DNA of 63,777 bases, the filler included, from Hausera hauseri (taxonomy: Eukaryota), in the NCBI GenBank assembly GCA_046269625.1. It is 11 parts of 11 records of this genome, joined end to end, with 100 filler letters (N's around TTAATTAATTAA, not from the genome) between each part and the next. Parts side by side here need not be neighbours in the genome. Positions count along the whole stretch, not along the records: positions 28,911 to 34,721 come from JBJURY010185305.1; 10 more parts are not named here. One strand, given 5' to 3'. The notes beneath the pieces were generated by a model, which saw only the letters and a list, made by a program, of their open reading frames with translations, had not been told where the DNA came from and did not search any database. Numbering within the stretch: the stretch's first letter is position 1; each line of letters starts with the position of its first letter. The translations under genes were made by a program, and so were the position numbers. Shown here one piece after another: positions 1 to 63,777 of this stretch.

Positions 1-41
<41 letters not shown>

Positions 42-42
42 G

Positions 43-74
<32 letters not shown>

Positions 75-110
75 TATTACCATCATTATGATCATTATCA
101 TCATTATCAT
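1..110. repeat. (ATC)n microsatellite, degenerating toward its 3' end
   Basis: Direct reading: more than 20 near-perfect ATC units followed by variant units. Confidence 0.95.
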
Positions 111-224
111 GCATCAAATCCATTGAAATTTCTATGTGGGAATTTTTGTGTGGACTGTCTTATACGCCAATTTACATAAAATTGTTATAAACGTTGTTGT
201 GTTAATATATGTTTTGTTGAAATA

Positions 225-697
225 ATGTCTGTCTTTTTTATTGACTTTGAGGGATTTGTGCATAATAATAATGAATACATCATAAAGGAGCTATGTATAG
301 TGCCAGTTGATAATATGTTTCAACCACTACATTATGTATTTGCCTAAGTGAATCTTAGTATAGTTCATGTGATTTATGCTATTTTTAGTCCTACATTACA
401 TTGTTGTACATACAAGCCTCAAGCAACAAATGCTTATTTGACACACCATCCTCACAAACGGACTTGGGAAGAATATAATACTCAGTTTTGTAAATATTGC
501 CTTATGCGAAATATCGTGAATATGTGTGATATAAAAGAATTCATGTTCTATGTCAAAGATCAAGAGAATGTGCATATGAATGTAGCAAATTGGTAGCAAT
601 ACCAAAGACCATCACATGTATTTATCGTAAATATGGTTCACATTGTGCTTATAAAAAGTGTTTAGCGTTATGTTAAAGTTATATTGTTACTAAATAA
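225..697 (+). pseudogene. Degenerate small DEDD-type exonuclease-like gene, convergent with pPolB
   Basis: Hand translation from ATG 225: MSVFFIDFEGFVHNNNEYIIKELCIV..HYVFA*, then in the same frame (ORF 348-596) QATNAYLTHHPHKRTWEE, then after a frameshift CIYRKYGSHCAYKKCL. The N-terminal hydrophobic-D-x-E motif is DEDD-like. Confidence 0.55.
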
Positions 698-848
698 ATG
701 TGTTATGAAATTAGTTGGTCTTAACTTGTATAGTAGTTACTTAATTTTACTTGGCCTTATCCTATATCTTGCATTACTTAATCAAGAAGACAACACGATA
801 TTTTTATACAACATTTATTACACAAAGAATAACAATGAATAACAATAT

Positions 849-3800
849 TTACAATGCCACATGTCCGCAATGTAGTATGTGGATTCCATCGCTCAGGATC
901 TGCCTTTTGTCATCCATTCAATCCAGGCAATTAAATAGTTGGGATGATCCTTTGGATAGTCTAAGGTATCCATGTGTTGCACCAATTGGGCAAAGTCCTT
1001 AAAATATTATCTGTATGGATCTAATAGATAAAACTAACAGGACCCATATACATCAGCTGCATGGACTTGAACTTGGGGACCATGATGTCATAGCGGAATT
1101 TATACATTAGGGTCTTCGGCAGGTCGAGGACTGCCATACCCACATATGGGCTTGTTGAATTGCAAGGATGTTTCAGCATGTGGATGCTGACCAAGTTCTC
1201 AGAATATATGTTGTTTCTGGTGTTTCCAAAACGCTGTTGTTATATAGTTTGAATTGGTCATTCTCAAATCGTTCTTGGCATTATTCCGCAGCTTTGTATT
1301 GAGATCTATGTATGACTGCAACCACATGGACGGGCTGAACTGCGGGGCTGTATGGATCTTAGTTATACGAAGTCCATATCTAACTGCCTGCTGGAGAGGT
1401 ATGTAGTGGACTACATATATCTCCCTATTACCCAGATGACAGAACAGCTTTCTATGCTTTCGATAGGGTGGAGGCCTGCTCTCAGGGAGGAAATGTAGCT
1501 GTTAATGCCTTTTGTAAATAGACGCCGGATATGTCATGTCTACCTTCAGTATGTAGCCCGTATATCCAGTGGGATCCATGTCCAGTATAAAGATGTTTTC
1601 AGGATTCTCGACCCATTTGAAGTTATCATATGGCAATGGGGTGCTCATTGCTCATCCATACAAGTTGTTGGCATCCAAGTATGATATATATATATATATG
1701 AGGATTCCTTAAATGGATCACATTGGGCCATATACTTGTTATTGGCCTCAATAAACCGGTGAATGGCCTGGCATATTCCGCCTCTTATGCCTCTTTCAAT
1801 CATAAGGATCATATCATAATCCTTAATTATCTGCAGCCTAATACCAGTATAGCGCAGCATTGGTGCCCAACTTATCCCTGGAGTCGTAAAGAAATAAGCT
1901 GGATCCAAAGCATGGCTCTTCATTGTAACATCCCTGAAAATCTCAAAGACATCTGTCAGCAGAAGCTCGTCCATCTTGAGGTAAATATCACTATATTCCC
2001 CTATTGTTCGGCATTGAAATGCATGCCAGACGTTCTAGACATGCTGGTAGTCAGCATCACTGATATCGCAATAAGAGTCCTTCTTGGCCAGCAATGAGGT
2101 CTCATTTAGTGTTTTCCATGAAGTTACATAGTCATAGGGAAACACGCCTTTCCTTTTAACGAGGTCAAAGTTAGTGGGGAAGAATCGCTTCGTCTCTTTG
2201 AGTTCTTCTGCAGGGAGGTTCTTTACTAAACTGTGCAGTGAAGACGACATGAAACGAAATCTGTCTATGAAGCGAAGTCGGATTTTCCATACATGCTTCG
2301 TAAATGTGATATACTTCTCCTCACTGTTTGGGATCACCTCAATATTTCCTTTAATGTTGACTAATTCTCGCACTATGAAATGGGAATCATAGCCACCGAG
2401 ATTATGGAACACTTCAGGCACATATGTGCATGTTTTGCAGCAAAGATTGCAATTGTTCCATTCTGATCCTCGATATGCACATGTAAAATGGCATTGATCC
2501 CTGATTTTATGATTCTACTTAGTAAATGACTTGTCGCACAAGTAACATGTTATTGCCTTGCGCCATTCATCTTCTTGTTTCCATGACATTCTCATATTAT
2601 TCTTATGCTGCTGTAGCATGTTTTCAAGCTTATGAGTCATGTCTTCAAGTCTCTTCATGAAATGTGCTGCTGCACCTTGACCTCTGAATAGAAATGGTTC
2701 ACTGCCAAGTCCTTTGACATACATGCAATACGATGAGAGTTCATGATATTGGTATGCCGTTGTGCTGCTTTGTTGAGGACTGGGAGTGCAGCTGTGAGCT
2801 TGACGCAGGATCGCTTCAAAGTCGCAATAGATAACTATTGGGACCTTGATCTTCTTCTCGAACTCCTTGAATTCAATGTAGTCCTCCTTGGAAAATTCTG
2901 GCCTGATACAGTAATTGTTGTTGCAGTACATTTTGTGCTCTGCAGGCTTGTCCATGGTCTCATCGCCGCTGAAATGGGAAAAGCATCGTTTGCATATTTC
3001 GATTCTTGTTGTGTGTTTCGTAATTTTAGATCTGACTAGACGCTCAAAGTTTTTCATCCAAACATAATGTTTCTTTTCTCCATCGTTTAGTAGGATCAGA
3101 TCCCCATGATCTTCAATTCAATATCGCATATCTGCAAAGGATAAAATTTGTCCTCATCATCCAATCCAATGATGTTGATGAATATATTGTTGATTCGACT
3201 GAACTTCTTAATTGCATCTATGGGTGGCGGGAACTTAATAAATAGGAAGTCATAGTTGTGCTCCAAATCCTTATATAGCCAAACTCGTGCAGCATTATGT
3301 TGATCCAGTGCGAGATTTGATAGAATGGCATACACGAAACACTTGTTGTCATCATTAAGGACATTGATGCATGCTTTTTATTAGCGATCCATTCCGGTAT
3401 ATGTATATAGGAGCTTCCCCGCATAGGAGAGTACTTGTGAACATACACAAGCAATATCTTGATGGTTGCCAGAGTCCATCCACTCTTTTTAGCCTGGCTC
3501 TCACGGGCTTTACGGATCAGATTCTCGTGCACCTCTCGCAGCCATTCTGTTATGTTGGTGTTTTCCAATATAGACCTATTTTTGGTCTTGAAGGCCCTAT
3601 TGGATTCTTCGCCATCAACATTGATGTATGTGGCCTCCAGTTTCATACTAACCTTAAGGGCCTTAAGCTCAGCTATGTTGTCTTGGAGAATTCCTTTTGT
3701 TTCTTCCTTTGTATATTTCAGAAACGACTTGATGGTTGTTTGGTTAGTTGCATGAATGATATATTTGCAGAGTTTTCTCTTTAATGCTGCCGCGTCAACT

Positions 3801-4520
3801 AGCTACTGTCTTTGGCTTTTTGATGGAGCCAGTGCGTCTGATGTGGCCATCCCTGATGCTGCTGCTCATGATGCGGATGCGCGTTTCAATTCTTTAATAT
3901 TCTTCGCAGCTGCTGCGCCAGATCCAGCAGCATAATGCGCGGCAGAATACTGCGAAGCATAATACTGCAAAGCAAATGCATCAATATTATGTTGCTCATT
4001 ATAGATGGCCTTCGTGGACTTTGATGTGAAGTAACTCAAATGATGTTTGTGATCATAACAGAACTGTATATAATCTGTACCGCATACAGTTTCGCATCCT
4101 GGACATATATAATATTGGATATTTTTGGATTTGTATCCATAATATTGCTGCATCGTTTCATGACACTGTTGCGGATTATGTGCTTTGGGTGTGCAATAAA
4201 CATAGGAACCGCACATCTGATTTGCTTTTGGGACACTTGTTGTCATTGGCATATTACGGTTGATTATTTCTTTCTTCGATTTTGTGAACGCATCCAGATT
4301 CTGTTTATGTTTGTTGTAAAATTTTTCGTAACCCGTTCGGCACACTACTTCACATGCAGGACACACATAGTATTGAGTCGTATTGTGTTGGTATCCAAAA
4401 TAATGCTGCATTACACTGTGGCAATTCTGCTCCTCGTGTTTCGGCGCCATGCAAAATTTGTAGAAGTTCCAAATCTAAACAAACCAATTATTTGAGGAGT
4501 ACAATTAAACAACTCACCAT
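849..4520 (-). pseudogene. polB: Protein-primed DNA polymerase B (Polinton/Maverick type), copy A; frameshifted, with an internal deletion near the 3' end
   Basis: Motifs in order across ORF fragments: SGW..GSSYIHIP, DNKCFVYAIL, CKRC..H..C, YCDFE (ExoI), FHNLGGYDSHFI (ExoII), RFIDRFRFM, RKGVFPYDY, GIRGG, YLDANNLYG-like, C-terminal DDKR. Confidence 0.92.
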
Positions 4521-4674
4521 TCGTGGAATTTGATTTTAAAAATAGTAAAATATATTGCCATATCAACACACTCTGCCTGGTTTATTGAATTTTTGTTTAT
4601 TTTCTAACATTCTAGACTACTTAGTTTTAATGCATCAAATAAATTAAATGCACGTTGGCGCCAAATTCGATTTA

Positions 4675-5165
4675 CATATAGGTTTTCATATATGGAGATT
4701 CTAATGAGGTTATTTGATTCTTCGAAAGATGTATTTTTAACCGAATATTCGAGTTGGGATCGATAATTATTCGAGTTTTAAGCTTGATTTCAAATATTTT
4801 ACATCATATTCCTAATCACAATATACATGTACCTAACTATCTGTGCTTAAAGATCTATTTATTTCAATGTGCTTTACCTTCAAATTCACCTCAATTGCTT
4901 AATCAATATAAGAATTAATTAGCATTTATTAAGTACTTTTACCATATTGGAAAACCTTGTTTTATACACCGCATTGCACTGCACCGCACTAATATTGATT
5001 GGCATGTAGGTTTTCACTCATGGGGATTTGAATGACGTCATTAGATTCTTCGAATAATGCATTCTTGACCGAATATTCGAGTTTGAATAGCTAAATATTC
5101 GACTTGTAAGCTCAAGTTCAAATATCTAACATCATATTTCGATTGGCCATATATGCCTTCCTACC
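4675..5165. repeat. Imperfect ~160-bp direct repeat (starts at 4675 and 5003)
   Basis: Both copies read cat(a/g)taggttttca..atgg.gatt..aatga.gt.att.gattcttcgaa..atg.att.tt.accgaatattcgagtt..acatcatatt; offset 328 bp. Confidence 0.8.
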
Positions 5166-5557
5166 CAGACCCGCTATTAAATTTATCGATTTTTGCTTCA
5201 CTGGGCTTTAAATGCACATTTTGCATAATTTAAAATATTCATTTTGTATCTATATAGCGCATTTTCATGGAATAACTTTAATGCATGAGGAGTATTCGGA
5301 CATGAGGAATCGAATGCTGTTGTTAGACTTTTTCGAAAAGTTCGATATTCGATATTCGGGCCAAAAAGTTTTCAAATTTCTAATATTCGACTTGATATTC
5401 GAGATCAGTATACTCGATTTCCTATCTGTCCCCGCTAATTATAATATCGAATTTTGACTCCTTATGACCTAAAACCTATGGGAAGTCTGTCTCAGTTGCA
5501 CTTTGGATCGATATTATTCGAAATCCATTCGATTGATTTAAATTGCAATTGCACATT

Positions 5558-5896
5558 AGTAGTATAAAATGCGGATTCTGGATCACCCCTCGCCCTCCCT
5601 CTCCCTCCATGCAACCAATAGGAAGCGTGCTTGATGCGCACACAGGCACTGGCTTTGTCAATTCGGCAACGGAGATTTCAAAAATCACGCCGTGAACGGT
5701 GCGTGGTGCACCATAGAAGCAGGGGAAGTGCACGAAAAAAGGCGAATGTTAGAAGGAAATGATGGATGATGACGTGTGATGCACAGAAATGATAGGACAC
5801 GGATGACGCATCAAATGCTGAAGGAAAGAAGTCGGTCAGATGGAACGCAGCGGCATGGGGTGAGGGCAAAAAAGTGATCCAGAACCCGCATATAGT
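5558..5896 (+). mobile_element. Putative Polinton-like element end (AGTAGT...) with internal fold-back
   Basis: AGTAGTATAAAATGCGGATTCTGGATCACCCC matches the reverse complement of 8612-8643 on another contig; 5569-5586 pairs with 5874-5891 (1 mismatch in 18). Confidence 0.6.
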
Positions 5897-6585
5897 TTGT
5901 GGGGAAGTGCGAAACTTTATCGACCAACGGTTAATGGTCCACTAACAATGGACATGCGAGTAGCCGAATGAAACCGAAAAGATCGGTGAACGATGCACCG
6001 ATGACGTCACAGACACCCATGTGTGTGCACTGATAATGGATTCCAGTGTTGAGTGGGACAAGAAACGAAAGCCCATGACGCGGGCTATTAGGTAATGGTG
6101 TCCGAATGGAAATACCCCATTCTCGAACGGAACAACGATGGAAAACGTCGAAAATCGACACAGGGTATACTCTGTGGAAAGGGAAAAACTTTTTTCATCG
6201 AAATTCAAAATAATCTGGTTCGATCAATCGGTCATCGTTTGATGAATACGGCTATGTATGTCGGAAAGTTTTTACGCGTCTCCATCAAAGTATAGCAAAG
6301 GAAAACGAATTTTCTATGTACATGTGAACTTTGAACACATGAACTTTTAAACAAATACCTTCGAAAAATATGGATTATTTTTTCGGTTTTAGGGATGTAT
6401 TTTAAAGTACATCTTTTTGTATCACACACACACACATTAAAGGTTAAATGAAAAGGTAATGTAAGGCCATACAACGTGTGTTAAGTACATCTAAAATAAG
6501 AAAACAAATCAATTATTATTATTATACAGTAGCTAAAACGTTTACAAAGATTAATTTCTCCATTTGATAAATAAGAAAAAGTTAG

Positions 6586-8198
6586 TGTGAAACGTATACC
6601 AAATATTGCAATAACACGCAATATGATGATCCGAAGATGTGTCATCAGAAAATGGAAAAATATTATGAATCAAAAAAAGGATATACATGTCCAGTATGTT
6701 GATCTCTAAACGACATACCATATATGGAATTTTATGCCAAACATAAGGAACATATCAATCAATTTCAAGATATAAGCAAAATAGAAATGTTAGTGCAAAT
6801 ACATCGTCATCAAATAAACCGGATCAAATATCATCCACACCAAATGCATCATGGCAGTAATATACACCGAATGCATTATCATCATCATCATCATCATGTC
6901 AGTCGTTCAAACCCATGCACACGATAATGCCAAGAGGACAGCAATACTATGGAATGAAACATTACGGAAACCAACATTGTCTGTCCCCAATACCAAACAA
7001 CCGATAAAACAACATACGGAAAATTTCTACATAAACATGTACCACACATGGATCAATCTCAGTCGAAAAGAAAACGCGAAATTTTAAACGAATCAATCAA
7101 CATGATGATGAACAATTCAACAACAACAACAACAGCAGCAGAAACTCCACCACCACTACAAATCCCTTTAACATCAAATGGCATAACAAAGTGTCGAAAA
7201 AGGAAAGGTGAAGGATCAACGTACCACCACCATCACGAAAAGGCACCACGAAAAACAGTAGCAGACAGACATGCCTTTAATCGAAGAATACGCGAATATA
7301 CAGTTAAACCGCAACATGACGCAGCAGAAATCAGGAGTAATAACCAGTTTATGGGAAATCACAAATCCGAAATTGCTGGTATTCTGGAGGACGCAGTACA
7401 TGAGTTAAATTCGATAAAGTGAATTAGTTTATTGAAGCCATTTACACGAATTTTGATGGCGAAATCACAAAGCGTGCATTCAAGATAATCGAAAAATCCG
7501 TTTTGTGGACACAGATATCAATGCATTTATTCAAAATGAAAGTATCAAAATCGTCCACAAAGCAGATGAAAGTGAAGCGATGAAAAGCACGTATACATTA
7601 GACCACATAGTACGACTCAATATTAGAATCAATAAGTATATGCCAATCGGTGGATAATCCTATATACCACTGCCGGATTAGATTGAAGGCATAAAGTCGT
7701 GTATTAATGTGATGAACTACAACGATAACCTGTGCTTCACATATGCCGTTTTAACAAAAATGCTCATAGATGCAAATGAACAAAATCCAAACAGAGCAAA
7801 TAAATACAACAATATACATCAACCATATGATTTTTCCACAATCAGTCAGTTTCCACCGAGTATGGACAAAATCAAATATTTGAAAATGGCAATAATAATA
7901 TGTCAATAAATGTATTCTGTATAGAAGAAGAAACAAGGAAAATATATCCGTTGAAAATTTGAAAAAAAGAAAAGGATGATCACCAAGATTTGTTGTTGAT
8001 AAGTTATGAAGAAAGTAGTCATTTTGTATACATTTGTCATTTCAGCAGGCTGGTCAGTTCATAGATACCCAGAAATAAAAGCCGCTTATTTATATGCAAA
8101 CGATGTTTAATGCACTACTATAGTGAAACGAAATTGGAACAACATAAGCTATACTGTTCAGAGAAACAATCTGTTCGTGCTGAATTTCCCGATGAAGA
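6586..8198 (+). pseudogene. polB: pPolB copy B, diverged, 5' portion only (cut by contig end)
   Basis: Cys/His repeats (CHQKMEKYY..YTCPVC..FYAKH), then KRAFK, SYIPLP..KSCINVMNYNDNLCFTYAVL, IYPLK, HFVYI, ICKRC..H..C, collinear with copy A. Confidence 0.85.
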
Positions 8199-8298
8199 NN
8201 NNNNNNNNNNNNNNNNNNNNNNNNNNNNNNNNNNNNNNNNNNTTAATTAATTAANNNNNNNNNNNNNNNNNNNNNNNNNNNNNNNNNNNNNNNNNNNN
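8199..8298. other. Artificial contig linker N44-TTAATTAATTAA-N44 (also at 15576, 21976, 28811, 34722, 39461, 44934, 49081, 55016, 59551)
   Basis: Ten identical 100-bp spacers with a 12-mer that places stop codons in all six frames. Confidence 0.98.
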
Positions 8299-8643
8299 TT
8301 CGAACCGCCGTAATGTGCCTAGGTCAACCGTGAAGAGAAAATTGCATTATTTTTCTTCAGTCACACGCAATTCCCTAAAAACCACTTTTCTTTCAGGTCA
8401 CCTTTTCCCCGTGTCCTTACGACTTTTTCATCCGGACACGCTTTTTGCGTCATTTCCTGCCCGGAAATTACGCAACTTCCTATGGAAATTGCGCAACTTC
8501 CCATGGAAAATGCGTAATTTCCTCCGGATGTTACGCAAATCGGACCGGAAGTGACGCAATTTCCACCGGAAGTGACGCAATTTCAGACCGGAAGTTACTC
8601 AATCGGGGGGGGGGTAACCCAGAACCGGCAATTTTATACTACT
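8299..8643 (-). mobile_element. Putative Polinton-like element end with a 21-bp palindromic tandem array
   Basis: Ends in ...ATTTTATACTACT at 8643 (reverse complement AGTAGTATAAAATTGCCGGTTCTGG); about seven GGAA-N10-TTCC-like units at 8463-8603. Confidence 0.65.
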
Positions 8644-9535
8644 CGCAAAGGGATAAATCCCCCCGATATTTCAAAAAATCCAAAATTCTTAGTGTCTAGC
8701 AGTATCATTTAATAATTATTGGTAAAGAGTATAATATAGTATCCGTATGTAACCCGAGTTAAACGGAATACTACCAATAAATTATATTCGCTCTTGGCCA
8801 AAATATCCTTGCCTGAAATACTTTTCTGCGTATGCCACTGATGGTGTTCATAATTAAAGTGTCTGTGAAACTGCTATCGAATGAAAACTACTGGACCAAA
8901 ATTTACCAAACCTGCAAGAAGTCATGAGATTTTACATCCTGCAAAAATGAATTCATTCAGTCATTATCAGATGGAAAATGGAGGTTTATTAATGACATTG
9001 ACTTTACAAATAACAATCATAATAGGGCATATCAGTCATGGAAATATTCATAACATTCCAGCTGAAATGCTCCACATTCTTGTAGAGAATGCTATATGGC
9101 ACTTTAATATGATAGAAGAAATTGATGGAGATGACAATAAACATGCACTGTCATGACTCTTATTACCGTTGTGATCTAAATAAAAAAGTACATCATTAAA
9201 ATGAAAAATTTCTCACCGATTTCCTTCTGAGTGTTTAAGATTTTATCCTATAAAAACACTTGGTATGATCAGACTGTTACCAGATGAAAACGAAACAAAA
9301 AGCTATTTCAGCTTTAAAAGCTGGGTGATTTTCTGCTTGTAGTAGTATTGATCAGTATCTGCTCCTGATAGAATAAAATGTATCTGCATTTTTTGATTTT
9401 TATTTTATGCATTCAAATCAATTAAGTTATAAACTGCTTGACGGTTGGATTATCTTGTTATAGACATTCCATGCATATTAAGTGTTTAATGTCAAATAGT
9501 ATAAGTTTTAAAATATATTTTAACGTTTATCGCAA

Positions 9536-12500
9536 TTAAGAATATTTAAACAAATTAAATATTCTACTCTCGCCCTGTTTGACTTTCAGTTCTGCATCCT
9601 TGAGTCTTTGTATGCCTTGGATCGGATTGCATCTCACTCTTATTTCGTCGGTCGATAGCCGCTGCTCCTTTGGCATCTGGTCTTCTTCGTGTACCTCTTT
9701 ATCGTCCTGTGAATATCCATGGTCGTTTTTGATGCTTTTTGACACGATCGTTGTAACCTGCTCCGAATTCATCGTGTCATTCCGTAACATTCCTGATCTT
9801 TTGATATCCATCACGTTTCTCTCGATTATACTTCTATTGCTAGTCCTCTTTAATCTGTACGCATGTTTTCCCAGTTTCTCGATAATCGTATATGGCCCTT
9901 CGTATCTCGAGACATCCATTCCTTTGATTCGAGGTAATATTCTAGCCAGTACTATATCGCCACTGGCCAGCTTGACGCCGGTACATGTGTTGAAACCGGC
10001 TTCCTCAATTCAGGCTTAGCCTTGATCAGTTGGCTAAATAATTGTAACACTTTTTGAAGATCTGTGTCATAGTGGCTATGGTTTCCTCTTTTCACTGGAA
10101 TTACTTTCTTTTTCGAATAGACAAACTGCATCTTTTGACCAAATATCACCTCGAATGGTCAGAATCCAGTACTCATGTAAATTGTACTTCTCAGTCCGAA
10201 TTCAACAATGGGAATTGCTTCTTCCCACTCACAATTAGGTGACTGCGGTTGCGTAAAGCATATCTTTCACTGTGCCGAATAATCTCTCAATCACCCCTGT
10301 AGTGCTCGTTTTGGCCCACAAAAATTATATATATATTTTTCTATTCTTAGAAAGTTTTGTTTTAATATAAAAGTTTTTGTGGCATGTTCGAGGTGAATAA
10401 ACACTTCCAATTTGACCATTTTAGTTGTTCTTTAATTTCGGATTCTGTGAAGATTTCTAAATTAGCGATTATCATTATCAATATTTTTGGATATGGAATT
10501 TGTAGCAAATAATGTATTTTATTAGTATTTACACGATAAATTAGGATGTCGAAAATTAATCGAATGTCTTCGTTTATGAGTACAAATCCCTGAGAAATTT
10601 CCGAAATTTCGATAAGACCTCAGTGTCAAATATCGAACCTCACGTGTCCAACAGAACTAAATTTTTCGACAGGAGCAAGCGATTGCAATTTATGGATGAG
10701 TATTTTGCTGACCATCCGAAACAATTTAAACTAAAATCAGACCTAACAAATCGGCTAATTCAAATGGCTGAACAATTTCAGTCATTCATAGATCTACACT
10801 CGATGGTGAGTGAATATAAAATGCCGGTTAATCATGAAAATTACAACTCCGTCACTTTGATAATAGTATGGCGAGCTTCGGGATTTTCTAATTCTGATAA
10901 GTTCATGTAAGATCTCATTCTCTAAGAAAGTATTCTTTTCTGAATGTATTCTGTCAGGGATTCCAAATTACGACACCCACTTGTTATATATGGATTTGCA
11001 TATCGTTTTGGCAGTCATTTTTCAGAGGTATCAGCATAGGGTATTTTGAAAAGTTATCGATGATTCCCAAAATGTATCTACATCCATTTCTACTATTTGG
11101 AAGAGGTCTCATTACATCGATTGATATTGTTTCAAAGGGACACCCAGCATTCAAGGATCCATGTCCTCTATTTTCGTCTGGTCGTTGATTTTTACGCACT
11201 TGACACCCTTTAAATTTTTCTTATTCTAACATCAAAGGACGTACCTGGCCAGTAGGATTTCTCCTTTAAAAGAGCTGTCGTTTTGCACACCTTGATATGT
11301 CCATGTTACATATGAGCATGGNNNNNNNNNNATACCTCCTATTTTTGGCAGTAGAAGTGTATAGCATACATGGCAAATTATATAGAGTAAATCTCCTCTA
11401 AATTTCAAGTCCTTCCGATTTTGCAATGGCGTCTGGCCTTCTGTCTACATTCTGGAGATCTTCCGTATACTGATCTTCAATGTTTTTGTTTTGCATTAGT
11501 TTGATTATCAACGCAAGATTATCATCGTCTGTCTGACAGACGCTTTCTTCTTCCATTACTATACGACGGCAATAGACAACGGTTTTATCATTTTGATTTT
11601 CATTGTAGTATTTCACATTTAGTTTTACCTTAGGGTTCTCGTGGGTAATTGTACATTTTTGACATTGTTCAGGAGCTCGGGATAGAGCATCTGCATTATT
11701 ATGTTCTTCTCCTTTTCTGTATTGGATATCTAAATCGAAAACAATTTATTGAGCCATGAACTAAATTGGTTTGTACTTTCCCATTGATCATCCAGCATAG
11801 AGCTTTGCGATCTGTTATGATAAATCTTCAATATAGTGTCTAAATATTTTTGTTTTTATAGATACTTAGCAACTCTTTTCTTGACTCACAATAATGTTCT
11901 ACTGTAGACAATTTATGTGAAGCTTAGGCTATTGCTCTTTCATATCAACTCTTAATTTGAGAAAAGACGCATCCAATGGTATAAATCGCATGCATCCGTA
12001 TGCAAAATAAAATGGTCATGACTATTTGGAACTGGCAAAATGGGATCTGTTGTTAAACATTGTTTTAAACGAAGGACAGCGCTGAACATATAATCTGACC
12101 ATTGCAACGGATGAATTTGTCTATTTGTTTTATTCTAAATGCTTTTACATGGCTCTTTCAATGGCACAACAATTTTGGCGTAATCTTTAATGTAATTTCG
12201 ATAGTATCCACAAAGTCCAAAATATTTTCTCATGTCTTCCTGAGACTCTGGCTGTGGCCAATCTTGGATAAACGTAATTTTATTGTCATTCGTTGAAATT
12301 CCACTGGCTGACAATCTATGGCTTAGATACCTTACATCATTTCCAAAGAAATGGCAATTTGCTGATGCAATTTTTAACCTAGCTTATTTGTTCTTGGTTA
12401 TCACATTTCGCAGTCTGGTAGGTTTTCCTCCTGTGTCTTTCCAAAAACTAAGATATCCAAATATATTAAACATTCCTTCCAGTCTTCCTCTTTAAATATT

Positions 12501-14815
12501 GTTTTCATAACTCTCTGGAAAGTTTCTGGTACAGCTGCCAAACCCATAGGCAATCTCAAAAACTACAAATGTTCTTTTCTCGTACTAAAAGCTGTTTTCT
12601 CTGTCACAATCTTCAAGACATGTTATAGTATCCTGCAGCAAGATCAATTTTACTGAACTATTTTGATCCTTCTAAATCATCAAAAAGTTGCTGCGTATCT
12701 GTAATACGAAATGAAGGCACTTTTGTCTTTTGATTTAATCTCCGGTAATCCACTGTACGTCGAACGTCCTTCTTGGCACGAAAACTATAGGAGCGTTCCT
12801 CTCTGATACACTTGGTTGAATAATATTTTTCTGTAGCAACTGTTCAGCAAAATCATCAACTTTTTCTTTGAGGGCAATAGGGATTCTCCTTTCCTGCTCC
12901 CGTATTGGGTTATTATCCTTAAGCTCTATGTTATGCTCAACGTTTCGCTCCAATCCTATATCATATTTAGAAAAACTAAATGCATCTCTGACTTCTTTCA
13001 CTAAGCTAGTAATATTATCTCTATTGCTATCATCAACACATTGAAATTTGGATAAAATACACTCAATTTCTGTCGCTTGGTATGTAACTGAAACTGTTAC
13101 AGTATAAGTCTTCCAGGACATATAATGCTTTCGATTACCCAAACAGTGCCCTTTTAGTTTAACTGATTTGTTGGGACTGTTGTGTCTGCATTCACTTTAG
13201 ACACAAAGGGAACAAAAATTGATCTACTATTAACGCCATTATTATCGAGATCGAAATTAAGCACAAGTATCTTCATACTTCGTATGACAAGAATTATGCC
13301 AGGGCTCAGGCCATACAGGCACTGTAAACCCATCAGCGCACTTGATTTTTATGGATGACTTTCGGGTTTCCAACATGTTATCTAAGCCTTTCAACTTTTT
13401 CAGCACGTCTTTACTGATACCATTCACTTCGGCTCCTGTGTCTAATAAGATTTTTTCGTTGTTCCCGTTGATCCACTCGTAGAAAACTTTTTTCCCCCAT
13501 TTTTTAGTGTTGGTTCTCTTTTTTTTCGCTTGAAAAGGATTTTCTTGATTTCGTGTCGTTAAACTCTCTTCAATTACTTTGGCGTACGATTTCTTGGCAT
13601 TTAAAATATGACAAATGATCGGTTCTACGGTATTTATTCCAGTATATGTTTCACTTTCATTATTTGATATACTAGCAGACTCGATCAAGTGAACTGATTT
13701 ACGTTTTTCGTTTCAACAAAATTTCTCTATGTCCCTTGTTGCATTTCTTACAAACTATTGAATTTTTACGGTTCCCCGGAATATGACTGCTGCTTCCACA
13801 AATCTACCATCCGCCTTTACTCTAATAATGGTATTCTTTCCAATATGAACACTGACCCACTTGCTTTTCTCGCTGCAGTATTTTCAGTTTTATACAACGA
13901 GATAATGCGTTTGTTCAAATCTGAGACTTCAGCCCTGGCCATGTGTATTTTGTCATTCTCGGTTAGTACGTTTAATGTTGGCGGAATTTCCTGAGTTTTA
14001 CATTCCTTTTTTATGTCGAATGCTGCATCCAGGGTTTTAGTGTGCCACATTTTTAGCGCCTCCTGAACTCTCATTAATGAAAATATACATCTTTTAAATT
14101 AGTAATATTGAAATGCGTTTTGTTGCCATTTGTTACTTTTAATTATGAAATTCTTGCATCTGTTACATTTATATTTGTACTTCATTGACTTTTATGATCT
14201 ACGTTTCATGTCAGTTGAAAGTAAAATTAATATTTATTATTACTTTTGATATTAAAACATATTTACAAAGGACTTTGAGTTTATTTTTGAAAAATTTTAA
14301 AAGTATATCATTTATAAAAATCTGGAGTGTTTTTGGCTCTCTTCAGAAGTCAACTCCGGTAGTTCCTTAAAACAATGAATTCTTACTTCCTTTATGAACT
14401 CCTTTGTTGATTGACCATCCTTCTGTCGAATGCCAAATAATTTCATCCACGATTAAATATCTGATCTTTTCTGACCATATAATTTTGAAAAAGTTACCTT
14501 GTGCCATTCGAAATTCTACTGATTTGGTTTGTAACCTCACTCCGATTTCAAAAAGCACTGAACATCTTCTAAGTACTCTATGAAAAATTCAGCCTGTGTT
14601 TCTTCCGATATCTCGAGCTGCCGCATCAATGCACCCATGAATTTTAAAAATTGATCAGCATTGCCTCCTTCGAAAGTTTCCGGAATTTTGAATAAGCCCT
14701 TCAGAATTTTATTCAGGATAACTTCCAGTAATTTTGACTGGTGATTCCAAAAATCTGTCTTCATTTCTGTTCTTGACGCCACTATTGAATTTCAAATAGC
14801 ATTAGTTTCCAAAAA
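9536..14815 (-). mobile_element. Heavily degraded Ty3/gypsy LTR retrotransposon (gag-PR-RT-RH-INT)
   Basis: Protease ILLDTGA (13257-13688); RT entry HNIEL..PI..RRIP..NAPIVFV; RNase H end HNNADALSR; integrase PFETISID..GIIDNFSKY; GPY motif in ORF 9536-9919. Confidence 0.88.
14767..14781 (-). promoter_or_regulatory. Primer-binding site of the gypsy element (tRNA-Ser-like)
   Basis: Minus strand TGGCGTCAAGAACAG, 4 nt after a CA (LTR end) and directly upstream of the gag-like ORF; resembles the complement of a tRNA-Ser(CGA) 3' end with one mismatch. Confidence 0.6.
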
Positions 14816-14817
14816 TA

Positions 14818-15575
14818 CAGTTATGGTCAAAAAAGTAGAAACGATCAGCAATTTTATTAATAACGTACATAGCACAACTGAAAAATGTAGTACACAATTA
14901 AAACAATAATATTAATATTTTATTGCTGCACCCTTATGTTTAAGCACCAGTTTTAATCTCTGGCATTGAATGCATTAAGTTTTTACACAGTTCTGCAGTT
15001 ATTTCAGTGCACTGAACTCGTTTCAACCAATACACGAGATCTTGCATGTTTGATAGAGCATGCTTTGTCACTTTCCTTTTCATTATGAAACAAATATTTT
15101 CAATTGGGTTCAAGTCTGGAGAATTTCCTGGCCAGTCCAGCAGCCTCACCTTTTATCTTGAGCCAGGGAGTTATAACTTTAGCGGTATGACAAGGAGCTG
15201 AGTCTTGCTGGAAAGTATTGCACTTTCTATCGACAGAATGGGTTTGAGTTTGTCTTTTAATATTTTCTTGTACTTGGCTGCATTGATAGTTTCTCCTTGT
15301 GGTATGAAATGTATATTGCCACGTCTAGCAGCACACATACAACCCAAAACCGTGATTTTCGGAGGGTGTCTCGTGGGTATTGTATACCGTGGTTCGTACC
15401 TCGCACCAGGGTGCGTCTAACTCTAGTGACACGAATCCCAAACTGGCAAAAAGTTGGTTCGTCATTGAAAAGTACTTCTGCCCACTATGCAGGTATCTAA
15501 TGTAGATGTTTCTGGCAAAAGAGCACTCGTTTCTTAGGTTGAGCTGCATTTAACAGCGGCTTTGCAGGAGCTCTC
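14818..15575 (-). mobile_element. Tc1-family DD34E transposon remnant, 3' half with TIR
   Basis: VLFNDE, FQQDSAPCHTAK and WPGNSPDLNPIEN motifs; end reads TA|CAGTTATGGTCAAAAAAGT at 14816-14836. Confidence 0.9.
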
Positions 15576-16197
15576 NNNNNNNNNNNNNNNNNNNNNNNNN
15601 NNNNNNNNNNNNNNNNNNNTTAATTAATTAANNNNNNNNNNNNNNNNNNNNNNNNNNNNNNNNNNNNNNNNNNNNAAATACAGATAAAAAAACATTCATG
15701 CATGGTTGTGTGAAGCTCACTCTATGCTTAAAGTGTATTAAAATATTCCATAATTTTCAACAGGGTTGAAGAATTTGTTTCGACCTCCCTTTGTCTCTCT
15801 TCCATATAATTTTCAGGACATCATTCACCCTTGTGTCCACTGTTCCCCTTGGGATCTCTTTACCTTACAGAATCACTCATCAGATCAATCCTATAGGACA
15901 TTTTAAACCTGTTATACATCAATGCAATATAATAAGGCACATCATAATTATACTATGTTTGATTATTGGTGGTTAAGCGGTTATAGTAAATATGTAATAT
16001 ATAAACATTACTGCTTCTAACTTAATTATTGATAACAGTTGCTTAGCTGTCTTTTGACTTCCATAATCCATAGACCCTTGTTAATTCTTGGTATGACTTC
16101 AAATTCCCTTTCACAATTTCTGGGTGTCATCTAAATGAATGTCACTCTTTACCTTTTAACCTTGGTTCTTATTTTCGTATCTACATTTTCCCATCTC

Positions 16198-16521
16198 TCA
16201 GCAACGTTTATTTGGGTCTCTGCTTCCACTACACTTTCCTCCCCAGGGCGACGGGTTAACATGCCTCATCACGACCAGGTCATGTTTCAAACACCTCTTT
16301 ATCGGGTAGACTAAGGTTATTGGTACTCTAAAACTACAACCTCCCGGTTCATTGCAGATGGCGAAATTTTTCAATTCCCCAGCCTCGCTTCTTTCGTATT
16401 TAATTATTGTTGGTTTTTGGCAATGGCAGAAGACTTCTTCCCAAAACTTCTCCCAAATTATGACGTTCGGATTATTCTCTACGACTACCCACGTTTCTGT
16501 TGGTTCTTCATCCTCTCCCAA
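16198..16521 (-). CDS. Cys-rich ORF downstream of env, with zf-GRF-like spacing
   Basis: CHC-x19-FAIC-x5-CSF pattern plus further C/H residues; overlaps the env 3' end. Confidence 0.4.
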   Translation of the reverse strand: MGEDEEPTETWVVVENNPNVIIWEKFWEEVFCHCQKPTIIKYERSEAGELKNFAICNEPGGCSFRVPITLVYPIKRCLKHDLVVMRHVNPSPWGGKCSGSRDPNKRC

Positions 16522-18509
16522 TCCCCTCGTCGTTGTTTTGGTTGTCTTTTTGTTCTTCTTTTGTTTCTGTTATTGTTCTAAATTCCTGATTAGTTGGTTT
16601 GTTTGACGTATGGTTGTCTGTATTTATGTCTTGTAATTCTATGTGTTCCTTCTGCTCTGGTGGTTTCGTTCCTTTTGGTTTCCAACCAGATATTTTCTTC
16701 GTAATGGTTTTTCTGCTCTTCATTACTATTATTCCTATTAAAATTATGATTATAATTATGACTATTGTCAGTCCCGTGATAAAATTAATTCTTGATCTAG
16801 TGTTAACATTACTAATTCCTTGCATCTGATTCAGTTCGTTAACTAAATCATTCATTTCAATCCTGTCTATCTTTTAACGGTTGCGGCAAGTCTTTTAAAA
16901 CTAATGGTCTTAATTGGGTTTTCACTGGTTCCCAGATTTCTGGATTAAATTGTTTGTTTATTATTTCCCTCAATTCTATTTTGTTCTCCTGGTTGATGTT
17001 ACTACTGAAGGTCCTGTATGCAGTTATTCTAAACCAATCGTTATGGGCTGTACATTCCGGATCTAATGTTATTATGTCTACCGGTGCTTGCAGTTCACTG
17101 TCCTGTGTAATTGCTTTTTCGTTCTCATCGCACACCTTTGTGACAGTTATGTTTCTTGAAGTTATAACTAACCATTTTCCTTCATCAGCCCTCTCTAGTT
17201 GTGGAATGTCAGGTTTTTGAATTGTTTCTACCTTACATTCTTCCTTTATTTTCTCCCTCTTATATAAAAATAATGTTAACGCACAGAATCTCGCCATGCT
17301 CGTCATGTATATTGGATTTTCAAATTTGCAAAATCTATATGGGTGAGTTTCGCATTTTTCTAGTTCATCATGACTAACTAATGCGAATTGTGTCCTCTCC
17401 TTGTTTATTCTGATGGTGGACTCTTCTAAAAGGTATCTAGCCATGGCTATCCTATCTGGTTTTTCTAACCGTACTTCATTAAGAGGTTTGAATAAAGTTT
17501 TTACTCTAAAAATTTCGTATTTATTTACATTATCCACTAACGGTATGTCTACCACGGTAATAATCTGTCTCCTGTATATGGTAGTATCTACAGATAGTAA
17601 CTTATAGTATTCCCATAATTTATCTTCTATGTCAATTGGTAACTGTAAATTAGAAGGTAGTATCCTTTGTAATCCCTCTAATATATTCTTTAATTCTGCT
17701 GGCATAATTAGACTGGTGGTTAATTTCCTATTTACTGATAAGTTTAAGCTTGTTAACAACTTCTCCACCGCATCTCTGACTTGATACATAAGTTCCCTAC
17801 ACTTGTCTGTTGTGACTAAAATTCTGAAGGAACGTTGTGTAAATTCTTCTAAGTTCCTCAATCCACCTGCTAACTGTGCATTAATCTGATTAGAATAATC
17901 TACCACTTCCTTAATAAGCTTAAATGCTCTGTTTATGTGGTCTCTATTCTCTTGTACTTCCTTCCTTGTTATATTCAAGATAGAAATACTTCTCTCTACC
18001 ACATGTTTCAATTTTCCTTGATTTTCTGAAATTATCTTTATGTCTCTTCTCATCCCCTCAACATCTGCTTCATTAGCGGTACCAAACAAAAATCCTAACA
18101 CATCACCAATAAATGGTAAAACTGATCTTTTCCTTCTATGAGTGTCCATTACTGACGTAAATGTCTTATATTCCTTGAGAAGGTAAAACTGCAACAGTAA
18201 ATTCTCCTCTCGTAATGTCTCCAATGTATTAGCGTAAGTAACATTGCCCTTCGTCTTGTACCATTTCGTGCTTCTGTCAATGATATCATGTAAGCTCATC
18301 ACTTGCTTGGTTGCATTCACTAATGCTTCCTCATATGGTTGCATGTCTGTGATGATGGTTAATTTCCAATGTGCTTTGATGTCTGATACTTCTTTTGCCT
18401 TTATGAACACTGTGTTGTCCCTCACCACTAGGTTGTTCTCTTCTTGTTTACTGAGGGTTGCAGTGATTCCTATCACTGACCATAACAGAATCTGGATCCA
18501 CATGTCCAT
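16508..18509 (-). pseudogene. env: Envelope fusion protein (baculovirus F / errantivirus env-like), split by one frameshift near 16856
   Basis: Signal peptide (MWIQILLWSVIGITATLS), furin site RRKR followed by fusion peptide SVLPFIGDVLGFLFGT, heptad region, Cys-rich ectodomain, TM helix (LTIVIIIIIILIGIIVM) in ORF 16508-16855. Confidence 0.9.
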
Positions 18510-18581
18510 CTGTCTTTGAATCTGAAATAATATAACCTTGAGTTAATTGTCCGTTAATACGGCTATTCTCTCGTAAATCCT

Positions 18582-21500
18582 TCATAGCATTTTAGACAGC
18601 AATGCAAATAACTGCCTATTCAATTCGCTCTTTCCGACTTCTTCATTTTGATTTTGATTCCTTACTTCGTTGCATCGTTTTTCCTTGGTTCTGTTTTCCT
18701 TTTCATCCGTCTGTGTCTCTTTTTCCTCTGATCTCGATTGTTTCCTTGCAGATTTTGCCTTTGTTTTGATCTCGTTTCCATCCTTCTGTGTTACTTCTAG
18801 CTTGACTTCATCTATTTTGCTTTGTCTTTTCTTCCTTCTTCTAACTGCTGATTGATGTTTCCTTTTTACTGCCGGTCCATTTTCACTTGAGCTGTCCTCC
18901 GTGTGCTGTCTTTTTATTGCTCCCCTAATATTTCTCTCCATTTCTTCTTCACTCGTGTCCTCGCTCGTTATTATTGAGGATTGTCCTTCCTGTCTATCTT
19001 GACTTATACCTTCTTCTTCCTCATTCGTAGGTATCAGATTTTGTTCCTGGTTAACCCTCTCTTCTCTGTCTGCTAATCTCAATTGTCTTTCTGGTATAGG
19101 TATCTCACTTTCCTCCGAAGAATGTTCTCTCATTCTTCTACTTCGCTTCATTTGTCTCTGTTTTGCTGCTTCCATTCTTTTCTTCACTGCTGTTCTAGTG
19201 TTTCGGTATGGTGCACCCATCCCTCCTTCAGATTCACTATCTGCTTCTTCATCTTCTCCTGCCGATGGTATGTTCCCGTCATCCTCATGCCTTCCTCCTT
19301 CTCTCCCTCTCCCTAATTGTGGATAAGCTAATGGGATGTAATCTCCTACGGCTGATCCATCTTCAGGGTCTGTTAATAGATCATCTTCACTCCTGAATTC
19401 TGTTTCTTCCTGATCTGTGGTTCCTGGTGATACTAGATATCTGGTCCTTCTGAGTCCTTTATCTCCTTCTTCCTTCTCTAATTCATCCCATCCCTTGTCA
19501 TCTTTTCTCAAATCTGACGTGGTTGCTTTTGCTTGGTGTCCGTTCCAATGATTCCTTATCTTGTATGTGACTGGTCCCTTTTTCTCAATAACAATGTATC
19601 CCTTAATCCACTTGTTATTAAACTTAGAATCTCTGCTATGGGCTTTATAATATACTTTGTCACCTACCTTAAATTCCTGTGGTTCAGCCTTTTTGTCTGC
19701 ATATTGCTTCCTTTTCAAAAATATCTTCTTCAAGTTCCTGTGTACCTTCAAATATGTTCTATGCATTTCTTGCAGTAGAATTTCATGAAACTCTTCACCT
19801 AAATATTTCCTGTGAGGTTTCAGTAACAAATCTAGACGCAGAATTGCTTCTCTTCCGTAAAGCAATTCGAATGGTGTATGTTTTGTGCTTCCGTTTTCAT
19901 TCATTCTCAATGCTGCTAGTGCCTGACTCAGATATAAATCCCAGTTCCTCTGATTGTTTTCTACATATTTTGCTATGATGTCATACATAGTTTTATGTTG
20001 TCTTTCATTTTTTCTCCGTTACTCTGTGGATTATAGTAGTTGTGGTATATGTGGTTGATGTTCATCTTCTTCATGGTATCCTCGAAAGCATGACTTGTAA
20101 ATTCTTTCTCATTATCTGTCAGTATATCTGAGGTGTCCCATATCTCGGAATGAACTGTTCTATTAGGATGTTTACTATGGACTCACTCGTCAAATCAGGT
20201 TAGGCATAAGCTTCTGGCCATAAGCTGTAACTGTCCACGATGTGTAAAATGTATTTATTTCCCGACATTGTGATCGGGTGAAGTCCTGAAATGTCCATGC
20301 TGATCTTCTGCATTGGATCATCTTGATAGTCCATTTCCTGCATTGGATGTTTAATAAGTCTCATATTTCTCAACCTGCATGTTTCACAGTTTCCGACATA
20401 ATCATACACCTCTTTGAACATGTCTGGCCAATAATATTTCCTTCTGATAGCTTCATATGTTCTGTCTCTTCCCATATGACCATTTCCTTCATGATATTGT
20501 TTCAACACATCTCCTCTCAGGTGTATTTATATATACTTTTGTAATTTTCCTTCCTCCTTTAATATCCTATACACTTCATCATCATCATGCAGTACCAAAA
20601 AGTTTCTCCATTCCCTTGAATTTTCCCCATTTCCTGATTTCAAGTCTCTTTTTATTTGTCGAATTTCATCATCCTTTTTTTGCTCTGTCTTCATATCCAT
20701 TCGAAAGGTTGAATCTCCAGTGTCTGATTCTTCTTCCCTGTCTCCTTCCTGACTGTCTGCTTCATATAGCTCCGGTTGGTTTGCATTGATTATGTTGACC
20801 TGTAAATGTCTATCATCAATGTCTGGTATGCCTTCCTCGTCGTCATCCTATTCGCTGTCATGTGGAATCCTTGATAATAAATCTGCACATGTATTCTCTG
20901 GTCCTGGAATATATTATATCCTTGCATCGTCTCCCTGCAAGTTTAAAACCCATGTTTGAATCCTCGATTCTGAGCATCTGATTTCAGTAAATTTTTCAAC
21001 GGCATATGATCACACTTTATCACAAAGTTTGCATTGTGAAGATATAATTTCAGTTTCTGCAAAGCGTAGTATATAGCGTATGCTTCCTTTTTCCCATTGT
21101 CGACCATTTCTGTTGTGAGTTACTCAGCTTATGAGACAAAAAGTGCTTTGGTCTTTCATTCTTTGTCCCTGGTACAATTCCTTCCTCTCCTTCGTCTGTT
21201 GTTTGGACTAATACTGCACCAATCGCTGAGTCTGGAGCATCCGTGTAAAGTTTTAATTGCTTGTCCATTTCAGGGTAAGCTAGCAATGGTACAGTCATAA
21301 GACTCTCCTTCAGATATTCAAATGCTCTTTGGCAATTTTTATGCCATTTGAATCTTGCATACTTTCTAATAAGAACGATGATTGGTTCTGCAATCTTCGA
21401 AAAGTTCGGAATAAATCTCTGATAGTATCCGCAGGTCCCAATACATCCTCTCACTTCTCTCACTGCCTTTCGTGCTGGCATCTATCTAATAACTTTAACT

Positions 21501-21975
21501 TTGTCTTCATCTGGTCTGATGCCGCTCTTGTTTATCACAAAACCTAGATACTTTGTCTCTGTTTTCAAGAACTCACATTTGCTCAGCTTCAGCTTTACCG
21601 TGTGCTGTTTCAGTCTGTCAAACACTAACTCGACATGTCTTAAATGATCCTCGATTGATCCTACTGTATAAATCAGAATGTCACCAATGTAAGCCATAGC
21701 AAATTTCTGCATGCCTTCTAGTACGATGTCCATTAGACTCATGTGTGTTGCCGGTGATCCCTTCAGTCCGAATGGCATGACATTCCATGCGAAACTTCTG
21801 ACATGTGTACAAAATGCGCTTTTCTTCTTTGCATCTTCCGACATTGGTATACACCAAAATCTGCTCCTGGCATCCAACGTTGTAAAATAATCTGACTTGT
21901 TCAACATGCCAAGAATACCATCTATGCAATCATAGGGTATGCCAGATTTCGAGTTATCGTATTGAGTGATCTATA
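18582..21975 (-). pseudogene. pol: Ty3/gypsy pol (RT-RNase H-integrase) with a long charged C-terminal tail; several frameshifts
   Basis: FTTLDA, MPFGL, YIGD (decayed YIDD), YLG; LYTDA..IGAVL; H..GH..CETC; TPFELLYGR; KGPVTYKI. Confidence 0.93.
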
Positions 21976-22083
21976 NNNNNNNNNNNNNNNNNNNNNNNNN
22001 NNNNNNNNNNNNNNNNNNNTTAATTAATTAANNNNNNNNNNNNNNNNNNNNNNNNNNNNNNNNNNNNNNNNNNNNTTGAAATT

Positions 22084-25000
22084 TTGAAATCAAAAGTGAA
22101 AGAGTATGAAGATAGTTTAGTTAATAGTTTTAATCAATTAACACTTCAGGACAACGAAGAAGTCTTCGATGAATACATTAAAATTAAAAATTTACTTTTA
22201 AATTGGAATATTAAACTTGAGAATAAAATTCCAGTAGAGAAAGTTAATAACAATGTTGTAATTAGTAATGATAATTCCATAGCTGTAAAACTACCCAAAT
22301 TGGAATTACCACATTTTTATGGTAATAACGAAACTTGGATTTCCTTTAAGGAAATATTCAAATCTTCAATTCTTGATAATAAATCTTTAAGTGATGTTGA
22401 CAAACTAACTTATTTACACTCTTCAATTCGCGGCGATGCCGCCAAACTTATTCGAGGATTTGCAATCACACCGGAAAATCTAATTCATTGCTGGCAAATT
22501 CTTTGCTCTAGATATGAGAACAAGAGACAATTGGCAACATGCCAAATAAATAAAATATTTCGCATGAAGATTGTTAAAGCAAATAATTCGAAATTTTTAT
22601 TAGAAGTCATCGACATATGCAATGAAGCTATTCGAAATTTACAAACTTTAGGTTTGGAAGCGAATCATTTAACTGAATTGATTATTATTGATTTTCTTAT
22701 TTCGAAAATGGATGATACAGTAAATCAACGTTGGGAATTAACTCTTGACAATAATACTTTTCCTACACTAGATCAATTCAAATCATTTGTTGAAAAAGAA
22801 GCTAGAAGTATGAAGGAATATAAGTTTACTAAACCGGAAGTAAAGAAACTTCCGACCAAGCCTAATATAAATCATAACATAGACAAAAGGTTAAGCGTAA
22901 ACAATGCTATAGTGAAAAGTTCAAATGTAGATAAGGAAGTGCAACTTTATAATTGTATGTTATGTACACAATCACATGCATTATTTAAATGTCCTACATT
23001 CCATTCAATGAGTGTAAATGACAAATGGAAACTAGTGAAAGATAAAAATTTATGTGAAAATTGTTTACGTAATAACCATAATACTAACAATTGTAAAGTA
23101 GGATTCACTTGCAAGAATTGTGGGTCCAGACATCACACATCTTTACATATTTATGCTGTACAAAATCAAGTCCGTCCAACGGAATCGGTAAGTTCGGTAG
23201 CAAGTAGTTGCACAAATTCTCCAGATAATAACATTCTATTATCCACAGCCATAATTAAAGTCAAGGATCAGAATGGTAAATTACTTCCTTGTCGGGCTTT
23301 AGTTGATAGTGCCTCACAAAATTATTTAATTTCTCGGCAATGTGCCGAAAAACTTGAATTACCAATGCATAAAAGCACACACAAGCTGGTTGGGATTAAT
23401 GAAACCTCAGCTGAAACTTCTTTATTCACTACTACATTTCAATTCAGTCCGCATTTTGATACAAATTCATTTAATGTTAATGCATTGGTGGTTTCAAAGA
23501 TAACGACATCTCTCCCAAACTTTAAATTGAAAAAACAAAATTGGTCTCATTTAAATCAGTTAATTCTTGCAGACCCATCATACTTTGTTGAAAGTGACGT
23601 TGATATTCTTTTGGGAGCAGACATATTTGTATCCCTAATTACCGGTATTCCTATACTAGGACCTAAAGGCACTCCAGCCGCATTACCCACAAAATTAGGT
23701 CATTTGTTATCTGGGAGTGTGAATATAAATTTAAAACAAAATTCATCGGTTGTTTGCCATACCTTGGTAAATATTGACCATACTTTAAAAGGCTTTTGGG
23801 AACTAGAATCTGTGCCTACAACGATAAAATCTGAAGAAAAGGAAAATTCAAATGATGAAAATGAGCTGTGTGAATCCATCTTCCAAAAATATCATACTCG
23901 AAATTCAGAAGGAAGATATATTCTAAAACTTCCTTTTAAAGAAAATTCTATTCTTGGGGAGACAAGAGAAGGCGCGTTAAGAAGATTTTACTCTCTAGAG
24001 AGAAAATTACAAACAGATAATTCATTAAAGAAAAAATATATTGCATTCATGGAGGAATACGAAGAGCTTGGCCACATGGCCCCTCTGAACTCTGAGTTAA
24101 CATCATCCCATTACTTCTTACCGCATCATGGAGTTATAAACAATAATTCCACCACCACGAAGTTAAGGGTTGTTTACGATGGATCTTTTAAAAGTACAAA
24201 TGGTAAATCCTTAAATGATAATTTAATTACTGGAAAAAAGCTGCAAACTGACATCTTTCACATTCTTATTAAATTCCGTACTTTTCCAATTGCCTTCTCG
24301 GCAGACATCACCAAAATGTATCGACAGATTCTGATACACCCAGAAGATAGAAAATATCAACAAATATTGTGGCGTAAAGGTCCCCACGAAAATCTAAAGA
24401 CATACACATTAAACACGGTAACTTATGGCACTTCGTGTGCGCCTTTTTTAGCTATTCGCACTATTCATCAACTTTGCGAGGATGAGAGAGATAGATTTCC
24501 TCTAGCTTCAAAAATCGCTCAAGAGTCATTTTACGTAGACGATCTACTTAGTGGAGAAAACAACGTCAAATCTGCCCAAGCAGTTATCCAAGATCTTCAA
24601 AGCTTGATGTCGGCCGGTAATTTCGAACTGCGGAAGTGGGCATGCAGCCATCCTGAAGTGGTCGCCAACATTCCAGAAAACCTCAAGGCAAGTAAAACCT
24701 TTCATGCCTTTGATGATGATGATGATTCTTCTCAAAAAATCCTGGGACTATTTTGGGATTTAAATGAAGACTCGTTCCAAATACGCGCTGTTCCTTCCGA
24801 TAATATTTCTACTAAAAGGCAATTATTATCGATAATTGCACGAATCTTTGACCCTTTAGGATTCATATCACCATCAACTATCATTCTGAAAATTATACTC
24901 CAAGATCTGTGGAAGGCGAATTTGGATTGGGATGATCAAATCCCATCTGAAATTCATACTCGTTGGAATAAATTCCAATCTGAAATTGAGTATTTAAAAC

Positions 25001-27132
25001 ATATCAAAATTCCTCGATACATTCATATTCAAAGTGCCTCCACTTTTCAAATTCATGGATTCTGCGATGCCTCTCCAATGGCATATGCCGCCGTAATTTA
25101 TATTCGAACTCTTTCGGACACACCACGAGTATTTCTACTCACATCCAAAACTCGTGTTGCACCTGTGAAACAGGTAACGCTCCCTCGACTAGAGTTATGT
25201 GGTGCTGTTCTACTAGCTGAACTCATAGACATTCTGAAATCATCCTTAAACATCCAAACTCAAGATACCTATCTTTGGTGTGATTCCACAATCGCCTTAT
25301 GCTGGATTAATAATCCTCCACAAAAAGGTAATCAATTCGTACTTCATAGAGTGCGAAAAATTCTTTCTTCAACAAACAAAGAATCATGGCTACATGTCCC
25401 CGGAAAAAAAAATCCTGCTGACTGGGCTACTCGAGGTCTTTATCCAAAACAGTTACAAGAAAACGCGGAGTGGATCCATGGTCCACAGTGGTTGTATAAT
25501 TTCGATCCACTAATACTATCTGCAGCTCAATACCCTAGTGAAACTGATGAACTTCCTCCTACTAGTGAACCCAATTATTCAAAGGATTCTGTGTGTTTCA
25601 TCCAACAAGTTAATAAGGCACTTGACTTCATAAACGATTTTTCGTCCTACCTTAAATTAATTCGCACTGTGGCTTGGATATTTCGATTCACTAATAACCT
25701 AAAATCAACTACTAAAAATTCTGGACCCTTAAGCTCCTTCGAGATCAATCGCTCGATTCATACGATTTCCAAACTATTACAAGAAGGTGAATACAGCACA
25801 GAAATGCTTCTACTCAAAAACAGTAAACCTCTCCCCAAAGCAAGCAAACTCCTTTCTCTAAATCCATTCATTGATCCTAAAGGTATACTCCGTGTTGGAG
25901 GACGTCTCCGACATCAGCAAGACTTAAGCTTTGACGAAAAGCATCCCATACTCATTCCTAAAAACCATCATTTTACTAGACTTATAATTCAACACTTTCA
26001 CAAGATGAATTTCCATGCCGGTCAAGACCTTGTTTTATCTCTTATCCGGCAACTATTTTGGATTCCAGACGGAAAATCGACAATCAGAAAAGAGTTACGA
26101 AAATGTATTGATTGTTTCAAATTCCATACCCGACCTACTCCCCAACTGATGGGGGATTTACCATCATCAAGAATACATCCCTGTCGTGCCTACGAGCAAA
26201 TAGGAATCGATTTCACAGGTCCAATTACAACAAAATGCCAACATGTACGTAAGCCTACTCTATTCAAATCTTACATTTGTTTATTCATTTGCATGTGTAC
26301 CAAAGCCGTACACCTAGAACTTGTTTCATCACTCAGCACTTCATCATTCTTAGCTTCCTTGCGCCGATTCGTCTCCCGTCGTGGTTATCCTTCAGATATA
26401 TATTCTGATAACGGTACCAACTTCGTTGGTGCTGCTGCTTACCTCAAATCTCTCTTCAAACTACCACATGACTCCACTATCCAAGATTATTCATCTCAAC
26501 GAAACATCAAGTGGCACTTTATTCCACCCCATTCTCCCAATTTCGGGGGACTGTGGGAAGCGTCAATCAAGTTGACTAAAAGCCATTTACTAAAAACTTG
26601 CAAAGCTGCCATATTTAATTTTGAAGAATTAACAACATTATTAAGCCAAATTGAAGCGTGTATAAATTCAAGACCGTTGTGTCCGGTGTCTCCTGATCCC
26701 AAGGATCTCCGAGTTCTCACCCCTGGTCACTTTGTAATCGGTGGTCCATTAATTGAAGTTCCTGAAAACATATCTCATCATACTGCTTTAAGTTTTCATT
26801 CTAGGTGGACTCAAATTCTGCAATCGAAGGAGAAATTCTGGAAACGATTTAAGGTTTCCTATCTTCATCATCTGCAATCTCGAGCCAAGTGGAGGAATGC
26901 CAGGAAACCACTTGAAGTCGGTACCCTTGTTTTGATTCCCGACGCCTCCCCACACAATCATGGATCTATACTTGGACGAGTGGTTGAAACTTATCCTGGT
27001 GATGATGGACTCGTTCGCGTCGCAAGCATCCACACCTCTAAAGGAACATTTAAACGATCCATATCTCAGCTTGCCGTCCTTCCCGACCAAGATCACGCAG
27101 CATCTTCGGCCGCCCCGGAGGATGTTGGATAA
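22084..27132 (+). CDS. BEL/Pao LTR retrotransposon gag-pol polyprotein (5' end cut by contig start, otherwise uninterrupted, 1682 aa)
   Basis: KLPKLELPHFYG gag motif, three zinc knuckles (CMLC, CENC, CKNC..HH), protease ALVDSAS, RT YFLPHH..KLRVVYD..YVDD, RNase H GFCDAS..LPRLELCGA, integrase IDFTGP/SDNGTNF/GGLWE, C-terminal GDDGLVR. Confidence 0.96.
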   Translation: MKSKVKEYEDSLVNSFNQLTLQDNEEVFDEYIKIKNLLLNWNIKLENKIPVEKVNNNVVISNDNSIAVKLPKLELPHFYGNNETWISFKEIFKSSILDNKSLSDVDKLTYLHSSIRGDAAKLIRGFAITPENLIHCWQILCSRYENKRQLATCQINKIFRMKIVKANNSKFLLEVIDICNEAIRNLQTLGLEANHLTELIIIDFLISKMDDTVNQRWELTLDNNTFPTLDQFKSFVEKEARSMKEYKFTKPEVKKLPTKPNINHNIDKRLSVNNAIVKSSNVDKEVQLYNCMLCTQSHALFKCPTFHSMSVNDKWKLVKDKNLCENCLRNNHNTNNCKVGFTCKNCGSRHHTSLHIYAVQNQVRPTESVSSVASSCTNSPDNNILLSTAIIKVKDQNGKLLPCRALVDSASQNYLISRQCAEKLELPMHKSTHKLVGINETSAETSLFTTTFQFSPHFDTNSFNVNALVVSKITTSLPNFKLKKQNWSHLNQLILADPSYFVESDVDILLGADIFVSLITGIPILGPKGTPAALPTKLGHLLSGSVNINLKQNSSVVCHTLVNIDHTLKGFWELESVPTTIKSEEKENSNDENELCESIFQKYHTRNSEGRYILKLPFKENSILGETREGALRRFYSLERKLQTDNSLKKKYIAFMEEYEELGHMAPLNSELTSSHYFLPHHGVINNNSTTTKLRVVYDGSFKSTNGKSLNDNLITGKKLQTDIFHILIKFRTFPIAFSADITKMYRQILIHPEDRKYQQILWRKGPHENLKTYTLNTVTYGTSCAPFLAIRTIHQLCEDERDRFPLASKIAQESFYVDDLLSGENNVKSAQAVIQDLQSLMSAGNFELRKWACSHPEVVANIPENLKASKTFHAFDDDDDSSQKILGLFWDLNEDSFQIRAVPSDNISTKRQLLSIIARIFDPLGFISPSTIILKIILQDLWKANLDWDDQIPSEIHTRWNKFQSEIEYLKHIKIPRYIHIQSASTFQIHGFCDASPMAYAAVIYIRTLSDTPRVFLLTSKTRVAPVKQVTLPRLELCGAVLLAELIDILKSSLNIQTQDTYLWCDSTIALCWINNPPQKGNQFVLHRVRKILSSTNKESWLHVPGKKNPADWATRGLYPKQLQENAEWIHGPQWLYNFDPLILSAAQYPSETDELPPTSEPNYSKDSVCFIQQVNKALDFINDFSSYLKLIRTVAWIFRFTNNLKSTTKNSGPLSSFEINRSIHTISKLLQEGEYSTEMLLLKNSKPLPKASKLLSLNPFIDPKGILRVGGRLRHQQDLSFDEKHPILIPKNHHFTRLIIQHFHKMNFHAGQDLVLSLIRQLFWIPDGKSTIRKELRKCIDCFKFHTRPTPQLMGDLPSSRIHPCRAYEQIGIDFTGPITTKCQHVRKPTLFKSYICLFICMCTKAVHLELVSSLSTSSFLASLRRFVSRRGYPSDIYSDNGTNFVGAAAYLKSLFKLPHDSTIQDYSSQRNIKWHFIPPHSPNFGGLWEASIKLTKSHLLKTCKAAIFNFEELTTLLSQIEACINSRPLCPVSPDPKDLRVLTPGHFVIGGPLIEVPENISHHTALSFHSRWTQILQSKEKFWKRFKVSYLHHLQSRAKWRNARKPLEVGTLVLIPDASPHNHGSILGRVVETYPGDDGLVRVASIHTSKGTFKRSISQLAVLPDQDHAASSAAPEDVG

Positions 27133-27482
27133 GACTTATCATTCTTGTTCATCACCGATAGATGGCAGCAGTATTCAAGCCGGTTGGCAGCCGATCGGAT
27201 CGCTGTAAACAAGAGGAAAGGAAGTTTTCCTTTTTTTATGTTATGTATTCTTTTTCATCTAATTCAGAATCTTTATTAAAGGATTACTTTAATTCAATCG
27301 TGACTAAATCATTTTCAGCAATCGATGTTTGTTTTATTTTAGCCATCAAGCCGGAAGTTATTCATCTTCAGATTCGTATTTACAGATAAGTGAAATATTA
27401 CTCTAGTCTAATTCATTTGGTATTCTATTATGTTCAAAAAAAATAAAAACCGTAATTCTAATTCTTTACAATTACTATAACA
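27123..27482 (+). repeat. Putative 3' LTR of the BEL/Pao element
   Basis: Begins TGTT right after the BEL-like tract GCCCCGGAGGA; AATAAA near 27442; ends AACA at 27482. The right boundary is inferred. Confidence 0.6.
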
Positions 27483-30224
27483 AAATTCATCTAAATTTAG
27501 ATACATTTTATGTGTTTTGTTTTGTTTATATTGTAACTTAGATCATTTAAAAATCATTCCAATATAATCTAATTTTAAATTTACTTTTTTATGTTCTCTA
27601 ATATATGTGTAGGTGGCATAAATATGCATTACAACACTAAATTGCAGCTGCTAATTCTTGAGCTGAATAAAAGAATTTTTGATCATAACTATTACAACGA
27701 ACATAAATATCTTTGTTCTGCATATGATTTCCTTATGGAATACTTATAATTTACTCATTGTGTGCACTTCATTAATGATTTTAGAACTCGAAATGCATTT
27801 AAATCTAGTAAAACTAGTAAATTCATTTTGGCCACCCCACCCCAAAGTATTAATTAGAAAAAAAAAAAATGTTTAAATATACATTCACATAGAATTTTCA
27901 CAATTTACCTAAGAATACTTAATACAATAAATTATATCAGATATCCTCAGGTAGAATTGCGAATTTGTTTCCTTTTTCTACTGGTCTTCACAAATTATTT
28001 CAGTTATATATTTATTAAAAATATCATTCTATAATGCATTCATAATTTTTAAAATGAATGCCGTAATGTTTTTTTTTTTTTTTTTCAAGTAAAACAGTTG
28101 TATTTCTCTAATTTACTTATGGTCTAAATTATTATTAATAGTCAGATAAGATTTTAATTTTCTCTCACAAAATTGCTACCTCTGTGGAAATAAAAATTAT
28201 AATTCTTATATCGTATTTTAAAATGACAAGTTATTTTGAAAAAAAATTATTTAAAATATTTTGATAGTTTTTATAAATGACTGATATCCCAAAAGGTTTT
28301 ACGTTAAGGAGGAGGATAATGATAATAAAAATATATACTTGATGATCTATAATATATATTATTATATGTAAAACACTACATCTCGAGAAATGTAGACTAT
28401 AAACAAATTTTCCTATTTGAAGCATTTAATTATTAAATTATATTGTTTAAAATATACAAATTAAGAACCAGATTCTATAAGTAAACAAAACATGCTGAAT
28501 TTTAAAGAATAATCGATAAATGACTATACATAGAGGATATTTACAGAAAAAATTTTCTTGAAATTTAAATTGGGAGGAAATTGCCAAATTCACTCGAATT
28601 GGTTTAAATGAATTCCAATAGCCATTAACGAAATGCACACAATAGTTATAATGTACTTCATTTCAATTATATGTAAAATCAATCATATTTAGAACAACGG
28701 CATTTACAATCGTAGTAAACAGTAATGATTATTCTTTTTTTTTTACTTACTTCAAGATTTAGCAACTGCATTCGATGTAATGTATATCCCTTTTATCCCG
28801 GGAATGAGACNNNNNNNNNNNNNNNNNNNNNNNNNNNNNNNNNNNNNNNNNNNNTTAATTAATTAANNNNNNNNNNNNNNNNNNNNNNNNNNNNNNNNNN
28901 NNNNNNNNNNCAAAAATTCCTGATTTAAATTGGAAAAAAAAAAAAAAACGTGTGTTTAGAAAGACATGGACGTAGCCAGAACAACTGTGGCAGCTATGTC
29001 GAAAACATTTGCTGTTGTTTTTGTAAACAGATTACTTTATTGCGCAGTAACAGGTAATGCTCTGTTTTAACGGGACCGATTAAATGCTGTAGTGTGTTTT
29101 CCCCACTTCTGTTTCCTTGGTATGATGTTATCCGTGATTGACTTTTTCTGTATTATTTGGTAGGCTAGGATTTCAAATTATAAGATGCTGTTTTCGAAAA
29201 TAAAAATTATTGAATTGTAACTTTATAATTTTTTCCATTCTTCATTATTAGTATAGTCTTTTTGGAATATTTCCTTGAAACAATAATATTTTCGTTTCTT
29301 TGGAGGGGGTTGATGTTCAAACTCGATATTTTCCGACTTTTTGATTGGCTTGGGTATGATACCCGTTTTTCTATGTGAGAGGAACAATCGTGATGTACTT
29401 TTCATTTTTGGTATTTTTTCACTATTCGTATTAAATTAGAATAATTGTCGCCTGGTTTTACTCGTTGGTTGCATTGTTCTTCAGATTATTGTCCATCAAA
29501 TGAAGAGTTCGACGATATTTTTCTGGTTACATCATACAATATTTCATCTGGCATTTTTTGTCTTCTATTATATATCCTCAAATATTTAGTATGGCGGAAG
29601 CTATATATTGAAGTGTGTTGCCTTCATGCTCCAAAACGATCTTATTATAATTGATATCTTTGCTTTCCTTTTGAAAGGTTCTGCTATCTCTTGGTCGTCG
29701 TCCAACATGCAAAATAACAGTCTGTAACGCAGAGCATTTAGACTACCGGACAATCCTCCAACGTATACTTGTTCCAATCGACTAATTCCTTTGTTGTCCT
29801 TTTTGGGTTAATGAGGTGTCTCTGTCTATACGTAGATAGTCATTTTATAGTATCCGAGCTTCCTCCTTTTCCATTTCCTCTATTTCTTCTTCTCCTAGTT
29901 TGTACTTTATTGCCATTAACGTACATGTTAACCAGCAATTGATTGCGAATGAATTGTTTACTTTATTGTTCATTAGTCACGCATCAATCCGCCTTTTTTC
30001 CGATCCGAATTAAAAGTATAGACGCAGTGTATCAATTCTGATACAGAGTGTGTGCGGTGGTCTTGATCTGATATTAGTTGTGTTTTGCTGATTTCCTTTA
30101 GGGTCTCTGCTAATTCTCGATAATCTGAGTATTCATCTGTTGATTGTTTAATGTAGGAAGATTCTGGTGGGGTTTCCGTATTAGTTGAGAGAAATTAGTT
30201 CGATACGCAATCTATATTGTTAGT

Positions 30225-32330
30225 TTATCTTTTACTGAGATGTTCATTCCAGCTGAATGCTGGAATACGTATTACCTTCCAGGATCCATCCGCCTCATCG
30301 CCATCACTAGAAAGTTTGCCTAACATAAATAACGAAAATACCCATAATAATATTAAGATCCATGTGGGGTTTGGATGTTGCGATGTGGTCTCAGCTGCAT
30401 CTTGTATATTAATCGTAGATAGGAAGCATATCCCCATGAAGAATAACGTTCCTAATGAGAACGAAGAATAACTTTTTATTCCAGTGAATTCTCGTTTTTT
30501 ATCCTTCTCTTGAAGGTTTTAAATATGCATGGCTCTTGTTTTGTTTGCAATTGCATCTAAATATTTAATACTGTTGCCTGCAAACTGTAGTTGATCAATC
30601 TTCATCCACTGTTCTGGAGGGAGGTTGCTGTCTAGGGGTTGTTCCATTCTTCTGTTCCAAGCTCGTTTCACTTCTACTTCATTAATGAATTCTCGGCCTC
30701 CTATATTTAGATTGTGGTGTTTATAAATTTTCAACGCTGGGCTAGCGGCTACATAGTCGTGATGCTCGGATCTTCCTGGGTTGGCTAAATCACGAATTGT
30801 ATAATATACTTCTATACAACTTATCTTTATCAGGAGTTTGTTTAATGGGGACAATGCGTCGGAATCCAGTTTCAGATCTTCGCAAATTATTTTTATTATG
30901 GGCTTATATTGTTCATCTGTTATTCCGCATTTGTCGTGATATTTACCGAGAAAATCACTTAATTCCGCTACACTACTTGTGGGTTCCTTGACTAGTTGTT
31001 GTGCATGATTAATACGTTTTGGAGTGGCTAGTAGGAAATTCTCCAATCGATGTCGATTTGTAGCCTCTCTCGTTAAAGGGAGTGGTGATAGACTTTTCCC
31101 TTTCTGTTGGGATAGTTCAGCATAATTTTGTTCCAATGGTTTGGTTTCTTTACGTTGTGCTTGTTTAGTGCGATCTGATCTCACTGATTTAGATTTAACA
31201 TTTATTGGAAGTTTCTTGGTTTCGTCAGGCTATACCTTTTAATTTCCTCTTTTAGGAGTCTAATATTCTCTTCTGCTTCTTGTAATTTCTTATTTATGGT
31301 GGTATAGCTTGTAAGTATCTGAAATTATCTTGTTGATTGGACTCTTGTTAAGTCGAGATACATAGAAGTTGTTGATAAAAGTCTTGATAAATCCCGTAGA
31401 GAGTTTCGTGGTGATTTCTTCGGAGTATTTGTTATGCTAGATACTGAATACCTGTCTGCGTTAACTACTGAAGATAGGGGTACTAGACTTCGTGTATGAT
31501 CATTCGAGAAAAGGTTATCTCTTCCTTCTTTGTCGCTTGTTATACTACTTTGAAACATATAATATATAGATATAAACAACATTACAATTGCACTACTTCA
31601 TGAGTTAGTTGTGGTAGTTGTCGAGATTGGTTGGGCGTTCGCGCATCCGAATATTATGAGTAATATTAAGGTTGTCAAGGTTATGGTAGATAAATTAAAA
31701 GGATTTTCAAAAATTATTCCAGGAGTATTAGTTGAGGGTGCTTCTGTTATTCGAGTTTGCATTATCTTCGAGTTACTGTAGATTCGGTATTTTGTTCGGT
31801 CGTTTGCTTTAAGGTAACATAATTTATTGAGGGTGGAATAGTTTCTTCCCCTGGCGCGAACCACCGTTGATCATTAGGTTGATGTTTTGTATCTTGGTAT
31901 CCATCTCAATTGAATACAATTGATCTCCAAATGACTTTGAGTTCTGCTCCTGTTAACTTGTATAGTATATCTAAACAATAATAAGATCAGAATACGACTC
32001 TTGTGGGTTGGCATAGTAAGTAACATCTATATATCCTTAGTTAAGTCTAATTTTCCACACGCTGCGGGTATATAATGGGTGATTCGTCTATATAATCGTA
32101 AGTTTACGTGGGTCAGCGGGTTGGTAGGGTCAAGTTCCGCGTTAACATACTTACCGTATACTCTAGCCAATATCGGTGTCAAAAGAGGATAATCATTACA
32201 ACTTTGGCGATAGTACATATTATATAATAGTTCTAACCTTTTTATTTCGTTTTCTAATTCATTTATGTTTTTTCGTATTTCTCCAGATCTTTCGTTTTTT
32301 CTAATGAATTCGTAGCTACACCTATCACTA
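30225..32330 (-). other. Degenerate accessory coding region 3' of gypsy pol (TM, coiled-coil and unknown ORFs)
   Basis: Same-strand ORF fragments with signal/TM-like segments (LTTLILLIIFGCANA; WILILLWVFSLFML) and a 221-aa ORF at 30519-31184; no family recognised. Confidence 0.45.
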
Positions 32331-32757
32331 TGTCATAATCTATGAGTGTATCCCGATCTATAATACAGGGAATTGTAGTATTTTTAGTATGTAATACAAG
32401 ATCATTGAACGTTTACCTTTCAATTTAGGTAAGGCTGTTACTACGCCTATTACTCTCAGCTGGTTTCCGTTTACTAACTTATGATTTATTTCACTGCTTT
32501 CGATCAATTTCAATTTTAGAGTCTACATCATAGCCTTGCTTAAGTAGTTTTTATGCTCCTGTATCTACTATTGCTTCTATTTTGACTTTGTTTATGGTTA
32601 TGGTTGTGGTTACTGTATTGTTCGATCTATAGTCAATGAATGCAACCACTGCGTTCTTATCATCTAGCTGCATTCTGCTTCGTAATGGGTATTTGCAAGG
32701 TGGTGCCTGTTTTAATTTACGCTCTTTAGCTACTGGTCTGCATCGCTGTACGCTCAT
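32330..32757 (-). pseudogene. Retroviral-type aspartic protease located downstream of integrase
   Basis: ITINKVKIEAIVDTGA (catalytic motif), LVNGNQLRVIG (flap-like) and PCIIDRDTL (IIGRD-like) on the minus strand. Confidence 0.7.
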
Positions 32758-32759
32758 TT

Positions 32760-34721
32760 AAGAAATTTTATTACGGGTGGATAAATTTTGTCGTTCAAGA
32801 CTTGATTCGGTTATTTGCAGTATTTTGTATGGTCCTTTATAAGGTCATTTCAATTTTGGGCTTTCACCTGGTTTACAGGTTTCATCCAGTATGTTGACTA
32901 AGTCTCCAACTCGATATACATGGGGTTTTGCCTTATTGTATTGATCTTTGTAATTTTTTGTGGTATTTGATTTTTAGCCAACTCTGATACGTGTCTCGTG
33001 CAATCTTTCGTGCAGAATTGTTGCATAATTGGGTTCTTCCATCAGTTGTGATTGTGGCGGTCTATATTCCGTATCGATTGGCATAATATCTCGTCTACCA
33101 TACAATAGAAAGAATGGTGACTTTCCAGTTGTTGTATGAGGACTTTGTCAATAGGCATATACCCAAAGTTTTATATACAGATCCCAATCGGCTGGGTGAT
33201 CATATGCGTAGCTAGATATCACAATTCAAAATTGTTTATTAAAGGCTTCAACTGCGCCATTGGCTTAAAGATGATAATGTGAGGTAAATTTATGGTTAAC
33301 TCCTAATATTGTTAGTACTTTTCCATGAGTTCGCTGCAAAAATTGCTTCCTCTATCGGATATCATTGGCATTGGCACTCCATATTCAAATATTACATCAT
33401 CGACTAATCTTCTTGCCATAACATCCGTAGTTTGATTTATCTTTGGCATCGCTATTGGAAATTTTGAGTGGTAGTCTATTATTGTAAGTACACATGTATT
33501 TCCTCTGGCAGTAGTTGGTAACGTTCCTACTACGTCTACGTCTATGAAAAGGAATGGTGATGCCAGAACTGGTACTGGTTTTAATGGTGCTTTCTTCCTT
33601 GAAAATTTCCTCGTTTTTCTGAACATATTTGACAATTTGTACACAAATATTTAACGTCTTCAGCTATTTTCGGCCAGTAATATTTTTGCGTGAGTCTGAC
33701 TAGGTTGGCTTTATAACCTCGGTGTCCGCCTAGTTGTCCGTCATGGTAGTGTAATAAAAGCTTTGCACGCATGTGTTTTGGTGCAACCATGAGTAAGTCT
33801 TCGCTCTCTTGATAGTAGATATTTCCCCTATTTATTCTATATTTATTTTTGCTCCTCCTTTTTTAGACTATTACGAATTTTACGAATCTCTTCGTCTTTT
33901 GCTTGTCCTTTGGCTATGGCTTCGTGCGTAATTGGTATGGTCAGAATCCTGTACATCACTTCGTTGACTTCTGCATTATCTACTTCGTCTATTATGGTCT
34001 GAATTAGTTCAATAATTTTGTAATATTCGTATAGGATGTCCTCAACAAACGGGTCTTTATAGTCACTTTGCTTTGCATTTCCCTGGTTATCTTTATTCAG
34101 TGATGAATAATCATACTTATCAGGTGGTTTGTATCCGTGGTACGTTTTCTTCGTGTTGCTTTGGGTACATCTGGGTGGATTTTTTGTGAATAATATTTTT
34201 TTAAGTCATGCATGTCATCGTAATCGGGATTAATGCAATCATTATAATTTTGGACAATGTCATTCTCTTGAAGTCTTGATAGAAAATCTGCATTAGAATG
34301 TGCCTTTCCTTGTCGGCATTTTATTGAGATTTCTAGGTCCTGGATTTCCGCAGCCAATTTTATTAATTTTTGGCTGATATCTCGTTGTTTCATTAACCAC
34401 TGTAATGGTTTTTGATCCGTGTACGGGATTATTTCTCGACCGGTTATGTAATATCTAAAATATCGTAATGCATATACTATAGCATAGCATTCACGCTCGA
34501 TTGTTGACCATCTGCGTTGTGTTTCACTCAGTGTTTTGCTGAGGCATGCTATTATTCATTCGCGCAATCTATAGTGAACGCATTGTCCCAAGACTACTCC
34601 TGTAGTGTAACCGCTGACGTATGTAATTATTACATATGGATATTTAGGATCGGAAAATTGCAATATCGGTGATGAGGTTAGGACTTGTTTTAGAACCTCG
34701 AATGCTCGTTTGTGTGGTTCT
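32760..34721 (-). mobile_element. pol: Ty3/gypsy pol remnant (RNase H-integrase)
   Basis: WSTIERECYAIVYALRYF, TDQKPL, HSNADFLSR, HDGQLGGH..CTNCQIC, ISDRGSNF, SPFFLLYGR, KGPYKI. Confidence 0.92.
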
Positions 34722-34821
34722 NNNNNNNNNNNNNNNNNNNNNNNNNNNNNNNNNNNNNNNNNNNNTTAATTAATTAANNNNNNNNNNNNNNNNNNNNNNN
34801 NNNNNNNNNNNNNNNNNNNNN

Positions 34822-37000
34822 ACATTAATGACATTCTCATCGCATCCAAGTCATGGTGTGCGCATTTATCTAAATTAAGCGAAGTATTCGATAGAATTGA
34901 ACTTGTAAAACTAAATTTAAATCCGAAAAAATGCGAATGGTGCATGAAAGAAGTTAGATATCTTGGATTTGTCGTTTTCAACCAAGGAATTTTGACTATT
35001 GCTGATTTAATATCCTAAATATTGGAATATCCCCCACCAACAAATGTCCACGAAATGAAAGCTTGGTTAGATTTGGGAGGATTTTATGCAACATTTATAC
35101 CTGCCTTTCCAGAAATTAACCAGCTTCAATATAAACTCTTAAGAAAGGATCACAAATGCAAATTGACAGAAGAGAACCAAAATGTATTTGACGAGATTAA
35201 GAAACAAATGGTATCAACACCTATATTGAGATACCCAGATTTTCCGTTACCATTCATTTTGAAAACCGATGGTAGCATAAAAGCTATTAGTTATATATTA
35301 GCCCAGAAAAATCCAGAAGAAGCAACCGAGCACGTAATCGCCTACGGAGGACGTAGTTTAAATAATTCAGAACGAAAATACTCAACCACTGAATTAGATT
35401 TACTAGCTATTCGTGATGAATTGCGACATTACGAGTATTACGTTTACGGTCATAAAATCATAATATTTACTGACCATAAGGCACTCTTATCTTTACGCTC
35501 CGACAATAGACATGTATCAAGTCAACTCCAAAGATAGAAGTTAAAACTTTTGAATTATGATCTTGAAGATCGATATCGTCCTGGCAAAGAAAACAGAGAC
35601 GCCGACGAGCTTTCAAGAATGCCATACAATAAGATAGTAGCTGCAGTTTCTAAGCCATTATATAATGAGAATGACAAACAAGTGAACAAGAAAATCAGTA
35701 ACGATATGTTGCAATAACAACGCCAAATTCAAGTACGAAATATCGAGACCTTACAAAACCAAGATTCTTTTATTGTTTGAATCAAACAACTAATCAACGG
35801 ACAATTACTTGACTCAATATCCAGTCACATTCAAAAATTTTATGAAAAGAACCGAAAAAATCTTGAAACCGAAAATGGAATTTTACGACTAAGAGTCGGA
35901 GAAAGAAAACTGATCCTTGTATTCACACCGGTCATCAAGGCTATCATACTACAAGAACACAATTCACAATTAGCTGGACATCCATCTTTAAACAAGACTT
36001 CGAAGCATATAACCGCAAAATATTACTGGCCTCAAATGAATGAGCATATTGAATGATGGGTACGTTCCTGTAAAATTTGTTCTGCAAGAAAAGATAGAGG
36101 ATTTCTTGCAAAACCGTTTTAGGAAGCTTACCTGATGCCCGGGAGCCAATGGAAGTGTGCTCTATGGATATCTCCGGACCCTTTCAAGCTTCAGACTCAG
36201 GGTAAAAGTATATACTGTCACTTGTTGACTACTTTTCTCGCTACGTTGTATTGCTGCCATTAAAAACACGACGAGTTGCACAGTTGCTGAAGCCTTTTTC
36301 TACGAAAGTATTGCTGTACTGGGCACCACAAAACAATTATTAACTGATCGTGCACCATACTTCATTAGCGAATTTTTCAAAAAATTGTCAAAAATATTCC
36401 AGTGCAAACATTTGTTAACGACATCATACCATCCACAATGTAACGGTATGGTCGAAAGAATGAATCGTACCATCCAGGGTATCCTTTCTACAAAGATAGC
36501 AAATGATCAAAAGGATTGGCATAACCATTTGAAAACTGCGGTCTTTGCAATTAATTCTAAGCCTACAAAAAGTACCAATCATTCACCTTTTGAACTAATG
36601 TTCGAGCAATTACCTTTACTACCATTAGATACGGAATTACTATCATCATCCTTGTTAACCAGTGATCACATGGATGACCAATACCAGATTTTGCTAAAAC
36701 GACTCGAACACATTAAACGCGAAGCAAAACAGTTTGAAGAAAAATACAAAGCCGGATGTAAAAAGCAGTTTAACAAGAAGGCACGACACCATACTTATAA
36801 GATTGGAGATTACATAATGGATCACTAACATATGGTGAAGAAAGGTAAATCGTTAAAATTAACACGTGCAGGTCAAGGGCCGTACAAAATTGTTGATGTG
36901 CGCCAGCAAACACTTTTTATTCAGAAAGGACCTGATAAGTACAAGGCTGTGTCTATTCAACGAGTAACTCGAGCACCTACATCATATAACGACGTCATAC
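34822..37000 (+). mobile_element. pol: Ty3/gypsy pol remnant (RT end-RNase H-integrase)
   Basis: VRYLG, FILKTDGS..YSTTELDLLAI, TDHKAL, H..GH..CKIC, TTSYHPQCNGMVER, SPFELMF, GPYKI. Confidence 0.92.
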
Positions 37001-39460
37001 GCGAAGCAGAGCTAGAATCACCCAAAACAGAAGAGCCTAAAGTAACAGCAATGTGCATAACTCACTCGATGAATATCTCAGAACATCATCCTATTCACTC
37101 CATTCAGAGCCGATACTTGGCTATCTTTTTCCTCATTTTTCTAGCATTCATAATACCTATAACGGCTACAAAAACCAATACAACAGCTATACCACTTACT
37201 GATTTGACTGAACGCACTACTATTATCAATATTGACACAAATAAACACAGTATTTGCCTTCGAACTCACGTGTCGGTAATAATGCACCATAAAGTTGATT
37301 TTATCTTTACATCACAGTATAATGTCTCCTTTGTTTGCACAATTCTTGAAACACGTACTAAAACCTGCTGCTGCGTTAATTACGATACGACGTATACGTA
37401 CTATGTAACACTGAAGGTAAATAATACCGACACCATTCTTTGGGAGCCAAATATGATTCTTCATGTTCCACTTATCAGGAGATAAACATATTAGAAACTT
37501 CTGATGTATTTTCGTGCAATCCTTTTATTGCTCACTTCCTAAAACATGGCATTAAAATTTCTAGTATCGATCTCACAAGACAACCACTTTGCATGAATTT
37601 ACACACACACAGTTATTACCCATTGAATTCGAAGTCAGTATATGGTTAAACCCAATCTCTACATCCATAAAACAACCAACATATTGTTATCTTAAGCGAA
37701 ATGATACTCGTTTACGCTTCACACTCTATTTATACGTCTGGTACAGAATCCGTTTAGAGGCATACCATACGCTTGAAAATAGACAATCTATTAGAGTGCA
37801 TTCTCACCGCATTCCTATTTTATTTTCAGTTAAACCAAACATACCCATTCCAGCCCTTGCCAAGCAGCGAATTACTTCTCCGCGATCTGCGAAACAGATG
37901 ATAATATCGAAATTAGGGACTACACCCACCTATAAGGGTAGGAAAGATTGAGATCGAGATAAATCACAAGTTCAGCACCTATATACGTTGAAACCAAAAT
38001 TACATAAACACGTACTTCATGGGAAATGGATGAAAGAATTCCCTATCAAATTCAAATTAACGTCCTACACAGACCATATTGAGATAATATTGTAAAACAC
38101 AATTAACGAACGGAACCTCATGATAACTTGCACGGGCTCACATGATAAAGTTAGCATCATGTATGAAACACAAGCGAAATTTTTGTGAAAAACTAACGCC
38201 AGACACCAATTATTTGGTGAGGATAGAGACCTCGGATAACTCTAAAATAGTAGCCATAAAACACAACCAGCAGTAGGTCAACATCGCCACATAAGATATA
38301 ATGATGACGATGAAAAATGGAAATTAACTACAGCTTCGACCAGGACTATTGAAACATATCTTACAGTATTGGTGGATATTCATATTGATAACAGGTGTTG
38401 GCATCGTTCTTATGATGCTTGTTGCACTAGGTAGAAAATCGAAATGTGGGAAGAGATTACTTAGGGACTCTCACTATTCTATTATCCGAGGAGGTCATCA
38501 GATCTTACAAATAAATGAGACTGAGGAACAAAACGAAATAGGAAAACAAACAATTACAGACCCAATATTAATTAATGAAGTAAATAGAAATGAAGCATCA
38601 CACAACATTGTGTCTTGCTTCTATCTTAATTCTAGAACTAGTCAAGTGGGAACTAATTGATAAGGACTTTCTTAGCTTCGTTAACGAGAACACAAAGAGT
38701 TACATACTAACAACGAGCATAATATTTGGACTAATCATATTATCTTATATAATTTATAAGTTGGCAGCCAATGAGGATCAGACAATTCGAAATGTTAGAA
38801 AATTGATTGGCTGGCCAATCGGATTAGAATCAACAAAGTATAAATGCAAGATTCAATCTCAGCAGTACGGAAAAAGAAATATGTGGAAAAACTTATACCA
38901 TCACGCTCCAGAATTCGGAAGCCACCAACCAAAAAATTTAACCCCGAGATTGGGAGTAAAGATACTTTCAAATTACCATACGGTATTCCGACAAATCAGG
39001 AGAAAGTAGAACCGAAAACTATAAAAAGGCTCAGTACAACTGAAGAAAACATGACATATTTATTTCGTGACAAAGTGATAGCCAATCTAAATTGTTCAAT
39101 GAACAGTATAGAAGATGTCACCAAAATACCAAATGTATTGAAATACGGAGAACAAAGAAATCGAGAAATCCTTCCGTTCAAAATATTCAACTCAGATACT
39201 ACGTTTAAATTTTCCCAATGGTCAAAAGGCAACATCGGAATAAAGATACATGTCGCTATCGGGAAAATCATGGCGATATTTAGAGGAGAAAAAGGACGAA
39301 GAAGCAGTTTGAAAACAATCATGGGAGAGGAATCTTGCCAAATAAACTATTCTGTCGAGCCAAAAAACACGATTTATTGCCAGAGATAATAAACATCGGA
39401 ATAGTAGAAGTTTTAGAAAAGAAATACAACTTTCATCCTTATTACCATTGAAATATACGA
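37000..39460 (+). other. Degenerate env-like membrane-protein region in frame with the integrase C-terminus, plus further TM ORFs
   Basis: ORF 36832-37485 runs from GPYKI into a signal-like segment (YLAIFFLIFLAFIIPITA), then Cys residues and N-x-S/T sequons; TM helix YWWIFILITGVGIVLMMLVAL at 38349-38660. Confidence 0.55.
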
Positions 39461-39574
39461 NNNNNNNNNNNNNNNNNNNNNNNNNNNNNNNNNNNNNNNN
39501 NNNNTTAATTAATTAANNNNNNNNNNNNNNNNNNNNNNNNNNNNNNNNNNNNNNNNNNNNTATAGATAAATATA

Positions 39575-40474
39575 CTAGGGGTGTTTAAATATGAACTGGA
39601 TTTTTTTTAATATACATTTATTATACAAAACATATGTACAAAATCATTACCTATTTCTCAACATAGAATCCATGCACCTGTATACACCGTCACCATCACC
39701 TAGGTAAGCCCATAATACCCTTTCAAAAAAACTTTGTGGTTGGTCAATTAGCCACCGCAGCACAAAAGGTTTAACTTTATCAAAAGTTGTAAATCTTTTT
39801 CCTCCTAACGCTTCTTTAAGTGGAACAAATACATAAATGTCGCTTGGAGATGAATCTGGACTGTAAGGTGCATGTGGAAGCACTTCCCAGTGCATTTTTA
39901 GTAATGTTTCGCCTGTCAATCTGGAAACATGGGGCGTGCATAGTCGTGGAGAAGACAGACATTCCGGATCAATCGATCTCGTCTTTTTGAACAAAAAACC
40001 GGCTTAACTTTAGATTTGAGATGACTAAAACAATATTTTGCATTAATGATTCGTTGATCTGTCAGAAAAATCAATGAAATTGACGCCGCGAAAATCGCAG
40101 AAAATATTTTCCATTATTTTTCCTAAGGAAGATGCCATCTTGGCTTTTTTGGGTGAAGGTGAACCTTTGTGACGCCATTCCATACTTGTTCTTTTGGTTT
40201 CAGGTGTAAAATAGAGCATCCATGTCTCATCACATGTGATTATTGAATGGAGGAATGGATCACCTTCCCTTTCATAACGATACAAGAGCTGAGCTGAAAT
40301 TTCAACTCGTGCAGCTTTGGTATCCACCGTGCACTAACCTTGCTGTAGTTCAGGTGATTATAAATTGTTTCAACACTACCGACACTTATTTCAACCATCT
40401 CATCTAATTCAGAGATTGATACGACGAATGTGGTGTACGAGGCGGTCGATTTCTGCAATATTCATTTCAGTGAC
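39575..40474 (-). mobile_element. mariner (DD34D) transposon remnant, 5' part cut off at the AGTAG end
   Basis: KVSARWIP, IITCDETW, HAPYSPDSSPSD motifs; end TA|CTAGGGGTGTTT at 39573-39586. Confidence 0.92.
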
Positions 40475-40960
40475 AGTAGGGGGGAAAATGGGGCTTCGGT
40501 CCCACTACCCCCCGGGGGGATAATCGATAAAATCAATTTTGCACATGTACCAATCGATAGTTCCCTATAATCATCATATAATCCCTCTTTATTCCATATG
40601 ATCCTCCTATATTCCTTCCATATTCCCCATAATACTCATATTTTCCTTTCTTATTCTATATAATCCTTCTATATTCCCTATAATCATCACATTTTCCCTT
40701 CTTATTCCCTATAATCCTCCATAATCTTCATATAATCCGTATAATCCTCACATATTCCCCATAATCGTCCTATACTCCCTTCTTGTTCCCTATAATCCTG
40801 CTCTATTCCCATAATCATCCTATTTTTCCTTCTTATTCTCTATAATCCTGCTATATTCCCCATAATTCTCATACATTCCCTTCTTATTCTCTATTATCCT
40901 CCATAATCCTCATATATTCCCTCCATATTCCCTATAATCTTCCTATATTCCTTTAGCTAT
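40475..40960 (+). repeat. Putative element end (AGTAGGGG...) plus pyrimidine-rich TATTCCCTATAATCCT-like tandem array
   Basis: Mariner coding sequence stops at 40474; the first ~90 bp resemble 51211-51295; degenerate array at about 40560-40950. Confidence 0.7.
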
Positions 40961-41164
40961 ACATTTCGTATATTGTATTTTACCCATACACATACAAACA
41001 CACGCTATAAAAAGTGTTTAGCGTTATGTTAAATTTATGTTGTTGCGAAATAAATGTGTTATGAAATTAGTTGGCCTTATCCTATATTCCACATTACTTG
41101 ATCTAAAAGACAACACGACATTTTTTATAAGTTTTATTAATACAAAAATACAATGCTAAGATAT

Positions 41165-44100
41165 TTACATTAATGCAACATACCCGTAAGGTAGTGTGCT
41201 TATTCCATCACCCAGGATCTGCCTTTTGTCATACATCTAATTTAGGCTCTTTTTCTCTAATGTTACTGTCCCAATGTTATGAGCCTAAACTGGATCCTTC
41301 GCATCGCTGATATGATATGAATCTGCTTATGCAGAACTCTCACATAGTCATTGAAGCCAATCTTCTTGACTAAGGTCGCCCTTTGAACCCCTTTAGCCCG
41401 CTTCTTTACTTGACAACATATATCAATGGCATAAATTTTTGACCTAACAGCTATAAATCTCAAGATGATTGCCCCATTCACCTCGTCTTTGAATTTCCCA
41501 AAAACCTTCTTGTTGATAATTAAATAGTTTCGCTAAACCTTCGGATAATCCGAGGTATCCATGTGCTGAGCCAATTTCGCAAAGTCCTCATAAATGTCCT
41601 CTGTATGGATCTGATAGATGAAACTATCGGTATCCATGTACATCAGCTGTATGGACTTGAATGTAAGGACCATGATGTCACAGTGGAATTTGTACATCAA
41701 GGTATTTGACAGGTCCAGTATTGCCATACCCACATATTTGGGCTTGTTGAATTGCAAGGATGTTTTCAGCGTATGAATGATGACCAAGTTTTCAGCATAT
41801 ACGATGCTGCTGTGGAAGTTTGGCTTGGCAATGAGCTTCTTTGCCCGCTTCCACTCAGATACCAGTTCGATATTTATCCTGTTGCAGATATTCTCCATGC
41901 TCTTGCCAAAACGCTGTTGTTGCACAGATTGAACTGGTCCTTCTCAAAGTCATTCTTGACATTTGTCCGAAGCTTGGCATTGAGGTCTATATATGGCTTC
42001 AGCCAGTTAGACTGACTGAACTGCAGGGCCCGATGGATTTTAGTAATGCGGAATCCATTCCTGATCGCCTGCTGGAGATTTATATAGTGAACTACATACC
42101 TCTCCCTACTATCTAGATGGCAGAGCAGCTTTCTATGCTTGCTTCAGGGAGGAAAGCAGCTGTTGATGCCTTGTATGGATAGAAGCCGGATATTCCATAT
42201 CCACCTCCAGTGTGTATCCCGTATCTCCAGTGGGATCCAGATCCAGTATAGGCATGTTTTCAGGATACTTGACCCACTTAAAGTTATCATGTGCAATGGG
42301 GCGCTCATTGCCTATCCATATAGGTTGTTAGCATCCAGGTATGATATATATGAGGATTCCTTGAATGGATCGTAATTGGCCATATACTTGTTGTTGGCCT
42401 CACTATACCGTTGGATGGCCTGGCATATTCCACCTCTAATGCCTCTCTCGACCATGAGGATCATGTCGTAATCCTTAATGTCTGCAGCTGGACACCTGTA
42501 TAGCGCAGCATTGCTGCCCAACTCATCCCTGGAACCGTAAAGAATTAAGCCGGATCCAATGCATGGCTCTATCGTAACATCAATGAAACTCTCAAAGACA
42601 TCCGCAAGAAGCAGTACGTCCGTCTTGAAGTATGTCGCTGTATTCTCCTAATGTTCCACATTGGAATGCATGCCATACGTTCTGAGCATGCTGGTAGTCC
42701 ATATCACTGATATCGCAATCAGAAAGGATATTGTAAAAACCCTTCTTGGCCGGCAATGATGTCTCATCCAGTGTGTCCCATGATGTTATATAGTCATAGG
42801 GAAACACGCCTTTCCTTTTTACTAGGTCGAATGCAGTGGGAAAGAACCGCTTCGTCTCCTTGAGTTCTTCTGAAGGGAGGTTCTTCACTAAACTGTCAAA
42901 TGAAGACGACATGCAAAGGAAACTGTTTATGAAGCGAAGCCTGATTTTGCCGACATGCTTGGTAAAGGTGATCTATTTTTTCCTCACTGTTGGGGATCAC
43001 CTCAATGTTTCCTTCAATGCTGCCCAGTTCCCGAACAATGAAATGGGAATCATAGCCACTGAGATTATGGAATACTACAGGCACATATATACATGTTTTA
43101 CAACGTAGATTGCAGTTGTTGCAGACTGCACCTCTATATGTGCCTGTAAAATGGCAATGATCCATGACTTCATAATTCTTCTTAGTGAATGATTTGGAGC
43201 ACTATTCTTCTTCTTGTTGCTTCGATATGCTCATTATATTCTTATGCTGCTGCATCATATCTCCAAGCATATGAACCGTATCTTCAAGTCGTTTCATAAA
43301 ATGAGGTGCTGCGCCTCGATCCCTGAATAACAATGGTTCACTGTCCAGTCCTTTGGCATATATGCAATATAATGAGTGCTCATGATATTGGTATGTCGTT
43401 GTGCTGCTATGTTGGGGATTAGGGCTGCAGCTCTGAAATGGACGCAGGATAGCCTCAAAGTCGAAATAGAAAACTATTGGAACCTTGATCTTCTTCTCAA
43501 ACTCCTTGAATTCAATGTAGTCCTCCTTGGGAAATTCTGACCTGATACAATAATTGTTGTTGCAGTACATTTTGTGCTCTGCAAGCTTTAAATCAGCTAA
43601 CTTGCCACTGAAATGGGACAAACATCTTTAGCATATTTCGATTCTTTCCTTATGTTTCGTAATTTGGGATCTGACTAGACGTTCAAAGTTCTTTATCCGG
43701 ATGAAATGCCTCTTTTCACCATCAACTAGTAGGAGCAAATCACTATGGTCTTTCAATTCAGCATCATATATCTGCAGCGGATAGAATTTGTCCTCCTCAT
43801 CCAATCCCAAGATATTGATGGAAATGTTGATTCGACTGAACTTCTTGACTTCATCTATGGATGGCGGGAACTTAATACATTGGAAGTCATAGTTGTGCTG
43901 GATGTTACGGTATACTGTAAACCATTACGAGTTTTGATAGAATGGTATGCATGAAACACATATTGTCGCTATTATGGACATTGATGCACGCGTTTTTCTG
44001 CTGAATCCATTCAGGCAACTGAATATATGAACTGCCCAACATGGGAGAGTACTTGTACACTTGTACTTGTGCACATACACAAGCAGTCTCTGTATGGCTG

Positions 44101-44933
44101 ACAGAGTCCAGTCGCTCTTCTTATCCTGGATCTCCTCAGCCTCGAGAATTAGCTTCCTGTGTTCATCATGCAGCCATTCTACTATATTGGTTGTTTACAA
44201 TATGGACCTATTTCGGGTCTTAAAGGCCCTTTTGGATTCTTCGCCATCAACATTGATGTACGTGGCCTCCAGTTTCATATTGACCTTAAGGGCCTTGAAC
44301 TCTGCCATGTTTTCCTGAAGAATTCCTTGTTTCTTCCTCTGTGCATAATAGGAACTCTTTGAGGGTTGTTTGTCCAGTTGCATCAATAACATCTGCGGCA
44401 TTTTCTCTTTAATGCTGCAGCATCAACTGACCGCTGTCTGACTTTTTGTTGGAGCTGCTGTGTCTGATGTGGCTGCGCCTGATGCGGCTGCGCCTTTCAG
44501 TTCTCTAATATGCTTCACAGCTACTGCATCAGATCCAGAAGCATAATGCAAAGCAGAATATTGCGAAGCATCATACTGCGAAGCAGATGCATCAAAATTA
44601 TGTTGCTCATTAAAGATGGCCTTCTTTGACTTTGACGTAAAGTTTGTCAAATAAGCAATATGATCTTCATAAAACTGCATGNNNNNNNNNNGTATTCTCC
44701 ATCAAATATAACCTCACATCCTGAGCAAATAAAATACAGGACCCCGTTATATTTGTATCCATAATAGTTCATCATGGTATTACGACAGTTCTGAGGGTTG
44801 TGTATTGCACATGTGCAATTCACGTATGAACTACATCCTTGATTTTGCTTAGGCACGAAAGTCACCATTGGCATATTCGTATTGAATATCTGTTTTTTCG
44901 ACTTGGTGAAGTAAATCAGGTGATGCTTAGGGG
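41165..44933 (-). pseudogene. polB: pPolB copy C, close relative of copy A, nearly full length
   Basis: DHCHFTGTYRGAVCNNCNL (HNH/endonuclease VII-like), YFDFE, FHNLSGYDSHFI, RKGVFPYDY, YLDANNLYG, FGKSMEN, YMDTDSF, RSKIYA, KRAKGV. Confidence 0.95.
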
Positions 44934-45033
44934 NNNNNNNNNNNNNNNNNNNNNNNNNNNNNNNNNNNNNNNNNNNNTTAATTAATTAANNNNNNNNNNN
45001 NNNNNNNNNNNNNNNNNNNNNNNNNNNNNNNNN

Positions 45034-46848
45034 CGTAAGACCAATTACATTACAACTTATAAACTTATCAGTACGTATCTGCCGATGAAGATAGTGATTA
45101 TAATGATGAAAACGAATAAATTGAGGAGCCTAATGAACAAACTTATGATGATACTTCAAGTTCAAGCTCAACATATGAAAAGCATCAACTTCTCTTGAAG
45201 CTGCGTGTTCAAGGCAGTGATGTTTCGAAAAATGATATTCGTAATGATGCTAAAACAATTCGAAGGGATGAAACAAAAATGAGTAAAGTAACAGGCGGAA
45301 ACTCGGTTTGTAGAAACAGCGTACAGGATATTCGCCAAATTGAAGGTGGTGTTACCCGATATGCTACAGCGGGTTGCTAATGCACCATACAGTGCATTCA
45401 AGTTGTTTTTGACAGAACAAATTTTGAAGCAAGTTCAGTTGTTCACTGAAACAGAAGCAAAAGCCAAAGGAACTGATAGTTTTATGTTGTCGTTGAGTGA
45501 GTTAGATTTTTTCATTGTTTTGTGTTTTGTGACAGGTACTTTATCCGGAAACGTACCTGTTCGACTTTATGGTTTGCAGAATAGGGTGCACCAATTTTTA
45601 GAAAAACGATGTCTCGAGAACTCATCCTTGAAATCATCCGTTATTTTAAGTTCAATTTGAAATGTCAAAGGAGTGAAAGATTAAAGACTGCTAAATTTGC
45701 TTTAGCGTCGTCATTATGGTCTTCGTTTAATAAAAACTGCAAAAAGAATTTTATTCCTTATGAACATCTAATCTTTGATGAATAATTATTCCCGTCAAAA
45801 TGTCGATGCCCCTTTACGCAATACATTGTTTCCAAACCCGACAAGTTTGGAATCAAATTCTAATAATTGATCTAAAAACGAAATTTGTTTGAAATATATT
45901 TCCTTATTCAGGCAAAGATCATCGTCAGCCTCATAATGTTTCATAGCCTACTTACCTTGTCAATTCTTTGTTACAAGGCCTTGAAAAAATGGCCATACGA
46001 TAACACGTGATAATTTTTTTACATAGCTAAATTTAGTTGACAGTCTTCGAGAGAAAGGAATTACGTCTGTGGGAATTATCAGAAATAAGGAGTTGCCAGA
46101 TATAGCAAATATTATGAAAAAGAATGATTTATATGATAGTACGTTTTACACATCTGACAAGAGCACCGTTCTAACAGCTTATAAATACAAAAAAATAAAA
46201 TAATTTGCATGGTGAGCTCAAAGATATCTCAGTTTCTACTGATGATAATGATAAAAAGGAACCAAAAATAGTGTTATTGTATAACAAAACAAAGTGTGGA
46301 GTAGATTGCGCTGACCAAATGTTACGCCAGTATTCCACAAGATGTCAGACTCGACGGCGGCCGGTTGGCATATTTTACGTGCTTGACATGTGTGCACTAA
46401 ACGGTTGGATTATTTATAAAATTTTTAATAATTCAACGATATCACGTCTCAACTTTTTACTGTCATTAATTACAAAACTTTGTGGGAATGAACGATCAGT
46501 AGCACAACAATCTGTTTCTCCATTAAATCCAGCTGTTAGGAAACGCCGACATTGCTTCGTCGATAAATGCGAAAATATCATCGGTTACTTGTTACAAGTG
46601 CAACAAATCCCTTTAGGGAAAGTTCTGTTTTACAATGTGTAGTAATACTTGCATATAATAACTCAAAGTATCACTTATTTTACATATTATAGTTTATTTT
46701 GTGTGTAATAGTTTTTAGCATAAATATATTGCGTTATTATTAGTTTTAATTTCAGTCAACATCATTAAAATTAGCCACATGTCTGTGAGTAAAAATTGAC
46801 TAATTCGTGTTTAGAGGTATACCGTAATTTCAGTGCTTCTAGTATTAA
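45034..46848 (+). mobile_element. piggyBac-family (PGBD4-like) transposon remnant
   Basis: IFDE.LFPSKCRCPFTQYIVSKPDKFGIK, RDNFFT, YNKTKCGVDCADQM (DDD triad), Cys-rich C-terminus; possible end TTCTAGTA|TTAA at 46837-46848. Confidence 0.88.
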
Positions 46849-46886
46849 TGCTTTATTCAAAGTGTTCATGAAACGATCACAAATAA

Positions 46887-48225
46887 TTAGCAATTGAGGG
46901 AAACGAGAAATGTGAAAGAACTGGTACTGTTTATGTGAGTTAGGCCATTTTCTATATTATCATCAACTATATTGTGAATCGATATTTGCTTAGAATACCT
47001 CGATTCAGTGACTAGTGGTACGTTGAAATGAAAATTGGTCGTGGGAAGTTCGATATTTGAAAGTGACCGAGTTCGATGGTAAAAGGTTTCAACATTTGAT
47101 CTCTGAAAACAAACAGCCGAATTTAAGTAATAAATCGCGCTGCGATATTGTTTGTAAGGAGTAAATGGTATCACTGCTTTGGAATATTGCAGTGTTTCGC
47201 CTTTGCACCAAATAGCCACAGTTTTGATTTGAACATCAGAGGTGCGAATGCACGTAATTATGACGTTGTAAAATGTGTCATTTATTAAACGCAATGAAGT
47301 AAAGGTCGGAATCAGGTGAAGCAGGGTATTGTTTAACATATTAAGAATTTGATCAACAATTAGTTTAGACTCTGCTTTCAAAAATTTGCAAGTTTTTAAT
47401 AACGATGGGAAAATTGTAAAACGAAACCGCAAACTGACATCGGCGATTGTCACAATCAAAGCTGTTATGCAGAACTAAAAATATCGGAAATAATTCCCGG
47501 ATTTTGACATGATAAAGATATCTGTAATAGAACACTTTAGATGTATTGTAAGTTATCAAAAGAAATTACCAATATTTGGCTTCAATAACAATCAAGTCGA
47601 GAATTTTGAACAATCCTAAAAACAAACGATTTGTATGATTTTAAATTTGAATTGTTCTTTTTAAGAATCCGCATATAATCCTCATTTAGTCGACAAATTT
47701 TGTCCATTTGTGTGTTTGTAGCACCATATTTGTATTTCTTGTTTCTTCCATCTACTGATTTCAATTGCAATTTGCCAGTTGATATGGAAAAATCAAAGCG
47801 TATTTGGAAGTCAAGATTTACTTCAATCATTGTTTTGAATGTCACGGATCCATCTTGAAGAAAAATGTCTATTTTATCAGACTCGTCTTCTTGAAAATAT
47901 TCAACATGCTTATTAAATATTTTAAATACATTGGAATATGAAAAGTTTTTAGATATTAGAATATCTGGAGCTTGAACAACACCAACAAATTCATTCGTCA
48001 AAACATAAGCCGCATCTTTATATACAAAATAACGATTTTGGCTGTTAACAATGATGCCAGATCAGTTCGGCATTTTGGAAAACACACCGCTCACTGGAGC
48101 AGCTTGTTGGATACAGGGGTCAGAACTTTCTAACCTTTATCACGCACCAACATATAAAAGAATACTGAGGAGAATGCTGAGATATACTAACAGTTGAATG
48201 GATGCGAGTTCGCTTCTTCCTCATT
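46887..48225 (-). pseudogene. Interrupted ORF of unknown function
   Basis: Successive same-strand ORFs (139, 64, 190 aa) separated by single stops or frameshifts; no motif recognised. Confidence 0.35.
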
Positions 48226-48439
48226 CTTAAATTATATTATTATTCCCATCTCAATGTTTAAATTCGTAATTCCTACATAAGGTGTGAGAGTAAATTTTCA
48301 ATTTGTTGCTTTCTTAATTTATCATAGTATTCATATATTGATTTCTTACTAGATTGCAAATTGTATAAGAAAAGCAAATGTTGCCAATAGTGATTCTATC
48401 TGCAGATACGTAGACGTATATCAAATCGTGTCTGATGCA

Positions 48440-49080
48440 CAAGTAGACCACTTAGGAACAGTTACCATAGATTGCAGAACAATAACCAACTTTCGTTTTG
48501 CTAATGACATTTCAGGCCTAGCTGGAAATGAAGAAGAACTTAAAGGACTGATTACAAACCTTGACCAAACATCAAAAGCATATGGAATGAAAAAAATGCT
48601 GAAAAAGCTGACCTTATGACCATCAACAACCAAGTAACAAACAATAACATTGAAATACAAGGAGAAAGTCTTGAGACAGTCACGAAATTCAAGTACTTGG
48701 GAACAATTATCACAAATGAAGGATCAAAAACAGAGATAACATCTAGAATCGCACAGGCAGCAGCAGCAATTACAAGACTGAAAATCATCTGGAAAGATGC
48801 GAAAATTTCATTCAGATTAAAAATCAGACTGATGAGCTCACTGATAATATCCATATTACTGTATGCACGTGAAACGTGGACACTAACAGCAGAGATAAAA
48901 TCCATACCGTAAAGATAAGATTCTGTCGAGTAACTCTACAAATATCATACCAAGATCACATCACAAATGATGAAATACAACAACGAATAAACAAATCAAT
49001 TGGTCCAAATAAAGATCTTCTTGCATTTGTGAAAGAACAGAAGCCGAAATGGTATGGCCACGTCACAAGATCAAACGGTC
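48440..49080 (+). mobile_element. Non-LTR retrotransposon (RTE-like LINE) RT C-terminal fragment
   Basis: NFRFAND (decayed RFADD), LETVTKFKYLGTII, ILLYARETWT, KWYGHVTR. Confidence 0.88.
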
Positions 49081-49189
49081 NNNNNNNNNNNNNNNNNNNN
49101 NNNNNNNNNNNNNNNNNNNNNNNNTTAATTAATTAANNNNNNNNNNNNNNNNNNNNNNNNNNNNNNNNNNNNNNNNNNNNTGGTTATTT

Positions 49190-50460
49190 CTCTCACAGGT
49201 TTCAAATTCAAAAAGGTCAGTTTGGGATTCTGATCAATTTTTTAATTTTTTTAATTCAGATTTTTGGTAATTTAGAGATCCTAACATATGGCTGTAGCCA
49301 TGGAGATTGACGAAACTGAATTGTGATGTGGAAATTTACTACTTTCAATCCATGTTGCATAGATTGTTGATGGAATCCGTAATAGATCACATTTCTTCGT
49401 CAATTTCGAAGATGATGTATCAGTTTCTTATATTTACTGCATGGAACATTAATTGTTTCCAGGTAAAAAATTTAGTTCATAATGATGCCCGTGTAAGATC
49501 TCAGGATATTCGATATATATTCAATATATACTAATTCTGAGTATATAAATATCGTCATCATTCCGTTCGGTTCACTTGAAGTCTGCATACGGTAAGTAAT
49601 GCGGCATGGTCCAACCTTACACATTGTTGGCGTCCAAGTACGATATGTATATCGATTCCCGGCTTTCATTGCACATTATATTCATGTATTTATTGTTAGC
49701 TTCAATATATCGGTGCGCAACCTGACATAATTCTCCTCTAATCCTTTGCTCCAGCGAGAGAATCATGTCGTAATCTTTGACAATTTCCGGCCTGACTTTC
49801 ATCTTTTCAACATTGCACTCCACGTGAGTTCTGGTGCTGTAAAGTAGTGAGCCGAATGTACATTATGTGATGCTACCGTTACATCACGTAACTTTTCAAA
49901 TACGTCAGTCAGTAATAAAACATCTGCATACAAGTAAAGTTCGCTATACTGACCTATTAACTGCCATTCTAACGCATATGAGACTGCGTGCGCATACTGA
50001 TAATCTCCATCTGTTATATTTGATTGATATAGAGTGCTGTAAAAATATTCCTTTGTTGACAGCGATATTTTATTGAGTTTATCTTAGTCAGTAATATACT
50101 CGTATAGAAATACACATTTTCTTCTAACCAAACTAAACAACTATTCATTGGCAGTGTTTCATTGTTTCCTTAAAAGCATCATCGGGCATATTCCTTGTCA
50201 GCTCATCCAGGCTGCTGCTCAAAAATTTAAAACTATCTATGAACCTCAGCTCAATACTTCCGACATGTTTTATAAACGCAATGTACCGTCGACGGGTATT
50301 CGACCCTGTGATTCACTTAATTCCCCAATGAAAAAGTGTGAATAGTAACCCGACAAATTCTTAAATACTACTGGAATGAACCGAATGCGCCTACATCTCA
50401 AGTTGCAATTTGTACAGGTTCACCGAGGTATTTTCCTGAAAAATGGCAATGGTGATTGAC
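49190..50460 (-). pseudogene. polB: pPolB copy D, highly decayed internal fragment
   Basis: HCHFSGKYLG, YFTAP, DYDMILSLEQRIRG..HRYIEANNKYM, ISYLDANN, QFRQSPWLQPY. Confidence 0.85.
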
Positions 50461-50461
50461 T

Positions 50462-51215
50462 ATGGAACAAATATTTCTAACCACTACCGATTATATTTTC
50501 AAAAAGAAATATACCTTATCAGCATAAGATATTAACGAAATGGACGTGTTTGATAATTGGCATATTGCAATTAAAAATCAGTTTATGGGATGTTATTTCA
50601 ATTTTGAAAGGTGATTCTGAGATGATTATGAAGTTTTCTATGGTAAATGTTGGTCAAAATCATTATCAAAATGCTATTATTAAAATTTTACAGTTGTTTA
50701 CAATTACTATTAATGGTATCTGGTAATAATTATTATAATCAATACAAAAGTCTAATAAGAAAACTTTCTTTAAATTTGAAAAGGGTTAGTTTTTTATTAT
50801 GGCTTCAAATTGAACAATGCTAGATTTACTTACTGAAAAGAGAAATTTGCTCAAAGGGTTAATTGACACTCCAAATTACCTGGCATTTCGGTTTTGTATG
50901 GATGATAAGGTTAAAAAATTGTTACACCATGGAGCTAAGTTAAAAGAGGTTGATAAGAATTTCGTAAACAGATGTGTACAAGGAGAAGTGTTAGATTCAT
51001 TCCTGAACATATTAAGTAAATCTTATCTGGCCTATATAAATAACTACCGTAAATTAGATAGAAACGGATACGATATGTTATCAAGATCACCTGATGAAAA
51101 ATCTAGGGCGATTAAAGTGTTGAAGGTCATACGTGTTAAGGTTTCTACCGATTATGGTAACGATCTAAAACAACGACGACAGAATTTATTAAAAAAGATT
51201 CGTCGACAAAAGTAG
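50462..51215 (+). pseudogene. Degenerate ankyrin-repeat-like gene, truncated at an AGTAG end
   Basis: DINEMDVFDNWHIAIKNQFM..VISIL and TPNYLAFRFCMDDKVKKLLHHGAK resemble the ankyrin consensus; the terminal TAG lies inside AGTAGG at 51211. Confidence 0.45.
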
Positions 51216-51645
51216 GGGAAATTGTACCTTCTCTCTCACCCCCGAGTGGGGTAATCGATAAATCGATAGTACACATGTGCTAATCGATAGTGCACTCGGT
51301 GTACTGTAAATCGGAACACTGTAGGTGCACCGTAAAGGCACAGTTGCCATGGCACTTTTACACTGCACATATTGATCGTTGCACAGTGCAGTATTGATCG
51401 AAGTGATTGGGGTAAAGTGCTAATCGGTAGTGCACATCACTGAACATCGATTTTTTGCAGAGTGCAGTGAAGGTGTACATGTGCAAATGGGTGCAAATCA
51501 ATAATATCGGTTTTCCAATAATTCCAATATAGATGATTAGCACATGGCACCGGGTGCAATCGATTAGAAAAACGGTGCACTATGCACTATACAAGTGTGC
51601 AATTAGAATTTAAATCGATCGAATGGTTTTCGAATAATATCGATT
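51211..51645 (+). repeat. Putative element end (AGTAGGGG...) with ATCGAT/GTGCAC-rich repeats
   Basis: Similar to 40475-40560 (AGTAGGGG..CCCC..GGG.TAATCGATAAA..CACATGT..AATCGATAGT); many ATCGAT and TGCAC motifs follow. Confidence 0.65.
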
Positions 51646-53989
51646 CGAAGGTGTAGGTGGTAGAGAAGGTTTGTTCATTATACCATACCTCATAGTCATA
51701 CAGGCGACATTTCAATCCCAATGTAACTTCCTTAACAACTGAGAATGTATGGTCTCGTCTTCGCGGATAAAATTGACCTGACAGCATTATCACCCTTATT
51801 TACATTTCATTATATTAGTACTCTCGATTAATCTTCAGGGACAAAAATAGCCTTACTCCCTGTTAATTCGAAGCTACGAAATTTCAACTAAGACTCGTTG
51901 GTGGAGGAGATTTGAACAAGTGCAAAGTGCCGTTACATTTAAAGGTTTCAAATGCGTTATTTTGGCTCTCTTGACAATACGTTTTTTCATATTATTAATC
52001 GGCATTATATTTTTCACATCTCTCAATATTTCTTATAAAAATAAAAATTTACAGTAAAGTTCGTTTTCTTGTTTGCAGTATAGTTCAAGAAGGAAATTAT
52101 TAGGCCATTGACTGTCTAGCAGCACTGTATATGACAATAGATCAAAGTTGTTGTGGAATGAGTGATAAAATGTTGCTCTTCTTTCAGTAAAACTCGCCAC
52201 TTGATTGAGCAAAGATCCCTGTGGCAATTTGTATGGAAATACCACTGCTTCATGGCTTCAGGTAATATAATACTTATAGAGGCCTTAGTCTGGAACAGAG
52301 TATCAGTTGTCAAACGGTTTTCGTGCCGAAATTGAATACTTTCGCTTATTACTATCGGTCGTATATAGTTTGTCCTCATAAAAAAAGGTTAACTTACCCA
52401 TTTTATGATAGAACCTCCAAAAAAATACTTACCTTTATTAACATCACTGATTTACATAAAACGGTTAATTTACACATTACCGACTCTATAAGTAGGTAAG
52501 GTCTATATCAACCTCTTAGATATAATATCCCGTCCCGAATATACAAGTAAAGGCACGTAAATTGTTCGCCCCATTAATTATATTATATTGAAGTCTCTCC
52601 CAACGTGATTAGTGAGGATTGAACAGTACGAATGTTACAGATTTGCCAACATTGACACAGTTTAAAGTTGCATTGTTACCAAATGGGTCTTTGATAATTT
52701 TGATGTGAACTGAAAATCAAACATTTTGAATTTTTGAAAACATTTATGTGTATTCCATTGATATGTTATTGTGAAATGATACTTTGTTAACAGATTCAGT
52801 AAATTAGCAAGTTGAATCGTAGGAATGGGTATCGATAATACATAAGAGTTTGAACGATTAGTACAAATTCGTAAGTAATGAAATTTGTTTCAATTACTAT
52901 ATAGTACTTTATCCATGTGGCTAAAATAACAATGTAGTTCTACAGATTTTATGCTGATTAACAATATAAAAAACATTTTGTACACAAATCTAAGATTATG
53001 TAACATAAGCTTCTACATGTTACGTCATTTCGCTTATTCAATTTCCACCTTATGTGCAGAGGAATTTTGAAATTTCATAAAATTTTCTTTTCTTTTTCTC
53101 CTTTTTTTTCAACCAATATTTTACTAAGGTTGGATTTCTAGTTTGTCGTGTATGTTATGACAAAATACAATGTGTTCGTCTAATTATCAGTTACATCACT
53201 AATATTTCCTCCTTCTATATAAATATTAACTTTACAAATGAACAATGACATATTATGAGCCAAATGCTTGACCGATATTTACTACGTCTAAACACCATCA
53301 TTTAAATATTAATGGTCTGAAAAGGACAAAAATGTTGTTTATTAATAAACTTATTCTGCATGTTAGGGGGAAAATTGAAGAAGTGAGAAATAACGTAACA
53401 TTTAAAAGCCTACATTGCACAATCTCAGCTCTGTTTGCATTTTTTTGGTACAAATAATCATCACAGAATTTTGTAACTGTCAACTTCTAAAATCCTGACT
53501 AGTATAAAGTGCTGTTCGACGTAGACAATGTCAAGAATTTGAACAATGTAACAATGTGTTTTTATTTTTAGTTTGGTTAATTATCCATCAAGAATCACTT
53601 TCCTTAAAGAATATTAAAATTAGACTATCATATATGACAATAAAGTTGATCAAACATATTTAAATACTCTCAATCTTTTGTGTTTACCCATTTCTGTATA
53701 AGAAGTACATGTTCAGATCCATTAAGTCAAGATTGGAGTCATTACATTTTTCTTACTGACAGAATTGACCAAAATTCAGTCGTTGATAGATACTGTTCGA
53801 TGACAAAAAAATATTTGAGAAAAAATGTCATCAGATCCAAAACCACCTGTTGAAAATACGTCATATAAACGATTATAAGAACATTTTTAATTAACTCGAA
53901 TAATTATCATTATTTGTATAGAAAATGTCGGATAAATTTCTGTGTATTATTAACTAATTTATTAATGCTTCATGAAAATGAATGTAACA

Positions 53990-54560
53990 AACATACAAAT
54001 GTACAAAGGACCACCTAGGTGATTTCTCCATGTTCGCCATGATTTTGATTAACACTGTATCTGACTAAATTATTTACTACTGTCCTTCTGTGGTATGGTG
54101 CCACATCATCTTGTAGTCACCAGTCGTTACTATTCCCAAAACAATTTACTGCAACTGCTGCAATCTCTCATTATTCCAAAACATTACGTAAGTTGGATAC
54201 TTGACCGATCCAATTGAAAATCGAAAGGACTCACTTTTTTCTTTCATCCACATCTTGTGTCTCACACTGTCACTAACAATGGAAACCCTGCATTCGTCTG
54301 TAAAAATCACATTTCACCGGAAGTTCATAGACAATTTGGACCATTTCCTTGTAAAAGTCAAACGCATTTGCTTGTGTCGTTTTGTCAGAAGCGGCTTAAC
54401 CATTTTGAAATGTGATGAGAATGAAGCTTTTTAAAGGTAATTTTCAATAGTTTCCGCTGTAACTTCCTTTGAAAATATTTCAGTTACATTTTTTTTCAAT
54501 TGAACAACTGTAATCAATGGATTACATCGGAGATGCAATATCAATGAACACCAACTGGTA
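53990..54560 (-). mobile_element. Decayed Tc1-family transposase fragment
   Basis: Hand translation: KPLLTKRHKQMRLTFTRKW..NVIFTDECRV and LQDDVAPYH. Confidence 0.75.
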
Positions 54561-55734
54561 CATTCAAAATTTTACATGTCTATCTAAATCTAAAAATAAT
54601 ACCGAAAATAGTACAAACTTATGTAATAAAATATAGTTATGCATAAAGTATTACATAATTCCATCTAGGTGTTATTATTACTAATCATTGAAATCTGTAA
54701 ATATAGTATAATTTCCTGACAATATCATTTTACAACAAATCACACACACACATTAATTTTCCATAGGATGCATGCCCATTGACAATTGTTATTTGTTTGT
54801 GACTTTAATTGTTAATATATATATAGATTATCAATTAAAACTAAATAGAATTTAATTAAAAAAAACAATTATTATTTTAACAACAGGACCATTCTACTTC
54901 AAGTGGACAATATCGATGAAATGTTATAAGATTTTATTCATATCTTTTTATTAACTCAATACGATGGTATCATATACATATAATATGAATTGCTATCACA
55001 AGTATCTACAAGAATNNNNNNNNNNNNNNNNNNNNNNNNNNNNNNNNNNNNNNNNNNNNTTAATTAATTAANNNNNNNNNNNNNNNNNNNNNNNNNNNNN
55101 NNNNNNNNNNNNNNNCTGTCATCCTAATACGCAAATGATTATTCGAAATTTAATTTCATTATCGACATCGCTGTTTATTTGAGATTATTAATGTACTCAA
55201 TTGACATTGTTATTAACAAGAGAACGAACATTGTGGAGACCAATTTCCAAGTGTGAAAATATTCATGTACGTATTTCTACAATCAGAAAATGCTGAGGAT
55301 GAAAGTCTGAAAAATGGACAATGTTTCTTGAGTTTCGGCAGATTTCTCAACGGATGATAAAACAACGATCGTCCGCTCCATACTAATTCAAATATCGACT
55401 TGGTAACATACTGCAAAACACGGTAAATTTAAAAACCCCATCACAAATGATATTAAACTTTAACAGACACTGTACTATATAGAATATTAAGCTATTACTA
55501 AAATTTGTATATATAGAAATTTCAAAAAGCCCACACAGAAATTCATTTACTAAAATAGAAATTTGGTACACAATTTCGTGAACCGACTATGTTACTATCC
55601 AAAACTAAATTTACAAAATTGCAGAAATTGTGCACAGTAATCCATATTGTAAAATCGAAATTTTGTGCACCATTTCAGAAGACAACAAAAGACAAAAACA
55701 ACATAGTAAAATTGTATTTCAACAAACAACAGTC

Positions 55735-58700
55735 TCATTCCGGTTTGGAAATATCCGTTTGCTCTTTGTCCTCCTTTGCCGAACTATTGTCATTAACTCC
55801 ACTCGTGTCCATAGGTTCTGTGTCCATTTTGTCATCTTCAAACAAAAATGGTTCCGGTGCATCCGGTTCTGCCAATCCGTCATCATCATCATCATCACGA
55901 TGCATCGATGGTTTGACAGTTTCTACAACGTCAGTTGGTTTATTCGGCTGACTGTCACGAACGAGAATAATGCCGCCAATCTCAATTCCTTTGATTGGTT
56001 GATATCGTCGTTCAGATTCCTGTGTCGGTAATTCCAGTACACGCAATTGTGATGGAATTGCTCGTGCTGGATTGTTGAGAATTGTATGATCGGATTCTGG
56101 CGCATCGGTGACTTTCCCCTCCTTTGTCGTCGTCGGCGCTGGGGCAGGCGTATCGACTGCCATCGGTTCCGGTTTTTGTTTCCCTTTCTCCGTTTCCTTC
56201 TTTTTCTGTTGTTTAGCGGTAACACTCAGAATTGCCGTTTCGACTTTCTCCTTCTTCTTCTCCTTCTCCACCGTGATCGGTTCCGGATACGCAAACACCG
56301 ATGGACGGGCCTTGGACTTGATTTCGATTTTGGGCATTTTCAATTCCTTATTGAGTAAAATGACGCAAGTCGGTGTGAATGCCAAACTGACAAAGTTACA
56401 CAGCGGGTACCAGAACCAATAATTCTGGAACACGAGCAGTCCGACAGCCGCTGTCATGTTGGCATTGCCCGTCCGTGTCTGTAATGAGATGGTCACGTTA
56501 CGTCCGCCGGCATCCAGAATGCCCATTGCCAAAATGGCACCGAATTTCGCCATCAAATCCTCATGGCGATCGGCGATCGTCTTGAACAGTTTCTCACGGA
56601 AATCGACTGTTTTCGGATACGTGACTTTATTCTGCTGCATCAACAACATTGCCATGGCAATGTAGGCACCTTGTCGTACGAATGCCACAGAATCCTCCAG
56701 TAATGTCTCCACTAATGAAATGGCCTCCTTCAACGCTGTACCGGCACAACCAATGCCGCATGCCATTGCTGCACCGTATCGCACATGTGGATTGTATGAT
56801 TCACTCAATAACGATACTAAACACGGCACTTGTTCAGGATTCTTGAATAGAATGAATCCCAATGCGGTAACGGCCCATCGCCGTACGTCATCATTCGTAT
56901 CACTGACTGCTGCATGCAGCAATTTCCGGATGGCCTTGTTATCGCCTGTGCCGCAGTACGCCATGCCAATTGTCGCCATGCCGGCCCATCTCAGAATCGG
57001 GAATTTCTCTGCAACCAACGTCTCAATTGTACTGTCGGCCTCTTCCTGTCTGCCGTACATCGTTAATGCCATCCCCAATGCCAATCCACGGACTATTTTC
57101 TCATGGGCAGTTTCCTTAGCATAACTCAGCATATCATTGGTCGTCTCATTCGATCCACTACCCAACATTACGAGTCCCATACCAATTCCCGCTGCCTCAC
57201 CCGTCACGGCATCATCCTGATACAAATTCGATTTCATTTGTTCATAAACATCAGCACGTTCCGTCCCCATCGCCGCCAGACCCAATCCGAGACATCCGCC
57301 GTGCCGCACCGGTTCCGCATTGGCATCACGCAACTGTTTCAGTAGATAATCCGTCATTTCACTACCGCCGTGATTTGCATGCATCAGACCCAATGCGTAC
57401 AGTCCGCCACCCTCTGTGTACATGCTGCTCGACGTTCCTGTTGACGTCTCCTTCGGCAGATACGATGACATCAATTTCAATGCTTCTTTCTCGTGTCCTT
57501 TGTGAATGACACCGAGTGTCGATGTGGCCGTGAATTTCGCCCAATTCACCGCACGACCGAGCCAGTCGAGATTGGACCGTAGAAACTGATCACAGGTCGT
57601 ACCGAAATGCATCAATCCGTTGGCAATGACGGTAGCGTTGTGCGTTACCGAATGACGAACGTCAACTTTGATTTTGTCCAGAATTTTCAAATCGGTGTTG
57701 TTATTTCGAATGAGAAATTGTAAATGGTATTCGATGACTTTCTCCCCCGATAGAATACAATTCAAATTATCAAATCGCGATTTAACTGCTTTATCTTCTT
57801 TCGACAAATCGCTTTCTTTCACTTCATCTTCAACAACTACGGCTGCTGTTTCTTCTTTATTCTCCATATCTTCATCTTGGTCTTTCTTTTCAACCGCTTT
57901 TCCGAACAGTCTGACGTAGAGTTTTGATTGTTGTAACGCACCACGAACTTTAAACATGAATTGTTGTGTGGCGTTTTCATACATATCAAATGCCAATTGA
58001 TATGCCATTACCGATGTATCGTCTGATTGAGCAATCAATTTCTCCAACATATCTGCGGTATTTGTGGAATCGTCGAGAAAAATCAAACATTGACACATGC
58101 TGATATAATCCGGACTGGGTAACATCATGTACAATCGAACGAGTTTTGTTAAGACTTGATTGCGAAATCCGCTGTTGTCAATCAACGTCAGAGCAACTTT
58201 AAATGCATATTGGAGCATTTCATGTTTATCTGGTGCTGTCTGAAAACCTCGTTCGAATATATCCAAACGGTGGCTCTCCAGAGCGATTCCCAAAGCTTGT
58301 TTCTGTTGATGATGTTCGAAGCACTTATCAAACATTCGATTCACCACCTGTTCCAATCGAATAAAATTTGCAATGCTATCGGATGAATCGTTATTACTGA
58401 CATAGCTTTTTTGTTTTATTGAGATATACTCATCGATACATTTGGCATTAATCGTTTCCACATATTCACTTTGTCCGGTAACATCAAATAATTCCTCGGC
58501 ACAAAGAGCATAATTGAGTGATTCTCGAAATTCCGATAAATGATAATAGACTCGAGACGCCAACAGTGCTGCTAATTTATTATGTTTGAATGTATTGTCC
58601 TCATACAACGTTTCAATTTTAGCTATTTCTTCTGCAATTTCCGGCCAAAATACGTCACAGTGTTCGTAGAGCTTTTTTAAAGCGAATCCCTAATTTGTTT

Positions 58701-58801
58701 AAAATTCATGACGAAATTCCAATAAACAGATTACTTACTCTAACTTCCGGAGCTTTATCATCCAAAAGAGATAAAATACCACTAGCTGATGTTAGAGACA
58801 T
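55735..58801 (-). CDS. PSMD1: 26S proteasome non-ATPase regulatory subunit 1 (RPN2/PSMD1); exon 1 58801-58739, intron 58738-58690, exon 2 58689-55735; about 1005 aa
   Basis: Spliced N-terminus [21 protein letters not shown]|GFALKKL..FWPEI; [19 protein letters not shown] repeats, [27 protein letters not shown]-terminal APEPF; GTAAGT..TTAG intron of 49 nt. Confidence 0.97.
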
Positions 58802-59650
58802 ATTTTAATAAACCAACGAAACCTTGAACAATATAATTAAATTTAAATTTGTATCCTAGTGGTTCTTCCTGATGGCCAAGTTCTCTGACAGTGTTTGTGT
58901 GCGTGTTTAACCCTCCTGGTTCTTCCGAAATATATCCAACTGCAACTCCTTGGCTGCCCCATGAGGTCACCTCAGGATTGTCGTTCCTTTCCTATACTTG
59001 TAACTCTGAGCTAAATTGTATTACTAATATTATAAGGACTAACTAAGGACTATATTATAAACGACTTCCGGTTTATGAATTCTCAACTTAAAAGAATGAA
59101 GAAGTCACATCATTTACAAACAATGTATACATACTGAGGTTTAGTACAAATGGGCTGGGTTTTTATGTTGTGTCAGTTGAAAAATTTAATTGTGAACCAA
59201 TATAACATCATAAATAATTGAACTTATAATGAATGATATCCTAACAATCTACTAACGTCATAACTAAAGCTTCTCCCCTTTAGTAGTAAGATAGTAAGTT
59301 ATCTAACAAGTTCTGCATTGTCTTTCACTCCCCTAAGTCAGAGCCTTGGCGCAAACTTTAATAAAATCACGGCTACTCTTCCCCTTTCTTGTCAATAAGT
59401 TCTCTCGACCAATCACTAAATCAATAACCAATCAATTATTAAGGAAACCAACTAATTATCTGAATCAACCAATGGAGATAAGTATTATGACTTCTCCCTA
59501 AAGTCCAATTGTAACTCCACTCAAACCTCGAGCTCGCAGCTTTATCTGCGNNNNNNNNNNNNNNNNNNNNNNNNNNNNNNNNNNNNNNNNNNNNTTAATT
59601 AATTAANNNNNNNNNNNNNNNNNNNNNNNNNNNNNNNNNNNNNNNNNNNN

Positions 59651-59754
59651 TGACAATCCAATAAAGAAAAAAGGCGTTGGACCCGTTCGATGACAAACGC
59701 CAGTGGATAACAAAGAACAAATGTCGCATATGGACATTATAGCATAAATGTGTG
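59651..59754 (+). pseudogene. polB: pPolB copy E, extreme C-terminus only
   Basis: KKALDPFDDKR..AYGHY, the typical pPolB C-terminal motif. Confidence 0.75.
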
Positions 59755-59959
59755 ATTATTTTTGTTGTATATATTTCATGCCAGTAAATATTTAATTTTT
59801 CATTGTGTTTCTTTTATCAATAAAGTTTTTTAATCATCGTAAATACTGTTTTGGTATTGTGTATATTTTTTACACACAATCATGAATCTCTTTGCATTCA
59901 AACATTTTTGGGTGATCTTTGGTTTAACTAATAACTGTTGACTAGGGGTACACAACAAA

Positions 59960-60589
59960 ATGAAAAAATATTCGAAAAATCGAGTTTTAATGAAAAATTG
60001 GAAATCGATAATTTTGATTTTATTCGATAGAGGACATTTTCCTGATTCCGACAAACTTGATCGCACGTCAATACGACATATGGTGCTGAGATATAGCCTT
60101 TCGAATATTTTATTAACTGCAAATCGATTTTTACCTACAGTGAAAATAAATAATTTTAATTGTACTCGATAGAGAATTTTTTCTGCATCTGACCCACTTT
60201 ATCCCATGTCAATACGATGTTTGGTTGCGGAGATATTTTATTTTGAAAATTTTTATTCTGTTCATAAGGTCGTACAGACTTGCGACCCACACCATTCGAT
60301 AGAGCTCGAAAAACTGAACATTTTGCCCTTCCAACCAAAATTAATAGAAAACTCGGTAAAAAAATATTCGAGTTCGAAAATTTTTTTTTCGAAAATTCTT
60401 TTCGAATAATACCATCGTGTACAGAATTCAAAAGTACACATTTTTCATTATTTCGAAAATTTTCGAAATTTGCACTGAATAGTGCCGCACATTTTCGAAG
60501 TTCTAAAATCAATATTGCACTTTGAAAATTTAAAAATGTAAAAAATTGATTATAGGGGGTTTGGGGCAGTGCGCTCCCTTCTATCTACT
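59960..60589 (-). repeat. TTCGAA-rich subterminal region ending at a putative AGTAG element end
   Basis: Reverse complement from 60589 reads AGTAGATAGAAGGGAG..CCCCAAACCCCCTATAATCAATTTT, loosely similar to the ends at 40475 and 51211. Confidence 0.45.
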
Positions 60590-61779
60590 TCCGTACTTAT
60601 AATACAATTTACAATGTTTTGTTTCATAAACTTTTGTGTATACTGTTGAGTTTTATAGTTGTGCCTATAGCATTTATTAGCGTACTCGAGCAAAATTGTA
60701 ACCAGGTTTTCCGGGAAATTTAGCCTACCCTCAAGAAAAGCCTTCAATCTCCCGGAATCATAACAAAATCTTCAGCAGGCGGATTTACACTTTATCCTAT
60801 CGACGCTACAAAACCGCATATAGTAAAATAAGACTGTACTGATAAAATTTGGTAAATTGAATCACGGGTGAATATTAATTAAATGTTGAAAATCGAAAAA
60901 GAATTTATTATACCCACAGAGCATAAAATCAAAATCAAAATGGCATTTACAGAAATTTACAAATTCAATTATGCGTCTATAAAAGTCGTCAATATTGTTT
61001 TTTATTATTTTCAATTAGCCGTGCAATTTGGTTATATAGTGTAGCATTTGCATAATTTGTGTCTGATATAATTTGATGATTACGATAATTGAAACTTTGG
61101 GATACAATAAGGTGGTAGAAAACCGTCTGATATTTGTTATTTACAAATATTGAAACATTTAAGACAGGTTTTTTTGGCAAAATAATTATACAACAAATTC
61201 TCTGCTCTAATCCGTTATTCGTTTATTTATATTTTAATTTTCTACTCGTGGGTACTGTGTTTACTGGCAATCGTGTTTTCAAAAATGAAGTTTTCTGACT
61301 CAAATAATTTAGTATTCATTGGTTTCTTGATATAATGAAGCATATTATTTGCTGTCGTAAATATTCGCTTCTCCGAACTGCTTTTCAATGAAAAATGAAC
61401 TGATTTCTCTGTCATATGCAATATTATATTGAATTTGGTGATCATGGTTTATACGCTGAACCGAAAATCGCTGGCGATAATGAATGTGATAAGAGTTTAA
61501 ATAATCTGTTATGAAAAGGCGTTTGATTGTAATTATTTGAGGGCCTGATGTACAAATTTCCATTTGACGTTAGAGTTATTTATTGTCCTTTTCTTTATAT
61601 TTAGGGTCATTTTCGTTTGTCTGTAGTCTGTTCTTTGAGATTTCACGGATTGATTGCCAACAAAATAAGGAGTGGCAAGCAGAGACTGAGGCCAAAGACA
61701 GAGCCCTAAACGGTACCAAGCTGTTGAGCCGGTTGCCAAAGTAGCGGAGGAATTCGCAACCGTGACACAACACAGTTAA

Positions 61780-63110
61780 TACCAGTTCCCCGGACTATAA
61801 CGAACATTTTCGTAAATACTATGATGCCTTACTTCGCCAATTTGATGGTTTATTTACGGATGAAGCAAAATTATGGCTGGAATATATGATACGCGCTAAC
61901 AAGTTTTTTCGATGGACATTTGTAGATCTATGTGAATTCTTGTTAACGGAACAATCCAAAATTCTGTGGACTGATTTTAAACAAAAAAAGAAGACCAACC
62001 ATCGGACGAAGAGGCCATAATACGGTTTAAAACCACGTTTATGAGGAAGGTGAACTCTCTCGATGGAGCAGTCGAATTACCTAACATGTGTCAAAAAGAA
62101 GGGGAAAGTTTCTGACATTTGAAATTAGGGTGCGCCAAGAAACTTACAAAATTTTTGAGTTGAACAAAGAAGTGCTAAGATAGTTGATTGTTTTCAAACC
62201 CAAATGACGGTAAAAAAAATGAAGGAGGTGGCTAAAATTTTGGAGGATAGCCAAACCGTAGAAGAGTGCAGAGAAATGGCTCCAGTGAAAAATCCTTCTG
62301 GATGCAGTAAGACAGAAACCTCGGATAGGCACCGTACGTGAAAGTCATGGAATATGATAGAAGACCGGTCACACACAACCGTGGAAGAGAATATCGAGAA
62401 AAGAAAGGTTTGAAACGAGGTCGATGAACAACAATTTTGCTCAGGACAAGAAACCACCTTTCAGTTTGATCACAGATAGGATATGTCGGGCTCTAACGCA
62501 TTCTGCGTATTATGAAGCCAGAGAGCTCTACTACCGTGTGAAACAGTTACCAGTGCCGAAAGAGGAAGTGCTATCTAAGGGTGATTATTTTTGCTGTTGA
62601 AAACATAGACACGTTAGAAGGAACTGCCCTTTAAACAACTTATATTTGATGTATGGACAAAATGGACACGGATTTAGAAGCTGTTTCAAATTACGACTGG
62701 TAAATCCGACGTGTGTGGAAGAGATGTATTAAGACCATAGGGATGAAATATTGCCCTATGAAGACGACGTACAGGAAACTTTAAACCCCAGAAACTCTGC
62801 TGTGAGCACTTCGTCAATGGAATTGGCGTAGAAAATGTACAAAATCAAGATGCAGCAATGGTAGTGGTGGAAGATGGCAGGCGGTGGAGTAAAGTGAAGT
62901 TGAACAAGTGTGAAATAGAAGTGTTGTTGGATAGTGGTGTCAGTGTGTCAGTAATCAGTGAAAAGATTTGGAAGGCGATAGGACAGCCTAGGCTAACAAA
63001 GTGCGCTTTAATATTGAGTGGGGCCTTTTCGAAAAGTGATGGTTGTTTTGAGCAGGTAAAAGTTAATGTGGAGTGGGATACTAAAATGCATAAAATTAAA
63101 TTGATAGTCG
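61780..63110 (+). mobile_element. Decayed LTR-retrotransposon gag-protease remnant (gypsy-like)
   Basis: Decayed zinc knuckles (HVRRNC, GHGFRSC) and VLLDSGVSVSVIS protease motif. Confidence 0.7.
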
Positions 63111-63115
63111 ATATT

Positions 63116-63214
63116 GATTTATTTCGATACTCGTTGAAACCAGAAGGAAAGGAATTGCCGCCATTTCGTGAAATTTTAGCCGGTGGCGGTGCTGGTATGT
63201 GTCAAATTATGGTG
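63116..63214 (+). pseudogene. Fragment of a mitochondrial carrier (glutamate carrier SLC25A18/22-like)
   Basis: DLFRYSLKPEGKELPPFREILAGGGAGMCQIMV resembles the DFFR..L..EMLAGCGAGTCQVIV segment of glutamate carriers. Confidence 0.65.
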
Positions 63215-63284
63215 GAATTGATGGAATTGATGAACTATAAGTGGTGTGAGAAAGTAACGTTCAATTTACTGGCTCACAATATTG

Positions 63285-63705
63285 ACATTAACAAACGCAA
63301 TGATTCTACGCTCCAATTCTAAGCAGATTTCACAGAATTATGATTTCTCGAATGGCACGACCTGAAGAATTACTAGTCGTTGAAAATGAACAGGGCGAAG
63401 TCGTGCGAGAATTCATGAAAGACAGACAGCATAAACCTGTATAAGAACATAAGGGAATGTTTGGTTTACCTTACCCATTTAAATAATGTTGAGATGATAA
63501 TGACAGAGAATCCCCGTCGCCAAATAGACGGCTTAGAATGGTCATGAAAAATCCAAACATTTTATGTTGGGCTATTGGTAGTATTTCCGGTGCCATGCAC
63601 GAGGAAGATGAAAGACGGTTCCTGGTCGTTGCCATCATAGATTTGTTGGGGATATATGAACAAAAACGAGGAAAGGACAACAAAGCCATTGTGGCTAGCT
63701 TCATC
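63285..63705 (+). pseudogene. XPO1: Exportin-1 (CRM1) internal fragment, frameshifted, no intron visible
   Basis: Hand translation: [82 protein letters not shown]. Confidence 0.92.
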
Positions 63706-63777
63706 ATCAAACAAATCCAGGTTAATAAAATTAATATTACGTTCATATTTGTTGCTGATAAAACCGTAATGCATATG

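Follow-up and report, generated by a model that had tools for sequence, protein, structure and literature searches.

The locus described here raises the question of why an aspartic protease should lie behind the integrase (IN) of a gypsy pol, and whether it is an additional enzyme or the element's only protease moved from its usual place. Retroviruses and LTR retrotransposons are usually described with one protease, and their domain order is used for classification. The window, that is the whole stretch of 63,777 nucleotides of Hausera hauseri DNA that was analysed, consists of 11 contigs joined by N-linkers. The copy under study lies on the minus strand of the part from JBJURY010185305.1 (28911–34721), and all features given below are on that strand.

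The copy is entered within its RNase H (RH) domain (34292–34720; Pfam RT_RNaseH E 2e-25; profile 122 bits, one stop). The contig edge, a linker, falls just upstream and inside this domain, so that the 5′ half of the element is out of view. RH is followed by the integrase H2C2 zinc-binding domain (33611–33862; Pfam Integrase_H2C2 E 8e-17) and by the integrase core and C-terminal domain (32674–33593; Pfam rve E 2e-7). The latter carries the YPLRSR end motif at 32691–32674 and was aligned with the relatives L001, L002 and L006. The integrase profile, at 351 bits over 33790–32716, has to pass 6 stops and change frame twice. An RH that precedes an IN with an H2C2 finger and GPY motif is characteristic of Ty3/gypsy elements (Metaviridae), the PR-RT part of the PR-RT-RH-IN order being seen in relatives only. 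The Copia or Gmr1 order (PR-INT-RT-RH) is ruled out, as RH precedes IN and no RT follows it. Troyka, described in part of PMC12440569 as having a gypsy-like domain order in animals without GPF/Y and env, is ruled out by the presence of GPY. Pliego virus was considered and then dropped.

From the integrase core (33270) to DTGA, by way of GPY (32835–32827), the sequence stays in one frame, with stops and no frameshifts, much as the first-pass annotation had read it across the decay. Its observation of a protease after GPY is confirmed: a whole but decayed retropepsin occupies 32619–32344. This domain contains the DTG triad at 32565–32557, a flap-like stretch in a different frame at 32477–32445, and, in the first frame again, an IIDRD motif at 32364–32350 in which the conserved glycine is substituted. 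A frameshift-aware scan with a profile built from 21 natural proteases of related elements gives 52.9 bits over profile positions 1–93 of 104, the best protease match anywhere in the window. None of 600 shuffles reached this score (maximum 21.8). The Pfam matches are weak and below cut-off (RVP E 0.055; gag-asp_proteas E 0.035). The triad follows a beta strand and is of the D[TS]G type found in retropepsins (clan AA, A2-like), and the profile covers both the flap and the C-terminal hydrophobic-hydrophobic-Gly-x-Asp motif of a full-length domain, the fold itself being confirmed on the relative L002.

To be read through, the protease needs a change of frame at about 32553, another at about 32383 and passage of a stop at 32523, which makes 3 lesions in 276 nucleotides, compared with 8 in 1075 nucleotides for the integrase. 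Because of the substituted glycine and the two frame changes it is a pseudogene. Directly ahead of it lies a VVAFI motif (32635–32649), a candidate cleavage site between IN and protease; similar motifs stand at this position in P0154, P0155, L006 and other relatives. The distance from GPY to the catalytic Asp is 90 residues, within the 79–108 seen in 14 relatives. The stretch is very probably a true retropepsin domain that continues the frame of the IN in a dead giant gypsy copy. This copy is a fossil, and its interest lies in the family behind it. Some read data count against the fusion: in sequencing run X1, which may be the source sample and whose depths do not rank genes, two single contigs skip 32594–32798 and 32642–32713, and no piece bridging GPY and DTG was seen among the listed 8 of 11,352 pieces; no RNA datasets holding the window sequence were listed.

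Downstream of the protease the window copy continues with a 101-codon open stretch (32027–32332), a putative cargo with a coiled-coil-like start. It has no Pfam match, and its Atlas rows from 0.9 are nameless or weak. A signal-peptide-like hydrophobic stretch was found by hydropathy scan at 31631–31693, and relatives likewise have a hydrophobic stretch downstream of integrase or protease. Where relatives have an ectodomain the window has a 236-codon open stretch (30519–31229), which gave no Atlas, viral-contig or FN3-profile match and, for the read-through region, a sub-threshold Pfam row only. A transmembrane-like stretch (30318–30365, by hydropathy scan, in the open frame 30225–30518) lies close to 30225, where the polyprotein probably ends. 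The first-pass annotation had noted that no gag precedes the protease and no RT follows it. In 32340–28912 the profiles for gag, dUTPase-like region and RT scored 15.8, 14.8 and 15.6 bits, no better than their null means of 16–17, and so gave no signal. Profiles for FN3, ankyrin, exonuclease and ubiquitin-like domains found nothing in the tail, and an env score of 25.1 bits, against a maximum of 24.3 in 20 shuffles, was taken as chance. A second dead protease suspected by motif at 32173–32093 was rejected (12.5 bits, null mean 12.5).

The same in-frame IN–protease fusion is found in 14 distinct intact relatives with mutual integrase identities of 53–96%, so the INT-PR order does occur elsewhere. 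Since these relatives carry the fusion with the spacing and junction motif of the window copy, the protease is not a nested element, as the first-pass annotation had argued. It had also called the domain a second or relocated protease. A canonical pre-RT protease (DTG) is present in all nine fusion relatives that extend far enough 5′, so that the protease is extra; ‘second’ is supported and ‘relocated’ is unlikely. Pfam names the domains of the relatives aspartic proteases above cut-off (e.g. P0003, RVP E 7e-7), and four of the seven best phmmer matches among 1.84 billion representatives align through the integrase into DTG. In the 201 proteins screened, IN is followed by 150 or more residues in 64 cases and by a protease no more than 200 residues away in 14; 13 of the 14 belong to the Burro-like clade described below, and the other is a tandem gene model in which RT follows the protease. 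Across 80 loci direct fusion occurs in 3, and gag precedes the later protease in 6 others.

The sister copies are divided, the domain being shared by the 14 relatives and missing from 10 of 24 clade rows, close relatives included. Most rows without it pass from IN to a hydrophobic, signal-like stretch. A single protease is all that is found in P0027, P0162 and P0163, and a second clade member inside the same 11-contig window has no post-IN protease. With the decayed window region as query, a word-based protein search confirmed none of 724 candidates and a search of metagenome contigs none of 250 stretches. Viral-contig scans likewise confirmed none, and the genome-contig scan gave one short locus, in a bacterial MAG record.

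The intact relatives are giant single-ORF gypsy elements encoding one polyprotein of about 2,700–4,100 residues (longest 4,057). This begins with gag, often with a putative ubiquitin-like domain (in P0153, matches to ubiquitin at E 4e-5 and to PF11976 at E 0.0015 fall slightly short of the cut-off), and continues with a class III fusion env and its TM, which separate gag from pol without a break in the frame (Monjiviricetes_fusion, E 1e-84 to 1e-98). One to three proteases then precede a conserved, putatively dUTPase-like region before RT (its PDB match to dUTPase has E 0.56, and an unrelated chain ranks above it with E 0.049). After RT, RH and IN come an optional protease with cargo, a signal peptide, an ectodomain predicted to fold like FN3 pairs (E 4e-8) and a TM. 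Exonuclease-like ORFs lie behind the giant ORF, and the accessory domains include ankyrin, RING and RNase_T-type domains. Up to three extra proteases occur per element, after env or after IN, for a total of up to four retropepsins, and they mostly adjoin a membrane-crossing stretch or module border. No LTR-like repeat pairs were found in L001–L006; L002 has two short tandem pairs only.

This arrangement recalls Burro/GYPSM1, the planarian giant gypsies described in section 7 of PMC6431247. As described there, Burro shares with the relatives one giant ORF with an N-terminal gag and CCHC knuckles, and an in-frame env that is interposed between gag and pol and is kin to fusion proteins of the mononegavirus type. 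Some members have ankyrin repeats, and accessory ORFs occur separately (PMC6431247). The relatives also have putative counterparts of the ubiquitin/SUMO-like domain of Burro and of its dUTPase-like region, which lies after the protease and before RT. However, section 7 names one protease, compared with as many as four retropepsins in the relatives, the post-integrase position included; the Burro ORF is longer (about 4,900–5,100 residues); and the C-terminal signal peptide-FN3-TM and subsequent exonuclease-like ORFs of the relatives differ from the description (PMC6431247). The Burro domains BIR, BCL2 and MATH were found in none of P0152, P0153, P0154, P0158 and P0160. For this reason, and because of their shorter ORF, the relatives are not filed as Burro proper, Burro having been compared by description. 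A quick RH+IN tree joins the window copy to the clade (SH-aLRT 94; P0002, P0152 and P0165 left out). A second quick tree, with 14 further rows left out, places it inside a 96-supported set in which env is present in all 17 rows reaching that far. The window row forms a long branch, with at most 41% identity to the clade. With the RH+IN tree as its one tie, the window element appears to belong with the Burro-like gag-env-pol giants.

In protease trees a branch separates extra from canonical proteases with support of 83/77 to 85/91, and of 94 in another tree, which suggests that the extra proteases lean toward one paralog group. Monophyly of the post-IN proteases is rejected (p-AU 0.027), and the post-IN protease of P0007 clusters with two post-env proteases, from P0008 and P0156 (100/99). 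The post-IN protease probably derives from a paralog lineage copied between post-env and post-IN positions. The affinity of the window protease itself is mixed. It scores 44–53 bits on pre-RT profiles, compared with 38 on post-IN and 40 on upstream-extra profiles; the topology test does not decide between the extra and canonical groups (p-AU 0.53); and in a quick tree it falls, with three extras, among the canonical proteases. Three long pre-RT rows were dropped from this tree and from the p-AU tree, the latter also lacking four triad-less rows.

The placement of Pol in the relatives suggests what the extra enzymes may do. Pol is flanked by the env TM on one side and, on the other, by the signal peptide that starts the C-terminal surface protein, and would thus form a cytosolic loop with both ends tied to the ER membrane. 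The extra proteases, located at these tie points and dimerising there, would cleave at the post-IN junction motif and around the cargo, releasing Pol and the accessory domains before the canonical protease is activated in the particle. Such release would refine processing without being indispensable. We infer that freeing Pol from its flanking membrane anchors has about an even chance of being their role, and processing of the downstream accessory proteins, as first proposed for this locus, is plausible. Taken whole, the anatomy together with the release mechanism is the best explanation and one we moderately favour. A more speculative and less probable extension is that these elements are enveloped agents of invertebrates that resemble retroviruses, are little described and may still be transmitted, and whose polyprotein processing is split between a particle-activated canonical protease and a movable paralog release module at the membrane tie points, which ferries ankyrin, zinc-finger or FN3 cargo between post-env and post-integrase sites.

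The extra protease could instead be cargo itself, a cytosolic effector that cuts host proteins (immune, apoptosis or translation factors) beside the ankyrin, RING and exonuclease accessories. In L006, P0008, P0154 and P0158 only about 40–90 residues separate protease and signal peptide, so there is little else there to release. Between L001 and L002 the protease diverges faster than RT and IN (57% versus 88% identity), its gain and loss across the clade are patchy, the relatives do bear ankyrin, RING and RNase_T-type domains, and Burro1 is reported, in part of PMC13465017 citing Lee et al. 2026, to have an anti-apoptotic domain. However, the membrane-side or module-border position of most extra proteases and the junction motif conserved ahead of them speak against this, and no host substrate is known; we consider the effector role unlikely though worth weighing. 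That the extra proteases are functionless duplicates carried by template switching would suit the many relatives without one and the copies that have lost the triad (EVG, DKS, DTA). This is largely refuted by purifying selection, and we give it hardly any weight: dN/dS is 0.28 for the one pair compared (L001 and L002), and 13/13 post-IN proteases checked retain both D[TS]G and the Gly motif at the C-terminal end, across lineages with just 53–65% integrase identity. The triad is also kept in the full-length cluster members examined (15/15, 15/15, 5/5 and 4/4).

Two further readings concern the window domain. A canonical protease, either the element's own or part of another gypsy, could have been copied to this site later and independently, and the domain would then be convergent with the relatives. 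Its better scores on pre-RT profiles, the pre-RT proteases that are its nearest rows by path, a tail unlike those of the relatives and the other clade member in the window without the domain all agree with this. The shared GPY-to-Asp spacing and junction motif, the lack of gag, dUTPase-like and RT signal beside it, a lesion density resembling that of the integrase and one tree linking it to the extras (support 94) make this improbable. The off-contig 5′ half and the same pre-RT affinity would also allow it to be the element's sole protease, moved behind the integrase, yet the pre-RT protease of all nine informative fusion relatives leaves this very improbable.

Compared with the Ty3/gypsy pol in general, the RH-IN order, H2C2 finger, core and GPY are shared, as are the retropepsin DTG, flap and C-terminal motif. 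Unlike it, a further protease follows IN, at the position of the chromodomain in chromoviruses, and the ORF runs on into membrane proteins. Extra or leader proteases are known from RNA viruses, namely the alphavirus capsid protease before a signal sequence, coronavirus PLP1/PLP2 and closterovirus L1/L2. They are alike by analogy in that extra enzymes stand at module borders of a long polyprotein, but they are serine or papain-like and monomer-capable, whereas retropepsins must dimerise. Anakin is a BEL/Pao element and not a gypsy, and we know of no post-IN protease in it. Like the relatives it is an LTR retrotransposon bearing a mononegavirus-related fusion glycoprotein, chuvirus-derived in this case (Anakin is named in PMC12440569; see also PMC7642597). 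No description of an extra post-IN protease was found in the literature searched, which lay outside the primary Burro papers.

An extra retropepsin under selection behind the integrase, in polyproteins that can hold as many as four, breaks the one-protease rule. The elements offer a natural system for retropepsin specialisation and activation outside the capsid, and for the processing of a multiply membrane-crossing gag-env-pol-receptor polyprotein. They also suggest that a wider, still intact clade has the gag-env-pol layout of which planarian Burro was reported as the first case. The L002 domain model resembles the retropepsin domain of Ddi1 (rmsd 2.4–3.0 Å). The modelled L002 tandem differs from tethered HIV protease (rmsd about 15 Å); it does not adopt the tethered-dimer arrangement and so gives no support for an intramolecular dimer. 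Tandem pairs of an active and an altered protease (L001, L002 and P0160) may be regulated pseudo-dimers.

The window consists of 11 contigs linked by runs of N. In contig 28911-34721, on its minus strand, the gypsy element is visible from RNase H (Pfam RT_RNaseH, E 2e-25) onward; the contig starts inside this domain, and the element's 5' half is missing from it. The integrase zinc finger (E 8e-17) follows downstream of RNase H on the same strand, and then the integrase core (rve, E 2e-7). From the core (33270) to IEAIVDTGA, with the DTG at 32565-32557, the sequence stays in a single frame that contains stops and no frameshift and takes in the GPY motif (32835-32827) and the end motif YPLRSR. 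The flap lies in a different frame and IIDRD in the first frame again. As Pfam matches the protease at E 0.035-0.19 only, 21 natural proteases encoded by related elements were combined into a profile for a frameshift-aware aligner. This aligns 32619-32344 to profile positions 1-93 of 104 at 52.9 bits, reading through one stop and changing frame twice; all 600 shuffles stayed at or below 21.8 bits, and the runner-up protease peaks of the window reach 24-33 bits. The retropepsin that the first-pass annotation placed behind the integrase is thus confirmed. This copy is a pseudogene, with 3 lesions in 276 nt of protease; the integrase has 8 in 1075 nt. The search downstream of the protease gave no gag, dUTPase-like or RT signal. 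The tail of about 700 codons contains signal-like and TM-like stretches, a plan that matches the tails of relatives, with which no sequence similarity is detectable.

Searching 1.84 billion representative proteins with phmmer gave 8,366 matches. Four of the seven best (P0002, P0003, P0007 and P0008) align through the integrase into the DTG, and Pfam labels their post-integrase domains aspartic proteases. With an alignment of the seven best as query, 80 loci were kept from metagenome contigs, six of them close, and two further searches added 41 and 15 proteins. Among 201 proteins, 64 extend at least 150 residues past the integrase and 14 contain a protease within 200 residues, 13 of these 14 being members of the clade of giant single-ORF gypsy relatives with an in-frame env. 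The fourteenth, P0133, was rejected as a case: in this tandem gene model the protease is followed by RT. The 80 loci include three direct integrase-protease fusions (L001, L002 and L006); at six others gag precedes the later protease. Once duplicates are merged (P0002 = L002, P0161 = L006), 14 distinct elements contain the fusion, their integrases 53-96% identical. The distance from GPY to the catalytic-motif Asp is 79-108 residues in the relatives and 90 in the window copy, and a hydrophobic junction motif precedes the protease (VVAFI in the window copy, TVAFI in P0154). A canonical protease before RT is also present in all nine fusion elements with enough 5' sequence. Together, the 14 fusions with their matching spacing and junction motif and the retained upstream protease identify the domain as extra, neither relocated nor a nested fragment. 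Of the earlier proposal of a second or relocated protease the first half is supported and the second has become unlikely; its argument against simple nesting, from the lack of gag before and RT after the domain, is borne out by the relatives.

One public sequencing run, X1, which may be the source sample, contains 44% of sampled words from the stretch; 11,302 of its contigs map here, mostly less than 95% alike, and cover 30 of 30 bins, the protease included. Near 32553, where the window copy changes frame, other X1 contigs read differently (rows of six and five contigs), and 85 contigs differ at the stop beside GPY, which suggests that these lesions are not common to the whole family. At least two single contigs lack portions of the integrase-protease junction, and none of the pieces listed (8 of 11,352) bridges GPY and DTG.

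Full-length clade members have one polyprotein ORF of 2,700-4,057 residues. It opens with gag bearing CCHC knuckles, behind which a ubiquitin-like domain is often present; next come a class III fusion protein (Monjiviricetes_fusion, E 1e-84 to 1e-98) and one to three proteases. A conserved, only weakly dUTPase-like region (E 0.56) leads into RT, RH and IN, after which some members have a protease with cargo; signal peptide, ectodomain and TM complete the ORF. In predicted structures the L005 ectodomain (pLDDT 60) resembles FN3 pairs (E 4e-8) and the L002 post-integrase domain has a fold like the Ddi1 retropepsin domain. The RH+IN tree places the window copy on a long branch next to 23 other clade rows (SH-aLRT 94), within a 96-supported set in which env is found in 17 of 17 rows reaching that far.

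Beyond the polyprotein, separate ORFs occur at L001 6861-9920, L002 7268-10371, L003 2684-6445, L004 10617-12104, L005 12085-13470 and L006 5011-6525. They include an exonuclease-like family (one matches Pfam RNase_T at E 6e-9, and two more that were tested match nothing in Pfam) and a RING protein in L003. The cluster of P0158 has 20 members and that of P0159 has 21; in both, the 15 members listed are intact, near-identical polyproteins of 3,744-4,029 residues, mostly on 15-18 kb contigs, consistent with transmission or with activity in the very recent past. P0027 and L081, clade members or relatives, come from bacterial MAG records, probably mis-binned eukaryotic DNA.

The layout resembles that described for planarian Burro, whose giant ORF has gag and pol with env in frame between them, together with a SUMO-like domain, a dUTPase-like region and ankyrins; the section describing it names one protease (PMC6431247). 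The relatives are shorter, and the five long proteins scanned lack BIR, BCL2 and MATH, so they are not filed as Burro proper. Troyka is ruled out, since it is described as lacking GPF/Y (PMC12440569) and the window copy has GPY. The excerpts of PMC8532177 and PMC13465017 hold nothing on Burro proteases, and full-text literature, judged mostly by title and the start of the abstract, yielded no description of a second or post-integrase protease, though an earlier one may exist. With high confidence the post-integrase retropepsin is a real feature conserved across this clade, best described as Burro-like gypsy giants that carry additional, movable retropepsins.

In a 54-row protease tree, 22 of 23 pre-RT proteases fall on one side (85/91) and the 30 extras group together on the other (83/77); the window row and one long pre-RT row lie in between. 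In a quick tree built on a different set of rows, three extras fell among the canonical proteases. Post-integrase proteases as one clade are rejected (p-AU 0.027), and that of P0007 clusters with two post-env proteases, from P0008 and P0156 (100/99). An extra protease is followed by ankyrin upstream of pol in P0153, and downstream of pol in L001, L002 and P0160. At L004 3617-5836, between env and pol, a cassette of protease, signal peptide, FN3 and TM mirrors the post-integrase cassette of other members. This pattern points to copying of cassettes between the post-env and post-integrase sites. The post-integrase protease is patchy (14 of 24 rows, window included; at least three changes forced). 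D[TS]G is kept in 13 of 13 post-integrase domains of the tree, and the triad throughout the cluster members examined; L001 against L002 gives dN/dS 0.28 (dN 0.286, dS 1.009). At L002 3753-4430, L001 3340-4020 and P0160 1055-1290 an active-looking protease leads straight into a second retropepsin-fold domain, and this into ankyrin repeats. The second domain has an altered triad (EVG or DKS) and is still constrained (dN/dS about 0.26, L001 against L002).

While position, fold, conservation and selection are demonstrated, the release mechanism that we infer has even odds. With the env TM upstream and the signal peptide downstream, Pol would form a cytosolic loop anchored in the membrane at its two ends, where the extra proteases would sit. 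Retropepsins must dimerise; membrane tethering could let the extra proteases act ahead of particle assembly, freeing integrase and cargo by cutting at the junction motif. Such a step would probably not be a necessity, because in many relatives the integrase leads directly into a signal-like stretch, and some possess a single protease. The main rival is that the domain works as an effector on proteins of the host. The boldest reading, an unlikely one, takes the elements for an enveloped, transmitted group whose proteases have specialised.

The window domain may instead be an independent copy arisen in its own lineage, as it scores 44-53 bits against pre-RT profiles and 38-40 against extra profiles. 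Removing long and triad-less rows from the tree joins it to the extras with support 94, but its placement with the canonical side is not rejected (p-AU 0.53).

A second decayed clade member (34822-39460, plus strand) has RT-RH-IN-GPY and no post-integrase protease. Its signal-like stretch lies near 37110 and its TM-like stretch near 38380. The FN3 profile matches at 38045-38291 (43 bits, null maximum 27.5), and 38994-39450 matches accessory ORFs of the relatives (38 bits, null maximum 28). Another gypsy element (16857-20018, minus strand) has an integrase tail and a 561-codon ORF, without a Pfam match, that by eye resembles an F-type envelope, with a signal peptide and a basic cleavage site. 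The long open gag-pol ORF at 22076-27132 (plus strand, about 1,680 codons) is one we take from its motifs to be BEL/Pao-like. At 650-4070 and 41006-44680, on different contigs, lie two copies, about 80% alike, of one element whose ORF resembles a family B polymerase; by eye it is Polinton-like. An unbroken 984-codon ORF at 55735-58689 (minus strand) encodes the proteasome subunit RPN2 (RPN2_N, E 2e-85), a eukaryotic host gene without introns.

Follow-up and report, generated by a model that had tools for sequence, protein, structure and literature searches.

Decayed Polinton-type polymerase elements and their AGTAG termini in eleven contigs of Hausera hauseri

The polymerase-bearing copies in the genome assembly of Hausera hauseri (GCA_046269625.1) are real Polinton-type elements, and the window holds real insertion junctions and a variant gene order. 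Copies A and C are decayed members of the Polintons (alpha-adintovirus type), and we give about an even chance to the reading that they represent a derivative of ∼6 kb with the layout end, mael, pPolB, end, which would need the integrase and the capsid of a helper. The window, i.e. the whole stretch of DNA that was analysed, has a length of ∼64 kb and consists of 11 contigs of 4–8 kb each, joined with N-spacers. These contigs are rich in animal transposons (BEL/Pao and other LTR-retrotransposon remnants, mariner and a piggyBac-type DDE transposase). The analysis was based on the 11 contigs, on relatives and on one public run (X1). This was the sole public run that matched part of the window (share 0.37) and it was compared with contig 1 only.

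Polymerase copies

Searches of the whole window with tblastn and a profile detected a clear gene for a Polinton-type protein-primed DNA polymerase B (pPolB) in four copies, A to D, which lie on three of the 11 contigs. Stops and frameshifts are present in all four. An earlier reading made from the sequence alone (the sequence-only reading) had listed five copies on four contigs. We recovered A to D on three contigs; the fifth, E, is a motif of ∼30 codons (59651–59755) that resembles the pPolB C-terminus by eye, and its profile score of −0.3 bits was not above chance (best of 300 shuffles: 1.9 bits). We regard E as a plausible pPolB tip. The copies are as follows (end types are defined in the next section):

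∼849 to 4474, minus strand: pPolB of copy A, broken, with zinc-finger-like N-terminal repeats, ∼77% identical to C
5558 to 8198, plus strand: copy B, a T-type terminus, ∼1.08 kb of non-coding sequence and, from ∼6630 to the contig end at ∼8198, the 5' portion of a related pPolB
41165 to 44933, minus strand: pPolB of copy C, broken, with N-terminal zinc-finger-like repeats that run into the contig end
49277 to 50460, minus strand: copy D, an internal and heavily decayed fragment of a more distant pPolB
59651 to 60589, plus strand: possible copy E, the pPolB-like C-terminal tip, with a possible third end type at 60589

The copies had been described as self-replicating. This term does not apply to those in the window, which cannot replicate themselves, as the polymerases of all solid copies are broken. 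The Pfam domains found were DNA_pol_B_2 and endonuclease VII, and the best named relatives came from Rhodnius (50%) and Halyomorpha (46%). A repeated zinc-finger-like module at the N-terminus is common to A, B and C; an atlas search with the zinc-finger ORF and with an ORF of contig 8 returned no usable match. A quick tree comprised 45 of the loci that matched over a long stretch, together with 18 proteins and three copies from the window. A, C and D fell into one clade (support 0.95) with proteins from Rhodnius, Halyomorpha and metagenomes. None of the 45 loci was placed in this clade. In pPolB scans for further loci, the relatives listed (80 of 544 in the metagenome scan) belonged to more distant clades.

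Copies A and C align over 3.1 kb with 77% identity. Across 376 codons they differ at 16% of the first, 12% of the second and 29% of the third positions. From this excess at third positions we infer that the masters of both subfamilies probably kept a working polymerase before the copies decayed.

Termini and insertion junctions

The window contains 88 AGTAG sites without N, and we compared all 3828 anchored pairs. The two highest ranks were taken by the homologous site inside the pPolB of A and C and by an overlapping local pair. The pair 40475/51211 followed on rank 3 with a score of 64 and ∼90 bp in common (local score 78, shuffled maximum 32), and the pair 5558/8643 on rank 4 with a score of 35 and ∼39 bp in common. 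The next pair scored 23 (mean −3.5, standard deviation 6.4). We refer to the first pair, which starts with AGTAGG, as G-type and to the second, which starts with AGTAGT, as T-type:

40475 to 40564, plus strand: G-type terminus, stop-side end of C, beginning AGTAGGGG, inserted in a mariner element; ∼90 bp in common with 51211
40561 to 40954, plus strand: subterminal tandem-repeat array of copy C (20/31/51-bp units), with almost no G on the plus strand
39650 to 40474, minus strand: mariner transposase remnant of the host (Pfam Transposase_1, match to Mos1/SETMAR), cut by the end at 40475
5558, plus strand: T-type terminus of B, AGTAGTATAAAA, AGTAGT
8299 to 8643, minus strand: the other T-type terminus, which carries 21-bp repeats in its subterminal part and is cut off by the contig end at 345 bp
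51211 to 51650, plus strand: G-type terminus, inserted in a weakly ankyrin-like ORF

In the canonical locus L123 the right end reads AGTAGGG and is followed by tandem repeats. Maverick ends are described as commonly (AGT)2 or (AG)3, with AGTAGT the commonest in vertebrates (PMC8097293). The G-type and T-type boundaries are Polinton termini. Thus four of the five AGTAG boundaries proposed from the sequence hold as termini of two types, whereas the fifth, 60589, matches nothing: paired with the other four ends it ranked 596 or lower and showed no shared terminus.

On a single Polinton the terminal inverted repeats measure 100–1500 bp and the target-site duplication 5–8 bp. The ends compared here belong to different window copies and share ∼90 bp (G-type) or ∼39 bp (T-type) only. 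No window contig shows both ends, a caveat that the sequence-only reading had already stated.

The junctions were largely as first described. The boundary at 40475 does cut a mariner transposase: the Transposase_1 remnant ends at about residue 77 of Mos1, as judged from the alignment (a structure search with the frameshifted mariner stretch gave no match). The end at 51211 supplies the stop codon of the ORF 50814–51215 that it was said to cut, but this ORF resembles ankyrins weakly: its AnkUBD match (E 0.013) does not reach the cut-off of the family. No Polinton gene was detected in the further 3.3 kb inward of this terminus. The distances were reproduced as well, with ∼690 bp from the stop to the end in C, ∼835 bp in E and ∼1.08 kb from the start of B to its end, and B (T-type) differs in end type from C (G-type) as reported. 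Pooling the copies as one family was a mistake, since with the different end type of B and the weak evidence for E different families were mixed.

Two further candidates were discarded. Locus L012 had the appearance of a pPolB element of 5.4 kb flanked by AGTAG, but no repeat is common to its two ends, and what seemed to be the right end falls within a glycosyltransferase-like ORF. A scan with the G-type end pattern gave one match, a chance match without a Polinton gene.

The mael gene and the Polinton core genes

Copy A continues into at least one more gene, as had been noticed at the outset, and this gene lies tail-to-tail with pPolB. The same gene has left a tail in copy C:

225 to 676, plus strand: mael gene of copy A (Maelstrom-like DEDD fold), broken, 172 bp from pPolB
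41006 to 41032, plus strand: mael tail in copy C, the last 8 codons and the stop, 27/27 nt identical to A 650–676

The gene of A has 45 homologues, mostly of 150–175 aa, and the profile of the family matches A at 225–690, in two frames. We identify it as the adintovirus Maelstrom-like gene mael on the basis of a fold predicted for the intact homologue P0123 rather than for the broken window gene. The model of P0123 (pLDDT 95.6) found Maelstrom as its best PDB match (E 6.7e-4, TM 0.64) and, among viral models, a protein of Drosophila-associated adintovirus 2 (E 4e-9). Sequence searches of Pfam and PDB assigned no name to mael, and locus scans with mael as the query found nothing. The name mael is used for an adintovirus gene in 10.1101/2025.02.07.637071 and 10.64898/2026.07.28.741253. 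As a guess, it may act against piRNA silencing.

In copy C the mael tail sits directly after the subterminal repeat array and the rest of the gene is missing. As only the last 8 codons are left, C is demonstrably an internal deletion that lost sequence between the array and the mael tail. The distance of 0.7 kb between its pPolB stop and its end is thus not the intact layout; in the intact form this distance is at least as long. The junction between mael tail and pPolB tail is common to A and C despite their 77% identity. A run of ATC in copy A was considered as a homologue of the repeat array of C and rejected (score 36, shuffled mean 36); the two are alike in composition only.

We then looked for the remaining Polinton genes in six frames across the 64-kb window, with profiles built from fetched loci. 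ATPase, protease, MCP, mCP and PW gave no match, and PZ gave one marginal match (iE 0.038). The rve integrase profile matched on retrotransposon contigs only, so no Polinton integrase was found within the window. This agrees with the initial impression that no integrase, ATPase, protease or capsid gene was recognisable. When the profiles were rebuilt without ten test loci, the full-length genes of those loci were mostly found at E < 1e-27, and their partial genes scored weaker. As the copies run off the contig ends and the window has no such integrase, we file them as derivatives or fragments and not as complete members. Clear pPolB occurs on 3/11 contigs compared with a packaging or capsid gene on 0/11. 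This is suggestive, although the sample is small and possibly biased. Upstream of mael, A has 108 bp, in which no C-terminus of MCP was seen.

Length of the unit and competing explanations

For the start side of A we detected the following segment:

5501 to 5557, minus strand: match to positions 386–440 of the G-type end at 51211 (49/55 nt, 89%, inverted)

The match scored 86 (shuffled maximum 35) and places G-type subterminal sequence 1.05 kb upstream of the pPolB start of A. The segment is likely the inner part of the start-side end of A, interrupted by the insertion of B. On the simplest reading of the sequence, B inserted ∼385 bp inside this end, in which case the pPolB start of A would lie ∼1.5 kb from the terminus. 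The start-side end of A would then be found ∼385 bp past the insertion point of B, and on the mael side A would end just left of the contig. Taken together, the start side of A and the stop side of C suggest an intact unit of ∼6.1 kb, a figure of ∼6 kb that combines the coordinates of two copies which are 77% alike. Copy A alone gives a minimum of ∼5.9 kb plus whatever precedes the ATC microsatellite at the contig start. Polintons/Mavericks are 13–25 kb long. The initial proposal of short modules of ∼5–7 kb gained from the match between the upstream region of A and the end at 51211, but lost the distances of B and E, which are ordinary, and that of C, which is deleted, and its length is now a two-copy estimate.

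Master copies would have replicated as linear DNA from the AGTAG ends, with the terminal-protein domain of the pPolB that they encode as the primer. Priming by a terminal-protein domain fused to pPolB is described as established for this polymerase family (PMC11161782). An rve integrase would have inserted the excised linear copies; a short unit would receive it in trans, and a full-size one would have it in cis.

We compared the window copies with related loci. Among non-redundant pPolB loci whose flank on one side measured 3 kb or more, 40/60 carried a core Polinton gene. The mael gene was carried by 2/132 loci, L110 and L123, with MCP directly upstream of it in both. Their gene order is pPolB, integrase, PW, ATPase, PZ/protease, mCP, MCP, mael, and the order in the window differs. 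In L123 the end lies 670 bp beyond mael. In full-size loci pPolB can be the terminal gene, in either orientation: in L002 and L120 ∼2 kb separate the contig start from the pPolB start, and in L102 a terminal repeat lies ∼70 bp from the pPolB stop. The distances seen in B and E are therefore ordinary when taken alone; each also occurs in full-size Polintons.

The strongest competitor of the short unit, which we rate somewhat below even, holds that the copies derive from ordinary full-size (10–14 kb) Polintons or adintoviruses of the mael type with an altered order, namely end, integrase/ATPase/protease/capsids, mael, converging pPolB and end. A would be cut by the contig start at the microsatellite, C would be a one-off deletion, and B, D and E would be fragments of related families. 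The terminal position of pPolB in L002, L120 and L102 and the MCP that precedes mael in L110 and L123 both fit this account; in A, such an MCP would fall just beyond the contig start. The closest intact mael genes were found on contigs of 10,114 and 10,226 bp; a cluster of close pPolB relatives lies on contigs of 10,467–10,983 bp. Contigs of 10–11 kb have room for a full gene set, which hints at full-size relatives. The demonstrated deletion in C points the same way, and the end at 51211 matches A over 55 bp and C over ∼90 bp only, which also counts against the short unit, as do the core genes in 40/60 pPolB loci and the placement of the fetched loci outside the clade of the window copies. Decay and fragmentation are familiar from related elements: 96% of vertebrate Maverick loci are reported as degraded (PMC8097293), remnants with pPolB and TIR but without integrase are described in C. 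elegans (10.1101/2024.01.15.575659), and such elements are said to be fragmented by short-read assembly (10.1101/2023.10.06.561300). On the other side stand the absence of packaging and capsid genes from all 11 contigs despite clear pPolB on three, the lack of an MCP C-terminus in the 108 bp that precede mael in A, and the direction of mael, which points toward the terminus in L123 and away from it in C.

The short derivative can also be taken further, as a mini-Polinton satellite that would combine a polymerase with a Maelstrom-like anti-silencing gene between short ends, replicate its linear DNA by itself, exploit helper Polintons for integration and packaging, and be present in thousands of copies of several subfamilies. 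We advance this version only tentatively and consider it less likely than not.

Very unlikely, in our estimate, is a segment of a multipartite element (bidnavirus-like or a split Polinton) whose integrase and capsid would sit on a partner segment with the same ends. According to PMC8502044 and PMC8363768, bidnaviruses obtained their pPolB from this class and the genome of Vesanto virus is divided into many segments; ends of the same type have only a short terminal motif in common, and Polintons without pPolB are reported to be still mobile (10.1101/2025.02.07.637071). However, this option, which the sequence-only reading had listed, found no positive support: no partner segment with capsid, integrase or NS genes was present within the window, the end at 51211 leads into no gene, and the copies are integrated in host transposons and not free. 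The least probable explanation is that the junctions are artefacts, repeats wrongly joined when short reads were put together into a fragmented assembly, as the repeat-rich contigs of 4–8 kb with N gaps and the very high repeat depth might suggest. Against it, the junctions lie exactly at the AG of the shared terminal motif in unrelated targets, and in one contig of the independent run X1 a T-type end adjoins C-like zinc-finger sequence at another position (short side of 21 letters).

Known systems and abundance

The closest known elements are the mael group of insect alpha-adintoviruses/Polintons (Eupolintoviridae), with which the window copies share the Polinton-type pPolB, the AG-starting ends, mael and subterminal tandem repeats as in L123. 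Insect adintoviruses are described as 12–17 kb long with integrase, ATPase, hexon, penton and adenain (10.64898/2026.07.28.741253; PMC8363768). None of these genes was seen in the window, where mael lies tail-to-tail with pPolB and not after MCP at the far end. A second likeness is to partial Polintons, in which pPolB lies near a terminal repeat and integrase is not nearby. Locus L024 is a natural 1.9 kb element of this sort: its paired ends read AGTAGAG, its target duplication measures 6 bp, and of pPolB the 3' half alone is left. Together with the C. elegans remnants it makes deletion derivatives of Polintons a known kind. Such partial Polintons are scattered remnants, whereas in the window at least two subfamilies keep the whole-length pPolB region, with apparent selection and at very high abundance.

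The mobile Pieris Polintons without polB are likewise incomplete yet mobile, which implies help in trans (10.1101/2025.02.07.637071). In these elements polB is lost and the structural genes are retained, so that the window family would complement them. NS1 or capsid genes are present on the segments of bidnaviruses, and linear pPolB plasmids are not known to be integrated. Both resemble the window copies as short TIR-ended replicons around a pPolB with a fused terminal protein (PMC11161782), but the window shows no NS1 or capsid gene, and its ends are of Polinton type and inserted in host DNA.

In the literature that we searched, gene-map figures and supplements, Repbase and most subscription papers aside, no short family of pPolB plus mael was described. 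According to PMC10748475 Polintons are defined by polymerase and integrase, and the usual detection asks for several hallmark genes within 20 kb; a family with the polymerase only would thus be missed systematically. A real short unit would mean that the replication half of a Polinton is able to persist and amplify alongside full-size elements, as their satellite and as a counterpart to the mobile polB-less copies reported in butterflies, and would make the trans-mobilisation of Polintons testable. If instead the copies come from full-size elements, they would be a further decayed family of adintoviruses whose gene order is rearranged and whose abundance is unusually high.

Hundreds of defective Maverick copies have been called perplexing in vertebrates (PMC8097293). 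In run X1 82,286 contigs matched contig 1. The summed depth reached 2e4–4e5 for A (from mael through pPolB to the upstream region) and 7e3–4e4 for B, compared with 3–11 for the eight single contigs listed. Summed depths are no copy number; read with that limit, these values point to a pPolB family of hundreds to thousands of copies.

Sources, contig sizes and fold matches of the Maelstrom-like genes

The proteins of the mael subfamily (mael being the Maelstrom-like gene of adintoviruses, which lies tail-to-tail with pPolB in copy A) come almost wholly from environmental metagenomes. Of the 19 mael-encoding contigs above 6 kb, 8 have lengths of 9.3-10.8 kb, and no contig among the 120 listed is longer than 14.2 kb, as if these were free, linear genomes close to 10 kb in size. 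In the comparison of the fold predicted for an intact homologue with viral models, ORFs of ichnoviruses (polydnaviruses) were close matches (E 5e-9 to 1e-6).

Polymerase loci and duplicated segments

One comparison locus carries a short element:

L024:1237-3155, AGTAGAG-ended element of 1.9 kb with inverted repeats of about 72 bp and a 6-bp target duplication

Its sole content is the 3' half of pPolB. At L092:6932-16256 we found a Polinton-like pPolB and a duplicated integrase on a contig of 106 kb that is assigned to a bacterial MAG; this contig is probably host DNA that was mistakenly binned.

The upstream region of copy A (4669-5138) and the flank (59977-60253) of copy E, the possible pPolB C-terminal tip, each contain a duplicated segment of 135-140 bp. 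Both duplications are TCGA-rich and similar in style, with no homology detectable between them.

Other elements and ORFs in the window

22024-27132, plus strand, BEL/Pao retrotransposon ORF, 1702 codons, uninterrupted
46887-48061, minus strand, two neighbouring ORFs (195 and 159 aa) beside a piggyBac-type remnant
55735-58689, minus strand, proteasome RPN2 ORF, 984 codons, intronless

As the BEL/Pao ORF is uninterrupted, some elements of the Hausera hauseri genome are young. Neither neighbouring ORF has a Pfam match, and an atlas search with the 159-aa ORF gave none. The contig bearing RPN2 has a G+C content of about 47% versus 35% and possibly represents a second organism within the assembly.
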